In this document: one piece after another, positions 1-64,000 of the stretch
Layout of the letters: each line of letters opens with the position of its first letter
Position numbering within the stretch: position 1 is the stretch's first letter
Source of the DNA: Turneriellaceae bacterium
GTDB taxonomy: Bacteria; Spirochaetota; Leptospiria; Turneriellales; JAOUFE01
Assembly: GCA_050304475.1 (NCBI GenBank)
Contig: JBNLDQ010000003.1
Span: forward strand, 143,833 to 207,832
Direction: 5' to 3'
Length of the DNA stretch: 64,000 bases
Notes under the pieces: generated by a model
Database searches by the model: none
The model's input: only the letters and a program-made list of their open reading frames with translations
Told to the model about the DNA's origin: nothing
Translations under genes and position numbers: made by a program

Positions 1-47
1 CAACCATTATCCTTTTTTGCATGGCAATATTTGCGGTATGCAAGCCG

Positions 48-80
48 CCGGCCGTTCCTTACGGCCGGTTTCGCCTGTTC
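48..80 (+). terminator. Candidate Rho-independent terminator for a + strand gene ending upstream of the window
   Basis: Perfect 8-bp GC-rich stem CCGGCCGT (48-55) / ACGGCCGG (61-68) with a 5-nt loop TCCTT, followed by TTTCGCCTGTTCATTTATT. Confidence 0.45.
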
Positions 81-122
81 ATTTATTGCTTGCCATATTT
101 ACTTTTGAAACCAACTTACCCA

Positions 123-494
123 ATGAAATTTTTTACCGTTCTCTCGCTTGGCTTTTTATTTTTGCATTGTTTTGCCCTTTTCGCCGTTCCGTTTGAAGGG
201 GCCAGATTGACAGAAGCAAACATCAAAAGTTTGCATAATGGAAAATGCGAGGAATTTAGCGCAAACAGCATGTCCGCAAAATCCGCCATGCCCGGCAAGC
301 TCATCGATATCGTAAGCCAGGAAAATTTTATCACGGTAAAAATATTGAGCTGCACGATAAAACAGGTCACGTTTGAATATTACTTGATTCTCGAAAATAA
401 CATATGGATCATGTTCGACGCCGAATCTATCGTAATTACCGATAACAAAACAGATGACCAAAACGGTAACCAAACTACCGGTCAAAATCATTAA
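123..494 (+). CDS. Hypothetical secreted protein; start chosen at the internal ATG after the terminator hairpin
   Basis: From ATG 123 the product begins MKFFTVLSLGFLFLHCFALFAVPFEG, which is signal-peptide-like. The longer 21..494 version would read through the hairpin at 48-68. An antisense ORF (156..491) is an equally long competitor, so the strand is uncertain. Confidence 0.4.
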   Translation: MKFFTVLSLGFLFLHCFALFAVPFEGARLTEANIKSLHNGKCEEFSANSMSAKSAMPGKLIDIVSQENFITVKILSCTIKQVTFEYYLILENNIWIMFDAESIVITDNKTDDQNGNQTTGQNH

Positions 495-621
495 ATAAAA
501 TGTTTTTTGTTTCTGGCTTTTTCATTACAATGTTTGGCACTTCATAATATTGTTACTCCCGTTCCAAAACCACTTCATACTCAGCCCCTTCGAACCTGAC
601 ATGGTGACATTTACATTAATT

Positions 622-649
622 TTGACTTGACATTTTCTTTCGCTATAAT
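622..649 (+). promoter_or_regulatory. Sigma70-like promoter for the 690..1100 gene
   Basis: TTGACT (622-627), 16-nt spacer, TATAAT (644-649). It is followed by SD AAGGAG (677-682), 7 nt before ATG 690. Confidence 0.5.
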
Positions 650-689
650 AATAATAGTTTTATTGTGTACTTACTAAAGGAGTAATACT

Positions 690-1100
690 ATGGCTAAAAT
701 GAATATGAAATCTCTTTATTTTGGGCAACACCTTGGGGACAATAAAGAAGATTTACCCGAAGTGAATCAATACTTTACCTGGGTTGGCGACCAAACGAGA
801 AAAGAGAGCGGTGTTTTCCAAATTGGCAGCAAACTTAGACCCGCAGATGATGCGTATTTATTGATTCGGTCGTATGATGTCGATAACCAAGCCCATACGA
901 TCAGGGTGAACGGAAAAGATTTACCGGGCATTAACCTTGCAACGAAGGCAAAAGAAAAAAGATGGCAAGTTTTTTATGATCAAATACCTGCAAATACTTT
1001 GCATGCCGGCGAGAACTTGGTACAGATCTTTAGAAACAAATCTTCTCTGGATAATTTTGTCATTCACTCCATAATTGTTCATTGGATAGAAAACGATTGA
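690..1100 (+). CDS. Hypothetical small protein (136 aa), family not recognised
   Basis: Clean ORF with a strong SD and a consensus-like promoter. No motif I can assign. Confidence 0.75.
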   Translation: MAKMNMKSLYFGQHLGDNKEDLPEVNQYFTWVGDQTRKESGVFQIGSKLRPADDAYLLIRSYDVDNQAHTIRVNGKDLPGINLATKAKEKRWQVFYDQIPANTLHAGENLVQIFRNKSSLDNFVIHSIIVHWIEND

Positions 1101-1267
1101 TAGCAATATTGTCTATCATGCCATCTTGAGAAAAACCCCGGCTTCGTCGATTGGCTCAGCCAAGTTTTAGAAAGCTGGTTGAAGCATATACTTTTTCTAT
1201 TTGCCCTTGAAAGTAAAAACTTCAAGTATGCCGCAGAATATCAAATGAACGTCAAAAGAAGGTTAAA

Positions 1268-2251
1268 ATGCAAGCGGCATGGTATGAACAATACGGGCAA
1301 CCGAATGTTTTACAACTAAAAGAAATTCCGGTTCCCGCCCCGAAAGAAGATGAAGTATTACTGCAAGTTTACGCCGCCTCGATCAACTCTTCCGATTGGG
1401 AATTCTTAACGGGCAAGCCAATCTATACCCGCATCTGGGGTCTTTTGAAACCGAAAATCCATGTGCTTGGCTCAGACGTAGCCGGCGTTATCGTAAAAAC
1501 GGGAAAAAACGTAAAAAAATTCAAGGCCGGAGACGAAGTATTTGGCGACCTCTTCAACCACTGGGGCGGGTTTGCCGAGTACGCTTGCGCTCCCGAAAAC
1601 GCCCTCACCCGAAAACCGGAAAACGTCACTTTTACGGAAGCCGCCGCGCTCCCCCAATCGTCTCTCATCGCCTGGCAAGCCTTGCGCCGCTTAGACGAAA
1701 ACCTGAAAGACAAAAAACAGGTCAAAGGGCAAAAGCTGCTGGTGAACGGCGCCGGGGGCGGCGGAGGAACATTCGCCCTGCAACTGGCCAGACTATACGG
1801 GTACGAAGCGACTGGGGTAGACAATCGATGGAAACAAAAAACCATGCAAGCGGCCGGGGCCGAACATGTAATCGACTTTCGTAAAACCGATTGCACCAAA
1901 ACCGCAGAGCGGTATCATTTTATCCTGGACTTCGTCGGGCATCATTCAATTGGCGACTATAAAAAGATCTTAACCGATAACGGCCGTTACGTTATGGTGG
2001 GGGGCTCCGCGGGTAACATACTAAACACGCTTCTTTGCGGAAAATGGCTCTCAAAAACCACATCCAAAAAATTCGAGCTTCTTGCCCATGAAGCGAACAA
2101 AGGCATTGAATCCGTTTTAAAGCTTCTCGCGCAAAAAAAGATCAAGCCAATGATCGACCGGGTTTTTTCCCTGCAAGAAATACAAAATGCATTTCAATAT
2201 TTTGCCGAAGGCAAAGCGGGCGGAAAGCTGGTCATTCAAATTAAATCGTAA
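1268..2251 (+). CDS. Medium-chain dehydrogenase/reductase family oxidoreductase (NAD(P)H:quinone oxidoreductase / alcohol dehydrogenase-like)
   Basis: N-terminal GroES-like segment (LQLKEIPVPAPKEDEVLLQVYAASINSSD, GSDVAGVIVKTGKNVKKFKAGDEVFG) and a Rossmann glycine motif LLVNGAGGGGGTFALQLARLYG. Confidence 0.9.
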   Translation: MQAAWYEQYGQPNVLQLKEIPVPAPKEDEVLLQVYAASINSSDWEFLTGKPIYTRIWGLLKPKIHVLGSDVAGVIVKTGKNVKKFKAGDEVFGDLFNHWGGFAEYACAPENALTRKPENVTFTEAAALPQSSLIAWQALRRLDENLKDKKQVKGQKLLVNGAGGGGGTFALQLARLYGYEATGVDNRWKQKTMQAAGAEHVIDFRKTDCTKTAERYHFILDFVGHHSIGDYKKILTDNGRYVMVGGSAGNILNTLLCGKWLSKTTSKKFELLAHEANKGIESVLKLLAQKKIKPMIDRVFSLQEIQNAFQYFAEGKAGGKLVIQIKS

Positions 2252-2360
2252 CGGCAAAACTCCGCGGCAGATCATGCTTTACGCCTTGTGCGGGGTAAAT
2301 GCACAATGTCCGCAACAAGATAAATGCCATATAACCTTTTTCATAACTTCCCGCTTCGCC

Positions 2361-5225
2361 ATGCCAAACCCGATTATACAGAATAAAATCTACATTCCGC
2401 CGCCCGGCCAAAAAGCAATCATCCGATCAACTCTCATTGAACGTTTAAATGAAGGCCGGCATGGCAAACTGACCTTGATTTGCGCCCCCGCCGGTTACGG
2501 AAAATCCACGCTGATCAGCGAGTGGCTGACAGCTACCCGCACAGCGGCGTCCATGGTATCTCTTGATTCCGGCGATAACGATTTTGTCCGGTTCATGACC
2601 TATATGCTGGCGGCGGTCCGAAGCATCTTTCCCGAAAAGGGAGAACGGCTGATGGAAATTGCGCAAAACCAGGCGCCGCAAGCCGAGCCGATGGAAACCT
2701 TCATGGCCACCCTGATCCATGAATTAAATGAAATCGAAAAACCGTACGTGCTGGCGCTGGACGATTACCATGTCATTGAAAACCCGAAAATTAACGAAGC
2801 GGTCTCTTTTCTCATCGAACACCTGCCCTTCTCCATGCAACTGGCAATTTCAACCCGCGAAGAACCCGATTTACCCTTGGCTAAATTTCGGGCCAGGGGA
2901 CAATTAACGGAACTGCGGCCCAACGATTTGTGTTTCAACAAAACAGAGACCTCCCGGTTTTTTCTCAAAACCATGGGCCTGCACCTTTCCGAAAACGACA
3001 TTGAAGCGCTGGTCAACCGAACGGAAGGGTGGATTGCCGGGCTAAATCTGGCGGGAATCTCCATGCTGGCCGCAGACAACCCCCATGAGTTTGTTCTTTC
3101 TTTTGCAGGCAGCCACCACTTTGTCATGGATTATTTAATGGAAGAAGTTTTCCAAACGCAGCCCGAAACGGTTCAAAATTTTCTTTTGAGTACATCCATA
3201 CTAACGTCAATGTGCGGGCCGTTATGCGACGCCGTAATGGAATCGAACGCAGGGCAAGGGCAAGAGCTCCTGGAAAAATTAAACCAGGCAAATATGTTTC
3301 TGGTTCCCCTGGACAATGAACGAAAATGGTACCGTTACCACCATCTCTTTCATGACCTTCTGCGGCAAAGGCTTCGCAAGAAGACCGAGCCCGAGTCCCC
3401 CCAAACTCCGAATCCCCTGGAACATGCACCCGAAATAACCGGAAAAAAAACAAACCGCAAATTCGATTTGCCGAACCTGCATTTGCGCGCCGGCAAGTGG
3501 TATGAAAAAAACAACCGTTTTGCCGAAGCGTTCATTCACTCTCTCGAAGCCGGCGATACCGATAGAGCGGCAACCATGGCCCAAATCGGATACGCCGAAA
3601 TGGAAGCGGCATTTCAGCTGCCGGCATGGCTGGAACTGGTAAAAAAATTACCGAAAGAAAATCTTTATCATCACCCCTTCTTGTGCTACCAGTATGCGGC
3701 CGCCTTAACCGACGTCGGAGAACTGGAAGCAAGCGAAGAGTGGTTAAATCATGCCCAGGAACGGATTGACAGCGAAAAAAGCCCTTCGCCAAACCCCGAA
3801 AGCTGGACCGCCTTGCGCGGCAATATCGCCCGCCAGCGAAGCCATAACGCGCAATCGCGCGGCGATATCCCTTCAACGATAAAGTACATCAAACAAGCCC
3901 TGCAACTCATGCCAGGCGACGATTACCTGGGGCATGGAGCGATGGAAGGCTCGCTGGGTTTGATCCACTGGGTCGACGGCAACTTACCGGCGGCAAAAGA
4001 GTCGTTTCAAAAAACGGTACGCTATTGGCAAAAAGCCGAAAACCTGAATTTTGAAATAGCGACCGGGTACGCCCTAGCCGACCTGGAAACGGCCTGCGGC
4101 AAACTGACCGGAGCGAGAGATATTTGTCACAAGTTGCTGCTCCTCGCCGATGAAAAAAAAGTCAAAGATTTGCATGGCGCGGGCCTGGTACACTTTCGCC
4201 TGGGGATGATTTACCACGAAATGGGCGAGACGGAAAAATCGGATATCCATCTCCGCATCAGCAAAGATATTGCCAACCGGTGTTCCTCGATTTATTGGCC
4301 CTGGATATGGAACCGGGGGCAGGCTATTATAATGGAATCCGCGGGAGAGATGGAAAACGCCTTGGAACGGTTGGAAGAAGCCAAACGCAAAGGAATACGA
4401 AGCTCCGAACCGAACTTGCGCCCCATGGAAGCGATGAAAGCGAAAATTTTTGTAAAAATGGGACGCTTGAAAAAAGCCATGGAATGGGTTGAAGAAAATC
4501 ATATTCCCGATCTGGAAATTTCATACCGGCATGAATTTGAGCTCCTCACTCTCGTCAGAATCACAAGAGAACAAATTACAAAAACGCCTGACGGCGCTAA
4601 CCTTGGTGGCAATATGTCAATCAACCGGGCTTTTCATTTGCTCGATAAACTTTTAGAAAGGGCAAAAAAAGAAAAAAGATACGGCAGCGTCATTGAAATC
4701 CTGGTGCAAAAAAGCCTGACCTGCTCTGCCGCCGGCGACTTTCCGGCGGCATTTGACGCCCTGACCCAGGCGCTGGAAATCGGAGAGCCCGAACGCTTTG
4801 CCCGCGTGTTCATTGACGAAGGTTTGCGCATGATGGAACTTCTGGCCCGACTCAATGATTTGCTCAAAGAGAATCCGGCCGAAGGGGTAGCGCCCGAAGT
4901 TAAAAAATATACCGGGCACCTGCTTTCTTTTTTTCAAAAACAACCCCGGCAAGAAATACCGGCGGTCAAAAGTTCGCCAAAAAAATCAATACGCAATGTA
5001 GAAACGCCGGCTCCCGCATTGGTAGAGCCGTTAAGCGACCGTGAAGTTGAAGTGTTGCATCTTGTCGCGTCCGGGCTTTCCAATAAAGAAATCGGCGATC
5101 GCCTTTCTTTGGAACTCAATACGATCAAGGGTCACAACCGCAATATCTTCAGCAAACTGGGCGTCCGAAGAAGAACCGAAGCCGTTGCCCGCGCCCGCCA
5201 ACTCGGTTTACTATCTGGCCTTTAA
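2361..5225 (+). CDS. MalT-like large ATP-binding LuxR-family transcriptional regulator (LAL/STAND type)
   Basis: Walker A CAPAGYGKST and Walker B-like VLALDDYH. A long helical/TPR-like middle region. C-terminal LuxR HTH: LSDREVEVLHLVASGLSNKEIGDRLSLELNTIKGHNRNIFSKLGV. Start placed at ATG 2361 (MPNPIIQNKIYIPPPG, like MalT N-termini), which avoids overlap with the upstream gene. Confidence 0.9.
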   Translation: MPNPIIQNKIYIPPPGQKAIIRSTLIERLNEGRHGKLTLICAPAGYGKSTLISEWLTATRTAASMVSLDSGDNDFVRFMTYMLAAVRSIFPEKGERLMEIAQNQAPQAEPMETFMATLIHELNEIEKPYVLALDDYHVIENPKINEAVSFLIEHLPFSMQLAISTREEPDLPLAKFRARGQLTELRPNDLCFNKTETSRFFLKTMGLHLSENDIEALVNRTEGWIAGLNLAGISMLAADNPHEFVLSFAGSHHFVMDYLMEEVFQTQPETVQNFLLSTSILTSMCGPLCDAVMESNAGQGQELLEKLNQANMFLVPLDNERKWYRYHHLFHDLLRQRLRKKTEPESPQTPNPLEHAPEITGKKTNRKFDLPNLHLRAGKWYEKNNRFAEAFIHSLEAGDTDRAATMAQIGYAEMEAAFQLPAWLELVKKLPKENLYHHPFLCYQYAAALTDVGELEASEEWLNHAQERIDSEKSPSPNPESWTALRGNIARQRSHNAQSRGDIPSTIKYIKQALQLMPGDDYLGHGAMEGSLGLIHWVDGNLPAAKESFQKTVRYWQKAENLNFEIATGYALADLETACGKLTGARDICHKLLLLADEKKVKDLHGAGLVHFRLGMIYHEMGETEKSDIHLRISKDIANRCSSIYWPWIWNRGQAIIMESAGEMENALERLEEAKRKGIRSSEPNLRPMEAMKAKIFVKMGRLKKAMEWVEENHIPDLEISYRHEFELLTLVRITREQITKTPDGANLGGNMSINRAFHLLDKLLERAKKEKRYGSVIEILVQKSLTCSAAGDFPAAFDALTQALEIGEPERFARVFIDEGLRMMELLARLNDLLKENPAEGVAPEVKKYTGHLLSFFQKQPRQEIPAVKSSPKKSIRNVETPAPALVEPLSDREVEVLHLVASGLSNKEIGDRLSLELNTIKGHNRNIFSKLGVRRRTEAVARARQLGLLSGL

Positions 5226-5251
5226 AAAAAACGCAAACCACACCCGAATCC

Positions 5252-5296
5252 CGCAGACAACGACACTTTAGTGTCTTGCGCCTTTTCCTGTTTTTG
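5252..5296 (+). terminator. Weak candidate terminator after the LuxR-family gene
   Basis: Core stem GACAC / GTGTC with TTTA loop and imperfect flanking pairing, followed by the T-rich CCTTTTCCTGTTTTTGTG. Confidence 0.3.
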
Positions 5297-5321
5297 TGCT
5301 ATCTTCTGCGCTATGCAAAGC

Positions 5322-5344
5322 CGCGGTAAGAACTTCTTACCGCG
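5322..5344. promoter_or_regulatory. Perfect inverted repeat (candidate operator or 5' leader hairpin) upstream of the TonB-dependent receptor gene
   Basis: CGCGGTAAGAA c TTCTTACCGCG: 11-bp arms around 1 central nt, 55 nt upstream of ATG 5399. Confidence 0.4.
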
Positions 5345-5398
5345 CGATGCGACAAAAACAAAAGGCAAATAAAAACAAAGGACTGCAAGGAATATCCT

Positions 5399-7870
5399 AT
5401 GAAACTGATAATGAAAATAAAAAATATACGATACGGTATCTTGATGCATGGCATTTTCTGGGGCATGGGCATTGCCCCCATTGCATTCACTGCATTAGGA
5501 CTAACGTCCCAACTGCAAGCGCAAGAAAACCCGGAATATACGCTGCAAGGGCAGGTATCGGATCCAATGGGCGATCCTCTTGAATTTGCGACTATTGCCA
5601 TTGTCGAATTAAAACAAAAAACCGAAATCGGCGAAAACGGCGCATATGCGATCCGCCTGCCCGCAGGCGAATATACCGTAATTGTCAGCTCGCCCGGGAT
5701 GAAACCCCACCGGGGCACGCTTCAATTGAGTCAAGATCAAACGCTTGATATTGTTTTGGAACCTCACACCATTGGCGGCTCTTCCGTTACAATCGAAGGA
5801 GAACGCGATATCCAGAAGATTTCGCGTTATACGATGGCGAAAGAAGAGATGAAAAATGTACCGGCCTCTTTCGGCGACTCTTTAGGGGCCATTGCAACCA
5901 TGGCGGGGATCGAGCAAAACGGTTTGTTTGGCTCGATGGCGATCCGGGGGCTTGGCGCCACCGAACACCGGTTTTATGTCGACGGCGTTCCTATCCGCGA
6001 ACCCCGGCATTTCGGAGCGCTGCATAGCATCATCAATAACGAAGTTGTTCAAGAAATCGACATCTACTCGTCCGCTTTCCCGGTCGAGTACGGAGCCCCG
6101 ATCGGCTCGGTCTTGCAGTTCAACACCGTCGACCAGGTTGACAAAAGAGAAATCTATGCCGACCTGAGTCTGCTTTCGTTAAATGCCACCATACTCTCTC
6201 CGATTCGCAAACCGGATAGCTCCTCTTCAAACGCAAAAACAGCCGGGTACTGGATCATTGGCGGACGTTACGGGTACACGTCGCTTTTTGCCCCGGCGTT
6301 GGTGAAAGCGATGACAGGCGACGACGGCATTGAGTTTCATAACATTTATTACGACTACCAATTCAAAGGCAAATATTTTCTCAACAAAGACCATTCCATC
6401 ACCATGCTCCTTTTCGGGGGCTACGATAGCGCCACGTTAGACGGCAAGATGCGCGTAAAGACAAAAGAAGAGCTCATTGACGAAGGCGCCGACCCGTTCT
6501 CGCTCGATATGTACGGCCATTTTGACAACAGCTATCACTCTCAATCAATCACCTGCACCTATTTCCCTTCGGACAAATTAAAAAACGAAATGAAACTCTA
6601 TACTTCGCTCAACGAATTGAATATGCATTGGCTTTACAAATCAAAAGAAGTGGCCGAATGGGGCAAAGGAACGACAATCTCGACAGACCCGAATATTTAC
6701 GGTATCAAAGACGATCTTTACCTGGACCTTTTTGATCAAGTCTATTTGATCAAAGCCGGGGCTGATCTCACCTATTACGACTTCAAAGCCTCGGGGAACA
6801 CCATTGTACCGGCCGCTCAAAATACATGGTATATTGACACGCCTGACCCGGCAGACCCCGACCTCTATACCCTTGCCGAAATTTCACAAAGCGCCGTGAA
6901 CAACACTCTTGGCGGTTACCTTGAAAACCGGGTAAACTACCAAGGCCTGACCGTCGCAGGAGGATTTCGGACAGACTATTTAAAAACGCAAAATCAAACG
7001 ATTTTCGACCCGAGAGGGCGCGCCTCGTATACGGCCCCAACGGAAACGACCATATCCGTCGCGGGGGGCCAATACAGCTCCTTTTTTCAAACCAACGTCT
7101 ACTATTTTGAATACCTCCCCCAGATCTTTGAACTGGATTTAAAACCGGAAAGAGCGGTTCACCGTTCCGCCGCCATCGAGCAACGGTTCCTGGAAAAATA
7201 TACCATTACGCTCGAAGGCTACATGAACGACTTTTCCGACCTGGTTCAGGTCGGGGCCAAGCCGAATGTTCTCGCCTCAAATCTGGGCGAAGCGCGAACC
7301 AGGGGCGTAGAGATCACGGTAAAAAAAGACAAAATAACCCGCAAACTCGACTACTACGGCTGGATGAATTATACATACGGGATTTCGGAACAAAAGTCGC
7401 ACCGCCCCGCCGACCCGTTGGGCGAAAAGTGGATTTCGGGCGATTTTGACCGGCGCCACTCCCTGAAAGCCGTAAGCGGGATCCGCTATGGCGCCAGCCT
7501 GTTGGGTCTGCGTTTTCAATATTACAGCTCTTACCCGGAAACGCCCATTGTCGGCGATGACGGGGGAGTTGCCTATACGCTGAGCGGCAGCGCGAACCCG
7601 AATCGCATCCGGTACGCTCCCGCCTATGGCGATAAAAATTCCAGGTTTCGTTCCCCCCAGCACCAACTGGATGTCCGCTTTTCTCGCACGTCGCAATACA
7701 AGTGGGGTTCGTTAAACTGGTACGTCGAAGTCATCAACATCTATAACTTTAAACCGGACGACACCCAGGAGTGGGCATACAACAAACCGTACAGCGACAA
7801 CAACCCGAGTTACGGGAGCAGCGCGGATTTTGCCTTCTTGCCAAACTTCGGAGTCGAAGCAAAATTTTAA
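5399..7870 (+). CDS. TonB-dependent outer-membrane receptor with an N-terminal carboxypeptidase-regulatory-like domain
   Basis: Signal-like N-terminus. CarboxypepD_reg-like segment (GQVSDPMGDPLEFATIAIVE...YAIRLPAGEYTVIVSSPGM). Plug-like segment (VPASFGDSLGAIATMAGIEQNG...MAIRGLGATEHRFYVDGVPI). Long beta-rich barrel ending in the terminal ...FGVEAKF. Confidence 0.9.
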   Translation: MKLIMKIKNIRYGILMHGIFWGMGIAPIAFTALGLTSQLQAQENPEYTLQGQVSDPMGDPLEFATIAIVELKQKTEIGENGAYAIRLPAGEYTVIVSSPGMKPHRGTLQLSQDQTLDIVLEPHTIGGSSVTIEGERDIQKISRYTMAKEEMKNVPASFGDSLGAIATMAGIEQNGLFGSMAIRGLGATEHRFYVDGVPIREPRHFGALHSIINNEVVQEIDIYSSAFPVEYGAPIGSVLQFNTVDQVDKREIYADLSLLSLNATILSPIRKPDSSSSNAKTAGYWIIGGRYGYTSLFAPALVKAMTGDDGIEFHNIYYDYQFKGKYFLNKDHSITMLLFGGYDSATLDGKMRVKTKEELIDEGADPFSLDMYGHFDNSYHSQSITCTYFPSDKLKNEMKLYTSLNELNMHWLYKSKEVAEWGKGTTISTDPNIYGIKDDLYLDLFDQVYLIKAGADLTYYDFKASGNTIVPAAQNTWYIDTPDPADPDLYTLAEISQSAVNNTLGGYLENRVNYQGLTVAGGFRTDYLKTQNQTIFDPRGRASYTAPTETTISVAGGQYSSFFQTNVYYFEYLPQIFELDLKPERAVHRSAAIEQRFLEKYTITLEGYMNDFSDLVQVGAKPNVLASNLGEARTRGVEITVKKDKITRKLDYYGWMNYTYGISEQKSHRPADPLGEKWISGDFDRRHSLKAVSGIRYGASLLGLRFQYYSSYPETPIVGDDGGVAYTLSGSANPNRIRYAPAYGDKNSRFRSPQHQLDVRFSRTSQYKWGSLNWYVEVINIYNFKPDDTQEWAYNKPYSDNNPSYGSSADFAFLPNFGVEAKF

Positions 7871-7936
7871 GAATGCAACCAGGCGGACTTTACGCCCGCA
7901 AACTTCCCGCAAACTTAGTAAGGAGAAAATGAAAAC

Positions 7937-8740
7937 ATGAAAAAAGCACTTGGTATAAAAGTTTTAATCGCATTGTGGGCGCTAACCCAGTTTCATCTGC
8001 ATGCAACGGAAACGACAAAAGAGACGCCAACGGAAATCGAAACCAAAGCGGCGGCAGAGCCTGTAACGGAAACGGCAACGACAACGGAAACTGCCCGGAA
8101 AACCGATCCAGAAACCGGAACAAACCCGGGCGACTTCCCCGTCTCCGAAAAAGATGAGATTGAGACGGGGTTTGAAAACGGGGCGAGCCCCCGTTCCGAA
8201 AATCTCTTTTCCGTTATTCAACAGGGCGGCTGGGTCATGTTCTTTCTTTTAGGAATGCTCCTTTTAGGGATGACCCTGGTCGGAGAGCGGTGCATCTATT
8301 ACGTCGCCCACAAGTCCTGGGAAAAGGCCCCGCTCGAAAAACATCTATATAATACGTTTCAAATGAGCGGCGCAAAATACAAAGAAGAGATGGAAACCGA
8401 TCTGCGCGGGCATCTTCAACTCTACTTCAATCGCCTGGAAAAGAGCCTCAACCTGATTCACGGCATCGGAAATCTGGCGCCGCTGATCGGATTTTTCGGA
8501 ACGGTCATTGGTATGATCCGGGCTTTTGCCGCCATTGCTTCGGCAGCCGTTGTGAATGCCAAGGTTGTCGCCGTGGGCATTCAAATGGCGCTGGTGACGA
8601 CAGCCGGTGGTCTTGCCGTCGCGGTTTTAACTCTTTCTTTTTATCACTTGTTTTCTCATATCGTGCAGTCGCAGTACGCCTTTTCGGATGAAGTCATTCA
8701 AACGCTCGTGGGCAAACTGCCGCCATATTCGGAGAAGTAA
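7937..8740 (+). CDS. exbB: MotA/TolQ/ExbB-family proton channel with a T/E/P-rich N-terminal extension
   Basis: GGWVMFFLLGMLLLGMTLVGERCIYY and LIHGIGNLAPLIGFFGTVIGMIRAFAAIA are typical ExbB/TolQ TM2-TM3 signatures. Confidence 0.9.
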   Translation: MKKALGIKVLIALWALTQFHLHATETTKETPTEIETKAAAEPVTETATTTETARKTDPETGTNPGDFPVSEKDEIETGFENGASPRSENLFSVIQQGGWVMFFLLGMLLLGMTLVGERCIYYVAHKSWEKAPLEKHLYNTFQMSGAKYKEEMETDLRGHLQLYFNRLEKSLNLIHGIGNLAPLIGFFGTVIGMIRAFAAIASAAVVNAKVVAVGIQMALVTTAGGLAVAVLTLSFYHLFSHIVQSQYAFSDEVIQTLVGKLPPYSEK

Positions 8741-8743
8741 CCC

Positions 8744-9184
8744 GTGAACTTCATCCAAAACCCCTGGCTGGCGAAACCGAAAGCAATACGAAAGACAATG
8801 CTTCATACCGAAATGGAAACATCCGCAATCGGAGATATGGCTTTTTTGCTGCTGATCTTTTTTATTGTAACCAGTTCATTTTTAATGAGAATGGGGATTT
8901 TTCTCTCATTGCCTTCGGACTCGGGGGGAGCCATAAAGGTCGAAAAGAAACAGCTTTTCGAGATCACCCCGCTAGGCAACGGTTATCTGGTAGACCAAAA
9001 CCGGGTAACCGGCCTTGAGGCATTGGAACTTTTACGGCAAAAAAAAGAATCGCAAAACAATCTCATTTATGTAGTATACATGAACCCATCGTTAAAATAC
9101 GAGCGGCTGATTGACGCCCTTTCCCTGGCCGGAAAGGCGGGCGTTCAAAACATTTCGGTTAAAGATAAAGTAAAAGATAAATAA
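8744..9184 (+). CDS. exbD: ExbD/TolR-family biopolymer transport protein
   Basis: GTG start 4 nt after the exbB stop. Single TM IGDMAFLLLIFFIVTSSF followed by a periplasmic domain. Confidence 0.85.
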   Translation: MNFIQNPWLAKPKAIRKTMLHTEMETSAIGDMAFLLLIFFIVTSSFLMRMGIFLSLPSDSGGAIKVEKKQLFEITPLGNGYLVDQNRVTGLEALELLRQKKESQNNLIYVVYMNPSLKYERLIDALSLAGKAGVQNISVKDKVKDK

Positions 9185-9185
9185 G

Positions 9186-9569
9186 ATGCGAAAGATCAGC
9201 GTAAAACCGGTCACAGTAGGGGCCGCCATGGCCGACATGGCAATGCTTTTGCTGGTATTTTTTATGACGACGACTACCACCGAACCGCCCGCCGGCGTCG
9301 ACGTTGAACCGCCTTCCGGTTATGTTCAGCCGGCCGAGCAAGAGAGTCTGTATATTACCGTCTCGACAGAGGGCGCGCTTTATTGCGACGGGCAAGCGGT
9401 AACCATGCAAGCTTTACGCAATATATTGGCTTTCCGGGCGCATGAAAAAGAGACGCCTGTTTCAATTACCGCCGACAAAAACCTCGATTACGGCATTGTC
9501 TCGGGTTTGCTGAAAACATTACAGCAAAGCGGATTTTTAAATGTCACTTTTATGGCTGAAGAAAAATGA
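9186..9569 (+). CDS. exbD: ExbD/TolR-family biopolymer transport protein (second copy)
   Basis: MADMAMLLLVFFMTTTTT TM segment and ExbD-like periplasmic domain (PVSITADKNLDYGIVSGLLKTLQQSGF). Confidence 0.85.
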   Translation: MRKISVKPVTVGAAMADMAMLLLVFFMTTTTTEPPAGVDVEPPSGYVQPAEQESLYITVSTEGALYCDGQAVTMQALRNILAFRAHEKETPVSITADKNLDYGIVSGLLKTLQQSGFLNVTFMAEEK

Positions 9570-10225
9570 TGGAAATGATACATAGAACGAGCCGCCGCAT
9601 AGGCTTTGCGCTTTTGCGCAGGTGCGTTAAAAACGTGAAAGCAGAGACAAAAAATCACCCGCAAGCAATATCATTTTGCTTCTCGGCGATAGCCATGATT
9701 TTTGTTTTGTTTTATTCCCCGTCAGACAAAGCGGTAAAAGACCGCGACATCGCCAATGCGTTTCGCATGGTCAATATCGAGAAAATCGCTTTACCGAAAA
9801 GAAAGACAAAAAAACAGATCGACGTAAACGCGGAAAAAGAGACGGTTCCCGATGAGACCGAACGCGCCGAAGGGTTGAGCGAGTCCGAAGACGCGGTAGA
9901 CCTCTCTTTTTTTCCGAATGTTGTCCCCCCTCGCCCGGTCGGAAAACTGCAAAAAATTTACCCGGAAGAGGCGCGCCGGCGCGAGGTAGAAGCGACAGTC
10001 TACGTCAGATTGTTGATCGGTAAAAAGGGCGAAGTACAAACGGCGCAAGTGTTAGCCACCCATTTGAGCAAATCTCTCCCCCAGGATGCAGCCGAAACGC
10101 TAAAGGCAAAGTTTGCCGGGGCCGCCGTGAAAATATTACAAAATGCAAGATTCAGCCCGCCCATTGTCGACGGGAAACATGTATCTATTGTAATGGAGAT
10201 GCCGTTAAAATTTGAGTTAAATTAA
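9566..10225 (+). CDS. tonB: TonB-family energy transducer (C-terminal TonB domain)
   Basis: ATGA overlap with the upstream exbD. One N-terminal TM and a charged linker. C-terminal PPRPVGKLQKIYPEEARRREVEATVYVRLLIGKKGEVQTAQV...FSPPIVDGKHV is typical of the TonB C-terminal domain. Confidence 0.8.
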   Translation: MMEMIHRTSRRIGFALLRRCVKNVKAETKNHPQAISFCFSAIAMIFVLFYSPSDKAVKDRDIANAFRMVNIEKIALPKRKTKKQIDVNAEKETVPDETERAEGLSESEDAVDLSFFPNVVPPRPVGKLQKIYPEEARRREVEATVYVRLLIGKKGEVQTAQVLATHLSKSLPQDAAETLKAKFAGAAVKILQNARFSPPIVDGKHVSIVMEMPLKFELN

Positions 10226-10251
10226 ACGAAATGACAGCCGTTTTTTGTCGC

Positions 10252-11127
10252 TCATGCATGATCATAAAAAGCCAACACTTCGGCAGCCCTTTGCGAAACA
10301 AAGGCGCTGCCTTCTTTTTTCGCCAACGGAATGATTGTGTTGTTTATTTTTCTTTCAAGATCCCAGCCGGCGTTGGGCTTGCGCTTGCTTCGCAACAGGT
10401 CAAGCGCCCTGCTTAACCGTATCTCTTTTACATTTTCTCTTTTCAGCAGCCACAAAATTTCAAGAAAATCGGATTGATACATATTCGGGAAAGTCAGCTT
10501 TTTAATGTTCGTATGCAGAAAGTTTGATTTTTCATGAGAAGAAAAACAAACCTCATGGCGCAAAATAAAATCAATGCAATTGCCCAGCAAACGCTGCGCG
10601 CTCTTTGTTCTGTTTTTGCGCGGAACAAATGATAAACCTTTCAGAAGTTTTACAACCCCCCAAAAACAGGTATGCCTGCCATAGCAACTCCGGTTAGAGT
10701 AATAAGGAGCGCCGGCCGGGGTTTTATAATCGCCGTCATCAAACCGTTGGTACAAAACAAAAAAATCAATCGCCTTGTTTACCGTTTCGGTCTGGTTCAT
10801 CTTAAAATATTGCAGCAGATAAATCATATTGCCATTTAAACACGGGATCGGAAAATGAGATTTGCCTATCGTAAAAATATTGTTTTTTTGATCGTAAAAA
10901 TGGTTTGCAATGGCTGTTAGCGGTTTTTTTAGTTTTTCATTTTCGGCCGGGCTTTGTATGTCGGCAAGAAAAATCAGGGTCCAAAGTGTGGCGCTATAGA
11001 CAGGGCTGTAGTGCTTAAACCCGGGGTACCCCTTCTCTTTTTCGTTGAGCACATTCCAGCAACCCGTTTCATCTTGCAATTTTATAATATCATTAGTGAT
11101 TTTTTCAATAAGAGAGTTCAGGTCCAT
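10252..11127 (-). CDS. Alpha/alpha-toroid-like (squalene-cyclase / prenyltransferase repeat-like) protein of unknown function
   Basis: N-terminal LQDETGCW fits the QW motif Q-x3-G-x-W, and C-terminal KPNAGWDL is a related repeat. Regularly spaced aromatic-rich helices (ATLWTLIFLADI, NGNMIYLLQYF, AIDFFVLYQRF, CFWGVVKLLKGL, SDFLEILWLLK). The functional assignment is tentative. Confidence 0.6.
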   Translation of the reverse strand: MDLNSLIEKITNDIIKLQDETGCWNVLNEKEKGYPGFKHYSPVYSATLWTLIFLADIQSPAENEKLKKPLTAIANHFYDQKNNIFTIGKSHFPIPCLNGNMIYLLQYFKMNQTETVNKAIDFFVLYQRFDDGDYKTPAGAPYYSNRSCYGRHTCFWGVVKLLKGLSFVPRKNRTKSAQRLLGNCIDFILRHEVCFSSHEKSNFLHTNIKKLTFPNMYQSDFLEILWLLKRENVKEIRLSRALDLLRSKRKPNAGWDLERKINNTIIPLAKKEGSAFVSQRAAEVLAFYDHA

Positions 11128-11265
11128 TTTTATATCGCCATTTTAAGCAAACCAAGACTCAAACGGCGTAAGGCGAATGTAAAGCGAAAATCAATATTGC
11201 AATGACCCCCGCATTCGTGAAGCCGTCTAATAGCAAACGTGGTCCTGCAAGCCGCTTCAGGTTGA

Positions 11266-12066
11266 TCATCCCTTTAACAAGGGCAACGCATTCATAAAAA
11301 CCGCCCCCGTAAGCCACGTTGTAACAAATACTACAATCGCGCCGCTTACCGGGAAAAAACTTTGAGCCGTTGTTACGGCGCCGGCTTCAACCATATGGCT
11401 TACGACAAGGCCCGAGATACTCATGCAAAGGGTCAGGTAAAAAAGAGAAACCGCCAACCCAACGGCCCGGGGGCGTGTACGCAGGTAAAATATAAGCGGG
11501 CGATATGGCGCTTTGGCGTAGAGCCGGGACAGAAAAGCTTCTCCGTCTTTTTGCGGGAAAGGGAGCAGCGCATAGAGAGCAATGAAATCAATGGCAATCA
11601 TGGCCGCAATGGCAGGCGCGGTGGCAGGCCCGCCAAAGGCATAGCCAAAGGAAGCTGAAAGCGATGCAAAGAGCAGTTGAAAAAAAACGCCCGCCAACGG
11701 CAGGGTTACCGGTAGCATCGTATTTGTTTCCGTGTCTATCCGATATGACGAGATTGCGAACAGTTGAAAACCCTTCAGACAGATCATCGCTCGGTGGTCC
11801 TTGCGGTAGACGGAAGCAACGATATGACCCAACTCATGAACATACATTGAAATGATAATGAGCCCGGTCACGAGCAAGCCGGACAAAATAGAGCCCTCCA
11901 TGATACCGGCAAAGTGAACCCGAGACAGGAGATAACATTGTACGGCAACCGCCAGCGCAAGAAGAGGGGCGATCCTGTATTTTTGCAGCCAGGGCGAAAC
12001 CACGGGATAATAGCGAGATGGGTTTTGCAGCAAAAAAAGAATTTTTATCGTTTTATCGCTCATCAA
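11266..12066 (-). CDS. Polytopic membrane zinc metalloprotease, M50 / site-2-protease-like (candidate leader peptidase)
   Basis: HExxH within a TM helix (ISMYVHELGHIVASVY) and a downstream LLPFPQKDGE resembling the S2P NxxPxxxLDG motif. Six or more hydrophobic segments. Confidence 0.75.
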   Translation of the reverse strand: MMSDKTIKILFLLQNPSRYYPVVSPWLQKYRIAPLLALAVAVQCYLLSRVHFAGIMEGSILSGLLVTGLIIISMYVHELGHIVASVYRKDHRAMICLKGFQLFAISSYRIDTETNTMLPVTLPLAGVFFQLLFASLSASFGYAFGGPATAPAIAAMIAIDFIALYALLPFPQKDGEAFLSRLYAKAPYRPLIFYLRTRPRAVGLAVSLFYLTLCMSISGLVVSHMVEAGAVTTAQSFFPVSGAIVVFVTTWLTGAVFMNALPLLKG

Positions 12067-12094
12067 CCTTTGGCCCCTCTTTTATAAAAGCGGT

Positions 12095-13552
12095 TCAACA
12101 AGCCTGCGAGCCCGCCTCTATAAAGCCTTTTTTAGCGCCTTTAGTCTCTTTGCAAGAGCAGCTCTTTCCTTTTTTCTCTTGCTTTTTCTCAAGCAGATGT
12201 TCGGCTTCTAAAAAAAGGTCGGGCGCTTTTGCCTGGAACGTTTCTTTAAATTCAAAACAGTGCGGCGCATTTAATTTACCGGAAGCCAACTCAGCCTGAT
12301 GAGCGCACCCGCCGGCGCAAAGAAAAATATATTCGCACTCCAGGCATTCGGGAATCGAAGCGGCGTCCCGCCCTTCCCATTCCTTGAGTCTTTCTTCCCC
12401 CAGGTTAAAATCAGGGTGGTAGAAACCGGTTTTGCGCTCCTGTACGCCAAGCTCGTCCCAGCAAGAGTAGATATTTCCGTCTGCGGCAAAAATGTACGTG
12501 TTCCGGTGCGCGCCGCACGGGTTCGCCTTAAGACCGGGGAACTTTGCATTTGAAAAGAGCAACGACTTGAAAACACCCAAAGAAGCAAAGCCGGTAGAGA
12601 GCATATTGGGTAAAATTTTTTCCCCCAGGCCTTCTATTGTTTTCTGCAAGCTCATCGGTGTAACGCGTTTTTTAGTCGCGGTTGCAGTGTGGGTGGGGTG
12701 CGCATATGGGCGGAAAAATTCATACTTATACCAACCTTGAGAAACATAAAACCGGTGCAGTTCTTCCAGTTTTTCGATATTATTGCTATCGACATTGCTT
12801 CGGACCGATACACTGCATCCTTTTTTAAGGGCAAGGTCGATGCCGTTACACACTTGTTGAAAAGATTTGCTCTTCTTTACGCCATAGCGCCGGTTGTCAT
12901 GAACTTCTTCGGGGCCATCCAGAGTAACCTGCATCGACCGGATTTTATCTTTACCCAAAAGATCTTCGTAATGCGGCAGGTCAACGCCGTTGGTTACGGC
13001 AAAAAAAGAAAACCCCAGAGAGTTCCCTTTTTCGAGAATATACTTTACCAGCTCATGATTCTCCGCCATCAAGGGTTCGCCGCCATACAGGGTAATTGTC
13101 TTTTCATGCTTCCGGTATTTTTTTGTTAGCCCGGTAATCGCTTTAAACATAGAGTCAACATGGGCTTTTGTCATCGTCTGGCGTTTTTCTTCGACGTTTT
13201 CCCGGATCACGGGTTTTTCATAACAATAGCTGCACCGCAGTTGGCACCCCAATGTCGGGGCGATAATGAAACCGGTCGTCTTTTGCGAACTTTGGTTGAG
13301 AAGCGTTGATATTTTTTTTACCAGCGCTTGCTCTTCGGAAACGCTTTTAGAAGTCAAATACCCGCGGGTAACCAGTTGCTTGACGGTACTCGGGTCAAGA
13401 TCATCCGGGCTATCGTTTTGAAGCGACTCCAGCACGGCAATATCCACCTTATCTACCGCGCCGGAATAGCCCTGGATCAAAACTCCGAATTTTTTTTGAA
13501 GCACAGGCGTATAGATATTATACGAGCTGGCTCGAAGCGCACTTACCTTCAT
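12095..13552 (-). CDS. Radical SAM / SPASM-domain peptide maturase
   Basis: CxxxCxxC cluster motif (GCQLRCSYC). GGEPL motif (LYGGEPLM). Complete SPASM pattern C-x12-G-x4-C (CGAHRNTYIFAADGNIYSC) then C-x2-C-x5-C-x3-C (CLECEYIFLCAGGC) with a later Cys (PHCFEF). About 95 aa of N-terminal extension before the rSAM core, RRE/PqqD-like in position. Confidence 0.9.
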   Translation of the reverse strand: MKVSALRASSYNIYTPVLQKKFGVLIQGYSGAVDKVDIAVLESLQNDSPDDLDPSTVKQLVTRGYLTSKSVSEEQALVKKISTLLNQSSQKTTGFIIAPTLGCQLRCSYCYEKPVIRENVEEKRQTMTKAHVDSMFKAITGLTKKYRKHEKTITLYGGEPLMAENHELVKYILEKGNSLGFSFFAVTNGVDLPHYEDLLGKDKIRSMQVTLDGPEEVHDNRRYGVKKSKSFQQVCNGIDLALKKGCSVSVRSNVDSNNIEKLEELHRFYVSQGWYKYEFFRPYAHPTHTATATKKRVTPMSLQKTIEGLGEKILPNMLSTGFASLGVFKSLLFSNAKFPGLKANPCGAHRNTYIFAADGNIYSCWDELGVQERKTGFYHPDFNLGEERLKEWEGRDAASIPECLECEYIFLCAGGCAHQAELASGKLNAPHCFEFKETFQAKAPDLFLEAEHLLEKKQEKKGKSCSCKETKGAKKGFIEAGSQAC

Positions 13553-13573
13553 TTTATACCATTTATATCGACT

Positions 13574-14053
13574 CTAATCAATGTCGACCAGAAGATCGTT
13601 TACGCCAATACCGATTTCACCGGGCTGCAAGCCGGTATTTGACGTCAATTGCTCTTCAAGCTCGGCCCATTTTTTATCTTTGCGGGCTTGTATCATTTTT
13701 TTCTTGTCATTGACCCTGGTAAAAGAAAGGTACAGCGGGGTCGGCCTGTCAAGGTTAGAGCTTTTTTTCACCAACCGGTAGACGCTGACCGAATCGATCC
13801 CTTCTTCATTGTCCAACCATGCAAGCGCATCGTTTACGGCTTTTTCCGTTTGAACCCTGTCGCCCTGTTTCGGGCTGATGGGCGTAATCACGGTAAAAGG
13901 GGTGAGATGCAAGACATCGCCGAGATCTTCCTTAATTTGCTTTTTCGCCGCCTGGCGGCTCTCTTCGTATACTTTTCTTTTTTTGGTCTGCCCTTCTTCT
14001 TTGTGAAGATTGAGGTGTTTGGTAATTTTATCAATGCGCTCTTTTCGTGCCAT
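13574..14053 (-). CDS. Hypothetical protein (159 aa), distant paralog of the 14511..14984 product
   Basis: Start moved to ATG 14053, which has SD AAGGA 7 nt upstream. The longer 14203 start would overlap the precursor gene by 98 nt. Lys-rich N-terminus. By-eye similarity to the 157-aa neighbour. Confidence 0.7.
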   Translation of the reverse strand: MARKERIDKITKHLNLHKEEGQTKKRKVYEESRQAAKKQIKEDLGDVLHLTPFTVITPISPKQGDRVQTEKAVNDALAWLDNEEGIDSVSVYRLVKKSSNLDRPTPLYLSFTRVNDKKKMIQARKDKKWAELEEQLTSNTGLQPGEIGIGVNDLLVDID

Positions 14054-14105
14054 ATTATTTTCCTTAATTATAAATGATGATTGCCAATTGTTTGCGCTTT
14101 TAACG

Positions 14106-14468
14106 TCAGCTGGAAGCCATAAAGCAATCGCTGCCGCAACTGCCAAAATCGACATAACATTGTGTGCCGCATTGCGAGCATATGTCACCAATGGCGCATG
14201 CATCGGCCGTACAGTTCGTTACGCAATCGGACATGCAAGAGCAGTCCATCATACATGAGAGGTCCATGCTACATCCGGTCGCAGTCGATGTTAAGCTGCC
14301 GGCCTCATCCGAAAAATCCAGGGGACAACTCGTGCTGATCGGTTCGATGCGCAATTGCGTTTGTTGAGAATCCCCGGAATCGAGCATTTGTTCAAGCTGC
14401 TCAACGCTGACATTGTCAAATAATGTTTTGTTTAACGGTTTTAATTGATTTTCGTTTTTCTTTTCCAT
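14106..14468 (-). CDS. Cysteine-rich RiPP precursor-like peptide (120 aa; 13 Cys in the C-terminal 73 residues; C-x-x-D/N repeats)
   Basis: SD GAAGGA 7 nt upstream of the ATG. Cys-free leader-like N-terminus MEKKNENQLKPLNKTLFDNVSVEQLEQMLDSG. Core SCPLDFSDEAGSLTSTATGCSMDLSCMMDCSCMSDCVTNCTADACAIGDICSQCGTQCYVDFGSCGSDCFMASS. Lies two genes upstream of the rSAM/SPASM gene. Confidence 0.8.
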   Translation of the reverse strand: MEKKNENQLKPLNKTLFDNVSVEQLEQMLDSGDSQQTQLRIEPISTSCPLDFSDEAGSLTSTATGCSMDLSCMMDCSCMSDCVTNCTADACAIGDICSQCGTQCYVDFGSCGSDCFMASS

Positions 14469-14510
14469 TCTTAATCCTTCGTTAATCGTTTGTTGCCGGT
14501 AATTCTGTCG

Positions 14511-14984
14511 TTAAATTAAACCTAGCAATGTTCCGTTGACAACAGATTGACCGTCGTCCATTTTTTTCTTCTCCGAACAAAGGGCCGAAATTTGTTTTTC
14601 AATTTGCGACAAGTTCGGGCTATTGGCCGCTTTTTTCATCGCGCCCCGGTGGCGTGCAATAATGATCATGACCAACTCGGGCTCTGCAAGCCGGTTGTTT
14701 TTCCCTTCATTCACCTTCTCATAGAGCATGACATAGTTAATGCTCTTTTCTTGTTCAAGAATAGCAACCGCCTCAACAAGCAAATCGAGAACATCTTGTT
14801 TTTTACCGTCAAGTGGCTGAAACGGCCACTTGTAAAAAACGGGAGATTTTTCCAGAATAAATTCGTAATCTTTTTTAATCTCCTTTGCGGTCTCTATTTT
14901 CGCTTCTTTGATAAAATCATCAAAACCGGGTTTACCGCGGTAATTGTCGATTTGCGTTTTTATGGTTTGCGCGTAGTCCTGCAT
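14511..14984 (-). CDS. Hypothetical protein (157 aa), first gene of the operon, distant paralog of the 13574..14053 product
   Basis: SD GGAGG 4-5 nt upstream of the ATG. No recognisable motif. Confidence 0.75.
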   Translation of the reverse strand: MQDYAQTIKTQIDNYRGKPGFDDFIKEAKIETAKEIKKDYEFILEKSPVFYKWPFQPLDGKKQDVLDLLVEAVAILEQEKSINYVMLYEKVNEGKNNRLAEPELVMIIIARHRGAMKKAANSPNLSQIEKQISALCSEKKKMDDGQSVVNGTLLGLI

Positions 14985-15412
14985 AGACCCTCCGAAATTA
15001 TTAACATTTATCTACGAAAGTGCTGTGTCTTTGCGGGTAAAAACAAAGACATACCAGATTTGACCAAGAGTTAAAAAAAAGAAAACATTTTAATACGTAT
15101 TTTGTTATTATTTCTGCGTATCATTTTACTTTTATCTTTAACTATATCGCTGTTGATATCATATTGGCATTAATCATAGACTGAGGATATATTTATCATC
15201 CCCCTGTGCCGGCACAACATTAATTTTAAAATTTATTAAATCCTTAGGAAAAAGAGTAAAAATGTCAATTTTTCTATTATAGTTTTAGAATTGCAGAATT
15301 GGCAAAGTTTCTCATTTGTGCCAGGCTGTGCCCGGCTGCAAAACGCACTCAAAATGGAGGAGGCCCGCCAGGCGTTTGAGAAATACTACGCGATTTCCGC
15401 GGGATCGTTTTT

Positions 15413-16177
15413 TTAGCACCCGCCGCCAATCGCGACGTACAGACCCATCTCTTGATCCGTTTCAATATGCAGACAATCGCCCTGATCTACGCACCCGTCA
15501 GGCGCACCGTAAATGCATTGATAGTAATGATCTTTCCAGTATTCGTCAGACTCCAGCTTGAATTCAAAATCTTTATACCGCGAGTCCATATTGACGCCAA
15601 TTAAAAATGCCTCTTGAAACGTATAATCGGGTAGATACAGGCGTTCGCCAAAAGACTCATATCCGGTATATTCGGACAAAATAATATTCTTCTCGAATTT
15701 TGTAATGAGTTGTTTCAAATAGGCATCGCTTTGCCGCTCTTCCGTGCCGCCTTCTTCAATAACATGGGTTTTCTCTGTTTGCCGAAAAGTTGCAAAGGCA
15801 TAGTCTTTTATCGATCGAATATCATATTTCGGGCCTTTTAAGCGTGATAAAAACCCTGAAAAGATATAACCCGTCTTACCCTCGAAATTTACTTTTGCCC
15901 AATAGTTTTCCAAACCTTGAAATGTGCTTTTTACTTTTGTAAATTCAAGCACCTGAACCGTTGCATTATACGGTAGCAAACCCCGTTTTTCGGATTTACT
16001 GTCCGGTTGCTTTCTAACGCTTAATCCCGAATGCGCTAAAACAAAGTATTGGCTTGATTGATAAAAACTTTTATCAGGCAGATTCGGTACAACCGGTTTT
16101 GCGCCGGTTATGACAAAAAAAGCGACAATAAAGAATGCCGGCATACCGGCCGATTTATACACTTTAGGATTTGCCAT
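15413..16177 (-). CDS. SH3b-domain-containing membrane-anchored or secreted protein
   Basis: N-terminal hydrophobic anchor (MPAFFIVAFFVITGA). Bacterial SH3-like segment GLSVRKQPDSKSEKRGLLPYNATVQVLE...YWAKVNFEGKTGYIFSGFL. Confidence 0.7.
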   Translation of the reverse strand: MANPKVYKSAGMPAFFIVAFFVITGAKPVVPNLPDKSFYQSSQYFVLAHSGLSVRKQPDSKSEKRGLLPYNATVQVLEFTKVKSTFQGLENYWAKVNFEGKTGYIFSGFLSRLKGPKYDIRSIKDYAFATFRQTEKTHVIEEGGTEERQSDAYLKQLITKFEKNIILSEYTGYESFGERLYLPDYTFQEAFLIGVNMDSRYKDFEFKLESDEYWKDHYYQCIYGAPDGCVDQGDCLHIETDQEMGLYVAIGGGC

Positions 16178-16460
16178 AATTTGCCATTGAGGTCATTTCA
16201 ATCGCCCCGCGCCAAAAAATCAAATTCCGGGTTGATGTCAAAATCAATTTTGCTTCTTCTTGCTGTGCAAAAACCGCAATGACACCCCATACAACGGCCT
16301 AACGCCCCGAAAAAAGGTTCATCTATGACGTAACAAAGACCGAAATATAATAGATAGAAAAAACTTGCGAGAAAAGATGCCGCTGATTTGTCGGGTGCAT
16401 GGTTGAGTTGGCGCAAGATTGGATTGACGAATGAGTAAAAATATGGCGGTTGGTTTATAG

Positions 16461-18326
16461 ATGGACAAAGCTGAGAGCAATCGAATTTTCAAGATCATAT
16501 TGTCCGGATATACGGCGCCGCTCGTAATATGGATGGGGATCGTTTGGTTTCTGGATATCGCCACATCGAACGATATCATTTCCATGTTTACGAACCTCCA
16601 GGGGCCGCTTTTATTCACCATTCTTATCTCGCTGGTAGCCTACCAGGCTTCGCGCATGCTGCACCAAATCGTTGATGCCAAGGCCTCCCCGAACGATCCG
16701 GAAAAAACGGACAAAGCCCAGAGAGCGCTGGCTCGCATTCCCCGCTACTTTCTTTATTCTTTTCCGGTTATCTCGTTAACCACGCCGGCAGCCATGATTG
16801 GCGGGATCTACGAGTTTACCTCATTTAATTACGCCTACTGCATCTCTCTTTATTTTTTTACCGCATTTATTATTTCAGCGTCCTTCTTTATTCAAATGGT
16901 CATTAACCTGGAAAAATGGGGGCGCAGTATCCCGCTTTCCCGGAAATACAACGACCTGAACATCGGGGACAAATTTAATTTGATACTGACCCCTCATTTC
17001 ATTGCGGTGATCTTTATTATACTAACGTCAATGCTGGCGATTGCAGACAATAATGCCGAAAGTAATGACCTTCATTATTTGCTCCTGGTCAAGTCTTCGG
17101 TAATGGCCGCCATTTTTCTGGGCATTATTTTTGTGAACCTCTACAGCATGCAAAACATGCTGCTCACGCCCGTACGAAAACTTCATGAAACCATGAGAAA
17201 TATTGTTCGCGGAAAAATGAATATTGCTTCCCGAATGGATTACAATACGCGGGACGAGCTGGCATACACGGCGATCTTTTTTAACGATTTTATGTCCAGG
17301 CTTTTTAATACCATTAAAAATATTCAAATGACCTCGTATGATATTGAAGATTTTACTCTAAAGCTTGACTTAAATTCGAAAAAGTATCGTTATAACGCGC
17401 AAAAAGAAGACGACGCTATTAGCGATATCGCGCGTAACCTTGGTTTTGTACAAAATTCGTTGCATGAGATGCTCCAAGCCAGCTCTGCCCAAAGCGATAA
17501 AATCGAATCTATCATCACCGAAATGACAAAAGCGGCCGAGTACGGCGACGAACTGATTGAAGAGCTTGAAAAAAGCAACGAAGAAGTCGTCCGGACAACC
17601 ACCATCGCGCAAGCCGGCGAAAACTCCATGAATACCATGCGAAACACAATGGAACAAATTCATAACGTCTTTATTGAAATTGCAGAAGTGCTGACTTTTA
17701 TCAATGATGTCGCCGAAAAAATTAACCTGCTATCGTTGAACGCATCCATTGAAGCGGCGCGCGCAGGGGATCTGGGCATGGGCTTTTCCGTTGTCGCACA
17801 GCAAATTGCGCGGCTTGCCGAAGAAACGAAAAAAAGCGTGTCGAACATCAACCGCCTGCTGGAAAACAGCGACGAAGCCATTAAAACGGGATCGGATCAA
17901 ATTCTAAGCGGGGCGCACACGGTATTGACTCTCTTGCAGGGCGTTGAAAACATTGAAAAACTTTTTGGTAAGCTCTTCTTTGCCTTAAAAGAAGAGTTGG
18001 GTGTCTTTAAAAAAGTCGAGCACAACGTCCATGATGTAAAAATGGACGCGGCAACGATGGAGCGCGTAACCGGCGCTTTCCAGGAAAAGGTCCAGTTGAT
18101 TGAAGAAATTTTATCCAATGTGACAGATTACAGCAAAGGCACTCTCGAAGCGACCAATGAAATTTCCGCTTCGGCAGTAAACAACAAACGCATTGTCAAT
18201 AGCCTGAAAAAGAAAGTTACGTTTTTTCAAGTGGAAAAAACCGAAAAGAAGCAGGCCCCCGATCCGGAAAAAAAGCCTGCAACGGTTCAAGCCCCGGTAA
18301 AGACAAGTGAGAAAAAAGTCAGTTAG
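16461..18326 (+). CDS. Methyl-accepting chemotaxis protein with a multi-TM N-terminal sensor region
   Basis: HAMP-like linker (LLTPVRKLHETMRNIVRGKMNIASRMDYNTRDELAYTAIFFNDFMSRL) and the highly conserved MCP signalling hairpin INLLSLNASIEAARAGDLGMGFSVVAQQIARLAEET. Confidence 0.9.
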   Translation: MDKAESNRIFKIILSGYTAPLVIWMGIVWFLDIATSNDIISMFTNLQGPLLFTILISLVAYQASRMLHQIVDAKASPNDPEKTDKAQRALARIPRYFLYSFPVISLTTPAAMIGGIYEFTSFNYAYCISLYFFTAFIISASFFIQMVINLEKWGRSIPLSRKYNDLNIGDKFNLILTPHFIAVIFIILTSMLAIADNNAESNDLHYLLLVKSSVMAAIFLGIIFVNLYSMQNMLLTPVRKLHETMRNIVRGKMNIASRMDYNTRDELAYTAIFFNDFMSRLFNTIKNIQMTSYDIEDFTLKLDLNSKKYRYNAQKEDDAISDIARNLGFVQNSLHEMLQASSAQSDKIESIITEMTKAAEYGDELIEELEKSNEEVVRTTTIAQAGENSMNTMRNTMEQIHNVFIEIAEVLTFINDVAEKINLLSLNASIEAARAGDLGMGFSVVAQQIARLAEETKKSVSNINRLLENSDEAIKTGSDQILSGAHTVLTLLQGVENIEKLFGKLFFALKEELGVFKKVEHNVHDVKMDAATMERVTGAFQEKVQLIEEILSNVTDYSKGTLEATNEISASAVNNKRIVNSLKKKVTFFQVEKTEKKQAPDPEKKPATVQAPVKTSEKKVS

Positions 18327-19251
18327 CGTATACCGCGGCAGAGAAATAGCCGCCTACGGATTCGGCCAAAACCACCCCTTTCATAACAACAGGCATGACG
18401 CTTTTTTTGAAGAATTTGAAAACCGGCCTTTTTATCATAACGTTCAAATTGCGGCTCCGAAAACCTGTACCGATGATTTCATCGCCTTGTTTCATACCCC
18501 TGAATATATTGAACGCGTGAAAGAGCTTTCCAGGCAAGGCAGCGGCTACCTCGACCGGGGCGACACCCCGGCTTACCCCGGCGTATACGAGTCGGCGGCC
18601 TACGTGGTAGGCTCTGCGCTGGACGCCGCCAACCGCATCATGGCCGGCGAAATTGAGCGCGCTTTTTTACCTATTGCCGGCCTGCACCATGCCCGCCGCA
18701 CAGGCGCCGCAGGTTTTTGCGTTTTTAACGACTGCGGCGTTGTCCTGGAACATTTAAAACAAAACCACGGGTTAAAAAAAATCGCTTATGTCGATATCGA
18801 CGCTCACCATGGCGACGGGGTTTTTTACGGCTTTGAAGAAGACCCGGCCATTATTTTCGCCGACATGCACGAAACAGGCCGTTCGCTCTACCCCGGCACA
18901 GGCTACGCCCACGAAAAAGGCAAAGGAGCCGGAGAGGGTAAAAAACTCAATATCGAAATGACTGCCGGCGCCACCGATAACGATTTCTTCCGCGAGTGGG
19001 CCAAGGTTGAATCTTTTATTGAGCATGAGAAGCCCCAGTTTATTTTATTTCAGTGCGGTTGCGATTCTCTACGGGGAGATCCTCTGACCCATATGGCCTA
19101 CTCCGAAAAAGCGCATGAATACGCCGCACTGCAACTCAAAGAACTCGCCCGAAAACATTGCGCCGGGAAAATGCTTGCCGTCGGCGGCGGGGGTTATAAC
19201 ATGTTTAACATAAAAAAAGCGTGGACAGCCGTTGTTTCGTCCCTGCTTTAA
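18307..19251 (+). CDS. Histone deacetylase-family deacetylase (AcuC/acetylpolyamine amidohydrolase-like)
   Basis: GLHHARRTGAAGFCVFND and DIDAHHGDGVFYGFEEDP (catalytic HH and metal-binding D.H..D motifs), plus GGGGY near the C-terminus. GTG start overlaps the MCP gene end by 20 nt. Confidence 0.9.
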   Translation: MRKKSVSVYRGREIAAYGFGQNHPFHNNRHDAFFEEFENRPFYHNVQIAAPKTCTDDFIALFHTPEYIERVKELSRQGSGYLDRGDTPAYPGVYESAAYVVGSALDAANRIMAGEIERAFLPIAGLHHARRTGAAGFCVFNDCGVVLEHLKQNHGLKKIAYVDIDAHHGDGVFYGFEEDPAIIFADMHETGRSLYPGTGYAHEKGKGAGEGKKLNIEMTAGATDNDFFREWAKVESFIEHEKPQFILFQCGCDSLRGDPLTHMAYSEKAHEYAALQLKELARKHCAGKMLAVGGGGYNMFNIKKAWTAVVSSLL

Positions 19252-19271
19252 ACAGTTTTAGTACCGGAATT

Positions 19272-19955
19272 ATGAAAAAAAGCAAAAAAGTCTCAATGAG
19301 CTGGTTGAGCGACGCGCTTCACACTTCCATCAGTAAAAAAGTGATTATGGCGCTCACCGGTTTATTTTTAATTGTGTTTCTGGCTGTTCATTTGATCGGC
19401 AACCTGCTGATTTTAAAAAACGACGGAGGGGCCTCCTTTACCGCTTACTCAAAGGCGCTTCTTTCCAGCGTATTCATTCGCATAGTTGAATACGGATTAG
19501 CCGCCGGATTTTTCTTTCATATTATTATGGGAATCAAGGTTTCCATTGAAAACGCCAGGGCGCGCCCGGTCAGATACGCCCTCAACAAATGGGGCGCAAA
19601 CAGCTCGTGGTATGCCCGTTCGATGAAACATACCGGGGGGATCATTTTCGTTTTTCTCATTATTCACCTTGAAACTTTTTTTTACCAACACCGGGTGATC
19701 GGGTCGGACCATACGATGTACGAAAGCGTTGTTACGGCGTTTCAAAGTTTACCCCACTCTCTTTTTTATGTTTTTTGCATGGGGCTTTTGATGTTCCACC
19801 TGATGCACGGTTTTGAAAGCGCCTTTCAAACGTTAGGTTTACGGCATAACAAGTATACGCCTGTCATTGAATTGATGGGCAAACTGTACGCATTTTTTGT
19901 CCCGCTTGGCTTTGCGGCTATCCCCCTCGCCGCTCTTTTGGGGAGGTTATCTTAA
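19272..19955 (+). CDS. sdhC: Succinate dehydrogenase / fumarate reductase cytochrome b subunit (b558 family)
   Basis: Five hydrophobic helices with conserved His ([32 protein letters not shown]). Lies immediately upstream of sdhA with a 1-nt overlap. Start set to ATG 19272 ([11 protein letters not shown]...). Confidence 0.85.
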
Positions 19956-21871
19956 TGGCTAAAATCGATCCGAAAATTCCCCAGGGAAAACTGGAAGAAC
20001 TTTGGAGCAAACAACGTTTTAATTTAAAACTGGTCAACCCGGCAAACAAACGCAAGTTTGATATCATTGTCGTCGGCACCGGACTTGCCGGGGCCTCTGC
20101 CGCCGCTTCGCTGGCGGAACTGGGCTACAATGTAAAATCGTTTTGCTATAACGACAGCCCGCGCCGCGCTCACTCCATAGCCGCGCAAGGGGGCATTAAC
20201 GCTTCTAAAAATTACCAAAATGACGGCGATAATGTTTTTCGTCTTTTTTACGATACCATCAAGGGGGGCGATTTTCGATCCCGCGAGGCCAATGTCTACC
20301 GGTTGGCCGAAGTCAGCGAAAGCATCATTGACCAGTGCGTAGCGCAAGGCGTTCCGTTTGCCAGAGAATACGGCGGGCTTTTAGACAACCGTTCTTTCGG
20401 GGGAGCGCAAGTCAGCCGCACTTTTTACGCCAAAGGGCAAACCGGCCAGCAGCTTTTGCTCGGAGCCTATGGCGCGCTCAACCGCCAAATCCACAAAGGC
20501 AAGGTTGAGATGCACACCTTTACGGAAATGCTCGACCTGGTTATCGTTGATTCCAGGGCGGCGGGCATCATCACGCGAAACCTGATCACAGGCGAACTGG
20601 AAGCGCATGCCGCCCATGCCGTGATTCTTGCTTCGGGGGGTTACAGTAACGTATATTATCTCTCTACCAACGCCATCGGCAGCAATGCAACAGCCGCCTG
20701 GAGAGCGCATAAGCGGGGCGCCCTGTTTGCCAACCCCTGCTTTACGCAAATTCACCCGACCTGCATTCCGGCTTCCGGCGATTACCAAAGTAAATTAACT
20801 CTCATGAGCGAGAGCCTGCGCAACGACGGGCGAATCTGGGTTTCTAAAAAGCCGAAAGACACCCGCAAACCGGCGGAGATCCCCGAAAACGAACGCGACT
20901 ATTTCCTCGAAAGAAAATACCCGTCCTTTGGAAATTTAGTCCCGCGCGATGTCGCGGCGCGCAATATTAAAGAGGTGTGCGACGAAGGCCGCGGCGTAGG
21001 CCCTACCGGCAGAGCCGTCTATCTGGATTTTGCCGAGTCGATCGAACGGCTGGGCCAGAGCGAAATTGAGGCGAAATACGGTAACTTGTTTGAAATGTAT
21101 GAAACATTAACCGGCGATGATCCGTATCAAACGCCCATGCGCATTTACCCGGCGGCCCACTACACCATGGGGGGGCTGTGGGTGGATTATAACCTCATGA
21201 GTACGATCCCCGGTCTTTTTGTGCTGGGCGAAGCCAATTTTTCGGACCATGGAGCCAACCGCCTGGGGGCCAGCGCCTTAATGCAGGGGCTTGCCGACGG
21301 TTATTTTGTGATACCTTATACGTTAGGCGACTATCTGGCGAGGCTCGGTTTTCAAAAACCGGATTTATCGCACAAAGCCTTTCAAGAGGCAATGCAATCG
21401 GTTGAAAAAGAGATCGCAGGTTTAATTTCAATTGGCGGGAACAAAACGCCGGATGAAATTCACCGCGAGCTGGGCCACATCATGGCCGATCATGTCGGGA
21501 TTGATCGCAATAAAAAAGGACTTGAAAAGGCGATCAAAGAAATTCAAAAACTGCAACAGACGTTCCGAAAAGATCTTAAAATCAACAAAGCTTCCGACCG
21601 GATCAATGAATCGCTGGAAAAAGCCGGCCGCCTCGCCGATTTTCTCGATTTAGCCCGACTCATGGCCAAAGACGCACTGTTACGCGAAGAGTCTTGCGGC
21701 GGGCACTTTAGAACGGAATACCAAACCAAAGAAGGCGAAGCCAAACGCGATGATAAAAAATTCAGCTATGTAGCCGCCTGGGAATACATGGGTAAAAATA
21801 AAGAACATAAACTTCACAAAGAGCAGTTGAAGTTTGAAGTGGTCAAGCCATCGCAACGAAGTTATAAGTAG
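19955..21871 (+). CDS. sdhA: Succinate dehydrogenase / fumarate reductase flavoprotein subunit
   Basis: FAD dinucleotide fold [25 protein letters not shown]-attachment histidine context [13 protein letters not shown], and [10 protein letters not shown]. Confidence 0.95.
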
Positions 21872-21877
21872 GGGACC

Positions 21878-22714
21878 ATGAATATTTCGGTAAAAATATG
21901 GAGACAGGAAAACGCGCATAGTAAGGGGCGGTTTGAAACGTATCGCCTTGAAAATTTAAACGAAGAGATGTCTCTTTTGGAAATGCTTGATGTGCTAAAC
22001 GAAAAATTACTGCACGAAGGGCATGAGCTTGTCAGTTTCGGCCACGATTGCCGCGAAGGCATTTGCGGGGCCTGCGGTATGTTTGTGAACGGACGGGCCC
22101 ATGGCCCCCGCGAAGGTTTAACGACATGCCAGCTTCACTTGCGCCACCTGAAAGAAAGCGACACGATTACCATTGAGCCCTGGCGGGCTGCCGCTTTTCC
22201 GGTGGTCAAAGACCTGATGGTCGACCGCAGCGCGCTTGACAGGGTTTTACAGGCCGGCGGGTATGTGTCCGTCAATACCGGCGGCGTTCCCGACGCCAAC
22301 GCCCTGCCCATTAGCCGTTTTACCGCCGACGAGGCTTTTGCCTCGGCCAGTTGCATTGGTTGCGGCGCCTGCGTAGCGACCTGCCCCAATGCGTCTGCCA
22401 TGCTGTTTGTTTCGGCCAAGATTTCGCACCTGGCGATTTTGCCGCAGGGGGAACCCGAAAGACACCACCGGGCCGAAGAGATGGTACAGGCAATGGATTC
22501 CGAAGGTTTCGGGAACTGCTCCAATGTTGCGGCCTGCGAAGTCGAATGCCCGAAAGGGATCTCAATCCGGAACATTGCCCGGCTCAACCGGGAATACATG
22601 GAAGCGGCGTTTACTGCACACCTGGAAGAACACCCCGAACCGCCGCATTATGGCAAGGGAGACGATGACCCGCATCTCGGGCATCCCGAAGTGTCTCACC
22701 AACCTGAAAAATAA
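21878..22714 (+). CDS. sdhB: Succinate dehydrogenase / fumarate reductase iron-sulfur subunit, with an H/P/E-rich C-terminal tail
   Basis: 2Fe-2S motif (CREGICGACGMFVNG), 4Fe-4S/3Fe-4S motifs (CIGCGACVATCP and CSNVAACEVECP). Confidence 0.95.
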   Translation: MNISVKIWRQENAHSKGRFETYRLENLNEEMSLLEMLDVLNEKLLHEGHELVSFGHDCREGICGACGMFVNGRAHGPREGLTTCQLHLRHLKESDTITIEPWRAAAFPVVKDLMVDRSALDRVLQAGGYVSVNTGGVPDANALPISRFTADEAFASASCIGCGACVATCPNASAMLFVSAKISHLAILPQGEPERHHRAEEMVQAMDSEGFGNCSNVAACEVECPKGISIRNIARLNREYMEAAFTAHLEEHPEPPHYGKGDDDPHLGHPEVSHQPEK

Positions 22715-22723
22715 ACATCAATT

Positions 22724-23767
22724 ATGCTCAAACAAGTTCGGACGGGGATCATTGGCGCCGCCGGTTTTACCGGACGCGAACTGATCGAAATTATTAATTC
22801 GCACCCAAACCTCTCTCTGGTCTACGCCACCTCGGGAGAGTTTGCGGGCAAGGCAATCGGCGAATGTTTCGGGGAGCTCGACTTGGCCCGCACCGGCGAT
22901 ATCCGTTTTTCCGCTCACCCCAAAACCGATGAAGAAATTCCCGAACTCGATCTGGTTTTTTTAGCGGTACCGGACCAGGCTGCTATGGAACTAACGCCCC
23001 GTTTATTGAATCTCGGGGTTCGCGTCATTGATATTTCGGGGAGTTTCCGCCTCAAAGAGACCGCTGCGTTTCAACGGTATTACGGGCTGGATCACAGCGC
23101 GGCGGAACTATTGCCAAACGCAATTTACGGGATGAGCGAAATCTACCGCGAAAAGATAAAAGAAGCCGCTCTTGTCGCCAACCCTGGCTGCTACGCCACT
23201 TCGGCAATTCTGCCTTTGTTTTACTTGCGCGACATTACGGGCGCTTGCGATTGCAAATACATTGTCGATGCCAAATCGGGGACAAGCGGCGCCGGAGGGA
23301 GAGCCGAAAAAGATAGTCTACCGTACTCAAAAGTCAATGAAAACTTTCGCGCCTATAAAGCAAAAGCGCACCAGCATATCCCTGAAATTGCACAAGAGAC
23401 GGCTCCGTTTTTTGAGAAGGCGCCAAGCGTTCGCATGACCCCGCAACTTCTCCCGCTATTTCGCGGAATTCTTTCGGCGATTTATCTTTTTCCGAAATCG
23501 CCGGTTGACATGGCGCAAATTCTCGAAAAAGCCCGCGGAAGAGCCTCCGGGGAACGTTTTATTCGAATATACGATGATCTTGAATCAATTGAACTTCGAC
23601 GGGTACAGCGCACAAACTTTCTGGACATGGCCGTCCACTATGACGAGTCTACACAAATTCTCGTCGTTCTTTCCGCCATTGACAATTTACGAAAAGGCGC
23701 TGCAGGGCAGGCAATTCAAAATGCCAACCTGATGTTTGGCTTACCTGAAACGTCCGGCCTGCTTTAA
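22724..23767 (+). CDS. argC: N-acetyl-gamma-glutamyl-phosphate reductase
   Basis: GIIGAAGFTGRELIEII NAD-binding N-terminus, active-site ANPGCYATS, and C-terminal DNLRKGAAGQAIQNANLMFG. Confidence 0.95.
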   Translation: MLKQVRTGIIGAAGFTGRELIEIINSHPNLSLVYATSGEFAGKAIGECFGELDLARTGDIRFSAHPKTDEEIPELDLVFLAVPDQAAMELTPRLLNLGVRVIDISGSFRLKETAAFQRYYGLDHSAAELLPNAIYGMSEIYREKIKEAALVANPGCYATSAILPLFYLRDITGACDCKYIVDAKSGTSGAGGRAEKDSLPYSKVNENFRAYKAKAHQHIPEIAQETAPFFEKAPSVRMTPQLLPLFRGILSAIYLFPKSPVDMAQILEKARGRASGERFIRIYDDLESIELRRVQRTNFLDMAVHYDESTQILVVLSAIDNLRKGAAGQAIQNANLMFGLPETSGLL

Positions 23768-23867
23768 ATCATCGGGAACCATTTGAAATATTTGTTTTAA
23801 TAACCGAAAAATATTTTAAAAAAAGCCGATTCAAACATTGCATCTTGAAAATTTTACCGCACTCCCG

Positions 23868-23891
23868 GCCCCACCCAACAGGGCGGGGGTG
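23868..23891. terminator. GC-rich hairpin between the convergent argC and DHH-phosphoesterase genes (possible bidirectional terminator; member of a recurrent motif)
   Basis: On the minus strand it reads CCCCGCCC-tgtt-GGGTGGGG: an 8-bp stem with one G.U pair. A-rich and T-rich flanks. Confidence 0.35.
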
Positions 23892-23927
23892 GTTAGGGAA
23901 AAAATCAAAAAAACAATAGCGCCGCGG

Positions 23928-25004
23928 TTACTCTTCCCAGGGAAGGTCAGTCAGATACAGTTCAATCGCCGCCAACACCTTTTGGCAAGAGACATCATAA
24001 GGCCCCTTTAAAAACAAACCGGAAGCATTCTTGTGACCGCCCCCCTCGAATTCCCCCGCAAGCATGGAAACGTCCACCTTGCCAATCGAACGCAGCGAAC
24101 ACTTTAAATCGCCGTCCGGTGTTTCCGTCATCAAAGCCGAAAGCCGGACTCCGTCCGCCGCCAAAAGCTGGTTCACGATCCCCTCGGTCGGCGAATCGCC
24201 CAACTGAAGATTATCAAACATCTTCTGCCGAGCAAATCCGGCAATAAAACCCTTTTTTACATCAATCACAGCCTCGCTGAGAATTCGTTGAAAAAGTTTC
24301 ATCCGGTCAATCGGAGCGCTCTCAAAGATTTTCCGATAAACACCCTCGGATGAGATGCCCCGCGCAATTAAATCTCCCGCAGCCAGGTGCGAGCGAAATG
24401 AACTCCGGGAAAAACGAAAATTTCCGGTGTCGGCGATCATGCCGGCATACAGCGGCAAAACCGCTTTTTGCGGGATAGGAATGCCTAAGTGGTAATAGAG
24501 ATCCCAAATCAGTTCGGAGGTCGAACCATACGTCGGGTCGGCGTTGACCTGAGGAGATTTTGCGACAATATGGTGGTCAATGGTGCAGTATTTCATTCCG
24601 TATTTTGACGCCAGCTCATACACTCTCGCCGAACGTTTTAACTCGGAATTGTCTAACACCATCAAAAAAAACTTACGCAAACCTTCATGGTCCATTTTTA
24701 CGCCATGCTCATCCATATTCATGATAATGCCCTCCGGATCAATAAAGCGATAACCGGAAGGGACTTTCTCGGAATTTACAATCAATACTTTTTTCTTTAG
24801 TTTTTTCAGCAGGTGATAAAAAGCAATTTCACTGCCCAGACCGTCGGGGTCGGCGCTAATATGGGTAGTGATTAAAAAATGGTCATGCTTTTCAACCAAG
24901 CCGGCAATTTTTTTAAGAACAGGCGATGCCGGGCGATACTCCTTCAGTATGGATTTTGCATATTTGGCGCTTAATTTTACAATGTCGGGGTCCGGGGTGA
25001 TCAT
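23928..25004 (-). CDS. nrnA: DHH/DHHA1-family phosphoesterase (NrnA-like oligoribonuclease / pAp phosphatase)
   Basis: HISADPDGLGS (DHH motif II), TIDHHI (DHH motif III), and C-terminal GGGHKNASG (DHHA1). Confidence 0.85.
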   Translation of the reverse strand: MITPDPDIVKLSAKYAKSILKEYRPASPVLKKIAGLVEKHDHFLITTHISADPDGLGSEIAFYHLLKKLKKKVLIVNSEKVPSGYRFIDPEGIIMNMDEHGVKMDHEGLRKFFLMVLDNSELKRSARVYELASKYGMKYCTIDHHIVAKSPQVNADPTYGSTSELIWDLYYHLGIPIPQKAVLPLYAGMIADTGNFRFSRSSFRSHLAAGDLIARGISSEGVYRKIFESAPIDRMKLFQRILSEAVIDVKKGFIAGFARQKMFDNLQLGDSPTEGIVNQLLAADGVRLSALMTETPDGDLKCSLRSIGKVDVSMLAGEFEGGGHKNASGLFLKGPYDVSCQKVLAAIELYLTDLPWEE

Positions 25005-25139
25005 ATTATTTACTCTTATTTCTTAATATACAATGCAAATCATTTTTCATCTATGCTCTTAGCAAAATCGGTAAAATAAAATGCCGAATAGTGAATAGAC
25101 GCATCAATCAGCCAATAATCAACCGATTTTTCATAAAAA

Positions 25140-26018
25140 ATGCATCCGCCTGAACTCAATCATCTTAAGAACCCTGAAGAAATTTATTCGGCATGCGAAC
25201 GTTATCTGCGAAACGCCGGGGTTGAAAAACCCGCCTTTGAATGCCGCGTTATCCTGGCGCAACTGCTCAATCTGGAACCCCACCGGCTCTTGATCGGCTC
25301 CGGGGACGCTGAGCCGCCAATTGCGCCTGAACAGTTGAAAATTGTTTCGGAAGCGATGCTTCGCAAAGCCTCCGGCGAACCGACGGCCTATATTCTGGGT
25401 TACCGGGAATTCTTTTCCAGAAATTTTTATGTAACGCCGGATGTATTAATCCCGAGACCGGAAACCGAAGAATTGGTCGAATGGGTCATGCAACAAGGCC
25501 CCGTTGACAAAACGCTGGATCTTTGCTGCGGTTCCGGGGTAATCGGAATCACCCTGCTCCTGGAAGGCGCAACCCAACAGGTCGCTCTTGCCGACATCTC
25601 GCAAGCCGCTTTGCGTATCGCGCAAAGCAATATAAAACGCCTGAACATCGACCCGTTATCTGCAATTACTTGCCACAGCGACCTCTACTCGTCCCTGCCG
25701 CCGGGCAAGTATGACCGTATTGTTTCCAATCCGCCCTATGTCTTGCCCGATGAGTATCGCGTTTTGGAAAGCGGCGTTCGCGACTATGAACCCCAAAAAG
25801 CTCTTTTGCTTGAAGATATGGATATTTTTCACAAACGACTCATTGACGGCGCCCGGGAAAAATTACGACCCGGGGGTTCTATTTTCATCGAGACTTCTCC
25901 AAGCGTGATCGGGCATTTGGAAAAACAATTGATAGAAAGCGGTTTCGGCGATATAAAGCGAAAAAATGACCTTTCAAACAAAGCCCGGTTTATTGGCGCT
26001 GTCTCGCCCCGGCAATAA
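25140..26018 (+). CDS. prmC: Peptide chain release factor N5-glutamine methyltransferase
   Basis: SAM-binding LDLCCGSGVIGITL, catalytic VSNPPYV, and YILGYREFFSRNFYVTPDVLIPRPETE. Confidence 0.9.
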   Translation: MHPPELNHLKNPEEIYSACERYLRNAGVEKPAFECRVILAQLLNLEPHRLLIGSGDAEPPIAPEQLKIVSEAMLRKASGEPTAYILGYREFFSRNFYVTPDVLIPRPETEELVEWVMQQGPVDKTLDLCCGSGVIGITLLLEGATQQVALADISQAALRIAQSNIKRLNIDPLSAITCHSDLYSSLPPGKYDRIVSNPPYVLPDEYRVLESGVRDYEPQKALLLEDMDIFHKRLIDGAREKLRPGGSIFIETSPSVIGHLEKQLIESGFGDIKRKNDLSNKARFIGAVSPRQ

Positions 26019-26040
26019 ATTTCACCGCAAAATTTCCCGG

Positions 26041-29000
26041 TTAGTTTTTTTGCAACGCTTGTTCGCCAACCCACTTGGCAAGCATCTTTAAAATTTGTTC
26101 TTTTTTGTAGGGCTTGGCAATAAAATCGTTCATGCCGGCCTCTTTCGTGCGTTCGATATCTTCTTTAAACGCGTTGGCCGTAACGGCAATAATCGGAACT
26201 TTACCGGTGATTTCGCTCCGGATAGTTTCGGCCGCTTGAAAACCGTTCATTTCAGGCATCTGTAAATCCATAAATACGATATCATATTTTTCCGGGTCGC
26301 TCTGCAACGCCTGTACCGCCTCTTTCCCGTCGTTGGCCAACGTGACCGAATAACCCTCTTTTTCCAGCATTGTCTTTAACAAAAGCTGGTTAATGTCATT
26401 GTCTTCGGCAACAAGAACCTGAACCGAAGAGAAAGACCCTGTTATCGTCTGCGCCGGTTTTGCAACGCTCGCGTTATTTTCGCTTTTTTTAGCGGCCAAC
26501 GGTTCAAAATCCTGAGAATCGAAATCGTCGCAAAAAGCGCAAGTCATCGCGCGTTCCAGTTTTATCCGGGTTAATGGCCGGGCAATGTACTCATGAATGG
26601 ACGATTCAAACAAAACAAACGTGCCGTCGATTGCCTGGCTGTCGTTGATCATCACCAGTTTCACCGGGTCGCCTTTGTGGGCTCTTTGCCTGGTATACGA
26701 AACGAGTTGCTGCATCTCCGTTTGCTCCGGCTTGCTGCCGCAAAGAATTAAATCGGTCTCGCATTTGCCGGGTTCTTGAGCGGCGACAAATTCCCGGTAC
26801 GCGCTAAAAAACCGCGTCTCGATTTTTTCTTTCTTCGCATATTCCCGAACCACTTGTTGTTCGGTTTCGTCGTTACCGACATAGGCAATTCTGATGTCCG
26901 ATTCCTTGATTGTCCGCTGCGTCTGATGGAACTGATCAAGGTTCACCTCAAGAGGTAAGGTAAACCAAAACTCCGAACCCGGCCCGCCCAGCTCGGGATT
27001 ATCGTTCACCGGACTTCGCAGTCCAATATGACCGCCCATATATTCAACCAATTGCCGGCTAATGGTTGTGCCTAACCCGGTACCCCCGTATTTACGGGTC
27101 GTTGAACTGTCTTCCTGGGTAAAACTCTCAAAAATTAAATTTTGCTTTTCCGGGCTGACCCCGATTCCGGTATCGCGGACCAGGAATTTCACGACCATTT
27201 TCCGGCGCCCTTGCTCCGCTTTTTGCTCTGACGATATCGAGTGAATCGAGATGATTACTTCCAGCTTACCCCGGTCGGTAAACTTAATGGAGTTGCCCAC
27301 CAGATTGATCAAGATTTGCTTGATCCGCTGGGGGTCCCCAATCATTTCATTTGGCAGGTCGGAAGAGAACTCAAGCGTCATTTTCAAACCCTTTTCCAGC
27401 CCTTGGTAAAAGAAAAGTTGCATGACCGAACGAACCGTACTTCTCATCATAAAAGGTTGACGATTGATCTCTAACTTGCCGGCCTCAATTTTGGAAAAAT
27501 CGAGAATTTCATTAATCAAATAAAGCAGGTTTTCGCCGGAAGATTTAATAAGGTGAACATACTCGTTTTGCAGGGGATCCAGCTTTGTTTCCAGGGTGAG
27601 ATCGGCCATCCCCAACACCGCATTTAACGGAGTGCGGATTTCATGACTCATGTTTGCTAAAAAAGTGCCTTTGGCGCGGTTCGCTTCTTCGGCATCTTCT
27701 TTTGCTCTTTTCAGTTCCCCTTCGGTTTTTTTCTGATCCGTAATATCCGTGCGAATTGAGATATATTGAACCGGTTTTCCGAATTCATTCATGAGGGGGA
27801 CAATGGTAGAGGCGACATAGTAGTAGTTTCCGTCTTTTGCCTGGTTCCGGATTTCCCCCTGCCAGACATTCCCGCTTGAAATGGTATCCCACAACTCTTT
27901 AAAAAATTCTCTTGAGTGCAAACCCGAGTTTAAAATGCGGTGGTTTTGACCCAGCAACTCTTCGCGCGTGTATCCCGAAACTTCGACAAACTTATCGTTG
28001 ACATACGTAATGTCGCCCGCCGGATCCGTTAGCGCTACAATCGCATGCTTGTCGAGAGCGTAACGCATGTCCTCCAAATCTTTTAAGGCGACTTTTAATT
28101 TCCGCTCGGCTTTTTTCCGGGCGGTGATATCAATGATTGTCTCGATGATCTGGGTAATTTCTCCCTCTTCATCCAGAAAGGGGTAGGTGTAAATTTCGAC
28201 AATTTTTAAATTACCGTTGCCGTCGATATATTCCTGTTCCATCGATTGGGGCTGTTTGGTAATCTTCGCCTTTTCCAGGGCCCGGTCATAGTCCGCCGAC
28301 CAGTTTTCCGAATTAAAACCGTACTTGGGGAAACTTCTGTCCCGCGTCTCTTTGCGGGCCAGTTTGTTGGCAGCCTTGATGGTCGTTCCGTCCGTATCGA
28401 CAATGTATAAACTGTGCGGGTAGGCATCGAGAATTTTCTGCAGGTAGTTTTTTTGTTTTTTCAGTTCTTCATGGATCAACACCCTGGAAGTCATGTCGCG
28501 GATAAAACAAATTTCCAGATCATTCCCCGCCTCTTTATAATGCTTGCTGATGATCTCCAGCGGAATTCTTGTATCCCCTTTGCCAACCCCCATCAACTCC
28601 ATGTAAAAGTTCTTTTGTTCTTTCATCATGCGGAGAAAATCTTCGCGGTCGGCGGGATCAATGATGGAGGTCAGGTTTTTCCCGATAATATCGGAAGCTT
28701 CATAATCCAGAAATTTAGTGAAGGTTTCGTTAATCTCCCAAATCTTGCCATCCATATGAACGGCAATGGCGTAAAACTCGTTATCGAAAAGATTGTCAAT
28801 GCGCGCTTGTTTGGCGTCAAGCAAGCTGATTTGAACTTTGATTTTTTCCAGGTCGATCTTTTTCAGTTTCGTGTAGGCGTAGGTTAAGAAATATACCGCC
28901 GCCAGCATCAGAAAGACAGGCGACACATGGTAGTACGTTAAATGCGGAACCACAAGGGGCAAGGCAAGGATCGCCGCCTGGTGCAAACACAAAACAACGA

Positions 29001-29295
29001 AAGAAAGGAACATTGGCAACAACAAGTTGCTTAAAAAGTAGGTCATCCCCTGGGCATAGAGCAAATTGGTAATGATATCAATGGAAAACTGGTATTTCCA
29101 GATAAAGAAATAGGGCAAAATTGAAAGGCTTATCGTAACCAGAAGAATGGCAAAAATGGTTTTCCGGTTTTTCTGGCTGGCGCTGTAATGAATCAACAGG
29201 TCCAACGGTTGCCAGAGAAACCGTTCCATCAAGCTTCGTTTGTGAACCTTGCGCAACATGGAATATTTATCCCCTTTTAAACCCACACGGCCCAT
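26041..29295 (-). CDS. Membrane-bound PAS-domain hybrid sensor histidine kinase / response regulator
   Basis: N-terminal multi-TM region and several PAS-like modules. HisKA H-box FLANMSHEIRTPLNAVLGMADL. HATPase (VRDTGIGVSPEKQNLIFESFTQ...GGTGLGTTISRQLVE). C-terminal receiver VLVAEDNDINQLLL...YDIVFMDLQMPEMNGF...PIIAVTANA. Confidence 0.9.
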   Translation of the reverse strand: MGRVGLKGDKYSMLRKVHKRSLMERFLWQPLDLLIHYSASQKNRKTIFAILLVTISLSILPYFFIWKYQFSIDIITNLLYAQGMTYFLSNLLLPMFLSFVVLCLHQAAILALPLVVPHLTYYHVSPVFLMLAAVYFLTYAYTKLKKIDLEKIKVQISLLDAKQARIDNLFDNEFYAIAVHMDGKIWEINETFTKFLDYEASDIIGKNLTSIIDPADREDFLRMMKEQKNFYMELMGVGKGDTRIPLEIISKHYKEAGNDLEICFIRDMTSRVLIHEELKKQKNYLQKILDAYPHSLYIVDTDGTTIKAANKLARKETRDRSFPKYGFNSENWSADYDRALEKAKITKQPQSMEQEYIDGNGNLKIVEIYTYPFLDEEGEITQIIETIIDITARKKAERKLKVALKDLEDMRYALDKHAIVALTDPAGDITYVNDKFVEVSGYTREELLGQNHRILNSGLHSREFFKELWDTISSGNVWQGEIRNQAKDGNYYYVASTIVPLMNEFGKPVQYISIRTDITDQKKTEGELKRAKEDAEEANRAKGTFLANMSHEIRTPLNAVLGMADLTLETKLDPLQNEYVHLIKSSGENLLYLINEILDFSKIEAGKLEINRQPFMMRSTVRSVMQLFFYQGLEKGLKMTLEFSSDLPNEMIGDPQRIKQILINLVGNSIKFTDRGKLEVIISIHSISSEQKAEQGRRKMVVKFLVRDTGIGVSPEKQNLIFESFTQEDSSTTRKYGGTGLGTTISRQLVEYMGGHIGLRSPVNDNPELGGPGSEFWFTLPLEVNLDQFHQTQRTIKESDIRIAYVGNDETEQQVVREYAKKEKIETRFFSAYREFVAAQEPGKCETDLILCGSKPEQTEMQQLVSYTRQRAHKGDPVKLVMINDSQAIDGTFVLFESSIHEYIARPLTRIKLERAMTCAFCDDFDSQDFEPLAAKKSENNASVAKPAQTITGSFSSVQVLVAEDNDINQLLLKTMLEKEGYSVTLANDGKEAVQALQSDPEKYDIVFMDLQMPEMNGFQAAETIRSEITGKVPIIAVTANAFKEDIERTKEAGMNDFIAKPYKKEQILKMLAKWVGEQALQKN

Positions 29296-29477
29296 TTCAA
29301 ATTAGACGGATTGCCAATGCATTTCACTAACGCCTGGTTTCCGTCTTCGTTATTCGTTGCCGGGATTTTGTTGATAGCCTTAAAAAGGCATTTACTTTGT
29401 CCAATAATAAAAAGCAAACTGCCGGCAACATAACTCCTGTTTTCTTGACAAGCCGCCCGGCCTTTCGAGCATGAGCG

Positions 29478-30089
29478 ATGCCGCAACCGCTTCCTCTTCT
29501 TTTGGCTTCCGCCTCGCCGCGGCGGGCCGAGCTGCTCTCTCTTTTAAACATACCTTTTGACACGATATCGTCGGGGGTCAGCGAAGTTTTCCAAAACGGA
29601 ACGTTAGAAGAGAACCTCTGCCGGATCGCCCGCGAAAAAGCCGAGGGGGCGGTAAAACAGGCGTCTGATCTCTCGCAGTATGGCGGGGTTCTGGCCGCAG
29701 ATACCATTGTTTCTATTGGCGGCGAAGTGTTGGGCAAACCCGCGAACGAAACCGAAGCCGCGAAGATGCTAGAAGCCCTTTCCGGCAAACGCCATCAAGT
29801 GCTCACGGGTATCGCTTTATTGCAGCACGGTACAAACAGTATTTGCTTGGAAGCGGCAGAAACAACGCATGTTTTTTTCAAACCGCTGGGCCAAACGGAA
29901 ATCGATTCGTATGTTCAAACCGGAGAACCCATGGACAAAGCGGGAGCGTATGCAATACAGGGGTTTGCCTCGGTTTTTATTGAAAAAATCGAAGGGGACT
30001 ACTTCAATGTTGTCGGTCTGCCGCTATTTCGTCTTTCTCAATTGTTAAGGCGGATCAATTACCCCTGCCCTGTCTGGAAATCCAAATAA
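29478..30089 (+). CDS. maf: Maf-family nucleoside triphosphate pyrophosphatase
   Basis: LLLASASPRRAELLSLLNIPF and KAGAYAIQG are Maf signatures. Confidence 0.9.
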   Translation: MPQPLPLLLASASPRRAELLSLLNIPFDTISSGVSEVFQNGTLEENLCRIAREKAEGAVKQASDLSQYGGVLAADTIVSIGGEVLGKPANETEAAKMLEALSGKRHQVLTGIALLQHGTNSICLEAAETTHVFFKPLGQTEIDSYVQTGEPMDKAGAYAIQGFASVFIEKIEGDYFNVVGLPLFRLSQLLRRINYPCPVWKSK

Positions 30090-30269
30090 AATTACCGGAT
30101 AAAACGGCAAACAGTCCGATAAGAAAATAAATGACGGTGTTTATTGATTTACAAAATGGTTCACGGATTCAATTTTGGAAGATCAAAAAAGGTTCCCCAT
30201 TCATGGGCACGCAAAAACCGGTTGCCTGTTACGTAACGGAATCGTCAAAAAAAGAATCGGGATACAATC

Positions 30270-31637
30270 GTGGATGAAGTAGTTACTATTATTCTTATTG
30301 TAGGAATTCTCGGCATTGCCGGAATTTTTGTCTTTTATATTTTAAAAACCTATGTGATGCCAAAAAAGCTCGATGAGCTGGCGGCTATGATTGAAATGGG
30401 CCAGGCAGTGATCGCCCTGAAGCGCCTGCAAGCCATTGTCGAAGAAGACGACCACAACCCGTACGCTCACTTTCTTTTGGCCGAAGCGTATGCGAAAACG
30501 GGCCATATCCAGGAAGCGATCATGGAGTACAAACAAGCGATGAAGTACGCCATGAACGACCCCCGCACCAAAGAAGAGTTGATCCGAAGCCGTTTGGCCG
30601 CTCTCTACCTGACAACGCGCAACTATAATGAAGCGAAAAAAGAGTATTTGATTCTCACCAAACTGGCACCCAACGACCCGGAAAACTTTTACCAGGTCGG
30701 GCGGCTTTTTGAGAACGCCGGCCTGAGCGAAAAGGCTCTGCCTTACTTTTTACAAGCGGTGAAAATTAACCCCAGCCATGAAGACGCTCAGTTCCATGTC
30801 GGGGTCATTAACTATAATCATAAAAACATTCGCGATGCGAAATCGGCTCTATCCGAAGCGGTGAAAATCAACCCCAAGCATTTTGGCGCTCATTACTACC
30901 TTGGCCAGTGCCTTCGCAATCAAAAAGACCTGGATTGGTCTATCCGTGAATTTGACGCGGCGGCGCGCGACGATGGGTGGAAAGCCCGCGCCCTGCTTGG
31001 CAAGGCTCTTTGTCTTTTTGAAAAGCAAGCGTACCGCAAAGCCATCGAAGAGCTTGAAATGGCGGAAGAGTATTCGGAAAACTCCATCGAGTTGCGTTTA
31101 AACATTCAATACCAGATTGCTGCCTGCGCCGAAAAAATCCGCGATTTTAACACAGCCATCGCCAAATGGGAAAAAATCATGGAAGTAAACCCCCGCTTCC
31201 GGGATGTCGCCGAAAAACTTCAAAATTATGAAGAGTACCGCACCCATGACTCGATCAAGGATTTCATGATCGCATCGCCGGCCAAGTTTGAACGAATTTG
31301 CCGGGATATTGTGGAACGCGAAGGGTATCATATCACCGAACTCAATGTGGTTTCCGATTCCGAGGTAAACATAACAGCGACGGATACGACCGAATCGACG
31401 ACTTGGCGGAGCGCCAAAAAACCCACAACCATTTTTGTTATTTATCGTTCTACGGAACCCGTTCCCGAAAAGGAATTAAGATTGCTGCATGAGAAAATGA
31501 GGCAAACTTCCATCACCCGCGCCACATGCCTGACAACCAGCGAATATACAACGCAAGCCGAATTGTTTGCCCAGTCTCGACCGATCGAACTTTACGGTAA
31601 AAAAGAGTTTATTGGCAAACTGCGGGGCTTGATTTAA
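30270..31637 (+). CDS. Membrane-anchored TPR-repeat protein with a C-terminal Mrr_cat-like (restriction-endonuclease-fold) domain
   Basis: GTG start. N-terminal TM VVTIILIVGILGIAGIFVFYIL. Repeated TPR units (AHFLLAEAYAKTGHIQEAIMEYKQAMK, NFYQVGRLFENAGLSEKALPYFLQAVKINP, AHYYLGQCLRNQKD...). The C-terminal ~110 aa, FERICRDIVEREGYHITELNVVSDSEVNITATD...IFVIYRS...ATCLTTSEYTTQAELFAQSRPIELYGKKEF, follows the Mrr_cat layout by eye. Confidence 0.75.
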   Translation: MDEVVTIILIVGILGIAGIFVFYILKTYVMPKKLDELAAMIEMGQAVIALKRLQAIVEEDDHNPYAHFLLAEAYAKTGHIQEAIMEYKQAMKYAMNDPRTKEELIRSRLAALYLTTRNYNEAKKEYLILTKLAPNDPENFYQVGRLFENAGLSEKALPYFLQAVKINPSHEDAQFHVGVINYNHKNIRDAKSALSEAVKINPKHFGAHYYLGQCLRNQKDLDWSIREFDAAARDDGWKARALLGKALCLFEKQAYRKAIEELEMAEEYSENSIELRLNIQYQIAACAEKIRDFNTAIAKWEKIMEVNPRFRDVAEKLQNYEEYRTHDSIKDFMIASPAKFERICRDIVEREGYHITELNVVSDSEVNITATDTTESTTWRSAKKPTTIFVIYRSTEPVPEKELRLLHEKMRQTSITRATCLTTSEYTTQAELFAQSRPIELYGKKEFIGKLRGLI

Positions 31638-33322
31638 TGGATTTAATTTTTTCGCCCTCGATGCTGGGGCTCTCTCTCGACGAAAAAAAGAAACTGAACG
31701 AGCTTGAGTGGAAGCTGGGCGAACTAAACGATTTAGCCGGCGAAGATTACACTTTCTTTTTACAACGGGGGCAAATCGAACATTCCGGCAGATTCATTCA
31801 CCCCGGCGAGCAAGCGCTCGGGATCAAACCCTTTGTGCAAAACCGGCGTGAAAATTACAAAACCGTCGAAGGGCATGATCACTTGATCGCCTATCTCCCC
31901 ACCAAAGAGTTTGCCGCTTTTTTGCTGGAAAACATGAAAGCCCTGCAATCTTATCTTATGTATGAACGCAATTTCGGTGCCGAACCGCTGCCGTTATGGC
32001 GAAAGTTTCCCCGCACCATCGGTTTTTCATCCAGCCCCGCAACCTGGCAAACGATCCACCTGGCTCTCTCAACGGCATATGAGCTGACGCAAAAACAACA
32101 TAAAAAATGCATCTTTGTGGAACTGCAACCCGACGGGATGAGCGTCTATTCCATGATCCAGCGTGACCCTTCGGTCTCGGTTTTGCACACCGAAGACGGC
32201 GTCACCGACATACGCTCCCTTCTCGGGCAACGAATGGTAAAATACCACCAAATCGATATTTTAAATATCAACCATCTGTCAAATTGGGAACTCGAACCCG
32301 AACAGTGGACCAAAATTTACTGGGAACTGGCCAAACGATACGACTATATTTTTCTGCACTTTGGCGTATATCGCAACGACCGTTTGATGGAACAATGCGA
32401 CGGTATTTATCAAATCCGCAAAAGCAATTCGGGAGACCGGGATAAATTAAAACCGCAATCAGAGACAACCTTGTGGCCTCCGGTGCATGAGATCTTTACC
32501 GATGCCGAACCCACGCCCTCGGACCGCGAATTAAAATACAAACTCTATTTTCGGGGTTCCACGGACATTGCAGATATCCCTTTGCCCGAAAATCTGGACG
32601 ATTCGTATTGGGGGTGGCTGCGCGGTAAAATTTTAAAAAATATGGTTTGCCGAAAAGCCTCGATCTTCGGAGATTCCGTGGGGCATGAGCCCGACCCCGA
32701 CCGGCTATGGAAAGGCGCGCCAAACCCGTACGAAAGCTATACCAAATTTCTCGAAGAGAATGTCGTCATCGCCGAAGGGTGCAGCGGCCTTTGGGTTTCG
32801 TTCCAGCACCTTTTGATGAAAACCGGCGAAACCGGGATGGATTACCAGGTGCCCGTCATTGTCCGAAAAATTATCACGCAAATGAAACCGGTGTATCCGA
32901 AAGCGGGGTTTTTCGCCTTAAAGTCTTTTTATTCCACCATGCCCTCTTTGTTTGAAGAGATTGAACAATTGTATACCGAGGTCTACCTGCCTGTCTATTC
33001 GCCTTCCAGAGAAAATCTTTGCTTTTTAAGCGAAGGCGAACTTTTGGAAAATCTTTCGTATTCGGCATGGCCGGCCGGGTTTATTGACCGCGAAGGGAAT
33101 GCAAACTATTCGGCAAGCGAAACCGCATACTGGAAAAACATGATGGCGATTTGTTTCCGGTACGGTTTTGACCAGCTGGATTTTTATGAGTTCCAACGGC
33201 CAAAAAATTTGTTCCAGCATATGCCGGCGTTGCGTTTGATTTTTGAACGGGCCAACCGGCAATCAACCGCTGAAGTTTCGGGCCGGTTTATCAACCACTA
33301 CATGCTCGATTTTACGGAGTAA
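31637..33322 (+). CDS. Hypothetical protein (561 aa), translationally coupled to the TPR/Mrr-like gene
   Basis: TAATG stop/start overlap. The central segment resembles a ParA/MinD fold without a P-loop (RTIGFSSSPATWQTIHLALSTAYELTQKQHKKCIFVELQPDG ... YDYIFLHFG). A GDSVG (G-x-S-x-G) motif lies further downstream. Confidence 0.8.
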   Translation: MDLIFSPSMLGLSLDEKKKLNELEWKLGELNDLAGEDYTFFLQRGQIEHSGRFIHPGEQALGIKPFVQNRRENYKTVEGHDHLIAYLPTKEFAAFLLENMKALQSYLMYERNFGAEPLPLWRKFPRTIGFSSSPATWQTIHLALSTAYELTQKQHKKCIFVELQPDGMSVYSMIQRDPSVSVLHTEDGVTDIRSLLGQRMVKYHQIDILNINHLSNWELEPEQWTKIYWELAKRYDYIFLHFGVYRNDRLMEQCDGIYQIRKSNSGDRDKLKPQSETTLWPPVHEIFTDAEPTPSDRELKYKLYFRGSTDIADIPLPENLDDSYWGWLRGKILKNMVCRKASIFGDSVGHEPDPDRLWKGAPNPYESYTKFLEENVVIAEGCSGLWVSFQHLLMKTGETGMDYQVPVIVRKIITQMKPVYPKAGFFALKSFYSTMPSLFEEIEQLYTEVYLPVYSPSRENLCFLSEGELLENLSYSAWPAGFIDREGNANYSASETAYWKNMMAICFRYGFDQLDFYEFQRPKNLFQHMPALRLIFERANRQSTAEVSGRFINHYMLDFTE

Positions 33323-33324
33323 TT

Positions 33325-33912
33325 ATGAAACATTTTTTAATGGCGCGAGCGGCGCATCTGGTTTTTCCTTTTTTATTTGCATCGCTTGGGGTATCGCTCG
33401 GGTTTTCTTTATTTCAATGCGCAAGCGCCTCTTACCAAACCGGCTCAGCTTACGATTTTCAACTGCAGTATACGATTCAATCAAACGATTATCAACTCGG
33501 CGAAGACGAGTTTTTAGCGGCGGCAAAGCAGGTTGAAAAGTTTATCGACGCCGTTCGTAAAAAAGAGATCGCGGCATTTAATGATTTTATCCCCGCCGGC
33601 GAAACGGTGTATGTCGACATTAAATCGCCCATGCCTGGGGCGGAATTTATCAAACGGCTGAAACGCAAGGGCGATTTTTTCTATGGCCTCTATTGGGACA
33701 GTTACCAGTTGAGAGTCGATACCGGCAACAATAAGATGACAAGCTTCCATGACCTTTTTCAAGCCAACCGTTTCAAGCTTGACTTGTTTGCCGTTGGGCA
33801 GGATCAAATAGAAGCCCGGCTTGATTTTTCAGGGCGGCCCCCGAGCGGGCTGATGGGGAACCTCATTTTGGAAAAGAACGGCGGCAAATGGATGATCCGG
33901 CAACTCCCGTAA
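33325..33912 (+). CDS. Hypothetical secreted protein or possible lipoprotein
   Basis: Starts 2 nt after the upstream stop. Hydrophobic N-terminus ...LVFPFLFASLGVSLGFSLFQCASAS. No catalytic motif recognised. Confidence 0.7.
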   Translation: MKHFLMARAAHLVFPFLFASLGVSLGFSLFQCASASYQTGSAYDFQLQYTIQSNDYQLGEDEFLAAAKQVEKFIDAVRKKEIAAFNDFIPAGETVYVDIKSPMPGAEFIKRLKRKGDFFYGLYWDSYQLRVDTGNNKMTSFHDLFQANRFKLDLFAVGQDQIEARLDFSGRPPSGLMGNLILEKNGGKWMIRQLP

Positions 33913-33918
33913 CGGATT

Positions 33919-35103
33919 TTACGTTGTGTAATAAGCGTTAATACGCACATACTCTTCGGTCAAATCGCAGCCGTAAAAACGTCCGGTCGCATCGCCCATT
34001 TCCAGATCAACCGTTAAATGAAGCGTTTCGTTTTCTTTCAGGTAGTTTTCCAGAATATCAATCGGGCCGTTCGCCGGAATCTCCCGGTTTTCACCCCAGT
34101 GGATTTTCAATTCTTCCCGGTCTGCCGGCACATCGCCCAGCCCCGGCGTTTTGCCGACCGCCATCACAATACGCCCCCAGTTCGGATCGCCTTGGTAAAT
34201 CATCGTTTTCACTAACGGCGAATTGATAATGGATTTACCCACGCCCCTGGCCTGGCGTGCGTCTCTGGCGCCCGCAATATCGACAATAAAAAGCTTGGTA
34301 GCCCCTTCTCCGTCGCGAGCCAGCATTTTTGTCAGCTCTATCGAGAGGTTTTTCAAAGCTTCCAGAAATTCGCTTTCGTCAACCGGGCCGGCCAGGCCGT
34401 TCGCCAGAATTGCCAGCGTATCGGATGTTGACGTATCGGAATCTACGGACAAATTATTAAAAGAGACGTTAGCCGCTTCTTTCAGGGCGCTTTTTAAAAA
34501 AGCCGGCGAGAGTTGAGCGTCGGTAAAAAAATAAGAGAGCATGGTCGCCATATTCGGCTCAATCATCCCCGAGCCTTTGGCCACCCCCACCAATTTAGCG
34601 GACCCGATTTGAGCGCTCACAAACTTGGGGAAAGTATCAGTTGTCATGATGGCTTGCGCAAATTCTTCAAACGAAGCGGGCTTTAGTTTTTGCGGCAGCT
34701 GGTGGAGAGCCTCGATAATCTTGCCGGCGGGTAAGGGACGGCCAATGACGCCGGTCGAAGAAGGCAAAACCAGGCCGGTTTCAATTTCCATTTCTTGCGC
34801 CACTTTTTGGCAAACCTGCATGGCGCTTTCGTAACCGTCTTTCCCGGTTGCGACATTGGCGTTTTTTGAGTTTACGACAATAGCTTGCAAGCGGCCGTCT
34901 TGAATATGGTTCCGGCCGATTTTTACCGGTTCGCCGACAAAAACATTTTGCGTAAATAACGCGGCTGCCGTAGCTTCCGTTTCTGAAAAGACGACCCCCA
35001 AATCAAGCGAGTCGTCTTTAATGCCGCAATTGCTGACAAAGGTTTGAAAACCTTTGGGAATATGTTGCAAAGAGTCAGGTCTCTTATTTTGCCCTTTCTG
35101 CAT
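33919..35103 (-). CDS. argJ: Bifunctional ornithine acetyltransferase / N-acetylglutamate synthase
   Basis: Autoprocessing/active-site region GMIEPNMATMLSYFFTDA, TTDTFPK, and the C-terminal ...YVRINAYYTT typical of ArgJ. Confidence 0.95.
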   Translation of the reverse strand: MQKGQNKRPDSLQHIPKGFQTFVSNCGIKDDSLDLGVVFSETEATAAALFTQNVFVGEPVKIGRNHIQDGRLQAIVVNSKNANVATGKDGYESAMQVCQKVAQEMEIETGLVLPSSTGVIGRPLPAGKIIEALHQLPQKLKPASFEEFAQAIMTTDTFPKFVSAQIGSAKLVGVAKGSGMIEPNMATMLSYFFTDAQLSPAFLKSALKEAANVSFNNLSVDSDTSTSDTLAILANGLAGPVDESEFLEALKNLSIELTKMLARDGEGATKLFIVDIAGARDARQARGVGKSIINSPLVKTMIYQGDPNWGRIVMAVGKTPGLGDVPADREELKIHWGENREIPANGPIDILENYLKENETLHLTVDLEMGDATGRFYGCDLTEEYVRINAYYTT

Positions 35104-38100
35104 GAGCTTTCATCGCCTCTTCAAAGGCTTTATATCTTTCCCAGCGCTCCGCTATCCCCAGTTTTGCATCGGTTAGAAATTTGCCGGCCGCTTCAGGGTG
35201 CGTTTTCTTGAGAATGCTAAAGCGGGTTTCGTTGTACAAAAACTCTTCCAGGTCGGTTTTCGGATCTTTGCTGTCAAGCCGGAACATCGGTTTGCCTTTT
35301 TTTGCATAGTCCGGGTTGTAACGATAGAGCGGCCAGTAACCGGTTTCTACCGCTAGTTTTTGCTGGCGCATTCCGTAGCGTTGGTCATACCCGTGAGAAA
35401 TACAGTTGCTATAGGCAATAACCATAGAGGGCCCGTCAAAAGCTTCGGCTTCCATAATCGCTTTTACCGTTTGGTTTTCGTTTGCGCCCATGGCAATTTG
35501 CGCCACAAAAACATGACCATAGGTAATCATTTGCATGCCCAAATCTTTTTTCAAGAGCGCTTTTCCGCCTTCGGCAAATTTAGCATAGGCGCCTAACGGA
35601 GTCGCTTTTGACATTTGCCCCCCGGTGTTGGAGTACACCTCGGTATCCATCACCAGCAGGTTGACATTTTTACCCGAAGCCATGACATGGTCGACGCCGC
35701 CATAGCCGATATCGTACGCCCAACCGTCGCCCCCGACAATCCAGACGCTTTTGTGAACCATGGCGTCGGCAATGGAAAGCAGGAGGTTTGAGTCGTGGTT
35801 GTTGATTTCTTTTAATTTTTCTTTCAGCGCGGCCACTCGTTGCCGTTGGGCAAAAATTTCAGGCTCGTTTGTTTGCGGCGCTTGAAGAAGTTCGGTCGTC
35901 AAATTGTCGCCAATTTGAGAGCTAAGGTCGCGAAGCAGATTTTCGGCATGCTCGCGTTGTTGGTCGACGGTAAGCCGAAACCCTAAACCGAATTCAGCGG
36001 TATCTTCAAAAAGCGAGTTGTTCCAGGTCGGCCCCCGCCCTTCGGCATTTTTTGTATACGGGGTTGTCGGCAAGTTACCGCCGTAAATCGAAGAACATCC
36101 GGTTGAGTTCCCCACATACATACGGTCGCCAAAAAGCTGAGTTACCAGTTTCAGATAAGGCGTCTCGCCGCAACCGGGGCATGCGCCGGAAAATTCAAAT
36201 AGTGGCTGCAAGTACTGCGAGCCTTTGATGGTATCTTGTTTGATAGCGCTTCGGTCCACTTCAGGCAGAGACAAAAAGTAATCCCAATTGCCTATTTCCT
36301 GTTCTTTGACATCTTTTGCCGGCACCATCATAATGGATCGATGCTCGGGGTTCGCTTTGTCTACCGCGGGGCATATTTCATGGCAAAGGGCGCAACCGGT
36401 ACAATCTTCGGGAGCGACTTGAATCGAATACCCGGTGTTTTCCGGGAAATCACTGCCAATCACATCCATATGTTTAAATGACTCTGGCGCTTTATCCAGC
36501 AATCCCTTGTCATAGGCCTTGATTCGAATACATGCATGGGGGCAAACCAAAGCGCACTTCGCGCATTGGATACAGATATCGGGGTCCCAAACGGGCAGTT
36601 CTTGAGCAATATTCGCTTTCTCATAGGTTGTGGTACCCATGGGGAAAGTGCCGTCAATGGGCATCATGCTGACAGGAAGCTCGTTCCCCTTACCCTGGAT
36701 GATCGGCCCGACAAAGTTTTTCACAAAGTCGGGGGCAGAAGACGAAACGACTTCCGGCATGGCGGTTGAGCCAATCGCGTCCGCTTTCACTTCCACTTCA
36801 TGGAGGTTTTCCAGAGTCATGTCAACGGCCTGGAAGTTTTTCTGAATAATTTCATCGCCTTTTTTCGCATAGGTTTTGGCAATTGCCGCTTTGATCGACT
36901 CAATGGCTTCGTCTTTGGGCAGTACGCCTGAAATGGCAAAAAAGCAGGTCTGCATGATGGTATTTATGCGGCGGCCCATACCGGACATCTTTGCCACTTT
37001 GTATGCATCAATGACATAGAATTTAATGTTCTTTTGAACTATTGCCTCTTGCACCGGTTTGCTCAGGTTTTTCCAAACCTCTTTGTCGCTGTACGCCGTG
37101 TTCAAAAGGAAAACAGCCCCGTCAGAGGCGGAGTCAAGCATGGCAAAGCGATCAATCAGACCTTCCTGGTGGCAGGCAATGAAGTTCGCTTTGTTGACTT
37201 CGTACGAAGACTGAATGGGCTCTTTTCCGAAACGAAGGTGAGAGATGGTAACGGCGCCCGCTTTTTTTGAGTCATAAACAAAGTGACCTTGCGTATAAAA
37301 GTCGGTGCCTTCGCCAATAATTTTAATGGAGTTTTTGTTCGCGCTCACCGTTCCGTCGGAACCGAGTCCGTAAAACATACCGCGGAACACATCTTCGGAT
37401 TCAACCGAAAAGTGCGGATCAAAGTCAAGGCTGAGCTTGGAAATATCGTCGTGGATACCAACGGTGAATCTTCGTTTGGGCGAATCTTTGCCCATCTCAT
37501 CGAAAACCGCTTTAATCATTCCGGCGTTAAACTCTTTGGAAGAGAGACCGTAGCGCCCGCCAATGATTTTTACTTCGTTTTGAAAGTTTTTATACTTTTC
37601 TTCGCGGTTATCGTGAAAGGCATTGATCACATCGACCAGCAAAGGTTCTCCGGTCGCGCCCGGTTCTTTGGTACGGTCCATCACGGCGACGGTTTTCACC
37701 GTATCGGGCAACGCTTCAATTAATGATTTCATTGAGAAAGGACGGAACAAGCGAACTTTAACGACGCCTGTTTTTTCGCCATTTTTATTTTGGTATTTCA
37801 CCATCTCATGAACGGCTTCGGCCCCGGAGCCCATGATAATGATAACTTTCTCGGCTTGCGGATCGCCGTGGTATTCAAACAGCTGATACTGGCGTCCGGT
37901 TAATTTGGCAAAACGATCCATCGCCGCTTGCGTAATTTCCGGAGTTTTCTCATAAAACTCGTTGCACCGTTCGCGGGCCTGGAAATAAACATCGGGGTTT
38001 TGCGAGGAACCGCGTAAAATCGGATCGTCAGGGGTCATCGCTCGTTTTCTCAGTTCGATTAACTTGCTTTCTGGAATCATCGTTCGAAGATCGTCATCCG

Positions 38101-38662
38101 AAAGCATTGTAATTTTTTGAACTTCGTGAGAGACTCGAAACCCGTCAAAAAAGTGCAGAAAAGGAATGCGCGCATCCAGGGTGGAAGCCAGCGCAATGCA
38201 CGCAAAGTCATGCGCTTCTTGCACGGACCCCGAAGGCATCATCGCCCAGCCTGTCTGGCGCACAGACATGGCATCGGAGTGATCGCCAAAAATTGAGAGC
38301 GCATGTGTTGCAATCGTTCGCGCGGCAATATGAAATACTGTAGGGGTCAGCTCGCCCGCAATTTTATACATATTGGGGATCATGAGCAAAAGCCCTTGCG
38401 ATGCGGTAAATGTTGTGGTCATGGACCCGGACTGCAAGGCGCCATGAACGGTTCCGGCGGCGCCGGCTTCGCTTTGCATTTCAATCACTGTCGGGACCGT
38501 ACCCCAGATGTTTTTCTTACCGGTCGAGGCCCAGGCATCCGAAAATTCGCCCATATTGGATGAGGGTGTAATGGGATAAATTGAGATTACTTCGTTTGTT
38601 CGGAAAGCGACGCTTGCAACGGCCTCGTTCCCTTCAACCATAGTTTTTTGCGCTTTAGACAT
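35084..38662 (-). CDS. nifJ: Pyruvate:ferredoxin (flavodoxin) oxidoreductase, single-polypeptide type
   Basis: 1192 aa. Two ferredoxin-type motifs (CIQCAKCALVCPHACI and CTGCALCHEICP). TPP-binding region GGDGWAYDIGYGGVDHV. CPGCGETPY. Confidence 0.95.
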   Translation of the reverse strand: MSKAQKTMVEGNEAVASVAFRTNEVISIYPITPSSNMGEFSDAWASTGKKNIWGTVPTVIEMQSEAGAAGTVHGALQSGSMTTTFTASQGLLLMIPNMYKIAGELTPTVFHIAARTIATHALSIFGDHSDAMSVRQTGWAMMPSGSVQEAHDFACIALASTLDARIPFLHFFDGFRVSHEVQKITMLSDDDLRTMIPESKLIELRKRAMTPDDPILRGSSQNPDVYFQARERCNEFYEKTPEITQAAMDRFAKLTGRQYQLFEYHGDPQAEKVIIIMGSGAEAVHEMVKYQNKNGEKTGVVKVRLFRPFSMKSLIEALPDTVKTVAVMDRTKEPGATGEPLLVDVINAFHDNREEKYKNFQNEVKIIGGRYGLSSKEFNAGMIKAVFDEMGKDSPKRRFTVGIHDDISKLSLDFDPHFSVESEDVFRGMFYGLGSDGTVSANKNSIKIIGEGTDFYTQGHFVYDSKKAGAVTISHLRFGKEPIQSSYEVNKANFIACHQEGLIDRFAMLDSASDGAVFLLNTAYSDKEVWKNLSKPVQEAIVQKNIKFYVIDAYKVAKMSGMGRRINTIMQTCFFAISGVLPKDEAIESIKAAIAKTYAKKGDEIIQKNFQAVDMTLENLHEVEVKADAIGSTAMPEVVSSSAPDFVKNFVGPIIQGKGNELPVSMMPIDGTFPMGTTTYEKANIAQELPVWDPDICIQCAKCALVCPHACIRIKAYDKGLLDKAPESFKHMDVIGSDFPENTGYSIQVAPEDCTGCALCHEICPAVDKANPEHRSIMMVPAKDVKEQEIGNWDYFLSLPEVDRSAIKQDTIKGSQYLQPLFEFSGACPGCGETPYLKLVTQLFGDRMYVGNSTGCSSIYGGNLPTTPYTKNAEGRGPTWNNSLFEDTAEFGLGFRLTVDQQREHAENLLRDLSSQIGDNLTTELLQAPQTNEPEIFAQRQRVAALKEKLKEINNHDSNLLLSIADAMVHKSVWIVGGDGWAYDIGYGGVDHVMASGKNVNLLVMDTEVYSNTGGQMSKATPLGAYAKFAEGGKALLKKDLGMQMITYGHVFVAQIAMGANENQTVKAIMEAEAFDGPSMVIAYSNCISHGYDQRYGMRQQKLAVETGYWPLYRYNPDYAKKGKPMFRLDSKDPKTDLEEFLYNETRFSILKKTHPEAAGKFLTDAKLGIAERWERYKAFEEAMKAHAERAK

Positions 38663-39074
38663 AGGCTATTCCTCTTGATTTTCTGTGCTTATTTTCCAAC
38701 CGCTGCGCCGATCCGTCGTTCGGAAATGGGTTTAACTGATTATACGATCCAGTTTTTTCAGAATACGGGTGGTCAACCTTTTTTTACGAAAAAGCTGTGA
38801 ATCTGTTTTGGATTATGTCTCCTCGCGCACCGGAGCAAAATACGAAAACGTAGAATAGTCCCCCCGCCCAAAGGTGGGGAATACAAAAATAATAGCAATT
38901 TTTCCATTTTTTTTTCAACTTTTTTCACATTTTCAAAATTGAATAAAAGTCATTTCAAAATGAAACTTCCCATGTAACCAAAATTTTCTTCAAAATGCAT
39001 ATCGACGAATCAATAAAAGACGACTTCAATTAACCTTGACAACCTCGCTGATTTCCGGTCATAGACTGGTTCTT

Positions 39075-39869
39075 ATGAACTTTAAAGTGGAAAACGTCTC
39101 CTCAGTACGCAGGGGAATCAATGAATACATCGCCCAAGCCGAACGCAACAACCCAATCCGCGCCTTGTTTGAAGTGGATGTCACAGACTTGCGAAACGCC
39201 ATTCGGAAATACCGCAGGGAAACAGGGAACAACCTTTCGCTAACGTCCTATCTGGGTTCCGTCTTTGCCCAAGCCCTTGCCGATAACCCCGGCGTACAAA
39301 AATACCATTACGGGAAAAAAAAGGTAGTCTCATTTGAGAATGTCGACCTTTGCATTGTAATAGAAAGAAAAGTCGAAGGCAAGCTCTCTCCGTCAAACTA
39401 CATCGTTCGCAATGCCGACACAAAAGGGATGGAAGAAATTGAACGCGAAATCCGGGAGGCAAAAAAAGCCGATGACGATAACGCCATTGGCGAAAAGAAA
39501 AACCCGGGCCAAAAGTTTGCCCGCCTCCCCTCAATAATACGACGCATATTATTGGCTTTGGTATTTACCCGGAAACCGCACCTGCGCCGAAAAATATTCG
39601 GAACCGCCGTTCTCAGCTCGGTAGGCATGTTCGGCCATGCCAACGGATACGGAATCCCCTATACCCCGTATACCATGAGCCTTATGGTGGGCGGCCTGGG
39701 GAAAAAACCCCGATTTGTCGGTCATGAACTGAAAAACAGGGAGATGTTGCATTTAACCTTGACAATCAATCATGATATGGTAGATGGAGCCCCTATGTCG
39801 CGCTTTGTACATGAGTTAATCGCTTTGATCCATAATGCGCATGGGCTGGAAAAATACCGGGAAAAGTAA
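39075..39869 (+). CDS. Stand-alone 2-oxoacid-dehydrogenase-type (E2 catalytic domain / CAT-fold) acyltransferase
   Basis: C-terminal LTLTINHDMVDGAPMSRFVHEL corresponds to the E2 catalytic DHRxxDG motif region. No lipoyl or subunit-binding domain is present. Start placed at the first ATG (39075) rather than TTG 39036. Confidence 0.7.
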   Translation: MNFKVENVSSVRRGINEYIAQAERNNPIRALFEVDVTDLRNAIRKYRRETGNNLSLTSYLGSVFAQALADNPGVQKYHYGKKKVVSFENVDLCIVIERKVEGKLSPSNYIVRNADTKGMEEIEREIREAKKADDDNAIGEKKNPGQKFARLPSIIRRILLALVFTRKPHLRRKIFGTAVLSSVGMFGHANGYGIPYTPYTMSLMVGGLGKKPRFVGHELKNREMLHLTLTINHDMVDGAPMSRFVHELIALIHNAHGLEKYREK

Positions 39870-39954
39870 TTCTTTTCCGGGTGTCATAACAAATGCCCCC
39901 GAAAGTATAAAAACAGCACAATCTAACAGAAAGGAATAGAGAGAAGGATAAGAG

Positions 39955-41073
39955 ATGAAAGACCATTGGATAATTACCGAAGAGCCCATGGCGGGCTATT
40001 ACTTGAAAAACATTTTTCGTTTGCTCTGGCAAAACAGGTTTAGAATGCATGTGAAGTACATTCCCCGTTTTCTGTATGGTATTATCGTAGCAACGCTCTT
40101 TCTCCCCTTCCGTTTAATTGAATCCATTCGTTTTAACGGTAAAATCGATAAAACGAAAGTGGAAAAAGACCCGGTCTTCATCATTGGGTACTATCGTTCC
40201 GGGACAACCTACCTGATTACCATGTTTTCCAAAGACAAGTCCAAGGGGTATGTCTCTAACATTGAAGGTTACCTGCCCGGTATGTTTCTTGCCTTCCCCA
40301 AATTCTCCGAGTGGATTATTGCCATGTCTCTTCCCGAAGAACGTCCGATGGACAGCGTAGAGATGAGCCCCTGGGAGCCTACGGAAGAAGAATACTCTAT
40401 CGGGGCCAAAGATGAATTTGGCATTTACAACGGGTTTATTTTCCCCAGAAAATTTCGGCACTATTCCAAATACAACTCGTTTGAAGGGATGCCCAAAGAG
40501 TTGGCCCGCTGGAAAAAAGCCTTTCAATGGTTTACCCGAAAAATGACCATCCGTTACCATGGGAAACAAATTATTTACAAAAACCCTTCAGCCACCTACC
40601 GGATCGACCACATCCTGGAAATGTACCCCAACGCGAAATTTGTTTTGATCCACCGGAATCCTTATGAACTGTTTGAATCAAATGTGCGCTACCACCGCGA
40701 AGTTTTTGCCATCTACGCGCTGCAAACCTGGGATGACGCCGATATGCAACAAACCATCCTCGACAATTATCGCGAACTATGTGAAAAACTGGAGCAGCAC
40801 AGAAAGCTTCTGGGGAAAGATCGTCTTGTGGAAATTCATTACGAAGACTTTGTAAAAAACCCGGTCGACCAAATGAAAAAAATATATACGCAATTGGGAA
40901 TCGAGGGATACAAAGAAGCCGAGCCGGCGTTTAAGGCTCATTTCGACTCGCAAAAAAATTACAAGGCGCATAAGTACGAATTTAGCGACGACACAATTAA
41001 CAAGGTTAATGATAACTGGGGTCATTTCACGAAAAAATTCGGTTATACCTTGTTAAAACCCAAGTCGAAATAA
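39955..41073 (+). CDS. Membrane-anchored sulfotransferase-family protein
   Basis: N-terminal TM (IPRFLYGIIVATLFLPF). 5'-PSB-like loop IIGYYRSGTTYLITMF. 3'-PB-like FVLIHRNPYELFES. Confidence 0.85.
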   Translation: MKDHWIITEEPMAGYYLKNIFRLLWQNRFRMHVKYIPRFLYGIIVATLFLPFRLIESIRFNGKIDKTKVEKDPVFIIGYYRSGTTYLITMFSKDKSKGYVSNIEGYLPGMFLAFPKFSEWIIAMSLPEERPMDSVEMSPWEPTEEEYSIGAKDEFGIYNGFIFPRKFRHYSKYNSFEGMPKELARWKKAFQWFTRKMTIRYHGKQIIYKNPSATYRIDHILEMYPNAKFVLIHRNPYELFESNVRYHREVFAIYALQTWDDADMQQTILDNYRELCEKLEQHRKLLGKDRLVEIHYEDFVKNPVDQMKKIYTQLGIEGYKEAEPAFKAHFDSQKNYKAHKYEFSDDTINKVNDNWGHFTKKFGYTLLKPKSK

Positions 41074-41157
41074 ACGGGCGGTTTCCGGGCCTGCGAGCTT
41101 CGACAACGAAAGATACACGAAGCGCCATGATAAAGTGATGGTACAAGAAGCCAAATT

Positions 41158-42117
41158 ATGAAACAGCAAATGAACCGCTTTTTCTTTCTACTCTTCATTT
41201 TTAATATCTTCAACCAGGCTGCGCTTGGCGCCGAATGGACGCGGTATAAATCGCCTGGCGAACCGTATAGTTTTGAAATGACCGGCGCTCCGATTGAAGA
41301 TACTGTCTACTTCAACACAACCGCAGGCGAAATTGAATATAGCATGCTCGTCTGGAAAAACGATGAAGTAAAAATGGTTTTTTATTACGCCGACTTTCCT
41401 ACGCGCTATATCCAACGTACCGATATCGCTTCCATTTTTAACGAGCGGCGAACCGCCATTTTACGGGAAACCGGGGGCCGGCTCGGGTTTGAAAAAAATA
41501 TTTTTTACGAATCGTTTGGGGGACGCGAGCTTATGGTTGAGCTCCCGAAAACAAACCGGGATCAGGAAGAACCCGAACGCGTCTATGCCCGGTTTTACCT
41601 GGTCCATGACCGTTTTTATGAGCTTCGCATCACCGGGTACGAGACAAAGGGGTTCGATAAAACCGTAGAACGTTTTTTAACTTCTTTTCACCTCGATCAA
41701 AACAACCAAACGGAAATCGACCGGCACTTGCGCTATCTTGGCATCGATTATAAAATTGACGAAACGCAAACCTATCGCCTGACCCTGGGGATCGACAAGG
41801 AACGCTCGCAAATGGTGGTAATCACAATATTGAATACCGAAGTCGATAACCGCCCCTACTTTGACATTTGGTCGCCCGTCGGTTCGTACAAGGGACAACT
41901 GAGCGCGGAAATTGGCGAAAGTCTGCTGGTAGCCAATTCCGAAATCGATCTTGGCTCTTACCAGGTGATTGAAAGCGAAGACGGCGGTAAAATGATGGTA
42001 TTTTCCGTTCAGGTTGCCGGGGGCATGAAGGTTGAAGTTTTTAAAAGCCTGCTCATCATGGTATCCAGAAACGCCGATGCAATGGAACAAAAACTTACCA
42101 GCGCAGACCAGTATTGA
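41158..42117 (+). CDS. Hypothetical secreted two-domain protein
   Basis: Signal peptide MKQQMNRFFFLLFIFNIFNQAALGAEW. No motif assigned. Confidence 0.75.
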   Translation: MKQQMNRFFFLLFIFNIFNQAALGAEWTRYKSPGEPYSFEMTGAPIEDTVYFNTTAGEIEYSMLVWKNDEVKMVFYYADFPTRYIQRTDIASIFNERRTAILRETGGRLGFEKNIFYESFGGRELMVELPKTNRDQEEPERVYARFYLVHDRFYELRITGYETKGFDKTVERFLTSFHLDQNNQTEIDRHLRYLGIDYKIDETQTYRLTLGIDKERSQMVVITILNTEVDNRPYFDIWSPVGSYKGQLSAEIGESLLVANSEIDLGSYQVIESEDGGKMMVFSVQVAGGMKVEVFKSLLIMVSRNADAMEQKLTSADQY

Positions 42118-42216
42118 TTTTTTCGCCATCTTTGGCTAAGCCGGTCAGTCAATTAACCCCCGAAACGCATAGAAATATTATTCTTGTAAATTTCGATGTT
42201 GTTGCTAATTTAGCTC

Positions 42217-43836
42217 ATGAAATCAACACGACACCGCTTTGCACTATATTTTCGTTTTGCTTTACTTCCTATTCTATCTTTCACGTTTGCTTTGGCGTTG
42301 GCCCCCCCGCTCATGGCGGAAGATGCGGCCGATATCGCCAAACAACTCACTGCCGGCTTGCCGCGTAGCATTAACAAAATTGCCGTCGCCGGTTTTGAAA
42401 CGGCCGAAGACGCGCCCGCCGAATATGCGCAACTGTCGGATGTCATTGCCGAACGGCTGACCACGGCGCTTGTTCAAAACGCCCCGCCGGAAGTCCTGGA
42501 AAGAAGGTTGTTGAAAAAACTTCTCGAAGAAAAAGGGCTTGAGTTATCCGGGGTTTTGGAAGGCGACAACGGAGACCTTTCCGAAATTGGCGGGCTTCTC
42601 AAGGTCGAGGCGATTGTCATTGGCACTCTTTTTGCCACCGCCGGCGAAGTCGACGCCGAATTAAACGCGCGCCTGGTCGACACAAAAACGGGCAAAATTC
42701 TAAACGCCGTGCAGATGGGCGTACAGCTCAACGAGCGCAAAAACGATGTGCAAACCTACCGTCCCATGGAAGAGGTACTTGCCTCAGCGGCGCTGATCCA
42801 GGTCGCTCTTCTTCTCGATACCAGCAACTCCATGGACGGGTTAATTTTACAGACAAAAACGCAGTTATGGAAAATTGTAAACGAACTGGCTTCCAGCGAA
42901 AAAAACGGCAAAGCGCCTTCGATTCAAATTGCCGTTTACGAATACGGTAACGATAACCTGAATGTTTCCCGCGGTTATGTGCGCCAGGTGTTGCCTTTCA
43001 CTGACGATATGGATCTGGTCTCAAAACAGCTCTTTGAGCTGAAAACCAACGGCGGCCAGGAATACGCCGGCTATGTCATTCGGGACGCCGTGCAAAAACT
43101 AAGCTGGAAAGATTCGGACAACGTCTATAAAACCATTTTTATTGCAGGCAACGAAGAGTTCAACCAGGGGCCCGTCTCTTTTCAAGAGGCGGTCGCATCA
43201 GGCGTACAAAAAGATATTTTCATCAATGCCATTTATTGCGGCGGGGCCGGCGAATCCGACGCCAGAGGATGGCAAGCGGCCGCTAAAGCGGGCAACGGTA
43301 TGTTTTTAAACATCGACCAAAACCGCGAACGGCGTGTCGTATCAACGCCGTACGATCAACGGATTTCCGAGCTGGGGATTGAGCTAAATAGCACCTATAT
43401 CCCCTATGGCGAAGGGGGCTATGAAGCGGCCGAAGAACAGGAAATGCAAGACAAATTTGCTTCGGATCATGCAGCCAGCGGAGCCATGGTGGAACGGCAA
43501 GTCTTTAAGGCAAAGTCGCAATACTCGGCGTCTAAATCCTGGGATATCGTTACATTAGTTGAATCGGGCCAGGTTAAAATCGATGAAATAAAAAAAGAAC
43601 AGTTGCCCCCGGAGCTGCAAAAAAAATCGGACGCTGAATTAAAAGCCTATATCGAAGAGCGTATTGAAGCGCGGAAAAAAATGCAAAATGAAATCACCGA
43701 CCTCGGAAAAAAACGCGACGATTATATCCGAAAAGAACAGGCTAAATCGCAAAGCAATGCGGGCGATGCTCTGGATACTCAAATGAAGAAGGCCCTGAAA
43801 GAGCAAGCCGAGTCTAAAAACTTCGAGTTTCAATAA
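42217..43836 (+). CDS. Secreted von Willebrand factor A (VWA) domain protein with a C-terminal charged coiled-coil-like tail
   Basis: Signal peptide. MIDAS-type motif VALLLDTSNSMDG, and later TIFIAGNEEF. Lys/Glu-rich C-terminus. Confidence 0.85.
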   Translation: MKSTRHRFALYFRFALLPILSFTFALALAPPLMAEDAADIAKQLTAGLPRSINKIAVAGFETAEDAPAEYAQLSDVIAERLTTALVQNAPPEVLERRLLKKLLEEKGLELSGVLEGDNGDLSEIGGLLKVEAIVIGTLFATAGEVDAELNARLVDTKTGKILNAVQMGVQLNERKNDVQTYRPMEEVLASAALIQVALLLDTSNSMDGLILQTKTQLWKIVNELASSEKNGKAPSIQIAVYEYGNDNLNVSRGYVRQVLPFTDDMDLVSKQLFELKTNGGQEYAGYVIRDAVQKLSWKDSDNVYKTIFIAGNEEFNQGPVSFQEAVASGVQKDIFINAIYCGGAGESDARGWQAAAKAGNGMFLNIDQNRERRVVSTPYDQRISELGIELNSTYIPYGEGGYEAAEEQEMQDKFASDHAASGAMVERQVFKAKSQYSASKSWDIVTLVESGQVKIDEIKKEQLPPELQKKSDAELKAYIEERIEARKKMQNEITDLGKKRDDYIRKEQAKSQSNAGDALDTQMKKALKEQAESKNFEFQ

Positions 43837-43867
43837 AAAGGACCTGTTGGGAAACACCGCAAAAAGG

Positions 43868-44512
43868 TCAGTTGTCTTTTAGAGTATAAACGAGCGGAAA
43901 GTCAATGATCACGGCTGTCCGCTTGCCGTCAATCATGGGCGGCGTAAAGCGCGCCTTCTGCATATTTTTCATCCCGGCGATGTAAAATTCCATTTCAATC
44001 TTTTTTTTCATCTCGTCCGGCAGCTCTTTGCTAAGCTGGATACCGATCACCTCGATTTTTCTGACATTGCCTTTCTCATCGATTAAAAGCGAATAGGTAA
44101 TCTTCGCTTCGACATCTTCTTCTCTGGCGATTGCCGGGAAATTGTTTTCCATCGGGACAATGCTACGCGGGTGGTCAATGTTCGGGTAAAAAGAGAGATC
44201 GACGGCGACGGATTCCAGGGCGGCGACTTCGGTATCTTCTTGCGCTTCTTCGCCTTCTTCCGTTGAAATTTCGGAATTCTTCGTCGACTTTGTCTGAACA
44301 TTGACCATCTGCAACGGCTGGTATGCGCCAAAGTCGCTCACATCAAATTCGGAGGAGTGATAAAACAAAGCAAACAAGGTGATGGCAAGGGCAATGCTGA
44401 ACGAAAAACGATACGGGTATTGATCTTGCCAAAAATTCAAACGCTGGTAAACCGATTTAAACGCCTGGAACAAGGTATCCGGGAAAAATGCGCTTGAGTT
44501 GTTTTCTTTCAT
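43868..44512 (-). CDS. tonB: TonB-family energy transducer (second copy)
   Basis: N-terminal TM (FSFSIALAITLFALFY), an acidic linker, and a C-terminal TonB-like domain (PMENNFPAIAREEDVEAKITYSLLIDEKGNVRKIEV...FTPPMIDGKRT). ATG 44512, 10 nt after the exbD stop, preferred over TTG 44539. Confidence 0.8.
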   Translation of the reverse strand: MKENNSSAFFPDTLFQAFKSVYQRLNFWQDQYPYRFSFSIALAITLFALFYHSSEFDVSDFGAYQPLQMVNVQTKSTKNSEISTEEGEEAQEDTEVAALESVAVDLSFYPNIDHPRSIVPMENNFPAIAREEDVEAKITYSLLIDEKGNVRKIEVIGIQLSKELPDEMKKKIEMEFYIAGMKNMQKARFTPPMIDGKRTAVIIDFPLVYTLKDN

Positions 44513-44522
44513 GACGGTAACG

Positions 44523-44942
44523 TTATGGACTCGCCTCAAGCGGTTCGGAAAGCAACATCACGTTTCTAAATTCGTGAACCTTTAAAACATCCAGCACCTG
44601 AGAGATGATCGAATATGGCAGATCTTTGTGAGCAAATACCACCACTTTCTTTTCAATGTCAAACCGGTTCTCAATTAATTTTTTCGAGAGAATCTCCAGC
44701 GTAATTTGGTCATGAAACCAGAAAAGGCGGCCGTCGGGCGTAATCGTAATATAGTAGCTATTGGGTTCCGCCCCTTCGGTTTCAGCCTGGGGCAAAACAA
44801 TCCCCGGTTCATCGGGCATATCGGTGGTTGTCGTGACCATGAAAAAAATAAGCAACAAAAGAGCGATATCGGCCATCGCCGCAGTCTGAGAAACGGCGAA
44901 AAGCCTCCGTAGAAAAGGGTTTTGTTTTTTGTAAGCGTACAT
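44523..44942 (-). CDS. exbD: ExbD/TolR-family protein
   Basis: MADIALLLLIFFMVTTTT TM segment and an ExbD-like periplasmic domain. Confidence 0.85.
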   Translation of the reverse strand: MYAYKKQNPFLRRLFAVSQTAAMADIALLLLIFFMVTTTTDMPDEPGIVLPQAETEGAEPNSYYITITPDGRLFWFHDQITLEILSKKLIENRFDIEKKVVVFAHKDLPYSIISQVLDVLKVHEFRNVMLLSEPLEASP

Positions 44943-44943
44943 G

Positions 44944-45378
44944 TTAGTTTGTATTTTTCACCGACACTTTTGTCACCCCGTTTGTTTTCACCAGCGAGAG
45001 AGCGTCGACTAGCCGCTCATAACGAATGTCGGGGTTCATGTAAATGACCGCAATCACCTTCGGCTTCTCTTTTAATTTTAACTTTAAAAGTTCATCCAGA
45101 CGCCGGTTGTCGCATAACTCGCCGGCGACCAAAAAACCGCTTTCTTCGGGAGTAATTTCAAACAGCTCGTCTTTATCGACCCTGGTTGTCCCCGCCGACG
45201 CGGAAGGCAACTGAAAAAAAATCCCTTCGTTTAAAGCAAAGGAGCTCGTCACAATAAAAAAAATCAACAGCAAAAAAGCCACATCGGCGATGGAAGAGAG
45301 GTCCTGCTCTGCGTGCGATTTCATACTCTGCCGAACGCGGCGAAGAGCAAAGTATACATATTTATTGGCGCGATTCAC
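44944..45378 (-). CDS. exbD: ExbD/TolR-family protein (start uncertain: GTG 45378 or ATG 45326)
   Basis: IADVAFLLLIFFIVTSSF TM segment. The 200-aa ORF-track version overlaps exbB by 160 nt. GTG 45378 lies 7 nt after the exbB stop. Confidence 0.75.
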   Translation of the reverse strand: MNRANKYVYFALRRVRQSMKSHAEQDLSSIADVAFLLLIFFIVTSSFALNEGIFFQLPSASAGTTRVDKDELFEITPEESGFLVAGELCDNRRLDELLKLKLKEKPKVIAVIYMNPDIRYERLVDALSLVKTNGVTKVSVKNTN

Positions 45379-45385
45379 GTCGACG

Positions 45386-46210
45386 TCAGTCCGCCTTGGG
45401 CGGCGAAACCGAAACCGGCTTGCCTGACGCCTTACCGGTCTTATCTGCAGAGTCATCGGAAAGCATACTTGGCAATCCGGAACAAAGACTTTCAATGATC
45501 CGGTTCGATTCGCGGTAATGGTTTTGGTTGATATGAGAATATACATAATAAATAATCAATATCGGCACCGCAACAATTAAACCGCCGGCCGTTGTAATCA
45601 AAGCCACTTGAATGCCGGAAGCGACCACTTTGGCGTTGACCGTACGGGCCGCCGCAATGGCGGAAAAAGCCCCAATCATCCCGACCACGGTTCCTAAAAA
45701 GCCCAGGAGCGGCGCTATCCCGCCAATCCCCTGGAGAAGCCCCATCCCCTTTTCCAGTTTGTCCATATAAAGCTCGCGCTTATCCAAAAGAGATTTTTCC
45801 AGCTCCTCCTGCCAGGTTGCGGAAAGTTCATTTGCCGTTTGCTCCAAAAGGCCCGAGATCGTCACATATTCCCAGCTGCGGTTTTTATAGTGAAAAAGAG
45901 TTCGCTCGATAATCAAGGTAAGTCCGGCAAGCCCCAGCAAAAACAGCGGGATCATCATTACGCCGCCCTTTTTTATATAAACAAAAAGGGTATCTTCTTC
46001 CGGTTCGGAAACATCAACCTGAAGCGGCATTGCCTGCTCTTCTGCGGTTTCATCGCCGCCCGCATTCTCATTTTCGGCGGCAGGCTGCATTTGCGGTTGC
46101 GCCTGTTGCATTGTCTCGTTGTTTTGAGATAACGGATTTTCTTCTTGCCCGTAGGCCAGGAAAAAACCCGTTAAAAAAAAAGTGAGCAGAGATACTTGAA
46201 TCAGTCGCAT
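45386..46210 (-). CDS. exbB: MotA/TolQ/ExbB-family proton channel with a Q/E/N-rich N-terminal extension
   Basis: [25 protein letters not shown] and [29 protein letters not shown]. Confidence 0.9.
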
Positions 46211-46240
46211 TGATAGAGTCCTTTGTCGATATTAGAATTT

Positions 46241-46933
46241 TTACAAATGATACTTCAACGAGACAAATATTTTCGGATTCGTATCAGGCTGGTTAATTGC
46301 GTTGTCGGCATCGGTATAAGTATAGTCATTCCTCGGGTTATCGTCAACACCGTCAGGCGAATAAAAATTACCGTGACCAATTAACATTGACGGAAAAAAG
46401 TAATCAAGCCCGCTGTTTATTTCAAACGATATTTTCGACGAAAGCTTTAGATCAAGACGCAAGCCGCCGCCCATCCCCCAAGTGTGGTTGTAAACATCGA
46501 AGGCTTCATTGCCGCCCTGGTAATTAAAGTGAGCTTTATATCTGACATAACGAGCGCCGCCATACATTGACACCGAAAGGTCGCTCTTTGTAATGATTTT
46601 ATAGCTTAAATCGGACGAGAGATACAATGTTTTACCATATTTTTCAATATTGTCGTTCCCGTTCGTATTGTCGTTGATAAATATCTTTCTGGCTTCCGTC
46701 GCCACGCCGGAATTCTGCTGGGTGAAGTAGCCAAAACCAAAATGCATTCCGAACGGATATGACCGCGATAATTGCGTTGCCGAAAACTCCATTCCTAAAC
46801 CGACGCCGTTGAAAAATCCCCCCAGAGCCGCAATTGAAATATTCGGCCCTGCCGTTTTTTTTGAGGCAGCGTTTACCATCGGTTGAAAAAAAGGCTGGAG
46901 CGCCAACAAAAAGAAACATATTTTTTTTCGCAT
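46241..46933 (-). CDS. Small outer-membrane beta-barrel protein (OmpA-like / porin-family barrel)
   Basis: Signal peptide MRKKICFFLLALQPFFQPMVNAAS. Alternating Gly/aromatic beta-strand pattern (GLGMEFSA, FGMHFGFGYF, MYGGARYVRY, GMGGGLRLDL). First gene of the minus-strand Ton operon. Confidence 0.7.
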   Translation of the reverse strand: MRKKICFFLLALQPFFQPMVNAASKKTAGPNISIAALGGFFNGVGLGMEFSATQLSRSYPFGMHFGFGYFTQQNSGVATEARKIFINDNTNGNDNIEKYGKTLYLSSDLSYKIITKSDLSVSMYGGARYVRYKAHFNYQGGNEAFDVYNHTWGMGGGLRLDLKLSSKISFEINSGLDYFFPSMLIGHGNFYSPDGVDDNPRNDYTYTDADNAINQPDTNPKIFVSLKYHL

Positions 46934-47287
46934 AATGAGTTACGTATCAAATTCCATTGTGACGGTAAATTATTTTTTCAGAGCTAACGTTTTCAATTTT
47001 TATTTAAAATCGCCGAAACCTCGCAGCCGGCCCAGACAAGCGCGCAGAGGCAATACGTTGGCCAACCTGAATTGACAAAATGAGTTATAATTGACACCGA
47101 AAAGCGGTGGTTACAAAAAACATGGATACGGAATAGAATACGCCTTTAAAAGTGAAACCGGCATCAAATTTATTAAATTCAGTGTGGGCCTTTTAATATA
47201 AACATAATATAAGCAGCGATAGTTTAGAACAAACGTACAAATAGTGCTTTTCATATCATCAAAATAGCCTGCATTGTTTCAAACGAG

Positions 47288-48559
47288 ATGGAGCCTTTAG
47301 CCGAAAGAATGCGCCCGAAAAGCCTGAGCGAATACACCGGCCAGGAACATATTATCGGCGATGGCGCAATCTTGCGAAAAGCGATTGAAAACAACACGTT
47401 GCCCAGTATCATTTTCTGGGGTCCCCCCGGTTCGGGCAAAACGACGCTGGCCGGTATCATCTCCAAAGAATTAAAGCGGCCGTTTTATACGTTAAGCGCC
47501 ATTAACTCCGGCGTAAAAGAGGTGCGGGACGTCATTGAAAAAGCGGAAAAGTCGGGCATGTTTGAAAATGCGCGCCCTGTCTTGTTCATTGATGAAATAC
47601 ACCGTTTTTCAAAATCGCAACAAGACTCATTGCTTGCCGCCGTTGAAAAAGGGACCATTACCTTGATCGGAGCGACAACGGAAAACCCGTCGTTTGAAGT
47701 AATTTCGCCGCTTCTTTCCCGCTGCCAGACATATTTTTTAAAGCCGCTCAATGAAGAACAAATGCTTGGTATCATGCAACGGGCTCTGCAATGCGATAAA
47801 ATTCTTTCTAAGAAAGAAGTCAAGCTGGAAGAAACAAATGCTTTGCTGCAATTGGCTGACGGCGACGCCCGCCGGCTTTTAAACAACCTGGAACTGACCA
47901 TCCAAAGCCGGGGGGAAGACTCACTCACCATTACGGATGAAACCGTTCTCAATAGTCTGCAACAAACCATGGGACGCTACGACAAAAACGGCGATCAGCA
48001 CTATGATATCATTTCGGCGTTTATCAAATCTCTGCGGGGCAGCGACCCGAATGGCGCCGTGTACTGGCTGGCCCGCATGGTAGAAGCCGGAGAAAAGCCC
48101 GAGTTTATCGCCCGGCGGATGCTGATTTTATCGTCAGAAGATATCGGCAACGCCAACCCCACCGCGCTTGTGGTGGCGACCAATACCTTCCAGGCGGTTC
48201 ATATGGTAGGCTGGCCCGAGGCGCGCATTATTTTATCGCAATGCGCCATTTATTTAGCAACCTCGCCGAAAAGCAATGCGGCGTACCAAGCCATCAGCGA
48301 AGCGCAACAAACGGTTCGAAAAACAGGGAGCCTGCCGGTGCCTCTCCATATCCGAAATGCCCCCACCCGCTTCATGAAAGAGATGGGGTATTCTAAAGGG
48401 TACAAGTATGCCCATGACAACCCCGGCAACTTTTCGGAACAAGAGTATTTGCCGAAAGAAATCGAAGGCCAAGCGTTTTACCGGCCGGGCGACAATGCAA
48501 GAGAAAATGAAATCCGCAAGAGATTGCAATCCTGGTGGGGGAAAAAATATGAGTACTGA
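47288..48559 (+). CDS. rarA: Replication-associated recombination protein A (AAA+ ATPase)
   Basis: Walker A FWGPPGSGKTTLA, Walker B LFIDEIHRF, sensor region GATTENPSF, and C-terminal MgsA-type GYKYAHD. Confidence 0.95.
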   Translation: MEPLAERMRPKSLSEYTGQEHIIGDGAILRKAIENNTLPSIIFWGPPGSGKTTLAGIISKELKRPFYTLSAINSGVKEVRDVIEKAEKSGMFENARPVLFIDEIHRFSKSQQDSLLAAVEKGTITLIGATTENPSFEVISPLLSRCQTYFLKPLNEEQMLGIMQRALQCDKILSKKEVKLEETNALLQLADGDARRLLNNLELTIQSRGEDSLTITDETVLNSLQQTMGRYDKNGDQHYDIISAFIKSLRGSDPNGAVYWLARMVEAGEKPEFIARRMLILSSEDIGNANPTALVVATNTFQAVHMVGWPEARIILSQCAIYLATSPKSNAAYQAISEAQQTVRKTGSLPVPLHIRNAPTRFMKEMGYSKGYKYAHDNPGNFSEQEYLPKEIEGQAFYRPGDNARENEIRKRLQSWWGKKYEY

Positions 48560-49610
48560 ATCGAAGAGATCCCCCGCAAGCGTAAAGTCGATTTTAGTCG
48601 CCCTTGGTTTTACCTTTGTTTTTACTGTTCTTTCGCCCGCGTTTGCCCCGGTATTTGCACAAGGGGCCATCAAGCGATTTTTCTTTAAACCGCTCCCCGC
48701 CGGCATCTATTATGTAAAGCAACCTGCCAGTTCGTTTTTAAAACCTCAAGATATCGCGTACCTTTTTCCCGCGAAAAATTACGAAATCACGCCGTTATTG
48801 GAAACGGAAAAACAACTCTACCGCCATTTACAAAACGGAAAGTACAAAGATGCCGAACTCACCCTGACTGAAAACATCAACCACCCTTACTCTATTTTAA
48901 ACCTTGTCTTGCTTTACCTCTATCTCGAAGAGTACAATAACGCGTTTCAGTTGTTCCGCGCGTGGCAGCAAACCGTAGATACGCCCACCATGATACGCTT
49001 TGTTAACTTTCTCAACGCCCGCAACTGGCGTTATGTAGAATCCCGTTTGGCAAGCGAATGGATAGAGCCTCGCATAAAATTTTACGCCCTGGATCGCTAT
49101 TTTCAAAAAGCGATGAATGTAATCGCTGTCCGCCAAAACTTTTATTACTGGGAAACCAGCCTGGGGCTGAGAGACGGAAAAAGCATTTCCGCGCAGGATA
49201 CCTCAAAAGAGTCTTTACAGTTATACTTGAAGGCCAGAGTCGATTGGATGTTACTCAACAACAACAAAGACGCCCTGTTAAAATGGGATGCCGCGGCAAA
49301 AAAAATGCTCAACCCGTCTCAGTTGTTGCTTTTGCAAGAGACGACCGGGGTGAGGCGGGTAAATTTCGGCGATGTTGCGCAAATGAAAAAACAAAACCCA
49401 AGCCATGACTTTTACACGCGTTATTTTTTCGTCTTATGGGAAAACGGCAAAGCCGATCAACTGCGCCGTTTCATCAATGAAGTGGACTTGCAATACACAT
49501 ATTCGGACGGCGATATGGAAGAAGCGATCACCGTTGTGGAAAAACAACAAAAAGCCCCCGAAGCAGTCATCATCAATATCAAAAAGCCGGGGAACACAAT
49601 TGCCCCATAA
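48549..49610 (+). CDS. Hypothetical secreted protein
   Basis: Start moved to ATG 48549 (MSTESKRSPASVKSILVALGFTFVFTVLSPAFAPVFAQG, signal-like). The 48408 version lies inside rarA. Confidence 0.7.
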   Translation: MSTESKRSPASVKSILVALGFTFVFTVLSPAFAPVFAQGAIKRFFFKPLPAGIYYVKQPASSFLKPQDIAYLFPAKNYEITPLLETEKQLYRHLQNGKYKDAELTLTENINHPYSILNLVLLYLYLEEYNNAFQLFRAWQQTVDTPTMIRFVNFLNARNWRYVESRLASEWIEPRIKFYALDRYFQKAMNVIAVRQNFYYWETSLGLRDGKSISAQDTSKESLQLYLKARVDWMLLNNNKDALLKWDAAAKKMLNPSQLLLLQETTGVRRVNFGDVAQMKKQNPSHDFYTRYFFVLWENGKADQLRRFINEVDLQYTYSDGDMEEAITVVEKQQKAPEAVIINIKKPGNTIAP

Positions 49611-49648
49611 CGGCCTTTGTTCACCCAAAACGCCCACACAAGTTGATT

Positions 49649-50956
49649 TTACAATAACATTGAAACGGACATGCGCAAAGCCAGGTTAGAAGCGCCGCTT
49701 CTCCAGGCGGTGAGAACATTGCCATGAACCAGCAAGTACCCCGGAATCAATGCGATATCGGCGTAAATACCGGTATAGCAATCCTGGTTGCGATAAGTAC
49801 TGAAATCGGCCAGCTCGACAATATTTTCCCGCAAGTATACAAAAGAAAAAATATCGTCCTCTTTTTTCCAATGGTACTTTAATCGAACGGTAGCGACAGG
49901 TGTAAGTTCCGGGTAGAGTTCCGCTTCAACCGTAAGACCGGAAGGAGAAGCAAACCCCGGAGAAACCCCGGCCAATATGCCGTGCCGGCGCCCCTTTTCC
50001 AGCCAGACGTTTTCGTTGCCGTCAATAACCTCTTCTTTTCGAATCGGATAAAGCGGAGAAAGATAATGCCCCGCCGGGTGGGCCTCGCTTTTGTTGACAT
50101 AGCCCGTACGCACGCCTACCCTGGGGAGAGAGGTCCAAATGCCGGCTAACGCGCGCGTTGAATACTCTTCGGAAAGAAATTGCGAATGAAAAACATGGGC
50201 GGATAAAATCGCTCCCGAGAGCATCATATCGCCCTGAAAGCCCCCCGATAAAACCTCAAGAGCGGCCCCGTAATTTTGAAAGCCGGGTTCGGCAGCGTTA
50301 TCCCCCCAAAGCACCGGAGTAATATTCATATCGCGGAATATGTAAATTTGCTTTTTAGAAAAAGGCTGTAGCTGTATTTTACCGAGAACCAGAGACGATT
50401 TTGTCAAAACATCCGACCCGATAATTTCGCCGCCCGGGTACAGAATCGACACATACCTGCTGAGAAAAGCGCTGTCCGGCCCGTAAAACGGATTATCCCA
50501 ATAGGTAAGACCGCTGTTTTCCCCCGGTACGCCCGAGCTGAAAAGAAGCGCCGCCTCTCTGTACTGAAGGCGCAGTTTTTCCAAATAAACCAGCTCGTAA
50601 CCGGTCTTTTGCGTCTGCGTGACCCAATGGTATTCCTTGCTCTCTTTTTTCGGGGGCAGCGCCGGCAGATAGGGTAGATACGATTCTCGCAAGAGAATTG
50701 GAACATACAACAAAAACTCCGCCTGGCCCTTGTCAAACTCCGCCGTGTAGCCGAACCGGGTTTCCCAGGCGGCAATAAACGATTCGTTCATCCCCCAAAG
50801 GGCCGGACCAAGCTGCAAGCCATCGCGCCCTGAAGCCGACGCCGGTTGGATAGAAATTAAAAATAAAAAAGAAAAAAGAGTTCCGAAAAAATACCGCGAG
50901 AAAATACGTCTCCCGTTGTTATTCGGGGCAGACATTCGGCTCTTCTTTCTTTTCAT
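49649..50956 (-). CDS. Hypothetical secreted or outer-membrane protein
   Basis: From ATG 50956: MKRKKSRMSAPNNNGRRIFSRYFFGTLFSFLFLISIQPASA (signal-like), then a Gly/aromatic-rich sequence. The ORF-track start 51007 adds only a PKQ-repeat extension. Confidence 0.65.
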   Translation of the reverse strand: MKRKKSRMSAPNNNGRRIFSRYFFGTLFSFLFLISIQPASASGRDGLQLGPALWGMNESFIAAWETRFGYTAEFDKGQAEFLLYVPILLRESYLPYLPALPPKKESKEYHWVTQTQKTGYELVYLEKLRLQYREAALLFSSGVPGENSGLTYWDNPFYGPDSAFLSRYVSILYPGGEIIGSDVLTKSSLVLGKIQLQPFSKKQIYIFRDMNITPVLWGDNAAEPGFQNYGAALEVLSGGFQGDMMLSGAILSAHVFHSQFLSEEYSTRALAGIWTSLPRVGVRTGYVNKSEAHPAGHYLSPLYPIRKEEVIDGNENVWLEKGRRHGILAGVSPGFASPSGLTVEAELYPELTPVATVRLKYHWKKEDDIFSFVYLRENIVELADFSTYRNQDCYTGIYADIALIPGYLLVHGNVLTAWRSGASNLALRMSVSMLL

Positions 50957-51159
50957 TATATCCGTTTGTTTTGGTTGTTTTGGTTGTTTTGGTTCCTGAA
51001 CCGGCATTTGTTTGCAAACCTATCATACAGCCTGTCATGAAGTCTATTATGAAGCAGGATCATTTTGGATTCTCCCTGTCCACTCTTTCACGCGCTTGCC
51101 AATCATACAAACCTTTACATATTCGCTTTACGTTAGGAGATCATCCATAGTTTTGCCGT

Positions 51160-51726
51160 ATGCGTCTACCGGAAGAACTGGAACACTTTGAGGAAGATCA
51201 TGATAAATATATTCATGATAAACCCGGTAATATTTTTCAACGCCAATGGAACTTTTTTAAAAATTCCGTGATCTCGTTAGTAACGCATGGGTTAACGCCG
51301 ACCGGCATGGCCTGGGGATTTTCTCTTGGATTTATCGTCGGGACTTTTCCGATCCCCGGAACGCATACGATTTTAGGAATTATTTTTGCATATATTTTCA
51401 GATTGAATCAGGTGGCTGTCTATATCAGCTCCATTGTCGCTTTCCCCTTCTTTCTGATTTTATTTATCCCTTCCTTGCGCTTTGGCGAATTTCTCTTTCA
51501 GGCCAACCCGCTTCGCAAAGAAGAAGTCTTGCAAGGGCTGCAGCAAATGTGGAACTCTTTTGACGATTTCAAAGCGGTTATGTGGGACTACGGGGAAGCG
51601 ATTTTACACATCATCATCGGCTGGATGCCCCTGGTATTGTTTTCGGCGGCAATTGTCTATCTCATCGCCTACGCCATCGCCGTACGGGTCATGCGAAAGT
51701 ATGGTACGGACGAAACCCCGGAATAG
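51160..51726 (+). CDS. DUF2062-like membrane protein
   Basis: GLTPTGMAWGFSLGFIVGTFPIPGTHTILGIIFAYIFRLNQVAVYISSIVAFP matches my recollection of the DUF2062 core pattern. Confidence 0.7.
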   Translation: MRLPEELEHFEEDHDKYIHDKPGNIFQRQWNFFKNSVISLVTHGLTPTGMAWGFSLGFIVGTFPIPGTHTILGIIFAYIFRLNQVAVYISSIVAFPFFLILFIPSLRFGEFLFQANPLRKEEVLQGLQQMWNSFDDFKAVMWDYGEAILHIIIGWMPLVLFSAAIVYLIAYAIAVRVMRKYGTDETPE

Positions 51727-51761
51727 CCCGAAGATTCAAACCAAAAGATTAAGCCGAAAGA

Positions 51762-52115
51762 TCAAGATAAATACCAGGTCGCGCCCCAAACCAGGGCGGT
51801 AAAAATAGAAAGAGCGATTACGCTGATAGAGCTGTCTTTGTCATTTGCGGCATAGAGCGTATAAATCAACGATAACGGCCAAATCCAAAACAGAGCTAAA
51901 AAAGCCAAATCGACAGTTTCGGTTAAAATTGCCCGGAACGGAAAATGCTCCAACGAAAATATTTTCATGATATCGGCTCGCCAAAAAAATCCGTACACCG
52001 ATAAAAAGACAAGGGGCGTAATGCGAATCGCCCAGTGAATGGATCTTCGAAACAAGAGCAGTATCAGGCTCAAGACAATCCAAATCAAGAAGGGTAGCAA
52101 AATTGCTCTATCCAT
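51762..52115 (-). CDS. Small hydrophobic membrane protein (117 aa), unknown function
   Basis: Four predicted TM segments. The start overlaps the pdxA stop by 31 nt, so it is in the same operon. Confidence 0.55.
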   Translation of the reverse strand: MDRAILLPFLIWIVLSLILLLFRRSIHWAIRITPLVFLSVYGFFWRADIMKIFSLEHFPFRAILTETVDLAFLALFWIWPLSLIYTLYAANDKDSSISVIALSIFTALVWGATWYLS

Positions 52116-52942
52116 TTTTCTCCGTAATCCAGCGCAAAAACAAGGCTGTTAAAGACACTTTCCGAATCGGCTCCATTTTTTCCAGCAAATTCGTAAGCCG
52201 GACCATGATCCGGGGAGACGCGTAAAGCCGGTAAATTCAGCGTGATATTAATCCCCTGGGCTCCAAATAACGCCTTAAAAGGAATCAATGCCTGGTCATG
52301 AGAACAAGCGGCAATGAGAGAATATTTTCTCCGGTTCGCTTCAATAAACAACCCGTCAGCCGGGTAAGGTCCGCTCATATCGATTTTTCTCGATCGTAGC
52401 CGCCGGATATATTCTTTTAATAATGACTCTTCGTCTCCGATTTTACCGTTTTCCCCCGCATGTGGGTTTAGGCCCGTCATCGCAAAAGGCCGCCGTGGTT
52501 TTAGCAGTCTGGTAAAAAACAACAATGCGTCGCCCAAACTTTCGACATCCAACCGCGAGATGGCGCGGGGAACTTTCTTAAAAGGAATGTGTTGCGTCAG
52601 GGGGATCACCGAAAGCAAAGGATGGTACATGCACATGACCCCTTCTCTTTTGTATAACCGGGCAATCACTTCGGTGTGTCCGTGAAAGCCTGGCGTCGTT
52701 TGTGAAATCAACTCTTTGGAAACAGGCAATGTAATAAGAGTGGCGTTCCCCAGGGCTTTCCACACGGCAGCGGCTTTTTGAAACGATTCAAAAGAACGTT
52801 GTGCCAGTTTAACCGTCGGGTGACCGGGGCGAAAGCGCAAGCCTTCGCTCATGGCCATAAAAAGCGGCTTTTCGGTTTTGCCTCTTTCGGCCAACGTACG
52901 CTCCGCATTTTGTACACCCTCAAACGGCGTTACGTCAAACAA
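52085..52942 (-). CDS. pdxA: 4-hydroxythreonine-4-phosphate dehydrogenase, 3' ORF of a frameshifted gene
   Basis: GHTEVIARLY, TGLNPHAGENG, HDQALIPFK and RVSPDHGPAYEFAGK are PdxA signatures. The expected N-terminal nucleotide-binding segment is encoded in another frame at 52999..53124. Confidence 0.85.
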   Translation of the reverse strand: MFDVTPFEGVQNAERTLAERGKTEKPLFMAMSEGLRFRPGHPTVKLAQRSFESFQKAAAVWKALGNATLITLPVSKELISQTTPGFHGHTEVIARLYKREGVMCMYHPLLSVIPLTQHIPFKKVPRAISRLDVESLGDALLFFTRLLKPRRPFAMTGLNPHAGENGKIGDEESLLKEYIRRLRSRKIDMSGPYPADGLFIEANRRKYSLIAACSHDQALIPFKALFGAQGINITLNLPALRVSPDHGPAYEFAGKNGADSESVFNSLVFALDYGEKWIEQFCYPS

Positions 52943-52998
52943 GCGGCGGATGATTTCTTCCTGGCCTGAAAACAGATCGCCAATAACGACAAGCTGGT

Positions 52999-53124
52999 TT
53001 AATTTTTTAATCTGGGAATTTGAGAAACGTTTTTTTTTTGGCGCAAAATCTGCAAAAACAAAGGCCAGCCGACCCCGCAGATATCGCCCATGGATACAAT
53101 GATTCTATGAATGCCGGATTTCAT
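52999..53124 (-). pseudogene. pdxA: 5' fragment of pdxA, separated from the main ORF by a frameshift in an A10 run (53030-53039)
   Basis: ATG 53124 gives MKSGIHRIIVSMGDICGVGWPLFLQILRQKKN..., matching the PdxA N-terminal I-x-x-G-D-x-x-G-I-G-x-E pattern. One extra A in the run would fuse it in frame to 52085..52942. Confidence 0.7.
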
Positions 53125-53138
53125 AACCCGGAGGCGCC

Positions 53139-53582
53139 TTATTTTCCCCTGGCGCGTTCGACGCTCGCCTTAAAGGCGGCTTCTTTTGCCGAGTCTTTTC
53201 CGTATTCCGTTTCAATGACATCTTTTGCGGAATGTTTCAGGTCGTTTGAAATGGTACACCGGCCTTCCAGAATAACCCCGTTCTGGATGATCAATTCGGG
53301 CGTTTTAATATCGCCATAAATTTTAGCGGTGGGCAATAACATCACCCGGTTGCGGGCGGTAATATTCCCGAGAATGACGCCTTCAACGATCACGGAGTTT
53401 GCAATAATATTGGTTTTGACTTTCCCGGTAACGCCAATATAAAGCTGTTCAGCCTGAAGAGATTTTCCTTCAAACTTTCCGTCAATTTTAAGACTTCCGT
53501 TAATAAAAAAGCGGCCTGTAAAAAATGAGTTGGGGCCAATTGTTGAGTTTGTAATTTCTTGCGAGCTTTTTACAAGGGCCAT
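53139..53582 (-). CDS. Bactofilin-family polymer-forming cytoskeletal protein
   Basis: Repetitive beta-helix pattern: GPNSFFTGRFFINGSLKIDGKFEGKSLQAEQLYIGVTGKVKTNIIANSVIVEGVILGNITA...IYGDIKTPELIIQNGVILEG. Confidence 0.9.
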   Translation of the reverse strand: MALVKSSQEITNSTIGPNSFFTGRFFINGSLKIDGKFEGKSLQAEQLYIGVTGKVKTNIIANSVIVEGVILGNITARNRVMLLPTAKIYGDIKTPELIIQNGVILEGRCTISNDLKHSAKDVIETEYGKDSAKEAAFKASVERARGK

Positions 53583-53694
53583 ATTTTTATCTCCTGCGGC
53601 AAACTGGCAGGTTCGGCCAGTTTGTCAAAATTCTTTTTCATTCTATTCCAAGGGTTCCCGGGCCGGAGCGTTCCGGCGCCCGGAGAAAGCGCGA

Positions 53695-54318
53695 TTAATC
53701 CGCTTCGGTGATTTCAATCTCCATTTCAACGCGTTCCAGGGGGTTGTCTCGCTCGTCGCGCGCCTCATTTACAATTTTATCCACAACATCCATGCCTTCA
53801 ACCACCTGGCCAAAAACCGTATATTGTCCGTCCAGGAAGGGCGAATCGGCTACGCAAATAAAAAATTGCGAGCCGGCGCTGTTCGGGTCGGCTGAACGGG
53901 CCATGGACAAAATACCGCGCGCATGCGGTTTGTTGTTAAATTCGGCGTCGATCATATACCCCGGTCCGCCTGTCCCGTAAAAGGGACGCGCTTCAATGTC
54001 TTTGGTTTTAGGGTCGCCGCCCTGGATCATAAACCCGGGGATCACTCGATGAAAGATGGTCCCGTCGTAGAATCCTTCTTTTGCAAGTTTTACAAAATTC
54101 TTTACATGGTTTGGCGCCACTTCCGGGAAAAATTCCAATTTAATGTTGCCGTGTCTGGTTTTAATAATTGCCATTTGATTTTTGCCATTTCCTTTATCGG
54201 TTTTTTGGGCGACTTCTTGTTGATCGCCGGCACCTGAGGCCGCTCTTTCTTTGCATGTGATCGTTGCCACAGTAAAAAGAGAGATCAATGCGGTTATCAG
54301 GTATAAATTCTTTTTCAT
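53695..54318 (-). CDS. Cyclophilin-type peptidyl-prolyl cis-trans isomerase, probable lipoprotein
   Basis: FHRVIPGFMIQGGDP, GILSMARSADPNSAGSQFFI, and FGQVVEGMDVVDKI. N-terminus MKKNLYLITALISLFTVATITC from ATG 54318. Confidence 0.9.
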   Translation of the reverse strand: MKKNLYLITALISLFTVATITCKERAASGAGDQQEVAQKTDKGNGKNQMAIIKTRHGNIKLEFFPEVAPNHVKNFVKLAKEGFYDGTIFHRVIPGFMIQGGDPKTKDIEARPFYGTGGPGYMIDAEFNNKPHARGILSMARSADPNSAGSQFFICVADSPFLDGQYTVFGQVVEGMDVVDKIVNEARDERDNPLERVEMEIEITEAD

Positions 54319-54639
54319 ATCATCCAAAACAATGCTACTGAGGTAAACTGACAACTATAATTTCATGGTAAAGAGCCTGTCATGCGAGGGGGGTTTTTTC
54401 ATGCGACAAAAAAAGTTCATCTTGATAGAACAAAAGCCCCACCCTGGGTGGGGATAATTCAAGAAGTCGCCGTTTTTTACCGCTTTTTTCAAAAAAACCG
54501 GTAAAAAAAGAAGAAACGACCAAACAAAGCCGCTTGGCAGGCAAAAATATTAAAAAAACGGAAAATCAAAAAAAGAAAAGTTGTTTACATGATCGAAAAT
54601 CCCTGTTCCCTGTTTACCGGAACAGATCAGGAGGCTCAA

Positions 54640-54969
54640 ATGGCGGAAAAAGAAAGAAGAAAATTTAAAAGATTTGCTATCGCTCAGTTTGTGGAAATGT
54701 CTTTTACAAAGGAAAATTTTATACGGGCTACCGGAATAAACCTGAGCGAAGCAGGTATTCTCTGCGAGACAAGCGAACCTCCCGAACCATATGCCCAGAT
54801 TTATCTGATGCTGACAACGCCGGACGGTAAAGACACCGCCGAGATCGAAGGGGTCGTCGTTCACACGGAAAAGGTGAAAACCAAATACAAGGTTGGTGTG
54901 GAGTTTACCCATGTGTACGATGAAGACAAAAAAATCATTCGAAAAATAATCAAGTCGGCTTCAAAGTAA
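54640..54969 (+). CDS. PilZ-domain protein (c-di-GMP receptor-like)
   Basis: RRxxxR-type motif EKERRKFKRF and D/N-x-S-x-x-G motif GINLSEAG. Strong SD AGGAGG (54629-54634) 5 nt before ATG 54640. Confidence 0.8.
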   Translation: MAEKERRKFKRFAIAQFVEMSFTKENFIRATGINLSEAGILCETSEPPEPYAQIYLMLTTPDGKDTAEIEGVVVHTEKVKTKYKVGVEFTHVYDEDKKIIRKIIKSASK

Positions 54970-54973
54970 ACGT

Positions 54974-56536
54974 TTAAATGGATCTGTCGTACTGATCAAA
55001 AGTCAGGTTCCAGACTTTCACGCCGCAATAGCGCGGGCCCTCAGGGCACCTCGGCTTCATTGATTTGCGCAAAACGCAAGGCGGACCAAGCATGCCCTCA
55101 AGAAAAGGATGTTCCCGGATAACTTGCTTTACCTCTTCAAGACTCGAGTAGAATATCTCTTCTTGCGCCGTATAGCAAAGTCTTGATTTCCATTTATGAA
55201 AGAAATTCATTAAATCGCCCGATTCGTAAAACCGTACCGGAAAAGCGTTGGGTAACAAATAGGTCAACCTTTGAGCCGGTACGCCCTCTCCCGCCAGCCG
55301 TTTTATTTCGGAAAATTGCTCTTCCATGTAGCTTTCGTACGCGGCTTTGATTTTATCGTTCTGTTGAATCAAGCCGGGGATAATATAATCGGGCTCCAGA
55401 GATACTTGCCTGAATAACAACGGTCTTGAACCCGGCAAGGTTCGATGCCGTTGCTCTTGCGAATCTGCCGTATGAGATAATTTTTTCTGAAACGTAAAAT
55501 GCACATGCTGAAATATCCTGCTTTGTTCGTCAAGCGTCACCGGGTAAAATGCGTCGCCTAACGCCGGGTTTGTATCCGTGCGGCATACGTCTTCAACTGA
55601 CGCGGTTTCTCCCCGAAAAGCTTTCAGCGTCTTCGATAAAAGTTCATACGAGTTTTCAGTCGAAGCGGCTAAGCGCGTTAATCCTCCCGCGTTTGCCAAC
55701 TCTTCGTCAAACGTTCGGTTTTGAATTTGAGCGGCGGCAAAATCGTGGCGAATTTCTTCCGCCGAATTTTCCAAAGGTTCGGGGACTTCCCGGATCAAAT
55801 CGGGGTCAACCCGGTCGACTTCAATCAACATCCGCAATGTAAGGGCGACGGCCTCATCCAGCCCGACGGACATCATCATTCGCGCATATCGGTAAAGGGT
55901 TAAGGCTGAAATCGTATGATACATATAGGCCGTCGTCGAAAGCGGCATCACATAACGCGAAATTTCCATCGCTCGTTTTAGAATATCTTTGCGGTAATGG
56001 TCGCGTTTGCTTTTACGGCCCCGGTAAATGGAATAATAAATTTCTTCAATCGCCGGCTCGAGCAGCTCGTTAAAATACCGGTACGCCTTCATGGCCCGTT
56101 CATGGTAGCGCTCGACGCCGGGGATATCGGCCAAATCGCCCCCCGCCGGCAATGAATACCAGTCACTCTCTTTGATTGATACGTAGCGCTGAGACACCTG
56201 CTCGGAATTATAATAAGGATGCGCATGCAGGAACTGCCAGATTAAATTACGGCTAACGCCCTGCAAACCAAACACAAAATGAGCGTGCTGGCGTGTGGTT
56301 AAATGGCCCGCTTCCATGGTAGATTCCGCAATTCTATCGCGCAACTCGCGGGCGCGCTCATCCTTATCCATCTCTTCGGGCATAATAATCCCTTTTGAGC
56401 TGTAACAGGTTCTGGCCGAAGCGATAGAGAGATTATAAGGAGATTGGTGCGAAGCAATCAGCCGGACTTTCATCCGGGGGTAGCGCTCTAACGCAGAGCC
56501 ATAACGATCAAGCAATCTTTTCAGAGCCCCGGACAC
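54974..56536 (-). CDS. Tandem-domain ThyX-like (FAD-dependent thymidylate synthase family) protein
   Basis: Two ThyX-like halves. Half 1: AGHLTTRQHAHFVFGLQG...WQFLHAHPYYNSEQVSQRYV. Half 2: HVHFTFQKKLSHTADSQEQRHRTLPGS...LMNFFHKWKSRL. The layout parallels the ThyX HxxFxF...RHR...S.RY pattern. Confidence 0.75.
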   Translation of the reverse strand: MSGALKRLLDRYGSALERYPRMKVRLIASHQSPYNLSIASARTCYSSKGIIMPEEMDKDERARELRDRIAESTMEAGHLTTRQHAHFVFGLQGVSRNLIWQFLHAHPYYNSEQVSQRYVSIKESDWYSLPAGGDLADIPGVERYHERAMKAYRYFNELLEPAIEEIYYSIYRGRKSKRDHYRKDILKRAMEISRYVMPLSTTAYMYHTISALTLYRYARMMMSVGLDEAVALTLRMLIEVDRVDPDLIREVPEPLENSAEEIRHDFAAAQIQNRTFDEELANAGGLTRLAASTENSYELLSKTLKAFRGETASVEDVCRTDTNPALGDAFYPVTLDEQSRIFQHVHFTFQKKLSHTADSQEQRHRTLPGSRPLLFRQVSLEPDYIIPGLIQQNDKIKAAYESYMEEQFSEIKRLAGEGVPAQRLTYLLPNAFPVRFYESGDLMNFFHKWKSRLCYTAQEEIFYSSLEEVKQVIREHPFLEGMLGPPCVLRKSMKPRCPEGPRYCGVKVWNLTFDQYDRSI

Positions 56537-56578
56537 GGGGCAATCTTATCCCCGGTTAGACCTCGGCAAGAACAAATC

Positions 56579-57538
56579 CTAAACGGGCGGTTCAGGGTCG
56601 CCCACATAACGGGCCAGCTTCTCAAGCAAGTAAAGAAAAAGAGCGCCGCCTGCCGATAACGCGAAAAAGACAATAAACTCGTAAGCCCCGCTCCGGGCAG
56701 AGTATGAAAAAGGCCAAATTTTGAAGATACTCCCGGCCATGACGCCTGTCAGCGCCGCCATGGTTCGAGAATGATGGCGGAACAACAGATACCGGATCAA
56801 ACGCACAAAGGTAAATAACCCGGCGGCCATTCCGGCGGCCAGCGCCCCCAGCAATATAAAATCATGTTCGTGTAACGCGTGCAAAACCTTCTTATACTGG
56901 CCCAACATCACCAGCAGGTATGCCCCCGAAACCCCCGGTAAAATCATAGCGCAGACGGCGACCGCCCCCGAAAAAAAGAAAACCCCCGGCGTCCCCGTAA
57001 GCGTCTGGGGAGCAACCTGAAGTTCCACGCCAACCTGGCCCGGTATATTTAACAAGACATACGTCACGGCGGTAAAAACTGCGGTTAACCCCAAATCGAC
57101 CGGTTTCTTATGAACATGCCGGAAAGGTATGGTGATGGAAAAAATAATTAAACCGAAGAAAAACGAATACAGGTAAAAAGGGTGTTCGTTCATCAAACGC
57201 GGGATAATCCGCGACATGCTGAAAACGCCGCCGATGATTCCGGCAGCCAGGGGCAAAAGAAAGTTCCATGGAATCCCGGTTATGTTTTGCCACCCCGCTT
57301 TTGCAATCTCTTTGTTGCGCGCCGAAGGCGCTATTGCCAGCGGCAAGACCAGGGCATCCCGTACATGCGATAATTTTACGCTGCTGATTGCCGCAATCAA
57401 ATGCTCATAAATGCCGCTGATCAAGGCAACCGTACCGCCCGAAACGCCGGGGATAATATCAGCCACCCCCATTAAGATTCCTTTGACTAAAACAATGAGT
57501 TTATCATGCCATGACCGGTATTGTTTCACAAATGTCAC
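56579..57538 (-). CDS. DUF368-family integral membrane protein
   Basis: GVADIIPGVSGGTVALISGIYEHLI and the second-half repeat ILPGVSGAYLLVMLGQY. Confidence 0.8.
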   Translation of the reverse strand: MTFVKQYRSWHDKLIVLVKGILMGVADIIPGVSGGTVALISGIYEHLIAAISSVKLSHVRDALVLPLAIAPSARNKEIAKAGWQNITGIPWNFLLPLAAGIIGGVFSMSRIIPRLMNEHPFYLYSFFFGLIIFSITIPFRHVHKKPVDLGLTAVFTAVTYVLLNIPGQVGVELQVAPQTLTGTPGVFFFSGAVAVCAMILPGVSGAYLLVMLGQYKKVLHALHEHDFILLGALAAGMAAGLFTFVRLIRYLLFRHHSRTMAALTGVMAGSIFKIWPFSYSARSGAYEFIVFFALSAGGALFLYLLEKLARYVGDPEPPV

Positions 57539-58914
57539 CGTCCCTTCAAGTGCAGCACAACCCGGATCGTTTGCAGGACAATGGCAAAGTCCAGAAATAT
57601 GCTGTAGTTTTTAATATAATAAAGATCGTATTGCAGTTTTTCTTTCGCATCTTCAATGGATGCCCCATACGGGTATTTTACTTGCGCCCACCCCGTTAGC
57701 CCGGGCTTTAGCGTATATCTTAGCTTGTAGTAGGGAATGATTTTCTCAAGCTTTTCATCAAACTCGGGGCGCTCGGGCCGCGGCCCGATAAAACTCATCT
57801 GCCCGCGGATCACATTAATGAGCTGGGGAATTTCGTCCAACCGCAATTTACGAATGGTGCGGCCTACCCGGGTCACCCGGCTATCGCCCGGCGAAGCCCA
57901 GCGCGCTCCGCCTTTCTCGGCGTCCACAACCATAGATCGAAATTTAATGACCTTAAACTGGCGGCCGGACTGGCCGTTACGCACCTGCGAATAAAAAACA
58001 GGCCGCCCGCTTTCCAGAAACACGGCAAGGGCCGTTACAATCGAAAGCGGAAGCGTCAAGACCAGCAATACAAACGCGCTGGCTAAATCAATCAGCCGTT
58101 TGACCCGCAATCCCGTCTGGTTGTGTAACAAGTTAAAACCGTGCGAAAAGACAAACCAGCCTTCTTTTAGCTGCAACACCGGAATTGCCGACCACACGAT
58201 TTCATAAAAGTCCGTTAAATCGTAAATGCGGCTGCCTTCAATGCGAGCCTTCATTAAAAGCCGTTGCATAGCGGAAGTCAAGTTCGTATTCTGCGCGACG
58301 ACGATCCCTTTGACTCTGCCGTTTAATTTTTTTTCAAGAGAGCTCCAGCTTCCAATTTCAACCTGGTCCGTTAAATCAAGTTTTTTTGTTTCGTCTTTTA
58401 ATTCGCGGACCGAGGGGACCAACAGCGAAACTGACCCCGCAAAAGGGTGGCGCCGGATATCATGCAAGATTGCCCGAAGCGCATCGGCGCCGCCAATAAA
58501 AAGCCATTCATCGCGCCGGGTTCTCTGGTACTTGAAATGAAAAAAGCCCCATCGCAACAGCAAACTCCAGATAAAAAAACCGATCAACGAAGCAAATAAA
58601 ATACCCCGGCCGGCCAGCCCCCCCTGGTAGCGGATGGTCGTTAGCAATACTACGCTTGAGATACCCATCACAGCGATTGTAAATGCAGACACAAATTTCC
58701 AGAGAAAATTTGAATCGCCCGATTCGGACGAGTAGAGGTTGAAAATATAAAAGCTGACGACCAGGGCAATAATGGTAATAAAAAATAGCGGGGTTAGCGC
58801 GTAGTGTTTATCCCACTCCCCCATAAATGCATAATAAACCAGGTTGAGCAACGCCCAGTACCCGGCAAAGTCTATGACCAGTAAGAAAATTTTGCTGCGT
58901 TTTGAATGTATCAT
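57535..58914 (-). CDS. Polyprenyl glycosylphosphotransferase (bacterial sugar transferase, WbaP/EpsB-like)
   Basis: Four N-terminal TMs. C-terminal catalytic region RPVFYSQVRNGQSGRQFKVIKFRSM...DEIPQLINVIRGQMSFIGPRPERPEF...KPGLTGWAQV. Confidence 0.9.
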   Translation of the reverse strand: MIHSKRSKIFLLVIDFAGYWALLNLVYYAFMGEWDKHYALTPLFFITIIALVVSFYIFNLYSSESGDSNFLWKFVSAFTIAVMGISSVVLLTTIRYQGGLAGRGILFASLIGFFIWSLLLRWGFFHFKYQRTRRDEWLFIGGADALRAILHDIRRHPFAGSVSLLVPSVRELKDETKKLDLTDQVEIGSWSSLEKKLNGRVKGIVVAQNTNLTSAMQRLLMKARIEGSRIYDLTDFYEIVWSAIPVLQLKEGWFVFSHGFNLLHNQTGLRVKRLIDLASAFVLLVLTLPLSIVTALAVFLESGRPVFYSQVRNGQSGRQFKVIKFRSMVVDAEKGGARWASPGDSRVTRVGRTIRKLRLDEIPQLINVIRGQMSFIGPRPERPEFDEKLEKIIPYYKLRYTLKPGLTGWAQVKYPYGASIEDAKEKLQYDLYYIKNYSIFLDFAIVLQTIRVVLHLKGR

Positions 58915-59017
58915 TGTCTCTTGTTTAATATGAATAATCTATGTTTTTTTATAATTCATTATCTTTGTTATTCATTAATCTTTGATTTTCTCGATTTGCC
59001 CGAGAGGGTTCCCATCT

Positions 59018-59989
59018 TTATGTTTGGGTTCCGGTATAATGTTGATAAATGGAAGAAATGCCGTCGCGTAAATTCATTTTCGTTGTAAAACCGAACGCAT
59101 CCCTGGCCTTTTGAGCGCTGCAATAGCTTTCGCGAATATCGCCCGGCCTTGGCGCCGCATATTTAATATCAAAATGCAATCCGCTCACTTCACGGATCAA
59201 CCGGGTAAGATCGTTAATTGTTATGACATTTTCGCTGCCCAGGTTAAATGCGCCGGTCGCCGAACCGGACATCCCGGAGGCAATCCCCCTGGCAATATCG
59301 CCGGCATAAATAAAATCTCTGGTTTGGTTGCCATCCCCGTATATCTCGACAAAACCGTATTGAGACGCATTTTTAATAAATATGGGAATCACCGCCGGGT
59401 ACCCCCCCGCGATGTTCTGGCGCGCGCCATAAACATTGAAAAAACGAAACGCAATCGCCGAAAGACCGCTCGTTAATACCGCCTCTTCGCCGATGAGTTT
59501 GCTGGCGGCATACGGGCTGGGTAAGGCGGCGGCATACTCGCTTGTGTACGATGCCATGCTTTCGTCTAACGGGGGTTTTTGCCCGCCATATACGGCCGCG
59601 CTCGAAGCAAAGCCGAATTTTTGAACCCCGTAACGGACGGCGCTCTCAATCATGTTTTTTGTTCCGCCGATATTGACTTTGCGGCAAAATTCCGGATTGG
59701 CAATTGATTCGGGCACAGAAACCTGAGCCGCCAGATGAACCACCCAATCGGGTTGAAATTTTTTCACCGCCGCGTCCAGCGCGGCCTGATCGCAAATATC
59801 GCCTCTCACAATAGAGACTTGCGGGTAGCCTTTGGTTTCGATGTTTTCTTCTTTCCCTGAACTCAGGTTGTCGTAAACAAGGATTTCGTGCCCCTCTTGC
59901 AAAAAGGCGCCAACCACATGCGACCCGATAAAACCGGCGCCGCCTGTGACAAAAACTTTTTTAACCTGCCTGGAAATAGTTGCGCCCAT
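59018..59989 (-). CDS. NAD-dependent epimerase/dehydratase (UDP-sugar 4-epimerase-like SDR)
   Basis: VFVTGGAGFIGSH Rossmann motif and the YAASK catalytic Y-x3-K. ATG 59989 preferred. A GTG at 60025 would add 12 aa. Confidence 0.85.
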   Translation of the reverse strand: MGATISRQVKKVFVTGGAGFIGSHVVGAFLQEGHEILVYDNLSSGKEENIETKGYPQVSIVRGDICDQAALDAAVKKFQPDWVVHLAAQVSVPESIANPEFCRKVNIGGTKNMIESAVRYGVQKFGFASSAAVYGGQKPPLDESMASYTSEYAAALPSPYAASKLIGEEAVLTSGLSAIAFRFFNVYGARQNIAGGYPAVIPIFIKNASQYGFVEIYGDGNQTRDFIYAGDIARGIASGMSGSATGAFNLGSENVITINDLTRLIREVSGLHFDIKYAAPRPGDIRESYCSAQKARDAFGFTTKMNLRDGISSIYQHYTGTQT

Positions 59990-60102
59990 ACAAATGAAAG
60001 GAAACGATCTATATTTTGCACTCACTGCCTACAAAATTTTCAAAATTCTGTTGCGGTGGAATTGGCGAATCGGTTAATGACATTTATCCCTCAGGCTAAC
60101 CA

Positions 60103-60822
60103 ATGAACTTTTATATTATCCTTGGCGCAATTGCGCTGTTTACGTACGGTTTCGGGCAATTCACCGCCATTGTTCTCAGGAGAGGCGCAATATCGGCGGA
60201 ACGGTTTCTACCGGCCGCTCTCTTTTTTTCTGCGGGGCTCCTCATGGGTACCGCTTTGTTTCACCTTTTGCCCGAGTCAATTGAGATGATTGGCAGTCAA
60301 ACCGGTTTAGCAATTCTGGCCGGCTTTGTCATTTTTTATGCGCCTCAAAAATATATCATCACGCAACCATGCGAAATGGAGGAAGCAAAGCCCATCAAAC
60401 CCGGTCTGCTTGTTTTTGCCGGGATCGCCCTTCACTCAATGATTGACGGGATTGGGGTTGGCGCAGCCGAGTTAGTCGAAAAAACCTCAGAGGTAGCCAT
60501 CGCAATCGTCGTGCATAAATTCACCGCTGCGTTTGCCCTTGCCGTTTTTTTAACCGGCGAAAAACTAACGCCTCTCAAGATGTCTCTTTATTTGCTCTTT
60601 TTTTCCCTGGCAACCCCCACCGGGGCGGCCCTCACCCACTTTACCCTGAGCCCGAACGATACGTTTACCGGGTTTGCTCTGGGGTTTTCGGCAGGCAACT
60701 TAACCGCAATCGCCTCAGGCGATTTAATGCGAAAATACTACCGTGAAGAGAAACGCTACCGCGCATTGCAGCTTTTTCTTTTTTTAAGCGCTATCGCGTT
60801 AACGGCGCTGGGCCTCGATTAA
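60103..60822 (+). CDS. ZIP-family divalent metal transporter
   Basis: Eight hydrophobic segments with HSMIDGIGVG and VHKFTAAFALAVFL, which are ZIP TM4/TM5-type metal-binding motifs. Confidence 0.8.
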   Translation: MNFYIILGAIALFTYGFGQFTAIVLRRGAISAERFLPAALFFSAGLLMGTALFHLLPESIEMIGSQTGLAILAGFVIFYAPQKYIITQPCEMEEAKPIKPGLLVFAGIALHSMIDGIGVGAAELVEKTSEVAIAIVVHKFTAAFALAVFLTGEKLTPLKMSLYLLFFSLATPTGAALTHFTLSPNDTFTGFALGFSAGNLTAIASGDLMRKYYREEKRYRALQLFLFLSAIALTALGLD

Positions 60823-60919
60823 TTGTTTCCATAAAAAACATTGAAATATATGCATTAAAAAGAACGGTTTACAGAGCATCTAAACGGCGTTATTCGTCAC
60901 GCAAGCGAACCCAAACGGT

Positions 60920-62638
60920 ATGATGATTACAGGAAACGAAACAATCCAATTGGCCGATTATCTGGTCATTGGGGCTTATTTTGCTCTCACGCTATTGATC
61001 GGGCTAAGCCTCTCGAAAAAAGCCGGCAAGGGAATCGAAGAATTTTTTCTTTCAGGCCGAAAACTGCCTTGGTGGTTAGGCGGAATTTCCATGGTAGCAA
61101 CGACATTTGCGGCAGATACGCCGTTAGCCGTCACCGGAATTGTGGCGGCCTCTGGCGTTTCAGGCAACTGGATTTGGTGGAATTTTGCCGCATCGGGCAT
61201 GCTTACCGTGATCTTTTTTTCCCGCCTCTGGAGACGGGCCGGCGTTCTCACCGACGCAGAATTGATTGAAATCAGATACGGGGGCAAACCCGCCAAATGG
61301 CTCCGTTCTTTTCGCGCAATTTATTTGTCTATCGGCATCAATACCATTATCATTGGGTGGGTCAGCGTTGGCATGGCCAAAGTCATTGAAACCGCTTTTG
61401 GTTGGCCCAAATGGGAGACCCTGCTCGCCTTATATGCTTTGACAGGACTATATCTGGCCGCTTCGGGTATGTGGGGCGTTGTCTGGACAGACTTTTTTCA
61501 GTTTTTTCTGGCCATGGGCGGCTCCATTGCGCTGGCCATCTTTTCTGTCGATAAAATAGGCTCGTTGGCTCAGATAAAAGAAACGATCACGGGCACGTAC
61601 GGTGCAAGCTTCATGAGCATGAATCCTTTTTCCGGAGAAACGCTGTTACTTACTGTTTTTGCCTGGTTATTTTTACAGTGGTGGGCGTCATGGTACCCCG
61701 GAGCTGAACCCGGCGGCGGCGGCTACATTGCCCAGCGGATCTTTTCCGTGCGCAACGAAAAAGAAGCCCTGCAATCCGCGCTGCTTTTTAACATCCTCCA
61801 TTATGTGGTCAGACCCTGGCCCTGGATCATTGTCGCGCTGGCCTCTTTGATCCTTTTCCCCGGACTGGAAGACCCCGAAAAGGGATACCCCCTCATGATG
61901 CTTGCATTGCTGCCGGCGGGTTTTTTGGGTCTTTTGCTTGCCGGGTTTCTTGCCGCTTTTATGTCTACGCTTTCAACCCATATTAACTGGGGCGTAAGCT
62001 ACCTGGTGAACGACATCTACAAAAGACATATCCGGCCGGGCGGTGATTCAAAAGAGTATGTTATGGTCTCGCGGCTTTCAACGCTGCTTATTTTAGGGCT
62101 TTCCTTTTACCTGTCTTATATTTTTGAATCTGTCAAAGGCGCCTGGGAACTCTTGCTTGCCATGGGCGCAGGCACCGGACCGGTGCTTATTTTGCGCTGG
62201 TTCTGGATGCGAATCAATGCCTGGAGCGAGATCTCGGCCACGGCGGGTGCGGTCGTCATTAGTTTTGCCATTGACGCTCTTTTTCAACCCGAGTTCGGCC
62301 CAAAGCTCATTTGGACCACAGCCGGAACCACCCTGCTATGGGTAATGGTTACTTTACTTACTCAGCCTGAAAAAGACGCAACCATAAGCGAATTCAGGCG
62401 TCGCGTTTTTCTAACGGACCGGCCGGGGGAAAAGGCTAAAAACCCTGTCGTGCAGCAATTGCTTCTCTGGTTTTGCGGCGTAATGGGGATTTACTTTCTT
62501 TTGACGGGTTCTTTTTATTGTTTATTTTATAGTATGTGGACAGGCGCCCTCATTTGCGCCGGGGGATTTTTATTTATGATTCCGGTATGGCGTTTTGTTC
62601 AAAGTATACCAACTGATAATGAGAAAATAAAGGACTAA
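60920..62638 (+). CDS. Sodium:solute symporter family transporter
   Basis: About 13 TM segments. N-terminal EFFLSGRKLPWWLGGISMVATTFAADTPL is typical of SSF transporters. Confidence 0.85.
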   Translation: MMITGNETIQLADYLVIGAYFALTLLIGLSLSKKAGKGIEEFFLSGRKLPWWLGGISMVATTFAADTPLAVTGIVAASGVSGNWIWWNFAASGMLTVIFFSRLWRRAGVLTDAELIEIRYGGKPAKWLRSFRAIYLSIGINTIIIGWVSVGMAKVIETAFGWPKWETLLALYALTGLYLAASGMWGVVWTDFFQFFLAMGGSIALAIFSVDKIGSLAQIKETITGTYGASFMSMNPFSGETLLLTVFAWLFLQWWASWYPGAEPGGGGYIAQRIFSVRNEKEALQSALLFNILHYVVRPWPWIIVALASLILFPGLEDPEKGYPLMMLALLPAGFLGLLLAGFLAAFMSTLSTHINWGVSYLVNDIYKRHIRPGGDSKEYVMVSRLSTLLILGLSFYLSYIFESVKGAWELLLAMGAGTGPVLILRWFWMRINAWSEISATAGAVVISFAIDALFQPEFGPKLIWTTAGTTLLWVMVTLLTQPEKDATISEFRRRVFLTDRPGEKAKNPVVQQLLLWFCGVMGIYFLLTGSFYCLFYSMWTGALICAGGFLFMIPVWRFVQSIPTDNEKIKD

Positions 62639-62640
62639 AC

Positions 62641-62961
62641 GTGGATAAAGATAAAGTATTGAATGTTTTAGCCGGCATCATTGATCCGGAATTACACATC
62701 AGCATCGTTGAATTAGGGTTGATTTACGATGTAACCATCAACCCCGACCCGGAAAATACGGATAAATATTCCATTGAAATTGTCATGACGCTGACCTCGC
62801 CGGGTTGCCCGATTGGGCCACAGTTACAAGCGGCGGTCCATCATCGCGTTGAAAAAATGGAAGAAGTTAGCCAGGTAAAAGTCAATCTGGTTTTTACCCC
62901 CCCCTGGGACCCAAGAGAACACGCCTCGGAAGACGCTCAAATGGAACTAGGGTTAATTTAG
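62641..62961 (+). CDS. DUF59 / MIP18-family Fe-S cluster assembly-related protein
   Basis: GTG start. DPELHISIVELGLIYDV and MTLTSPGCPIGPQL are characteristic. Confidence 0.85.
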   Translation: MDKDKVLNVLAGIIDPELHISIVELGLIYDVTINPDPENTDKYSIEIVMTLTSPGCPIGPQLQAAVHHRVEKMEEVSQVKVNLVFTPPWDPREHASEDAQMELGLI

Positions 62962-63999
62962 TTACATGTTTGTTTTTTCTTCAACCCGCATAGCGATAAC
63001 CGATATATCGTCTGCAATATTTCCCCAGCGGTCAGCATGAGTAATGGCATCCGAAAGGTAAGGTAAAATATCTTCGGGCTTCGGGTTACTTTGCATATAT
63101 TGTTGTAAAAATTCAAGCAACTCGTCCGGTCCGCCTGAACGAAACCCGGGGAACCGGACATCATAAATGCCGTCCGTATAAAACAGGAAAACATCGCCGT
63201 CTTTGATGGTCATATCGACATAGCTGTAATCCGGATCTTTTACTACGCCAACCAAAGGGCCATGAGAGCTGGTCATTGTAATCATGCCGTCCCTGATTCT
63301 GTATACGGGGGGATGCCCGGCTCCTGTGATCCTGATCTGATCGCTGTTTCCGTCAATTAAGACATAGATTCCCGAGAAAAAAAAGTACTCGCCGGTTCCG
63401 GAAAAATCGCGCATCGCCACTTCGTTGATTTCTTTCACGAGCTGCGAGGTATCGCTCACCCCTGCGGCCACTCTGGCAGCCATCATGTTGGTGTAAGAAT
63501 AAATGAGCGAAGAATATAGCGCCGCCGGCAAGCCATGCCCCTTACCATCGCCCAGAAACAGACTTGTATAGCGCCTGGTAGCTTGTTGCATATTGATTAA
63601 ATCGCCGGATAAAATGGAACTTGGTAAAAAAACGGATTGAAAATGGTATTTAAAAAAGCGGCCTTCCACCATGGGGATCAACGAATTATTGATATGTTGC
63701 TGTATTTTTCGGGCGACATTGATATCGGACCGGATTTCATCCTGGATACTCCGAACCAACTTTTTTTCTATATCGCCGGACTCCTGAAAAATCACAAGAT
63801 GAAGGTTGCCTTGTTCCGTTTCAATGTGATTGATGGTTACAATCAAACGCGGGTAACTTTCCAGGTGTGCGAGAAAACTGGTCGCGCGCTGGCTTTTTTT
63901 AATTTTCAAGCGAATCCAGCGCTCCATTACTTCCGGGCTGCGGCCTACCAGTTTCCCGGTAAGCCAGGCTTTCCAATTTTCATGCTCTACATCTTTCAT
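62962..63999 (-). CDS. SpoIIE/PP2C-family serine phosphatase (may be 5'-truncated by the window edge)
   Basis: SGDLINMQQ...FLGDGKGHGLPAALYSS, FFFSGIYVLID, GAGHPP, and FLFYTDGIYD. An ATG sits at 63999 but the frame is open to the window end. Confidence 0.85.
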   Translation of the reverse strand: MKDVEHENWKAWLTGKLVGRSPEVMERWIRLKIKKSQRATSFLAHLESYPRLIVTINHIETEQGNLHLVIFQESGDIEKKLVRSIQDEIRSDINVARKIQQHINNSLIPMVEGRFFKYHFQSVFLPSSILSGDLINMQQATRRYTSLFLGDGKGHGLPAALYSSLIYSYTNMMAARVAAGVSDTSQLVKEINEVAMRDFSGTGEYFFFSGIYVLIDGNSDQIRITGAGHPPVYRIRDGMITMTSSHGPLVGVVKDPDYSYVDMTIKDGDVFLFYTDGIYDVRFPGFRSGGPDELLEFLQQYMQSNPKPEDILPYLSDAITHADRWGNIADDISVIAMRVEEKTNM

Positions 64000-64000
64000 G

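Follow-up and report, generated by a model that had tools for sequence, protein, structure and literature searches.

Six co-directional open reading frames, here called A to F, lie on the minus strand of the window, i.e. the whole 64,000-nucleotide stretch of Turneriellaceae DNA that was analysed. Their coordinates, together with the features within and beside them, are as follows.

15276 to 15305, minus strand: candidate sigma-70-type promoter (TTGCCA, 18 nt, TATAAT) in the 428-bp region upstream of gene A
14511 to 14984, minus strand: gene A, accessory protein of 157 aa, first copy of a putative DABB fold, paralog of C, directly upstream of the precursor gene
14106 to 14468, minus strand: gene B, putative precursor peptide of 120 aa
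14382 to 14438, minus strand: leader recognition motif PLNKTLFDNVSVEQLEQML (B residues 11-29), from the translation
14109 to 14276, minus strand: core region (B residues 65-120) with 12 Cys, 7 Asp, six C-x-x-D and one C-x-x-x-D
13574 to 14053, minus strand: gene C, accessory protein of 159 aa, second and divergent copy of the putative DABB fold (AlphaFold2 and Foldseek)
12095 to 13552, minus strand: gene D, radical SAM/SPASM peptide maturase of 485 aa (Pfam Radical_SAM, 5.8e-13)
13223 to 13246, minus strand: CQLRCSYC, the CX3CX2C motif of D for the SAM-binding [4Fe-4S] cluster, from the translation
12257 to 12517, minus strand: SPASM domain of D with seven Cys (CX12GX4C ... CX2CX5CX3C ... C), from the motif and TIGR04085
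11266 to 12066, minus strand: gene E, polytopic membrane HExxH protein of 265-266 aa, M50-like, from the ORF and its start context
11824 to 11838, minus strand: HELGH zinc-binding motif of E (residues 77-81), with H77, E78 and H81 invariant
11542 to 11562, minus strand: PFPQKDG, second M50-type signature of E with the predicted third zinc ligand Asp; P169, P171, D174 and G175 invariant
10252 to 11127, minus strand: gene F, adjacent gene for an alpha/alpha-toroid protein of 291 aa, from a separate conserved family

The gene order and the motifs can be read directly from the DNA. All six reading frames and the gaps between them (42, 52, 21, 28 and 138 nt, from A to F) were reproduced as given in the first-pass annotation of this stretch, and so were its flanks. 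A convergent TonB gene lies 26 nt from the block, beside one ExbB/TolQ-like and two ExbD/TolR-like genes, and the intergenic region upstream of A is 428 bp long (35% GC). The candidate promoter is the top consensus match in that region, with 11 of 12 positions, and gene A is preceded by a GGAGGG ribosome-binding site. This site, the common direction of A to E and their gaps of just 21-52 nt support an operon. The block had been described as low in GC, which is true of the end genes A (0.42) and F (0.41) but not of B, C and D (0.47) or E (0.51), the window mean being 0.475. No transporter is encoded in the operon, as had been remarked, and an immunity gene is likewise absent.

Peptide B is the sole ORF of the window that combines the leader motif with Cys richness: it has 13 Cys in total, and the last 56 residues hold 12 of these. 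Each of the seven core Asp sits 3-4 residues past a Cys, and six C-x-x-[DE] motifs are reached in about 1 of 10,000 shuffles of the core (~1e-4). None of the NCBIfam precursor models matches B. Repeated Cys-Xn-Asp/Glu motifs, as found in B, characterize the precursors of the PapB family. The leader of B belongs to a widespread family, a point absent from the first-pass annotation. Its consensus, LNxxLxxxφSφEELExRL, is common to the maturase clade; leader motifs of this class are seen in small ORFs at 67 of the 166 maturase loci, while a reversed-sequence control gave 0 matches.

The maturase D scores 49.8 bits with Pfam PF04055 (Radical_SAM; gathering score 29.5) and carries all three cluster motifs. 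The Cys of C103-x3-C107-x2-C110 are invariant in a 40-sequence alignment. The SPASM motif is complete, as had been claimed (C346, C364, C403, C406, C412, C416 and C432; TIGR04085 50.5 bits, cut-off 27), and there is no additional Cys between residues 246 and 346. The leading full-length models for D all describe peptide maturases of Cys-rich targets, namely Clo7bot (TIGR04334; 125.8 bits, cut-off 600), TIGR04463 (123.7 bits, cut-off 525), the 'Cys-every-fifth' family CefB (NF038107; 118.6 bits, cut-off 600), geopeptide and PapB (NF047865; 98.2 bits, cut-off 340). The thioether-forming PapB and SCIFF maturases are among the top HMM neighbours, and no epimerase model is found within the 25 best matches.

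None of the curated NCBIfam cut-offs is reached by D, and no named subfamily was assigned to it. The scores with Clo7bot, TIGR04463 and CefB are 4-5 fold under their cut-offs, and that with the CXXX-repeat target family (TIGR04115), which had been proposed for checking, is far weaker (48.1 bits vs 350). These four families resemble the window in pairing a radical SAM/SPASM enzyme with short Cys-periodic precursors. An anaerobic sulfatase maturase had also been considered; the score with TIGR03942 (74.7 bits vs 349) and the adjacent leader-bearing precursor speak against this. Sequence matches of D to solved structures are all remote (anSME 1.8e-10, ChlB 9.3e-9, CteB 6.8e-8), and its nearest relatives are 37-41% identical.

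These relatives belong to a large, unnamed clade that is found in Bacteroidales, Clostridia, Acidobacteriota, cyanobacteria, Methanotrichaceae (archaea) and others (loci L001-L170). Ten other clade members that we scored are likewise under the cut-off of every characterised family. The loci of the clade share with the window a maturase of the same family (29-41% identity), the leader motif and an M50-like partner, whereas the DABB accessory is confined to the closest subclade. In the closest loci from other organisms the precursor, accessory, radical SAM enzyme and membrane protease are co-conserved. The logic of precursor, radical SAM/SPASM enzyme and protease, by which the locus was initially recognised as RiPP-like, is supported.

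The closest relatives also have a gene that the first-pass annotation did not mention. All the other accessory-containing loci whose sequence continues downstream past the maturase have a gene for a protein of ~700 aa (or split), in which an N-terminal domain is joined to a squalene-hopene-cyclase-like domain; some of these loci keep a second radical SAM enzyme. The ~700-aa protein is absent from the window, unlike all such loci, and the pathway may therefore be incomplete or rewired here. Across the wider clade, among the 67 loci that are fully flanked (at least 5 kb on both sides of the maturase), the ~700-aa protein is present in 16 and the M50 protease in 42. Because most loci of the wider clade are without the ~700-aa protein, precursor, radical SAM enzyme and M50 protease appear to be a viable minimal set.

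The start codon of E is either the TTG at 12066 or the neighbouring ATG at 12063. As had been suggested, E looks like a polytopic M50/S2P-like protease: HELGH at residues 77-81 falls in a predicted transmembrane helix, a placement read from the hydrophobic sequence, and an invariant P-x-P-x-x-D-G follows downstream, a combination that fits the M50 pattern of HExxH and a later (N/L)xxPxxxxDG motif with the Asp ligand. Invariance was judged in an alignment of four sequences. These four family members all match Pfam Peptidase_M50 weakly (best E=7e-4), and E alone scores 8.7 bits (E=1.4) with PF02163, under the gathering score of 27.2 bits. E itself does not match the YydH/LiaK (NF058609, cut-off 225) or daptide HExxH protease (NF041824, cut-off 300) models, and its homologs match both weakly, with 23 bits at most. 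Homologs of E adjoin the maturase in 87 of the 166 loci. The protease had been regarded as a novelty of this locus, but M50 proteases are established in RiPP pathways, e.g. EpeP, TglG/TmoG and the daptides (PMC10885120; NCBIfam names).

The accessory proteins A and C are distant paralogs, as had been supposed from their appearance (BLASTP E=3e-7, 22% identity over 108 residues). Neither has a sequence match in Pfam or NCBIfam. With phmmer, A matches the accessory ORFs of L001-L004 and L083-L086 (2e-14 to 5e-7). The family is very rare: a set of 1.84 billion representatives contains about nine further members, and its genes occur only beside the closest maturases. In L001, L083/L091, L084-L086 and L093 they immediately precede a precursor gene, as gene A does here, and in L092 the accessory gene is upstream of the maturase. 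The AlphaFold2 model of C, from a 10-sequence alignment, has a pLDDT of 74.5 (80-92 in the core, with the N-terminal 50 residues poorly predicted). It shows a ferredoxin-like beta-alpha-beta-beta-alpha-beta arrangement that superposes on known dimeric alpha+beta-barrel (DABB) structures: Foldseek finds 4zos, 1y0h, SnoaB and the ABM family (E=3e-5, TM 0.74-0.78 on the target), with 48 PDB matches in all at E<=1e-3. We assign A and C to the DABB fold on the strength of this model, whose confidence is moderate. The accessory family has no conserved catalytic-looking residues, and its genes are always neighbours of precursor genes. RiPP pathways are not known to include a DABB fold. The window is the sole locus seen with two accessory copies.

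Taken together, the minus-strand block from A to E (14984 to 11266) is credible as a RiPP operon for a Cys-rich peptide. The system is a variant within a known enzyme class, from a branch that is widespread but unstudied. With a probability of roughly 0.6, A to E are one operon making a cross-linked peptide along the following lines, and F is an independent neighbour. What the scheme says of the cross-link chemistry, of leader cleavage, of export and of the part played by A and C is inferred from the families and motifs described above. B would be the precursor, and its N-terminal leader would be bound by the ~95 N-terminal residues of D. D would cleave SAM at the CX3CX2C cluster, hold a substrate Cys at an auxiliary cluster and place several intramolecular cross-links in the 56-residue core. 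The likeliest products would be thioethers from Cys-S to Asp-C-beta (ranthionines), up to seven of them at -2 Da each, because each core Asp follows a Cys at a distance of 3 or 4 residues, which resembles freyrasin. E, as an M50-type intramembrane zinc protease, would then remove the leader at the membrane and may link cleavage to release, as has been proposed for EpeP. A and C, whose DABB relatives are obligate dimers, would most probably pair with each other, and this heterodimer would bind or handle either the precursor or the core once modified.

The closest parallel for the core is freyrasin, the ranthipeptide made by PapA/PapB of Paenibacillus polymyxa. PapB joins Cys S to Asp C-beta by thioethers at six CX3D motifs, and it tolerates other CXnD spacings over n=0-6 (PMC9413430). 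The C-x-x-D core of B had been thought to be new, but it follows the same Cys-Xn-Asp logic. Both systems have a radical SAM/SPASM maturase acting on a leader-bearing precursor and a core with a series of six such motifs, and D aligns to the PapB model over residues 100-430. However, the spacing is CX2D in the window and CX3D in freyrasin, Cys outnumber Asp by 12 to 7 in the core of B, the leaders belong to different families, and the window locus has an M50 membrane protease and two DABB proteins in addition. D is not a member of the PapB family, given its 98 bits against 340. For this reason, and because the clade is without a characterised member, the type of bond is proposed by analogy.

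For the cleavage step the nearest parallel is the epipeptide operon epeXEPAB (yydFGHIJ) of Bacillus subtilis. As two papers describe (PMC10885120; PMC12871923), it too combines a precursor, a radical SAM/SPASM enzyme and a membrane M50 protease, and EpeP is thought to cleave and export the peptide (PMC10885120). An E homolog weakly matches the model of this protease, at 23 bits against 225. The operon differs from the window in its enzyme, the epimerase EpeE/YydG, whose peptide substrate has no Cys, and in having ABC immunity genes.

A rival reading is a RiPP with other chemistry. D could make alpha-carbon sactionines, C-C or C-O cross-links or epimerised residues, and the many Cys could serve as disulfides or metal ligands in a knotted or metal-chelating peptide. 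The low scores of D and its clade with the characterised families, the remote matches to solved structures and the fact that the best-known radical SAM and M50 pair, EpeE/EpeP, is an epimerase system are all consistent with this. In addition, the closest precursors (L001, L083 and L084) are Cys-rich without regular CxxD spacing and keep Cys, Trp, Pro and Gly; Asp may therefore be dispensable for the chemistry that the subclade shares. A scheme of Cys-Asp bonds alone would also leave five or six Cys unpaired. That said, the Cys-to-Asp register of B is far from chance, ladders of the form (C-x-x-D/N/E)n recur in a soil relative (L124), and the HMM neighbours of D are maturases of Cys-rich targets, PapB and SCIFF included, rather than epimerases. 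We consider such a departure from Cys-Asp thioethers unlikely.

The remaining gene, F, had been described as a QW-motif, toroid-like protein. The fold is indeed an alpha/alpha toroid (pLDDT 91), but there is only one QW-like motif. Weak Foldseek matches of the model (8zgw, MstE, 2sqc and 8pak; E=2e-3 to 9e-3, TM ~0.5) are to class II terpene cyclases and squalene-hopene cyclases. In Pfam and NCBIfam there is no match at E<=0.1, SQHop_cyclase and Prenyltrans included, and F has no DxDD motif. The F family has more than 711 homologs, with 52-66% identity among the matches listed, and its invariant residues are H91, C96, C148, H152, C154, C184, H191 and C194.

The locus had been treated as a six-gene unit, and for F this did not stand up. 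An HMM of F matches none of the 166 maturase loci, and eight sampled contexts of F homologs contain no radical SAM enzyme or precursor (0/8) and share no neighbour with each other. Because F belongs to a separate conserved family, with eight unrelated contexts and no occurrence at the maturase loci, it is probably outside the operon, a neighbour whose function would be independent of A to E. The alternative is a six-gene system in which F is a zinc-dependent toroid enzyme, comparable to LanC or a prenyltransferase beta subunit, that acts on Cys thiols by alkylation or cyclisation and takes the place of the squalene-hopene-cyclase-like protein of the relatives. F is co-directional and directly follows E, with no convincing terminator in the 138-nt gap, and its eight invariant Cys and His could bind a metal. 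It has a similarity, if only a remote one, to the RiPP-linked toroid domain (hhalign E=4.9e-5, probability 68%). All the other accessory-containing loci that are long enough also have a toroid protein, whose gene in L001 comes straight after that of the M50 protease, and one F homolog (L171) sits 1 nt past a gene for an Rce1-like intramembrane protease. On the other hand, the F family keeps its 52-66% identity even between phyla, while for the products of A to E no relative exceeds 41%. The window also lacks the N-terminal domain that invariably accompanies the RiPP-linked toroid, F is set off by a gap three to six times as wide as the others, and low-GC genes at both ends of a block are typical of a patchwork accessory region. 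With the distribution of F also against it, we find a six-gene system quite unlikely.

A bolder version, a new RiPP subclass with a CxxD ring ladder, a heterodimeric DABB pair and a recruited F, is very unlikely. If it were true, an uncharacterised radical SAM/SPASM clade would make a ladder of six or seven thioether rings, each of them very small (CxxD), the DABB pair would be a dedicated precursor chaperone or a post-cross-link tailoring enzyme, and the Cys/His-rich toroid F would replace the squalene-hopene-cyclase-like partner of the relatives and modify the remaining free cysteines.

The locus might also be a decayed or orphan cluster, one from which the ~700-aa partner and the second maturase of the relatives have disappeared and which no longer makes a mature product. 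What the other accessory loci keep could be read in this way, and so could C, an extra accessory copy with no extra precursor gene beside it. This reading is highly improbable, as none of the five ORFs is disrupted, start codons and plausible ribosome-binding sites are in place, all catalytic motifs are kept, and the ~700-aa protein is far from general in the clade. Finally, the five products looked up in public gene calls (A, B, C, D and F) are identical to those calls, and each is a singleton 90% cluster.

It is close to certain that the locus described here is a RiPP locus, and the best-supported reading is that genes A to E form a five-gene operon with F as a neighbour. Radical SAM/SPASM RiPPs have proved a source of new cross-links in peptides and of peptide-stapling enzymes. 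The genes are as follows:

14511-14984, minus strand: A, accessory protein of about 158 residues
14106-14468, minus strand: B, 120-residue precursor
13574-14053, minus strand: C, accessory paralog of A
12095-13552, minus strand: D, radical SAM/SPASM maturase
11266-12066, minus strand: E, M50-like membrane protease
10252-11127, minus strand: F, alpha/alpha-toroid protein

An ORF check bore out these six frames of the first-pass annotation, and its intergenic gaps of 42, 52, 21, 28 and 138 nt are all exact. The surroundings are also as it described them, with 26 nt between F and a convergent TonB gene, a 428-bp region of 35% GC upstream of A, and a flanking plus-strand Ton operon (ExbB/TolQ-like, two ExbD/TolR-like and TonB genes). 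The locus had been called low in GC. This is true only at the two ends, for A (0.42) and F (0.41); the other four agree with the window mean of 0.475 (0.47 for B, C and D, 0.51 for E). The five products looked up (A, B, C, D and F) are identical, residue for residue, to public gene calls, each of them a singleton cluster. No significant Pfam or NCBIfam match was obtained for A, B, C, E or F, and a search of 9800-16600 against Rfam showed no RNA element. The PFOR, fumarate reductase, chemotaxis and Ton genes of the window point to an anaerobic diderm. Upstream of the 428-bp region lies a co-directional gene (15413-16177, minus strand) for a 254-residue protein with a hydrophobic N-terminus and a bacterial SH3_3 domain (4e-12); no tie to the operon was seen.

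The maturase D (485 residues) matches both the Pfam Radical_SAM model and a SPASM model above cut-off, and has C103, C107 and C110 as well as the seven cysteines of the canonical SPASM pattern. Maturases of Cys-rich peptides account for all of the best full-length matches of D in NCBIfam, with peptide-maturase scores 3.5 to 5 fold under the curated cut-offs.

NCBIfam scores of D in bits, with the curated cut-off in brackets
Clo7bot: 126 (600)
TIGR04463: 124 (525)
CefB: 119 (600)
Geopeptide: 103 (400)
PapB: 98 (340)
Anaerobic sulfatase maturase: 75 (349)
CXXX-repeat family: 48 (350)

An anaerobic sulfatase maturase was rejected on the low score and the adjacent leader peptide, and D also falls short of the cut-off of the CXXX-repeat radical-SAM family named in the first-pass annotation. 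Comparison with solved structures gave remote sequence matches only (anSME, ChlB and CteB). The C-terminal 30 or so residues of D (12095-12190) form a Lys-rich tail, ...KKGKSCSCKETKGAKKGFIEAGSQAC, with extra cysteines C465, C467 and C485, which lies outside the conserved family alignment.

The precursor B is the sole ORF of the 64-kb window that is both Cys-rich and positive for the leader motif, and no additional precursor gene was found there. It has 13 cysteines, 12 of them within the last 56 residues, and all seven aspartates of the core follow a cysteine by three or four residues (six CxxD and one CxxxD). When the core was shuffled, six C-x-x-[DE] motifs were reached in about 1 in 10,000 trials. 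The nearest characterised logic is that of freyrasin. PapB makes thioethers between Cys-S and Asp-C-beta at six CX3D motifs, and tolerates CXnD spacings of n=0-6 (PMC9413430). We infer that D would bind the leader of B and introduce multiple cross-links into the Cys/Asp ladder, most likely thioethers of the ranthionine type, that E would take the leader off at the membrane, and that A and C would assist. There is clear precedent for each functional element bar the accessory pair, which has a predicted dimeric alpha+beta-barrel (DABB) fold. With five genes and one precursor of very regular Cys/Asp register, the locus is a convenient test case. Does the clade make PapB-like thioethers with tighter rings? 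If the chemistry is ordinary ranthionine formation, the result would be incremental.

Precursors of the closest relatives have EMWTGCGC in common, followed by irregular Cys/Pro/aromatic cores. In the closest NCBI relative (L083:1600-6900, a contig that is also L091) there are at least six paralogous precursor genes, with a common leader, ...LSIEELExRLQMEELDxRGEMWTGCGC, and hypervariable Cys/Pro/aromatic cores; a second, divergent radical SAM/SPASM gene directly follows the first. The closest counterpart to the core of B is on a soil metagenome contig (L124:2854-4162), where three tandem precursors with 12-14 cysteines carry C-x-x-(D/N/E)-C ladders, e.g. CAPNCAPDCGPNCQPDCGPNC; the maturase there is just 31% identical to D.

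The first-pass annotation made its case depend on co-conservation of the six genes. We examined 166 loci, each anchored on a maturase and drawn from genomes or metagenomes, searching six-frame ORFs with the window proteins and derived profiles; the closest non-self homologs of D are 37-41% identical. The leader, E and the A/C family recur in these loci, whereas F was found in none of the 166. The leader motif, LNxxLxxxφSφEELExRL (PLNKTLFDNVSVEQLEQML in the window), is carried by small ORFs next to the maturase in 67/166 loci, against 0 in a reversed-sequence control; Bacteroidales, Clostridia, Acidobacteriota and Methanotrichaceae are among its taxa. E has a homolog in 87/166 loci, and in 42 of the 67 whose maturase is flanked by 5 kb or more on each side.

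The locus flags a large maturase clade that no curated NCBIfam model names; none of 10 sampled clade maturases reached an NCBIfam cut-off. Because a recognisable leader motif and a dedicated M50 protease mark the clade, hundreds of loci would be annotated by characterising one. The clade extends to human-gut Prevotella, Phocaeicola and Tannerella. Among the human-gut and oral Bacteroidales loci of the clade (L009, L010, L013-L017, L048, L074 and L137-L144), many from Prevotella, Phocaeicola, Paraprevotella and Tannerella have a leader of the form ...EELExRLETDPL... and an M50-like protein of about 400 residues in common, and thus appear to represent an unstudied RiPP family common in the human microbiome. 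In the literature searched we found no description of the system, no radical SAM RiPPs with squalene-hopene-cyclase or terpene-cyclase partners, and no account of ranthipeptides that have intramembrane proteases, or of 'Cys-every-fifth'; a paper on Bacteroidales RiPP mining treats another cluster.

E is hydrophobic throughout and carries HELGH and an invariant PxPxxDG, the two-part M50 signature. Pfam Peptidase_M50 weakly matches 4/4 aligned family members (best 7e-4; window copy 1.4), and E homologs weakly match the NCBIfam models for YydH/LiaK epipeptide and daptide intramembrane proteases. The protease had been listed among the new elements of the locus. M50 proteases are established in RiPP maturation, for example EpeP of the radical SAM epipeptide operon, for which both cleavage and export are proposed, and TglG/TmoG (PMC10885120), so this element is a precedent and not a novelty.

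A and C were rightly suspected to be paralogs, although distant ones (E=3e-7). Their family occurs in just 11 of the loci, with several duplicates among these, and all 11 belong to the closest maturases. A word-indexed homolog search with C returned C itself only; the family was found by exhaustive profile search, and HMMER against 1.84 billion representatives added only some nine members. The AlphaFold2 model for C, from a 10-sequence alignment (pLDDT 74.5, core 80-92), has two N-terminal helices and then a ferredoxin-like domain, which Foldseek matches to the DABB proteins YE0340, Rv0793, SnoaB and the ABM family (E=3e-5, TM 0.74-0.78). Conserved residues are prolines, glycines and aromatics, not obvious catalytic groups. 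Since proteins of this fold are dimers and two diverged copies lie in the window, we infer that A and C would form a heterodimer that handles the precursor, and the locus allows a first test of the role of a DABB-fold accessory in a RiPP pathway. Most relatives (L001, L083/L091, L084-L086 and L093) have a single copy directly upstream of a precursor gene; in L092 it is upstream of the maturase. The frame of C is open to an ATG at 14203 (13574-14203, 209 residues, which would run 98 nt into the 3' end of the precursor gene), and the public gene call and family alignment favour the start at 14053.

Related loci encode a further partner of about 700 residues, found in 35/166 maturase loci. Among the accessory-containing loci whose sequence extends beyond the maturase on the downstream side, the window alone lacks it.

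Examples of the partner of about 700 residues
L083:6965-9088
L085:11748-13868
L093:4432-6534
L001:9376-10407 plus 11209-12255 (split form)

Its C-terminus is a squalene-hopene-cyclase-like toroid (Pfam SQHop_cyclase_C, 1e-17), and its N-terminal domain, with an invariant DDxxD(W), matches no family. We read this domain as possibly polyprenyl-synthase-like from the DDxxD; matches to isoprenyl diphosphate synthases in a PDB profile search were non-significant (E about 1). The partner, for which NCBIfam has no model, looks like an uncharacterised RiPP tailoring enzyme.

Is F, then, the sixth member of the system? It is striking that a toroid should follow E in a lineage from which the usual toroid partner was lost, and in L171:5190-6876 a homolog of F starts 1 nt after a gene for an Rce1-like (CPBP) intramembrane protease, much as F follows E. 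The latter comes from one locus only and may be coincidence. With the F profile absent from all 166 maturase loci, eight sampled F-homolog contexts that have nothing in common and no radical SAM gene, and just 68% probability in a profile-profile comparison of F with the RiPP-linked toroid domain, we consider membership of F unlikely, and retain the five-gene operon.

The structural guess for F held up, as its predicted model is an alpha/alpha toroid (pLDDT 91). Foldseek matches are weak, to class II terpene cyclases, squalene-hopene cyclases, complement TED domains and GH76. F has one QW-like motif and no Pfam match; as a terpene cyclase it was rejected, having no DxDD motif and no family match. 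It belongs to a separate, widespread family of toroids of about 290 residues, without a Pfam or NCBIfam model, that has more than 711 homologs (52-66% identity among the matches listed) in bacterial phyla and apparently archaea. The family's invariant Cys and His residues (H91, C96, C148, H152, C154, C184, H191 and C194) suggest a putative metal site. Gene neighbours of the homologs (in L087-L090 and L171-L178) vary, with GyrI-like, flavodoxin-like and TetR genes recurring loosely.

Follow-up and report, generated by a model that had tools for sequence, protein, structure and literature searches.

A window of 64,000 nucleotides from a Turneriellaceae bacterium encodes a 485-residue RRE / radical SAM / SPASM peptide maturase (12095–13552; this and all other features given below lie on the reverse strand), which probably staples the adjacent Cys-rich peptide through thioether bonds, most likely of the ranthionine type. 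The analysis establishes the domain architecture, fold and cluster motifs of the enzyme, its placement in a clade, and the co-occurrence of that clade with one leader family. The enzyme belongs to a branch that has not been studied before within a known enzyme kind, the RRE / radical SAM / SPASM thioether synthases. That it is a leader-dependent maturase acting on the neighbouring 120-residue peptide is very probable; that the bonds it forms are thioethers is likely; and we lean slightly towards ranthionine over sactionine links.

The open reading frame starts at an ATG, and its translation contains the radical SAM motif that an earlier, sequence-only reading of this DNA had pointed out: CQLRCSYC (13223–13246), or C103-x3-C107-x2-C110, which is invariant across 103 sequences. 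By analogy with the radical SAM family, C103, C107 and C110 are the probable cluster ligands. The complete SPASM signature, also claimed earlier, is indeed there, with all seven Cys between C346 and C432 (12257–12517); its first half is NPC346-x12-G359-x4-C364, and its second half is C403-x2-C406-x5-C412-x3-C416, followed by C432. Motif correspondence with CrpC suggests C346, C364 and C416 as the ligands of AuxI, and C403, C406, C412 and C432 as those of AuxII. These motifs are more than chance resemblances, given the profile scores and the conservation of Cys among relatives: Pfam Radical_SAM (PF04055) matches residues 99-268 with 49.8 bits (cut-off 29.5), which places the protein in the superfamily; NCBIfam SPASM (TIGR04085) matches residues 346-430 with 50.5 bits (cut-off 27), which places it in the subfamily; and each of the ten cluster Cys is kept in 102-104 of 105 relatives, counted outside the named comparison groups. 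In the GGEP motif (G157-P160), G158, E159 and P160 are invariant across 103 sequences and G157 is nearly so.

Ahead of the radical SAM domain lies an extension that had been put at about 95 residues and likened to RRE/PqqD peptide-recognition domains. The extension is real: residues 1-91 (13280–13552) are conserved, with G31, D34, L60, R63, G64, Y65, T67 and E74 invariant across 29 aligned sequences. The most conserved residues cluster at two places in the predicted fold, G31, A32 and D34 on strand 3 and R63-T67 and E74 by helix 3. Modelled alone with AF2, residues 1-96 give a pLDDT of 92.8, with strands at 12-17, 22-27 and 33-37 followed by helices at 38-45, 54-63 and 71-91; this is the arrangement of an RRE, a winged helix of three strands and three helices in about 90 residues.

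A search with this domain model of 48,161 PDB representative chains placed the N-terminus of TigE at the top (Z 7.7 over 92 residues), followed among RiPP leader-binding proteins by TbiB1 with its leader (Z 5.9), MibB (5.2), the lasso B1 protein (5.2) and the PbtF RRE (5.0), and further down by MccB (4.7), PqqD (4.5), McbB (4.4), NisB (3.5) and CteB (3.3). About 17 of the 50 matches listed in that search were RRE-bearing RiPP proteins. Foldseek with the isolated domain returned nothing at E <= 0.001; its best match was at E 0.02, though its top ranks were again RRE proteins. Pfam PqqD was not found in residues 1-95 even at E <= 10, and many RREs escape that model. Single Z values are modest, and the RRE reading rests on the enrichment of RRE folds among the matches and on the full-length superposition with CteB. 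The models support an RRE-type peptide-binding fold for residues 1-91, as the earlier reading had proposed, and the top structural matches are RiPP leader-binding domains.

The whole-protein AF2 model (pLDDT 90.9) finds CteB first in Foldseek (5WHY, E 3.7e-17), and CteB is also the best structural match in VIA-align, with a Z of 27.9 and an rmsd of 3.4 over 381 residues, residues 9..448 of the model lying on 1..448 of the chain. TigE follows the model from 2 to 451 (Z 23.7); anSME reaches a Z of 25.4 over 332 residues, yet only along 91..453. Profiles give a similar order: the family profile A2, built from 103 sequences, matches CteB among PDB sequences at 4.3e-50 (positions 16-445) and anSME at 3.3e-37 (positions 96-456). 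A single-sequence PDB search had anSME as its best match, at 1.8e-10.

The enzyme reaches no cut-off among the curated NCBIfam families, and none of 90 relatives reaches an equivalog cut-off. The best curated score is for the Clo7bot maturase (TIGR04334; 125.8 bits vs a cut-off of 600), then TIGR04463 (123.7 vs 525, aligned over residues 11-419) and CefB (NF038107; 118.6 vs 600); these three top scores are all full-length matches to maturases of Cys-rich peptides. Below them come PapB (NF047865; 98.2 vs 340), whose model spans only residues 100-430, anSME (TIGR03942; 74.7 vs 349.45) and the SCIFF maturases (TIGR03974; 55.6 vs 425). In the trees from both FastTree and IQ-TREE, the enzyme stands apart from the TIGR03942 anSME member (L175); it also stands apart from five SCIFF maturases in FastTree and from the four of these that were kept in IQ-TREE. 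A position firmly within the anSMEs had been named in advance as grounds for abandoning the maturase reading; the enzyme falls outside them in the trees, and anSME aligns to it only from residue 91.

The nearest relative found has 41% identity, and the genomes of 40 relatives hold no orthologue closer than 34% identity. No relative examined has a functional name or belongs to a curated family. Among 301 genomes from the phylum to which the window belongs, none has a true TIGR04463 member, and a search of five Firmicutes genomes for the PapB family gave no member above its cut-off. The clade has members in cultured gut Bacteroidota, including Paraprevotella clara, Phocaeicola and Segatella copri. 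Our literature search found no paper that describes the leader family or the enzyme clade; the clade may already be listed in the compendium of ~15,000 RRE-rSAM proteins (PMC10288494) or in the dataset of CrpA homologues (PMC13692751). The enzyme described in PMC10352776 is a different Bacteroidales rSAM protein, whose RRE is shorter and whose CxxxCxxC motif lies at residue 80.

The presumed substrate is encoded at 14106–14468, an open reading frame of 120 residues made up of a leader, LKPLNKTLFDNVSVEQLEQML, and an 80-residue core; the leader was recognized by an HMM (E 2.7e-13) and in the leader alignment (A5). The core contains 13 Cys and nine C-x-x-D/N/Q motifs—shuffled cores average 1.9 such motifs, and none of 20,000 shuffles reaches nine. 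Peptides that carry the leader pattern 'LN..L....S.EELE.RL' are found by the HMM at 81 of 168 loci, and their distribution follows the enzyme: a leader-bearing peptide lies within ~3 kb in 46 of 56 rows of the query enzyme clade, compared with 0 of 55 rows in four other enzyme clades. NCBIfam assigned none of 11 precursor peptides to a family. Across the clade, Asp occurs at C+3 in 15.3% of cases against a background of 8.7% (86 distinct cores), a weaker preference than in the window peptide, and the two nearest clusters have core patterns that differ from it.

In the mechanism that we propose, the RRE (residues 1-91) would dock the conserved leader of the precursor, and the cluster held by C103/C107/C110 would cleave SAM to a 5'-deoxyadenosyl radical, which could then abstract hydrogen from one of the acceptor residues of the Cys-rich core. 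The resulting carbon radical would be captured by a Cys of the core, probably one coordinated to the open iron of AuxI (putative ligands C346/C364/C416), to close the thioether, with AuxII (C403/C406/C412/C432) relaying an electron. The nine C-x-x-D/N/Q units would make a string of small rings the likeliest product, each ring running from Cys to the Asp, Asn or Gln at +3 through a non-alpha carbon, a linkage that has been reported for PapB and CrpC. PMC13692751 assigns ranthionine-type links on the C-X-X-Q/D motifs of CrpA to CrpC, an enzyme with an RRE at 1-92, C104/108/111 and a SPASM domain of 3+4 Cys; its authors call the link type 'suggestive' and propose that a substrate Cys sits at the open AuxI iron.

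Six 'catalytic proximity' positions of CteB, taken from PMC10288494, were mapped onto the enzyme, where they read Y111, Y156, T187, T210, W365 and D366 (Y-Y-T-T-W-D). The mapping is valid, since the five SCIFF maturases return CteB's own F-F-T-S-H-Q; anSME gives Y-Q-T-S-D-F, and a group resembling TIGR04463 and Clo7bot gives [YF]-[YF]-T-T-W-[NDE] in five of eight rows. This profile bears on the closest competitor of the ranthionine reading, a sactisynthase of identical architecture and substrate whose thioethers would bond the sulfur of Cys to the acceptor's alpha-carbon (sactionine). According to PMC13692751, the two link types behave differently in MS/MS: sactionines come apart, and ranthionines stay intact and lose internal fragments. 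CteB-like enzymes and sactisynthases have this architecture in common and are poorly separated by sequence, and some sactisynthases are similar to ranthisynthases over the full-length sequence (PMC10288494); none of our computations fixes which carbon is attacked. Nevertheless, we regard a sactisynthase as unlikely: the six-residue profile fits the TIGR04463/Clo7bot-like group, whose characterized member CrpC has been assigned as a ranthisynthase, and the regular Cys-(+3) Asp/Asn/Gln pattern is the one tied to non-alpha links in CrpA. Links in PapB are also reported to be non-alpha, as Cys/Asp or Cys/Glu.

Chemistry other than thioether formation seems more doubtful still. As SPASM enzymes catalyze many reactions, the peptide might instead be epimerized, crosslinked through C-C or C-O bonds, or oxidized at Cys in the manner of anSME, with the core Cys serving for disulfides or metal binding; anSME ranks second by both structure and profile, membership of a family is not established for the enzyme, and further genes of the cluster may encode tailoring enzymes. 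Against these points, anSME has no RRE, its member branches apart in both trees, the TIGR03942 score is 74.7 bits vs a cut-off of 349, and proximity positions 2, 5 and 6 are unlike those of anSME. The seven-Cys SPASM domain would also leave AuxI with three ligands only, as in CrpC. On balance, a thioether-forming maturase of the ranthionine type remains our preferred reading.

The protein ends in a Lys/Cys-rich tail (residues 455-485; 12098–12190) with Cys at 465, 467 and 485, and the earlier description of it as basic, with three extra Cys beyond the SPASM domain, was accurate. These 31 residues read EKKQEKKGKSCSCKETKGAKKGFIEAGSQAC, with the three Cys within 21 residues. The reading frame here crosses A5/A6 homopolymer runs; a Logan contig (run X1) that spans 11900-12498 agrees with the window with 0 differences and 0 gaps, although this run is possibly the source sample and would then be a second assembly instead of an independent sample. 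It is very unlikely that the tail is functional, whether as a site for an additional metal or Fe-S cluster or as a tethered pseudo-substrate capping the open iron of AuxI. In favor of a function are the close spacing of the Cys, the length past the last SPASM Cys (53 residues, where 120 relatives have a median of 26) and the presence of at least one Cys in the C-terminal region of seven of the eight closest relatives (P0002-P0006, P0008 and P0009, but not P0007), which, as close kin, do not count as independent cases. However, neither position nor sequence is conserved, no alignment of the tail being possible among 29 relatives; the stretch that follows the last SPASM Cys is free of Cys in 87 of 120 relatives; pLDDT is below 50 for residues 471-485; and the last 45 residues match no Pfam family. 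The tail is thus probably a lineage-specific, disordered extension with no required role, and nothing in our results suggests a function for it.

Several neighboring genes may take part in the pathway. A 157-residue accessory protein, here named dufA (14511–14984), belongs to a very rare family, matched by only 13 clusters among 1.84 billion representatives; its homologues adjoin the two closest maturases (at loci L010 and L089). A word-indexed homologue search with this protein returned only itself, the profile of the accessory family found nothing below E 0.05 among PDB sequences, and weak ABM matches occur in three of 12 family members. Its paralogue (E 3e-7), here named dufC, has 159 residues (13574–14053) and an AAGGA-type ribosome-binding site before its ATG at 14053; the ESM Atlas gave no informative match for it, the best being eukaryotic hypothetical proteins at 0.88. 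A longer 209-residue frame (13574-14203) was rejected as a gene, because it would run into the precursor gene and because the ATG inside it, at 14053, comes with its own ribosome-binding site.

On the other side of the maturase gene, 11266–12066 encodes a membrane protein with HELGH and PFPQKDG motifs that resembles M50 / site-2 proteases. Pfam Peptidase_M50 matches it at E 1.4 only; a homologue occurs in the L089 cluster (30% identity, E 4e-11), and the protein is a candidate leader peptidase. Next to it, a 291-residue protein (10252–11127) may resemble prenyltransferases or squalene-cyclase repeats: its first ESM Atlas match is a 'Prenyltransferase family protein' (score 0.97, a lead only), Pfam gives no match, and a marginal match exists to the C-terminal half of a 707-residue protein in L089 (E 0.032). 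A consensus scan found a promoter-like site, TTGCCA-18-TATAAT (11 of 12 consensus positions; 15276–15305), upstream of the six-gene run.

The enzyme type itself is no surprise, as RRE / radical SAM / SPASM thioether synthases are already known; what is of interest is a clade that has no curated NCBIfam model and yet is tightly coupled to a recognizable leader motif. With this coupling and with members in cultured gut Bacteroidota, the clade lends itself to mining and to tests. Its extreme case is the window precursor, whose nine C-x-x-D/N/Q units are regular; it would be a clean substrate for the question of how a single active site can build many small rings in a row. A bolder proposal, which we consider improbable, is an undescribed RiPP class defined by the leader 'LN..L....S.EELE.RL(ETDPL)' and widely spread over gut Bacteroidota and sediment or archaeal metagenomes. 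In the rare sub-branch seen here, as many as nine four-residue thioether rings, each from Cys to the Asp, Asn or Gln at +3, would be formed in tandem in one 120-residue peptide; the partners of the enzyme would be the two ABM-like proteins of the rare accessory family, an intramembrane protease of the M50 type and a protein resembling prenyltransferases, and the tail would act as a tethered ligand of the open AuxI iron. If this were true, the product could be a lipidated, multiply stapled peptide. A role for the tail, or for the rare accessory family, would be a new element in SPASM enzymology; no result here argues for one.

Compared with known systems, the enzyme has the radical SAM and SPASM core in common with anSME (PDB 4K36-4K39; TIGR03942); anSME lacks an N-terminal RRE, belongs to a separate clade and has other proximity residues. 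TigE (PDB 8VPO) provides the best isolated-domain match and a full-length match, at 12-15% identity. In the PapB / freyrasin system (NF047865), PapA has a spacing of C-x3-D, whereas the core here is spaced C-x2-D/N/Q. What the two have in common is repeated short motifs, which in the PapB system are reported to carry Cys-to-Asp/Glu thioethers.

CteB (PDB 5WHY/5WGG; TIGR03974), the thioether synthase of SCIFF/thermocellin, has the same order of RRE, radical SAM and SPASM domains, the same seven-Cys SPASM and similar residues at proximity positions 1-4 (Y,Y,T,T here vs F,F,T,S). It differs at positions 5-6 (W,D here vs H,Q), falls into a separate clade at 16-19% identity, and acts on a six-Cys SCIFF peptide, whereas the peptide here has 120 residues, 13 Cys and a different leader. 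CrpC of Methanococcus voltae (TIGR04463) differs in its substrate CrpA, which has a mass of 28.8 kDa and a folded domain at its N-terminus where the substrate here is a 120-residue peptide, and in its accessory genes; the enzyme here also scores below the TIGR04463 cut-off and is thus no member of that family. Even so, the two have much in common: CrpC has an RRE of ~92 residues and a near-identical numbering of Cys (C104/108/111, with three Cys for AuxI and four for AuxII), and CrpA, like the peptide here, joins an N-terminal recognition part to C-terminal C-X-X-Q/D repeats.

The maturase is an RRE / radical SAM / SPASM enzyme of an uncurated clade. Its gene (12095..13552, minus strand) has an ATG start and encodes 485 aa, and the translation bears out the motifs named in the sequence-only reading—the C-x3-C-x2-C cluster motif is CQLRCSYC (C103-x3-C107-x2-C110), and the SPASM signature runs C346-x12-G359-x4-C364, then C403-x2-C406-x5-C412-x3-C416, and lastly C432. 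Residues 99-268 match Pfam Radical_SAM (49.8 bits, cut-off 29.5), and residues 346-430 match the NCBIfam SPASM domain TIGR04085 (50.5 bits, cut-off 27). The maturase gene is single-copy in the window's genome. The only other SPASM-like radical SAM ORF there (locus L002, G000 contig C5:7523-7936, ~460 aa) is very distant, with 29% identity over 147 residues, and its branch is a long one close to the anSME and SCIFF rows.

In a search of 5.8 billion clusters, identity to the maturase reaches only 41%. The nearest proteins are unnamed or simply called 'radical SAM protein'; one is from a Methanotrichaceae archaeon, and the genomes of 40 relatives hold no homologue closer than 34% identity. The best NCBIfam scores belong to maturases of Cys-rich peptides and span nearly the full length, N-terminus included; the maturase falls below the cut-off of each maturase family scored—Clo7bot (125.8 bits vs 600), TIGR04463 (123.7 vs 525), CefB (118.6 vs 600), PapB (98.2 vs 340), anSME (74.7 vs 349), and SCIFF (55.6 vs 425). 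Ninety of 150 distinct relatives were scored against NCBIfam with a reporting limit of 1e-60: 85 match no family at that limit, the top maturase-family score is 386 bits (cut-off 600), and one outlier matches MoaA, under the MoaA cut-off. Since these 90 relatives reach no NCBIfam family cut-off, the whole enzyme clade is uncurated.

For the phylogeny, a FastTree tree of 124 rows comprised the query together with 114 of the 146 distinct relatives (leaving out those under 400 aa, X-containing, or near-duplicate), five TIGR03974 and one TIGR03942 sequences, and three near-misses to those families; a quick IQ-TREE run on 58 rows hand-picked from the FastTree clades took MoaA of the window's genome as outgroup. 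Both analyses give the same picture: the closest partners of the query are the maturases of loci L089 and L010 (support 100 and 99), and the three belong to a clade that numbers 56 rows in FastTree (support 99) and 25 in IQ-TREE (support 96). Around it is a larger clade (support 97-98), and SCIFF maturases, anSME rows, and a TIGR04463/Clo7bot-like group all branch separately; neither tree settles the branching order of these major groups. Among characterised families, this places the query relative to the SCIFF maturases and anSME, with PapB, QhpD, PqqE, and AlbA outside the sampling. A position firmly within the anSMEs had been named as grounds for abandoning the peptide-maturase reading—the query is separate from the anSME rows in both trees.

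The AF2 model (pLDDT 90.9, 103-sequence alignment) runs from three strands and three helices (residues 12-91) through a radical SAM barrel to a SPASM domain, with a long helix at residues 435-463. The first Foldseek match of the full model is CteB, a SCIFF thioether synthase (E 3.7e-17); by VIA-align, CteB superposes with Z 27.9 and rmsd 3.4 over 381 residues (model 9..448 on chain 1..448), and TigE with Z 23.7 over model 2..451. An anSME reaches Z 25.4 but superposes over 91..453 only. When the family profile is searched against PDB sequences, CteB again comes first (4.3e-50, positions 16-445), followed by anSME (3.3e-37, positions 96-456).

Conservation is high across the first 95 residues in a 29-sequence alignment, with G31, D34, L60, R63, G64, Y65, T67, and E74 invariant. 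Modelled alone from a 90-sequence alignment of the fetched loci, this domain has a pLDDT of 92.8. Foldseek gives no match for it at E <= 0.001; the list is nonetheless headed by TbiB1 with leader (E 0.02), lasso B1, TigE, ThcOx, LynD, and CteB. An exhaustive VIA-align comparison with 48,161 chains, in which a Z under 8 can reflect a common arrangement, gives modest values throughout: TigE 7.7, TbiB1 5.9, MibB 5.2, lasso B1 5.2, PbtF RRE 5.0, MccB 4.7, PqqD 4.5, McbB 4.4, and, lower, TbtB 4.1, NisB 3.5, CteB 3.3, and SuiB 2.9. Set against these modest values, RRE-bearing RiPP proteins make up, by our own count, about 17 of the 50 best chains. Pfam PqqD finds no match in the domain. The modelled fold supports the RRE-like N-terminus proposed earlier, and we infer that the domain binds the leader.

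The maturase lies in a tight run of genes on the minus strand: a 157-aa accessory protein (14984-14511), the 120-aa precursor peptide (14468-14106), a 159-aa accessory paralogue (14053-13574), the maturase, an M50-like membrane protein (12066-11266), and a 291-aa protein (11127-10252). The neighbourhoods of the two nearest maturases are similar: L010 has an accessory protein, a 74-aa Cys-rich peptide, and the maturase in that order, and L089 contains an accessory protein, seven Cys-rich peptides, two maturases, a 707-aa fusion protein, and an M50-like protein. Peptides of all three loci have a common leader, '[KR][PS]LN..[ST]L....[SP][IV]E[EQ]LE..L'; these peptides have no NCBIfam model. With an iterated leader HMM, leader-bearing peptides were found in 81 of 168 loci; they lie within ~3 kb in 46 of the 56 rows of the query's FastTree clade, and in none of the 55 rows of four other clades (20, 19, 8, and 8 rows). 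Training of the HMM drew on its own hits, but the clades were defined by the enzyme tree alone. This coupling of clade and leader is the best indirect evidence that the RRE would read the leader.

The L089 cluster is metagenomic (1104-9999); its seven precursor genes stand in tandem with a common leader, ...LNK.SLGNLSIEELESRLQMEELD.RGEMWTGC, one copy being broken by N's, and its two rSAM/SPASM genes (2831-4255 and 4246-5586), which differ from each other, are accompanied by an FAD-reductase-like ORF. The same enzyme clade occurs in gut Bacteroidota—Paraprevotella clara, Phocaeicola, and Segatella copri (L016, L027, L031, L032, and other loci)—with leaders of the form ...SLN..L..EF.[IV].ELE.RLETDPL..GGL.. 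and a possible double-glycine site; neither the enzyme nor the peptide matches an NCBIfam model.

The two accessory paralogues on either side of the precursor gene are distant (pairwise E 3e-7, 22% identity), and family members adjoin both closest maturases. A search of 1.84 billion representatives finds only 13 clusters of this family at E <= 0.001, and Pfam ABM is a weak match for three of 12 members (best E 2.8e-4). The membrane protein is polytopic, with HELGH and, downstream, PFPQKDG, reminiscent of site-2 / M50 proteases; it matches its L089 counterpart (30% identity, E 4e-11) and Pfam M50 at E 1.4 only, and may be a leader peptidase. The 291-aa protein has no Pfam match and resembles 'prenyltransferase family' clusters (ESM Atlas score 0.97), a lead only; in the equivalent place, the L089 fusion joins a terpene-synthase-like half (DDVKD motif) to a squalene-cyclase-repeat-like half. 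Upstream of the operon is a bacterial SH3_3-domain protein (15413-16177, minus strand; Pfam E 4.1e-12), and downstream, converging on it, are four ORFs (7937-10225, plus strand) that by eye resemble an ExbB / ExbD / ExbD / TonB set.

The Cys-bearing C-terminal tail is present as described: the last 31 residues are EKKQEKKGKSCSCKETKGAKKGFIEAGSQAC and include C465, C467, and C485. A functional role for it is very improbable. The segment past the last SPASM Cys, 53 residues in the query against a median of 26 (range 17-114) in 120 relatives, does not align among 29 sequences; Pfam finds no family match in the tail, and AF2 confidence is 68 at residues 461-470 and below 50 at 471-485. Across 120 rows, 87 have no Cys after the last SPASM Cys, 18 have one, 11 two, three (query included) three, and one four; at least one Cys near the C-terminus does occur in seven of the eight closest relatives, which are close kin. 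The tail frame crosses A5 and A6 homopolymers (window 12098-12200, minus strand), and the two alternative frames give a different tail with no Cys; a one-base shift at these runs would yield a Lys/Ala/Leu-rich ending (...RAALAKRLKALKKAL). A Logan contig of sequencing run X1 over 11900-12498 has 0 differences and 0 gaps; since X1 is possibly the source sample itself, the contig counts as another assembly, probably of the same reads, rather than an independent sample. The tail is probably incidental.

The most likely activity of the maturase is thioether formation on the neighbouring Cys-rich peptide. The 80-residue core has 13 Cys, with Asp, Asn, or Gln at +3 of nine—a count reached by none of 20,000 shuffles (mean 1.9)—and other offsets give 0-2 such pairs. 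Clade-wide, enrichment of Asp at C+3 is only moderate (15.3% vs 8.7% background, 86 distinct cores), and the L010 and L089 cores look unlike the window's. PMC10288494 lists six residues of CteB as 'catalytic site proximity' positions (F112, F152, T186, S210, H363, Q364); these were transferred through the CteB alignment, a mapping validated by the five SCIFF maturases, which return F-F-T-S-H-Q. The query has Y111-Y156-T187-T210-W365-D366, the TIGR04463/Clo7bot-like group [YF]-[YF]-T-T-W-[NDE] in five of eight rows, and the anSME member Y-Q-T-S-D-F. A 2026 report (PMC13692751) describes CrpC of Methanococcus voltae, a TIGR04463 member, as having an RRE at residues 1-92, SAM-cluster cysteines C104/C108/C111, three Cys for AuxI and four for AuxII, and three bound [4Fe-4S] clusters; its thioethers on CrpA, whose repeats carry C-X-X-Q/D, were judged to be of the ranthionine type. 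By that account, CrpC and the maturase differ very little in the numbering and spacing of their Cys. The kind of enzyme is already known, and the query is a further member of it from an uncurated clade.

Follow-up and report, generated by a model that had tools for sequence, protein, structure and literature searches.

A rare protein family with a predicted ABM/Dabb-type fold encoded beside radical SAM/SPASM maturases and Cys-rich peptides

The locus and its genes

Two genes of the window (the whole 64,000-nucleotide stretch of DNA that was analysed), here called A and B, flank an ORF for a Cys-rich peptide and lie upstream of a gene for a radical SAM (rSAM)/SPASM maturase (Table 1). A Shine–Dalgarno-like motif precedes A, the precursor gene and B: GGAGG for A, at 5 nt from its ATG, AAGGA for the precursor and AAGGA for B, with its ATG at 14053. 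A start of B at 14203, the point to which its mechanical ORF reaches, was ruled out, because the added stretch runs into the precursor gene and the homologues have nothing equivalent to it; the start was therefore placed at 14053. The spacer upstream of A (14985-15412), in which a sigma-70-like promoter match lies, is AT-rich, with 35% GC, and an Rfam scan of the window found nothing.

Table 1 Features of the locus, with positions counted from the first nucleotide of the window; secondary structure elements (H, helix; E, strand) are those of the AF2 models
Feature	Position	Strand	Description
Sigma-70-like promoter match	15276-15305	minus	TTGCCA-18-TATAAT; 11/12 consensus positions; consensus match only
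Gene A	14511-14984	minus	157-aa ORF; more diverged paralogue; first gene of the operon
A, residues 4-46	14847-14975	minus	Lys/Glu-rich two-helix N-terminal extension (predicted); H4-15, H21-46
A, residues 47-157	14514-14846	minus	ABM/Dabb-like ferredoxin-fold core (predicted); E49-55, E82-89, E104-110, E147-150; H62-77, H113-120, H123-135
Precursor gene	14106-14468	minus	120 aa; conserved leader (LKPLNKTLFDNVSVEQLEQML) and 73-residue core with 13 Cys
Gene B	13574-14053	minus	159-aa ORF; second paralogue; ends 21 nt short of the rSAM gene start
B, residues 2-48	13910-14050	minus	Basic two-helix N-terminal extension (predicted); H2-18, H22-48
B, residues 51-159	13577-13903	minus	ABM/Dabb-like ferredoxin-fold core (predicted); E53-59, E86-93, E108-114; H66-81, H117-124, H127-139
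Radical SAM/SPASM maturase	12095-13552	minus	485 aa; N-terminal domain of ~95 residues ahead of CxxxCxxC
M50-like membrane protein	11266-12066	minus	Polytopic, 266 aa; HELGH and later P-x-x-x-DG
291-aa protein	10252-11127	minus	Downstream, same strand; QW-like 'DETGCW' motif

When the leader of the precursor was aligned with those of related loci, L12, N13, E26 and L29 were invariant. The leader shared by precursors of this cluster type reads S-L-N-x-T-x-L-x-x-L-S-I-E-E-L-E-x-R-L and is followed by a variable Cys-rich core.

The maturase matched Pfam Radical_SAM and Fer4_12 and, above the cutoff, the NCBIfam SPASM domain. As a radical SAM enzyme with a SPASM domain it resembles those of the Clo7bot (TIGR04334), TIGR04463, CefB (NF038107), PapB and CteB systems, among which its best matches lie, and its substrate, like those of the Clo7bot, TIGR04463, CefB, ranthipeptide and sactipeptide systems, is Cys-rich with a helical, acidic leader. 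Unlike the enzymes of the Clo7bot, TIGR04463 and CefB systems, however, it scores far below the cutoffs of all these full-length equivalog models, which were the best found (for example 125.8 against 600 bits). Its sequence matches in the PDB were anSME and CteB, residues 104-236 of CteB aligning with residues 100-233 of the maturase.

The 266-aa membrane protein is homologous to the product of the equivalent gene in three related loci, L002, L004 and L005 (phmmer, 7e-14 to 2e-8), and the L002 homologue gave a weak match to Pfam Peptidase_M50 (E = 0.028, below the cutoff). It is a candidate leader peptidase of the site-2-protease (M50) type. The place of the 291-aa protein in the cluster is uncertain; it has no match in Pfam or NCBIfam, and comparison with the squalene-hopene-cyclase-like proteins of related clusters gave an hhalign probability of 5% and no phmmer match. 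Elsewhere in the window are genes for TonB/ExbBD, a chemoreceptor, pyruvate:ferredoxin oxidoreductase and ThyX, a gene content that suggests a Gram-negative anaerobe or microaerophile.

Membership and predicted fold of the A/B family

The original prediction, made from the DNA sequence, held that A and B are similar to each other and share one layout, and it aligned them by eye. BLASTP reproduced that alignment (33.5 bits, E = 3e-7, 24/108 identities or 22%, ungapped), and the Smith–Waterman score of 89 was reached by 0 of 5000 shuffles (32 ± 5.5, maximum 67, z = 10.4). The similarity is thus significant on both counts, and on the strength of these alignments A and B are true, strongly diverged paralogues. 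A neighbour-joining tree, with long branches and poor support, did not resolve them as sisters.

Word-indexed homology searches with A and B recovered only A and B themselves, so an exhaustive profile search was needed. A HMMER scan of 1.84 billion representative proteins yielded only eight relative clusters, with E values from 3e-17 to 2e-9, and narrower family alignments run against a metagenome collection gave nothing new, only the L004 contig being recovered. As defined here, the rSAM-linked ABM-fold family consists of A, B, P0115-P0120, P0122 and P0123. When compared with a profile of the eight outside relatives, from which A and B had been excluded, A gave an hhalign probability of 98.7% (E = 4.5e-16) and B one of 99.0% (E = 3.9e-18), the match taking in the N-terminal helices, the core and the G-x-N-x-x-L-x-G motif near the C-terminus.

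Scans of Pfam and NCBIfam found no family for A, B or the relatives. The Pfam ABM model (PF03992, gathering threshold 23.1 bits) did not match A or B at E ≤ 1; P0118 was the sole one of the 10 members to match it, at 21.4 bits (E = 2.8e-4) and so below the cutoff. A sequence-profile search of the PDB found no ABM protein and only chance matches (troponin C, L18). Judged from these searches, the family is rare and unnamed, with about ten sequence clusters in the databases searched.

The AF2 models (pLDDT 76.9 for A and 74.5 for B) have an identical order of secondary structure, namely two N-terminal helices, strand-helix-strand-strand-helix-helix and a C-terminal segment, which bears out the common layout that had been proposed. 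Foldseek against the PDB gave more than 100 matches for A at E ≤ 1e-3 (1y0h, E = 3e-7) and 48 for B (4zos, E = 3.3e-5; 1y0h, E = 3.8e-5), the top ranks for both being ABM/Dabb dimeric ferredoxin-like proteins with target-normalised TM-scores of up to 0.83. The core of about 105 residues superimposes on Rv0793 (1Y0H), YE0340 (4ZOS), MM_1583 (4DPO), SnoaB (3KG0) and YgiN (1R6Y) with target-normalised TM-scores of 0.7-0.83, and for the core of A the values to Rv0793, YE0340 and SnoaB are 0.75-0.83. In domain size A and B are typical of single-domain ABM/Dabb proteins, and P0118 comes close to the Pfam ABM threshold. Unlike these targets of about 100 residues, which cover only about 105 query columns of A, A and B carry an N-terminal two-helix extension that lies outside the match; moreover, their identity to the targets is just 8-21%. 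As modelled, each protein consists of a helix pair of about 45 residues followed by a beta-alpha-beta-beta-alpha-beta domain of ABM/Dabb type of about 105 residues. The earlier statement that no family could be recognised, therefore, holds for the sequence libraries but not for the fold.

Model confidence is low at the C-terminus of both monomers (positions 140-157 in A, 154-159 in B). By analogy with ABM structures, this would fit a segment that takes up its order only in a dimer; the low pLDDT is compatible with a dimer and is not evidence for one. The C-terminus had been described as a short hydrophobic tail. It is instead a conserved G-x-N-x-x-L-x-G-I/L region, of which residues 147-150 in the model of A form the last strand, completing the fold, and the equivalent segment of B is modelled as a low-confidence helix.

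Neighbourhoods and distribution

In all ten outside neighbourhoods inspected (L002/L003, L004, L005/L006, L007, L087, L088, L089, L090, L092 and L093) the gene directly after a family gene encodes a Cys-rich precursor or an rSAM/SPASM maturase, with both present nearby, and the window shows the same placement. The proposed link to rSAM and Cys-rich peptide genes was thus seen in 10/10 outside contexts, with no unlinked homologue among them. Every relative locus inspected has a single copy and only the window has two, in line with the earlier remark that a duplicated accessory gene is atypical.

Among 80 genome loci retrieved with the rSAM profile the family is present in one, where the rSAM protein is 41% identical to that of the window, and absent from the other 79, where identity is at most 36%. 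Two loci, L094 and L095, have similar leaders and a 36%-identical maturase and lack the family. One of the relatives comes from a metagenome-assembled genome of a Methanotrichaceae archaeon.

As every inspected relative adjoins the same radical SAM maturation genes, the family members appear to be dedicated pathway helpers. The family, with its helix pair and ABM/Dabb-type domain, very probably serves as a dedicated accessory in a single narrow clade of radical SAM/SPASM RiPP clusters that mature Cys-rich peptides. This sets it apart from other ABM/Dabb proteins, since it was found only in rSAM RiPP clusters, apparently of anaerobes. The clusters in turn differ from known SPASM systems in their accessories, which here are one or more ABM-fold proteins and an M50-like membrane protein, joined in relatives by a DDxxD protein and a squalene-hopene-cyclase-like toroid. 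A literature search found no paper on this gene combination, and nothing relevant on rSAM RiPP clusters that contain ABM or ferredoxin-like proteins or on cyclase-like proteins with SPASM enzymes.

Possible roles in peptide maturation

We infer a dimer that binds peptide and lacks catalysis, or is at most weakly catalytic: a peptide-handling subunit and not an oxygenase. The domain would dimerise into an alpha+beta barrel, as other ABM/Dabb proteins do, giving homodimers in the single-gene relatives and an A/B heterodimer in this genome. The dimer would bind the precursor and hold or present it during or after installation of thioethers by the maturase, with the acidic leader and the core resting against the cleft of the barrel and the N-terminal helices, which are mostly basic. 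This mechanism is put forward tentatively, with the balance somewhat against it; the whole explanation, in which it is combined with the identity of the family, falls only just short of an even chance.

Binding is preferred to catalysis because few residues are invariant, those common to all 10 members being only Pro, Pro, Gly, Tyr and Pro, and because A and B lack the Glu, the Ser and the GKSATDEG loop that are conserved in the eight relatives, A also being without the conserved Trp. It is preferred, too, because the N-terminal extensions mostly carry a net charge of 0 to +5 (8/9 full-length members, B among them at +5), whereas the leaders, with a net charge between -1 and -8, are acidic, as are 12/13 cores. 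Charge complementarity is, however, a weak argument, as A itself has a net charge of -1. Oxygen-dependent ABM chemistry looks unlikely in view of the Methanotrichaceae relative and the pyruvate:ferredoxin oxidoreductase encoded in the window.

A functional analogy, and no closer relationship, can be drawn with PqqD-like RRE proteins, which are also small accessories encoded beside precursor and rSAM genes and candidate peptide binders. That A and B are themselves RRE proteins was rejected: their models show a ferredoxin-like barrel and not a winged helix-turn-helix, and there was no PqqD/RRE match in Pfam or NCBIfam. The maturase, moreover, already has an RRE-sized N-terminal domain of its own, of about 95 residues, which equals in size the region of CteB ahead of its aligned radical SAM core and also counts against the binding model. 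Since the L094 and L095 clusters do without the family, it is not a general device for leader recognition. The leader-binding chaperone suggested originally is weakened by both points.

The same fold could instead be that of a clade-specific tailoring enzyme, a dimer catalysing a cofactor-independent reaction (isomerisation, cyclisation, decarboxylation or oxidation) on the rSAM-modified peptide, in parallel with the ABM-family enzymes of polyketide pathways. A and B would then be the catalytic and non-catalytic partners of a heterodimer, or two enzymes that act at different sites of the unusually long core. Most characterised ABM-superfamily members in biosynthetic clusters are indeed enzymes, and the fold matches include SnoaB, olivetolic acid cyclase (OAC), the polyketide cyclase FasU, methylmuconolactone isomerase and a hydroxynitrile lyase. 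Tailoring steps are typically confined, as this family is, to a sub-clade of the related clusters, and the patchy distribution, which is also typical of tailoring enzymes and immunity proteins, speaks against the binding model to that extent. A junction motif, E-M-W-T-G-C-G-C, occurs in the precursors of nearly all ABM-containing relatives and is absent from the family-less L094 and L095; however, the window precursor lacks it and yet two copies of the protein are kept. The enzyme reading is also favoured by the window core, which is about twice as long as the others, together with the two copies. Among polar and aromatic residues only Tyr (Tyr88 in A, Tyr92 in B), Asn (Asn150 in A, Asn152 in B) and, in 9/10 members, Trp are conserved. 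Cofactor-free ABM oxygenases use residues of these types, but their number is very small, A and B depart from the relatives at the positions noted above, neither has a Pfam ABM sequence match, and the hosts look anaerobic, which argues against oxygenase chemistry. On this evidence a tailoring enzyme is considered somewhat unlikely.

Self-immunity or sequestration of the product, in which A and B protect the producer from within the cytoplasm by binding either the mature Cys-rich peptide or its target, the two copies having evolved fast alongside the product, is improbable. It would account for the close proximity of the genes to that of the precursor and their joint transcription with it, an arrangement seen in many pairs of bacteriocin and immunity genes, for the small number of conserved residues, for the patchy distribution and for the fast divergence of A and B, which are 20-25% identical to all other members as against 25-66% among the relatives. 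However, neither a signal peptide nor a membrane segment was seen when the sequences and models were inspected by eye, and a secreted peptide usually needs immunity at the envelope; L004 has one ABM-like gene alongside five different precursors; and the family gene is usually upstream of the precursor, as the first of the operon, and not downstream. More improbable by far is that A and B are themselves substrates, with the folded domain as a long leader and a modified C-terminal tail. Long enzyme-derived leaders are known in other RiPP classes (the NHLP and Nif11 types), A and B occupy precursor-like positions and about 15 C-terminal residues are modelled at low confidence. The C-terminal segment is conserved, however, and not hypervariable, it includes the strand in the model of A, and conservation does not extend to its final residue; the cores of genuine precursors contain 5-13 Cys, as against one in the whole of A and none in B, and the shared leader is missing. 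The original suggestion of additional long-leader precursors was accordingly rejected.

Should the family bind peptide, it would provide a module for handling substrates that has no relation to the RRE; should its members be enzymes, the range of ABM chemistry would grow to take in peptides in the absence of oxygen. It is rather unlikely that the family represents a RiPP component of a new kind, an ABM-fold dimer that either modifies a thioether-crosslinked, Cys/Trp-rich peptide by chemistry without oxygen or recognises the core peptide independently of the RRE. On that reading the dimer here would be a heterodimer born of duplication, and it would belong to an undescribed RiPP class common to bacteria and methanogenic archaea, whose relatives also carry DDxxD and squalene-hopene-cyclase-like proteins and may thus make a peptide-terpenoid hybrid. 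What the family adds is a modified form of a known fold, within a type of RiPP cluster that has not been described. New enzymes and antibiotics are sought in RiPP pathways, whose small unannotated accessory proteins are the hardest parts to interpret; two 'hypothetical proteins' are here turned into a defined and testable family, with an ABM-fold domain, a helical extension and a link to rSAM and Cys-rich peptide genes. Bacteria and at least one methanogen-related archaeon carry the system. The family is very rare, and for the present it matters only to those who specialise in RiPPs or ABM proteins; the duplicated pair is a natural experiment on heterodimerisation and subfunctionalisation.

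Similarity, fold and rarity of A and B

Proteins A and B, the two ~158-residue products whose genes bracket the Cys-rich precursor gene upstream of the radical SAM (rSAM)/SPASM maturase gene, had been aligned by eye in the original prediction. BLASTP recovered the same register, A 27-134 aligning with B 31-138 without gaps at 22% identity and 45% positives (E = 3e-7). The Smith-Waterman score of the pair was 89, against 32 ± 5.5 (maximum 67) for 5000 shuffles of B, so the similarity is significant.

Word-indexed searches of 5.8 billion proteins returned nothing but A and B themselves. An exhaustive HMMER search of 1.84 billion cluster representatives with an A + B profile found eight relative clusters (P0115-P0120, P0122 and P0123; E 3e-17 to 2e-9), the remaining handful of hits being spurious low-complexity matches to very long proteins. 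The relatives measure 156-172 aa, except for P0118 (115 aa), which is clipped by a contig end; identity is 25-66% among the eight and 19-33% toward A or B. A profile of these relatives that left out both A and B matched A with a probability of 98.7% (E = 4.5e-16) and B with 99.0% (E = 3.9e-18) in hhalign, both alignments running from the second N-terminal helix through the last residue. Neither Pfam nor NCBIfam has a model that covers A, B or any of the relatives, in agreement with the earlier failure to recognise a family. The window proteins are singletons in a 15-billion-protein collection, found only in one NCBI contig and in Logan run SRR36185838, and the lineage appears to be poorly sampled.

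An AlphaFold2 model of A, generated from the 10-sequence alignment, had a mean pLDDT of 76.9 and a pTM of 0.65. Helices 4-15 and 21-46 precede a domain made up of strand 49-55, helix 62-77, strands 82-89 and 104-110, helices 113-120 and 123-135 and strand 147-150. The model of B (pLDDT 74.5) has its elements in the same order except for the C-terminal segment, which was modelled as a short helix with low confidence. As the family alignment comprises only ten sequences, pLDDT is moderate, and a neighbour-joining tree did not resolve A and B as sisters. In Foldseek searches of the PDB, A had 106 matches and B 48 at E ≤ 1e-3. The matches listed at the top, aligned over ~105 columns, belong to the ABM/Dabb group of small dimeric ferredoxin-like proteins. 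Those of unknown or general function include Rv0793 (1Y0H; E = 3e-7, target-normalised TM-score 0.79), YE0340 (4ZOS), MM_1583 (4DPO), YgiN and poplar SP1, and the characterised enzymes include SnoaB (3KG0), Passiflora hydroxynitrile lyase, olivetolic acid cyclase, methylmuconolactone isomerase and IsdI.

In their predicted models, therefore, A and B share the fold of the ABM/Dabb dimeric alpha+beta barrel proteins, but they carry a helical extension that is missing from the ~100-residue targets and are not recognised as Pfam ABM by sequence; P0118 alone comes near, with 21.4 of the 23.1 bits required (E = 2.8e-4). From these models the Lys/Glu-rich N-terminus of the layout originally described is the two-helix extension its conserved middle is the ABM core, and its hydrophobic tail is the region in which the A model has the last strand. 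Pro48, Pro54, Gly60, Tyr88 and Pro102 (A numbering) are the only positions invariant in all ten members. Nearly invariant positions include a Trp ending the first helix of the domain, which is absent from A, and Asn150 and Leu153 within a C-terminal motif, G-x-N-x-x-L-x-G-I/L. Two features common to the eight relatives, a Glu following the conserved Gly and the loop G-K-S-A-T-D-E-G, have been lost in A and B. A and B are firmly placed as paralogous members of a cluster-dedicated ABM-fold family.

The cluster and its relatives

The features of the cluster and of related loci are collected in the table.

Features of the window cluster and selected genes of related loci
Feature	Locus	Position	Strand	Product or remark
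A	window	14511-14984	minus	ORF, 157 aa
Cys-rich precursor ORF	window	14106-14468	minus	120 aa
B	window	13574-14053	minus	ORF, 159 aa
Radical SAM protein (maturase)	window	12095-13552	minus	485 aa
Membrane protein with HELGH motif	window	11266-12066	minus	266 aa
Downstream protein (possible cluster member)	window	10252-11127	minus	291 aa
Sigma-70-like promoter match	window	15305-15276	minus	strong; inside spacer 5' of A
DDxxD-like/toroid genes	L002	7376-8407, 9209-10255
DDxxD-like/toroid genes	L004	6965-9088
DDxxD-like/toroid genes	L005	9748-11868
DDxxD-like/toroid genes	L089	3068-4075
DDxxD-like/toroid genes	L007	1900-3000
DDxxD-like/toroid genes	L092, L093
Second rSAM	L004	4246-5586
Second rSAM	L005	7368-8711
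Second rSAM	L087	1925-3304

Shine-Dalgarno-like motifs precede the start codons of A, the Cys-rich ORF and B with suitable spacing. The mechanical ORF of B reaches 14203 (13574-14203, minus), its extra 150 nt lying inside the precursor gene in another frame. This start was rejected because the extension (MHAPLVTYARN...) overlaps the Cys-rich gene and has no counterpart in homologues, which bears out the start first assigned at 14053, where an AAGGA motif precedes the ATG. A is probably the first gene of the operon, since the 428-nt spacer 5' of it is AT-rich (35% GC) and holds the promoter match and, right behind the gene preceding A, a terminator-like hairpin.

The closest homologues of the maturase are 39-41% identical to it, followed by a long tail at 38% and below. 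Loci of the closest homologues were inspected together with those bearing family members. In ten of ten outside contexts (L002/L003, L004, L005/L006, L007, L087, L088, L089, L090, L092 and L093) the gene immediately downstream of the ABM-fold gene encodes a Cys-rich precursor or the rSAM protein; in L087 it is the rSAM gene, with a second rSAM gene between this and the precursor. Homologues not linked to such genes would have counted against the original prediction. The duplication, called atypical there, is indeed so: every relative inspected has a single family gene, and the order A-precursor-B is unique to the window. When six-frame ORFs of 80 genome loci retrieved with an rSAM profile were scanned with the family HMM (E ≤ 1), L007 alone, from a Methanotrichaceae archaeon MAG with a 41%-identical rSAM, bore a member and the other 79 (rSAM identity 36% or less) had none. 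The gene is also absent from L094 (8001-13164) and L095 (8001-15429), whose maturases are 36% identical. The leader S-L-N...L-S-I-x-E-L-E-x-R-L is retained in L094, which also encodes a cyclase-like protein, and the leaders of the several Cys-rich precursors in L095 are of the L-E-E-L-E-x-R-L type; both loci are useful natural "minus" controls. Given these absences, the family is an add-on of one narrow clade, and maturases of this type do not always have it as a partner.

Outside precursors (66-82 aa) have the leader S-L-N-x-T-x-L-x-x-L-S-I-E-E-L-E-x-R-L-x-M-E-E and usually an E-M-W-T-G-C-G-C junction. The window precursor, unusually large for this family at 120 aa, has the same leader, with L12, N13, E26 and L29 invariant, a ~16-residue insertion behind the leader helix, and a core about twice as long (73 residues with 13 Cys vs 28-41 residues with 5-8 Cys). 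The longer core coincides with two ABM-fold genes, which is suggestive if anecdotal; L004 has one such gene and five precursors.

The maturase has Radical_SAM and SPASM domains. Its best models, Clo7bot, TIGR04463 (C-rich) and CefB, score far under their cutoffs (best 125.8 vs 600 bits). In overall type the window cluster is similar to ranthipeptide/sactipeptide-type systems for Cys-rich peptides, but the maturase misses all curated equivalog cutoffs and the accessory genes are a different set. About 95 residues precede CxxxCxxC; they could plausibly form an integral recognition domain as large as an RRE, because CteB aligns from residue 104 to maturase residue 100. The polytopic 266-aa membrane protein has homologues in L002, L004 and L005 (phmmer 7e-14 to 2e-8), of which that in L002 gives a weak sub-threshold M50 match (E = 0.028). 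Its HExxH motif and later P-x-x-x-DG (P-F-P-Q-K-DG) form a site-2 (M50) protease signature, making it a candidate leader peptidase or exporter partner. Two proteins were seen in relatives only, one of 335-345 aa with the DDxxD-like motif Y-Q-L-Y-D-D-I-x-D-W, the other a squalene-hopene-cyclase/prenyltransferase-like toroid; their genes are separate in some loci and fused in L004 and L005 (~707 aa). Their presence suggests that the peptide undergoes isoprenoid chemistry. A second rSAM gene (446-459 aa), overlapping the first and right behind it, is found in some relatives. None of these three was detected in the window, which has one rSAM gene only. The 291-aa protein, with a QW-like "LQDETGCW" motif, matches no Pfam or NCBIfam family, and its comparison with cyclase-like proteins from related clusters was not significant (hhalign probability 5%).

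Possible role of A and B

The roles first offered included additional long-leader precursors; this was rejected, as A and B lack the leader, contain at most one Cys and are conserved at the C-terminus. Nor are they RRE proteins. Tentatively, we favour a peptide-handling role for a putative dimeric barrel, which would be heterodimeric in the window. The fully conserved residues are structural (Pro, Gly) apart from one Tyr, which argues for peptide handling, as do the N-terminal helices, mostly basic (net 0 to +5 in eight of nine full-length members; A is -1), set against acidic leaders (net -1 to -8) and cores (12 of 13 acidic). Despite losing the relatives' polar motifs, A and B have kept their reading frames and ribosome-binding sites within an operon that is itself intact, favouring a binding surface over a fixed catalytic site. 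Peptide handling is favoured, too, by the seemingly anaerobic hosts (a Methanotrichaceae MAG, pyruvate:ferredoxin oxidoreductase encoded in the window, O2-labile rSAM), in which oxygenase chemistry, from which the superfamily takes its name, is unlikely.

Restriction of the family to one clade counts against peptide handling, since leader recognition in the wider maturase family evidently does not need the ABM-fold protein. Such patchy distribution is equally typical of tailoring enzymes, a somewhat less likely reading, and of immunity proteins, an unlikely one. The E-M-W-T-G-C-G-C junction, common to nearly all ABM-containing relatives, hints at a specific substrate feature and also weighs against peptide handling, but the window precursor is without it.

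In a full-text literature search of incomplete coverage, no paper was found that connects rSAM RiPP clusters with ABM or ferredoxin-like proteins, or SPASM maturases with cyclase-like ones. For RiPP enzymology the A/B family offers a solid, specific lead, if a limited one given its rarity.

Other genes of the window

No Rfam family reached its gathering score anywhere in the 64 kb. A MalT-like AAA/TPR/LuxR regulator (1012 aa) adjoins the cluster on the opposite strand within 2187-10225 (+), which also holds a TonB-dependent receptor (823 aa); three small ORFs and a 219-aa ORF (7937-10225, +) resemble ExbB/ExbD/TonB by eye. These genes may have a part in regulating or taking up the peptide product. 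Elsewhere, a 520-aa ORF (54974-56536, minus) has two matched ThyX (Thy1) stretches and is about twice the usual ThyX length.

Follow-up and report, generated by a model that had tools for sequence, protein, structure and literature searches.

What is made by a small gene whose product repeats cysteine, two residues and aspartate, and what would the radical SAM (rSAM) enzyme encoded beside it do with such pairs? We asked this of a locus in the window, the whole stretch of 64,000 nucleotides of Turneriellaceae DNA analysed here, in which an earlier note had described a precursor-like ORF at 14106-14468. The translation given there matched ours exactly and the strand needed correction, because the plus-strand frame of this interval contains many stops and direct translation showed that the minus strand is coding. 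Our recount agreed that residues 1-47 are free of Cys and that the 73-residue core has 13 (residues 48, 66, 72, 76, 78, 82, 86, 91, 97, 100, 104, 111 and 115). All seven C-x-x-D units that had been read from the core (CPLD, CSMD, CMMD, CMSD, CTAD, CYVD and CGSD) were present, as were the related units CVTN, CGTQ and CAIGD, and the Shine-Dalgarno sequence that the note had assigned to this gene, GAAGGA, was found at 14480-14475. The spacing from one Cys to the next is irregular (18, 6, 4, 2, 4, 4, 5, 6, 3, 4, 7 and 4), and the core holds 10 acidic residues but none that are basic. Neither a signal peptide nor a known domain (Pfam, NCBIfam) was found in the precursor. The features of the locus are collected in Table 1.

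Table 1. Features of the locus, from the promoter candidate to the gene that ends the putative operon (window positions)
Feature	Position	Strand	Basis and remarks
Sigma-70-like promoter candidate, TTGCCA-18-TATAAT (11/12)	15276..15305	-	Consensus scan only; 5' of first operon gene
157-aa protein, paralogue of 160-aa protein	14511..14984	-	tblastn to L084 at 2e-14; paralogue alignment
Shine-Dalgarno-like GAAGGA	14475..14480	-	6 nt 5' of precursor ATG; read from sequence
Precursor peptide gene, 120 aa + stop	14106..14468	-	ATG-to-stop ORF; public record also calls a gene here
Conserved leader motif, residues 7-27, NQLKPLNKTLFDNVSVEQLEQ	14388..14450	-	Fits family consensus neIkSLNenlldelsiEELEe
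Core region, residues 48-120	14109..14327	-	13 Cys, 7 C-x-x-D, CVTN, CGTQ, CAIGD
160-aa protein, called as 159 aa	13574..14053	-	Second copy of ~160-aa family
Radical SAM/SPASM peptide maturase, 485 aa	12095..13552	-	Pfam Radical_SAM and NCBIfam SPASM matches
Polytopic membrane protein, 266 aa, HELGH + downstream P-x-x-DG, site-2-protease-like	11266..12066	-	Sequence
Alpha/alpha-toroid protein, 291 aa	10252..11127	-	Homologues and AF2 fold; last gene of putative operon

The seven C-x-x-D units were compared with 20,000 shuffles of the core, in which the mean was 1.56 and none reached seven (p<5e-5). The same shuffles put C.D, C...D, C....D, D..C, D.C and DC at chance; C...D, for example, occurred once and 1.54 were expected. 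Eight of the nine core Asp lie three to four residues past a Cys, seven of the nine exactly at Cys+3. When Asn and Gln were counted along with Asp, ten of the 13 Cys had a partner at +3 or +4, and Cys76, Cys97 and Cys115 had none. C-x-x-C occurs a single time. An origin of the units from a tandem DNA repeat was rejected because the gene contains no such repeat, and the units are written in mixed codons (TGT and TGC for Cys, GAT and GAC for Asp), which means that the pattern is maintained in the protein and does not stem from a recent duplication.

The precursor gene is the second in a minus-strand operon that runs from the 157-aa protein through the precursor, the 160-aa paralogue, the rSAM/SPASM enzyme and an HExxH...DG membrane protease to an alpha/alpha-toroid protein. 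These genes are closely spaced and co-directional, with intergenic gaps of 42 nt and 52 nt on the two sides of the precursor, and a terminator-like hairpin 3' of an SH3-domain gene sits just before the promoter candidate (15305-15276), a strong sigma-70-like site. The membrane protein starts at either a TTG (12066) or an ATG (12063). A 209-aa ORF from 14203, which overlaps the precursor, was dismissed as an artefact of choosing the longest ORF, the public gene call being 159 aa. No transporter or immunity gene was evident in the operon, and the Rfam and tRNA scans of the window came back empty.

Is the ORF translated at all? The whole peptide had no homologue besides itself among 5.8 billion proteins, as one might expect of a spurious ORF, and no model of Pfam or NCBIfam matched it. 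As a singleton, the locus offers no true orthologue of the window precursor that could be aligned. The leader of the peptide, however, does have relatives. The window leader LKPLNKTLFDNVSVEQLEQ matches the motif SLNxxLxxxSIEELExRLE, for which an HMM was built by iteration, and a leave-one-out version, built without the window sequence, picked the precursor ORF out of 12,741 small ORFs (E=1.1e-5), with no other match in the window. This leader homology, the Shine-Dalgarno sequence and ATG that fit the 42-nt/52-nt intergenic frame of a co-directional operon, and a non-random motif in mixed codons all argue against a spurious, untranslated ORF, which we find scarcely credible.

The leader HMM recovered 49 non-redundant Cys-rich precursors from about 35 loci, nearly always directly beside an rSAM gene, and the rSAM proteins flanking these precursors were 24-41% identical to that of the window. 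The hosts include Prevotella, Phocaeicola, Paraprevotella, Muribaculaceae, Ignavibacteria/Melioribacteraceae, Balneola and Thermodesulfobacteriota, together with an alphaproteobacterial metagenome-assembled genome (MAG) and a Methanotrichaceae archaeon. The earlier note had suggested looking for Cys-rich ORFs beside rSAM homologues in other genomes, and they were there, with a common leader; it had also suggested searching the core against RiPP precursor models, which gave no match in NCBIfam, the leader family being found through our own HMM. At about 41% identity there is a clade with a conserved cluster (L002, L082, L084, L085/86, L167 and L168) made up of a ~160-aa protein, one to six peptides of 73-120 aa, the rSAM enzyme, the HExxH membrane protein and a toroid protein of SQHop-cyclase/prenyltransferase-like type, and some clusters also encode a further rSAM enzyme or a protein of ~340 aa. 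The peptides of this clade have a leader such as 'IKPLNDSLLGNLSIEELENRLQMEELD..GEMWTGC' and then a core with 5-8 Cys, and the window leader 'LKPLNKTLFDNVSVEQLEQML' aligns to their leaders. We found no paper on the leader family, nor on an rSAM enzyme combined with an intramembrane metalloprotease and a Cys-rich peptide; a paper on RiPP mining in Bacteroidales deals with GG-motif/PCAT clusters, not with the SLN...EELExRLE leader. The rSAM RiPP family with this leader is thus one without a Pfam or NCBIfam model, or a paper among those searched.

We then turn to the enzyme. Radical_SAM and SPASM domains adjoin the ORF with the Cys-free leader, in agreement with the proposal that a leader-plus-core precursor lies beside an rSAM maturase. 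The SAM-cluster motif is CQLRCSYC (C103/C107/C110), the SPASM motif is complete with seven Cys (C346...G359x4C364; C403x2C406x5C412x3C416; C432), and in an alignment of 22 homologues all of these cluster Cys were invariant or nearly so. A conserved N-terminal domain of about 95 residues is presumed to be the leader-binding element. The best named matches of the enzyme were all maturases of Cys-rich peptides and each was far below its curated cut-off: 125.8 bits to the Clo7bot maturase model (cut-off 600), 123.7 to TIGR04463 (525), 118.6 to the CefB model NF038107 (600), 102.7 to the geopeptide maturase model (400), 98.2 to the PapB model NF047865 (340) and 55.6 to the SCIFF maturase model TIGR03974 (425). 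At 98 bits against 340 the enzyme is not a member of the PapB family, and since it scores below the cut-off of every named family, any transfer of function to it is by analogy. No homologue above 41% identity was found among 5.8 billion proteins, GTDB genomes and JGI metagenomes. Among solved structures, CteB, which forms thioethers, came closest (5WGG, E=9e-31), with anSME second (5e-23). Taken together, these data make it very probable that the ORF is a real rSAM-RiPP precursor.

We also analyzed the position three residues after Cys in the relatives. In 39 non-redundant cores, with the window excluded and with shuffles that ignore phylogeny, C..D was found 22 times against 12.9 expected (p=0.006), C..N 18 times against 7.0 (p<2e-4), C..[DN] 40 times against 20.0, a two-fold enrichment, and C..[DN]C 11 times against 3.2 (p=2e-4). 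In the same cores C...C was found 42 times against 27.6 expected, and C..C was depleted six-fold, with 5 against 28.9 (5 against 33.6 in the undeduplicated set). Loci L021 and L061 have several peptides each, with 3-5 C-x-x-D per peptide, and in L019 a heptad repeat carries six C-x-x-N units. The expectation that the C-x-x-D spacing is conserved while the x positions vary was borne out in part: C-A-x-D recurs, with differing residues at x, in the orthologous cores of L082, L167 and L168, but the spacing is not universal, since C-x-x-[D/N] occurs at all in only 20 of the 39 cores, and Cys+3 shows enrichment of His, Tyr, Arg and Phe as well. What can be said most safely is that Cys+3 is a special position in the leader family, frequently but not invariably occupied by Asp or Asn, with the window peptide as the Asp-rich extreme. 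It may be that Asp is not strictly required as acceptor, or that part of the signal comes from the residue just before the next Cys.

These counts also bear on the possibility that the peptide is left unmodified, as a metal-binding or disulfide-rich peptide that merely lies beside an rSAM gene. Its high content of Cys and Asp would suit such a role, and the earlier note had kept metal binding as an alternative. The usual metal-chelating spacing, C-x-x-C, is the one that occurs once in the window core and is depleted in the family, which argues against a classical metal-chelating peptide and weakens that alternative. The conserved leader, moreover, co-occurs with the rSAM and the protease in dozens of loci, and the peptide has no signal sequence or known domain. 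We regard an unmodified peptide as very improbable.

If the precursor is modified, which bonds are made? One answer would be sactionine-type links (S to C-alpha), long-range links, or both, giving nested hairpins in which the Asp serve for solubility, charge or target binding. The operon and the leader fit this equally well, sactisynthase-like enzymes and PapB are about equally far from the rSAM, many relatives have no C-x-x-[D/N], and the substrate-dependent regiochemistry of PapB blurs the distinction between sacti- and ranthipeptides (PMC12373016). If Asp were no partner, however, it would be hard to explain why seven of the nine core Asp are fixed at Cys+3, and the enrichment of C..[DN] across the family points to Asp and Asn as partners. 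The layout of the core also speaks against this answer. Known sactipeptides keep a half with the Cys donors apart from a half with the acceptors, whereas the Cys of the window peptide are spread over the whole core. For these reasons we think sactionine-type links unlikely.

We favor instead thioethers that join each Cys(i) to the Asp or Asn at i+3. By analogy with known enzymes, this assignment of the links has in our judgement close to an even chance of being right, and the reading as a whole, an rSAM-RiPP precursor whose Cys are thioether-linked to Asp or Asn three residues downstream, seems to us slightly better than even. Two enzymes supply the precedent. In C(X3)D motifs PapB joins Cys to Asp by thioethers, as the earlier note had stated for freyrasin, and in vitro it cross-linked CX0-6D, with CX1-5D going to completion (PMC9413430). 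Because CX2D is among these substrates (PMC9413430), the ring size proposed here is chemically feasible. NxxcB makes a Cys-Asn beta-thioether across two residues and tolerates Asp (PMC9389541).

The proposed sequence of events is as follows. The N-terminal domain of the neighbouring rSAM/SPASM enzyme would bind the leader, the conserved part of which is residues 7-27. By analogy, a Cys thiol would be activated at one of the auxiliary clusters, and the enzyme would abstract a hydrogen from the residue at Cys+3 with the help of the SAM cluster and both auxiliary Fe-S clusters. The candidate acceptor is Asp in seven units; two units offer Asn or Gln instead, and one has its Asp at +4. The Cys sulfur would then be joined to a carbon of the acceptor, either beta, as in PapB and NxxcB, or alpha; we leave this choice open because for PapB the substrate can decide between alpha and beta (PMC12373016). 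The predicted product is a strongly anionic 73-residue core in which as many as about 10 four-residue thioether rings follow one another without overlap. In the stretch from Cys72 to Asp89, for example, the putative rings would be C72-D75, C78-D81, C82-N85 and C86-D89, with C76 left over between the first two. We know of no natural ranthipeptide with rings of four residues at such density.

The last step would be removal of the leader by the HExxH...DG membrane protease, possibly coupled to release. Homologues of this protein adjoin rSAM homologues in about 35 loci and are kept across the broad leader family, and in daptide biosynthesis an intramembrane peptidase removes the leader (PMC10028931). 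It is because of this conservation and this precedent that the protein is presumed to be the leader peptidase. The window protein itself gave no match to the daptide metalloprotease model, and its homologue in L082 matched that model weakly (4e-5, 22.8 bits, cut-off 300).

Two further kinds of protein are encoded in the operon. The ~160-aa family, whose HMM matched members in L002, L082, L084 and L085 and both copies in the window, is confined to the closest clade and has no Pfam or NCBIfam assignment; a Pfam ABM match was seen in one of six members (1.5e-4). A homology search with the 160-aa protein returned only itself and a PDB profile search was empty. Its AlphaFold model, made from a two-sequence alignment, is poor (pLDDT 44), and the secondary structure in this low-confidence model, a long helix and then beta-alpha-beta-beta-alpha, would fit a ferredoxin-like domain. 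An ABM/ferredoxin-like fold is possible for the family.

The toroid protein gave a confident AF2 model (pLDDT 92), the structural matches of which were generic only (TM about 0.45-0.5); neither LanC nor a prenyltransferase was in the top 50. SQHop_cyclase_C matched eight of the 30 homologues tested and the squalene-hopene cyclase structure 2SQC was matched at 6e-7, both weak links. In the family of 273 homologues Cys96 and Cys154 are invariant and Cys148 and His152 nearly so. SQHop-like toroid genes are present in related loci including L082, L084, L085, L167, L168 and L169, and the window protein has a weak direct match to the one in L082 (1e-5). From this recurrent co-location we infer that the toroid protein belongs to the pathway. 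Its Cys/Cys/His/Cys set could, speculatively, be a thiol-activating zinc site like those of other toroid enzymes. A lanthipeptide reading, in which a Ser/Thr-rich core would be acted on by the toroid protein as a cyclase, was rejected, as the toroid has no LanC-like match and no LanB, LanM, LanKC or LanL-like dehydratase was found in the scanned operon neighbours (Pfam, NCBIfam) or elsewhere in the window.

Such a toroid partner raises another possibility, that the precursor is real and the rSAM chemistry is of a different kind (C-C or C-O cross-links, epimerisation or anSME-like oxidation of Cys), with the Cys present as disulfides or alkylated by the toroid protein. The outcomes of rSAM/SPASM enzymes are diverse (PMC10114670), which leaves room for this, and anSME was the second-best solved relative of the enzyme. 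An SQHop-like toroid gene turns up in seven or more related loci, the conserved Cys and His of the toroid protein could be the thiol-activating site just mentioned, and the enrichment of aromatics and His at Cys+3 in relatives points the same way. The top named rSAM matches, on the other hand, are all maturases of Cys-rich peptides. The target motif of anSME is C-x-P/A-x-R, and this motif is absent from the core. The toroid model has generic fold matches only, and the window has no dehydratase gene. We judge a different rSAM chemistry to be quite improbable.

With Cys-to-Asp/Asn thioethers as the preferred reading, a more specific proposal can be made. The window peptide could be the most extreme representative of an undescribed RiPP family, spread widely over bacteria and at least one archaeon of a methanogen lineage, in which a new rSAM/SPASM clade builds about 8-10 contiguous minimal rings (i to i+3) on Asp and Asn, and spare Cys are tailored by the conserved toroid protein with its Cys/His site and by the ABM-like partner, so that the product would be a new structural class and not a freyrasin analogue. 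We put this forward tentatively, as possible and on balance doubtful. If thioether rings are indeed made, the locus would offer a natural enzyme-substrate pair for dense, tiny thioether macrocycles, at about one ring per 5-6 residues, and would bear directly on peptide stapling and engineering, fields in which PapB already finds use. The locus anchors a widespread unannotated family of rSAM, leader and intramembrane protease, with or without the toroid protein, that ranges over gut Bacteroidota, environmental anaerobes and at least one archaeal MAG. The common leader motif is a simple handle for mining further members, and we consider the locus a solid genome-mining lead.

How does the locus compare with known systems? 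It resembles freyrasin (PapA/PapB), a ranthipeptide of Paenibacillus polymyxa, in having a leader followed by a core of repeated, consecutive Cys...Asp units and an adjacent rSAM/SPASM enzyme with two auxiliary clusters, and PapB accepts CX2D in vitro (PMC9413430; PMC12373016). It differs in its register, C-x-x-D where PapA has C-x3-D, in its 13 Cys with up to about 10 candidate pairs, in its leader family, and in its accessory proteins, which are an HExxH membrane protease, two ~160-aa proteins and an alpha/alpha toroid. The streptococcal NxxcA/NxxcB system has a Cys-Asn beta-thioether of the same ring size as that proposed here, with Asp tolerated (PMC9389541). There, however, the acceptor Asn precedes the Cys (N-x-x-C) and a single ring is made, whereas in the window peptide the Cys leads, D..C stays at chance, and an array is proposed. 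SCIFF (thermocellin, CteA-CteB) shares a Cys-rich core and an rSAM/SPASM thioether maturase, CteB being the closest solved structure; CteB, in contrast, links Cys to the C-gamma of Thr, and the SCIFF precursor is a conserved peptide of about 45 aa with six Cys. The daptide MpaP is likewise an HExxH membrane metalloprotease in a RiPP cluster that removes a leader (PMC10028931), in a RiPP class different from the window system.

The nearest named pattern is that of the CefA/CefB 'Cys-every-fifth' peptides (NF038108/NF038107), because the single CefA example retrieved, in the Lacrimispora locus L074, has nine consecutive C-x-x-[D/N] pentads. Of the named models matched by the window rSAM, that of CefB ranks in the top three. 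The L074 enzyme scored 576 bits against NF038107 on a partial translation (cut-off 600). The window core, by comparison, did not match the CefA model NF038108 even at E<=10 (cut-off 30 bits), its Cys spacing is irregular where that of CefA has a strict period of five, and its leader is different. A literature search found no paper describing CefA/CefB, so these proteins provide no mechanistic anchor; nor did it bring up relevant papers on Clo7bot, TIGR04463 or geopeptide. On every membership criterion that could be tested, the window locus fell outside PapA/PapB, CefA/CefB, SCIFF/CteB, Clo7bot and TIGR04463. It does have what is typical of ranthipeptides, a Cys-free leader with a Cys core and an adjacent rSAM/SPASM enzyme with all 3 + 7 Cys, and what is typical of the SLN...EELExRLE family, a leader that matches the HMM, a homologous rSAM adjoining it and an HExxH...DG protease. 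Judged from its genes, the locus would work like a ranthipeptide/sactipeptide system that, by the curated cut-offs, sits outside the named families.

Among the cores of the precursor family (the 49 Cys-rich small ORFs that share the leader motif SLNxxLxxxSIEELExRLE and adjoin rSAM homologues), C-x-x-C was about six-fold rarer and C-x-x-x-C was commoner than expected, and His, Tyr, Arg and Phe were also over-represented at the Cys+3 position. The core of the L019 precursor, from another genome, is a near-perfect heptad repeat of six C-x-x-N units (CTGNSGS, CGTNSGD, CSGNSGG, CGENSYD, CKGNKSD and CGINI). In loci L021 and L061, the rSAM gene is followed, about 5 kb downstream, by a tandem array of four to five precursor genes; several of these encode 3-5 C-x-x-D units. 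These two loci are near-identical despite their assignment to different phyla, which may reflect mis-binning or transfer. Alongside a gene for a 707-aa SQHop-like protein, the L084 cluster contains six different precursor genes and two rSAM genes side by side. It also holds an incomplete seventh precursor copy, which runs across a gap in the assembly marked by X residues at 2071-2265.

Features of the window and of related loci in other genomes
Feature	Positions	Strand	Source or remark
Paralogue pair of about 160 aa	14511-14984 and 13574-14053	-	window; either side of the precursor
Alpha/alpha-toroid protein	10252-11127	-	window; predicted structure, confident fold (pLDDT 92)
rSAM maturase C-terminus	12095-12175	-	window
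AT-rich untranslated region	14985-15305	-	window
ExbD and TonB-C-terminal-domain gene pair	7937-10225	+	window
L019 precursor	7360-7617		uncultured Prevotella MAG; same leader family as the window precursor
L084 related cluster	1100-9999		GCA_012974705.1 contig
L021 and L061 precursor arrays	about 11990-13200		Thermodesulfobacteriota and alphaproteobacterial MAGs
L074 CefA "Cys-every-fifth" peptide	5446-5745		Lacrimispora MAG; NF038108, 72.6 bits

At least six related rSAM clusters likewise carry an SQHop-cyclase-like toroid gene. Within the family of the window's toroid protein (273 members), Cys96 and Cys154 are invariant and Cys148 and His152 near-invariant, a set that may form a zinc or thiol-activating site. 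The ExbD and TonB-C-terminal-domain gene pair is convergent with the end of the minus-strand operon.

The two window paralogues of about 160 aa share 20% identity with each other, and their family is restricted to the closest clade of related clusters. The C-terminal tail of this family is conserved, ending in GINTMLVGIE in relatives and in GVNDLLVDID and VVNGTLLGLI in the window copies; one relative gave a weak match to Pfam ABM.

Past its SPASM motif, the maturase ends in a tail rich in Lys and Cys, KKGKSCSCKETKGAKKGFIEAGSQAC, which falls outside the family consensus and holds no conserved residues. The strong promoter-like site and the first gene of the operon lie about 290 nt apart, with untranslated, AT-rich sequence between them that has no match in Rfam.

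Our literature search found no publication on the named CefA "Cys-every-fifth" family. The CefA peptide of L074, a further locus, carries nine C-x-x-[D/N] pentads and adjoins a CefB-type rSAM.
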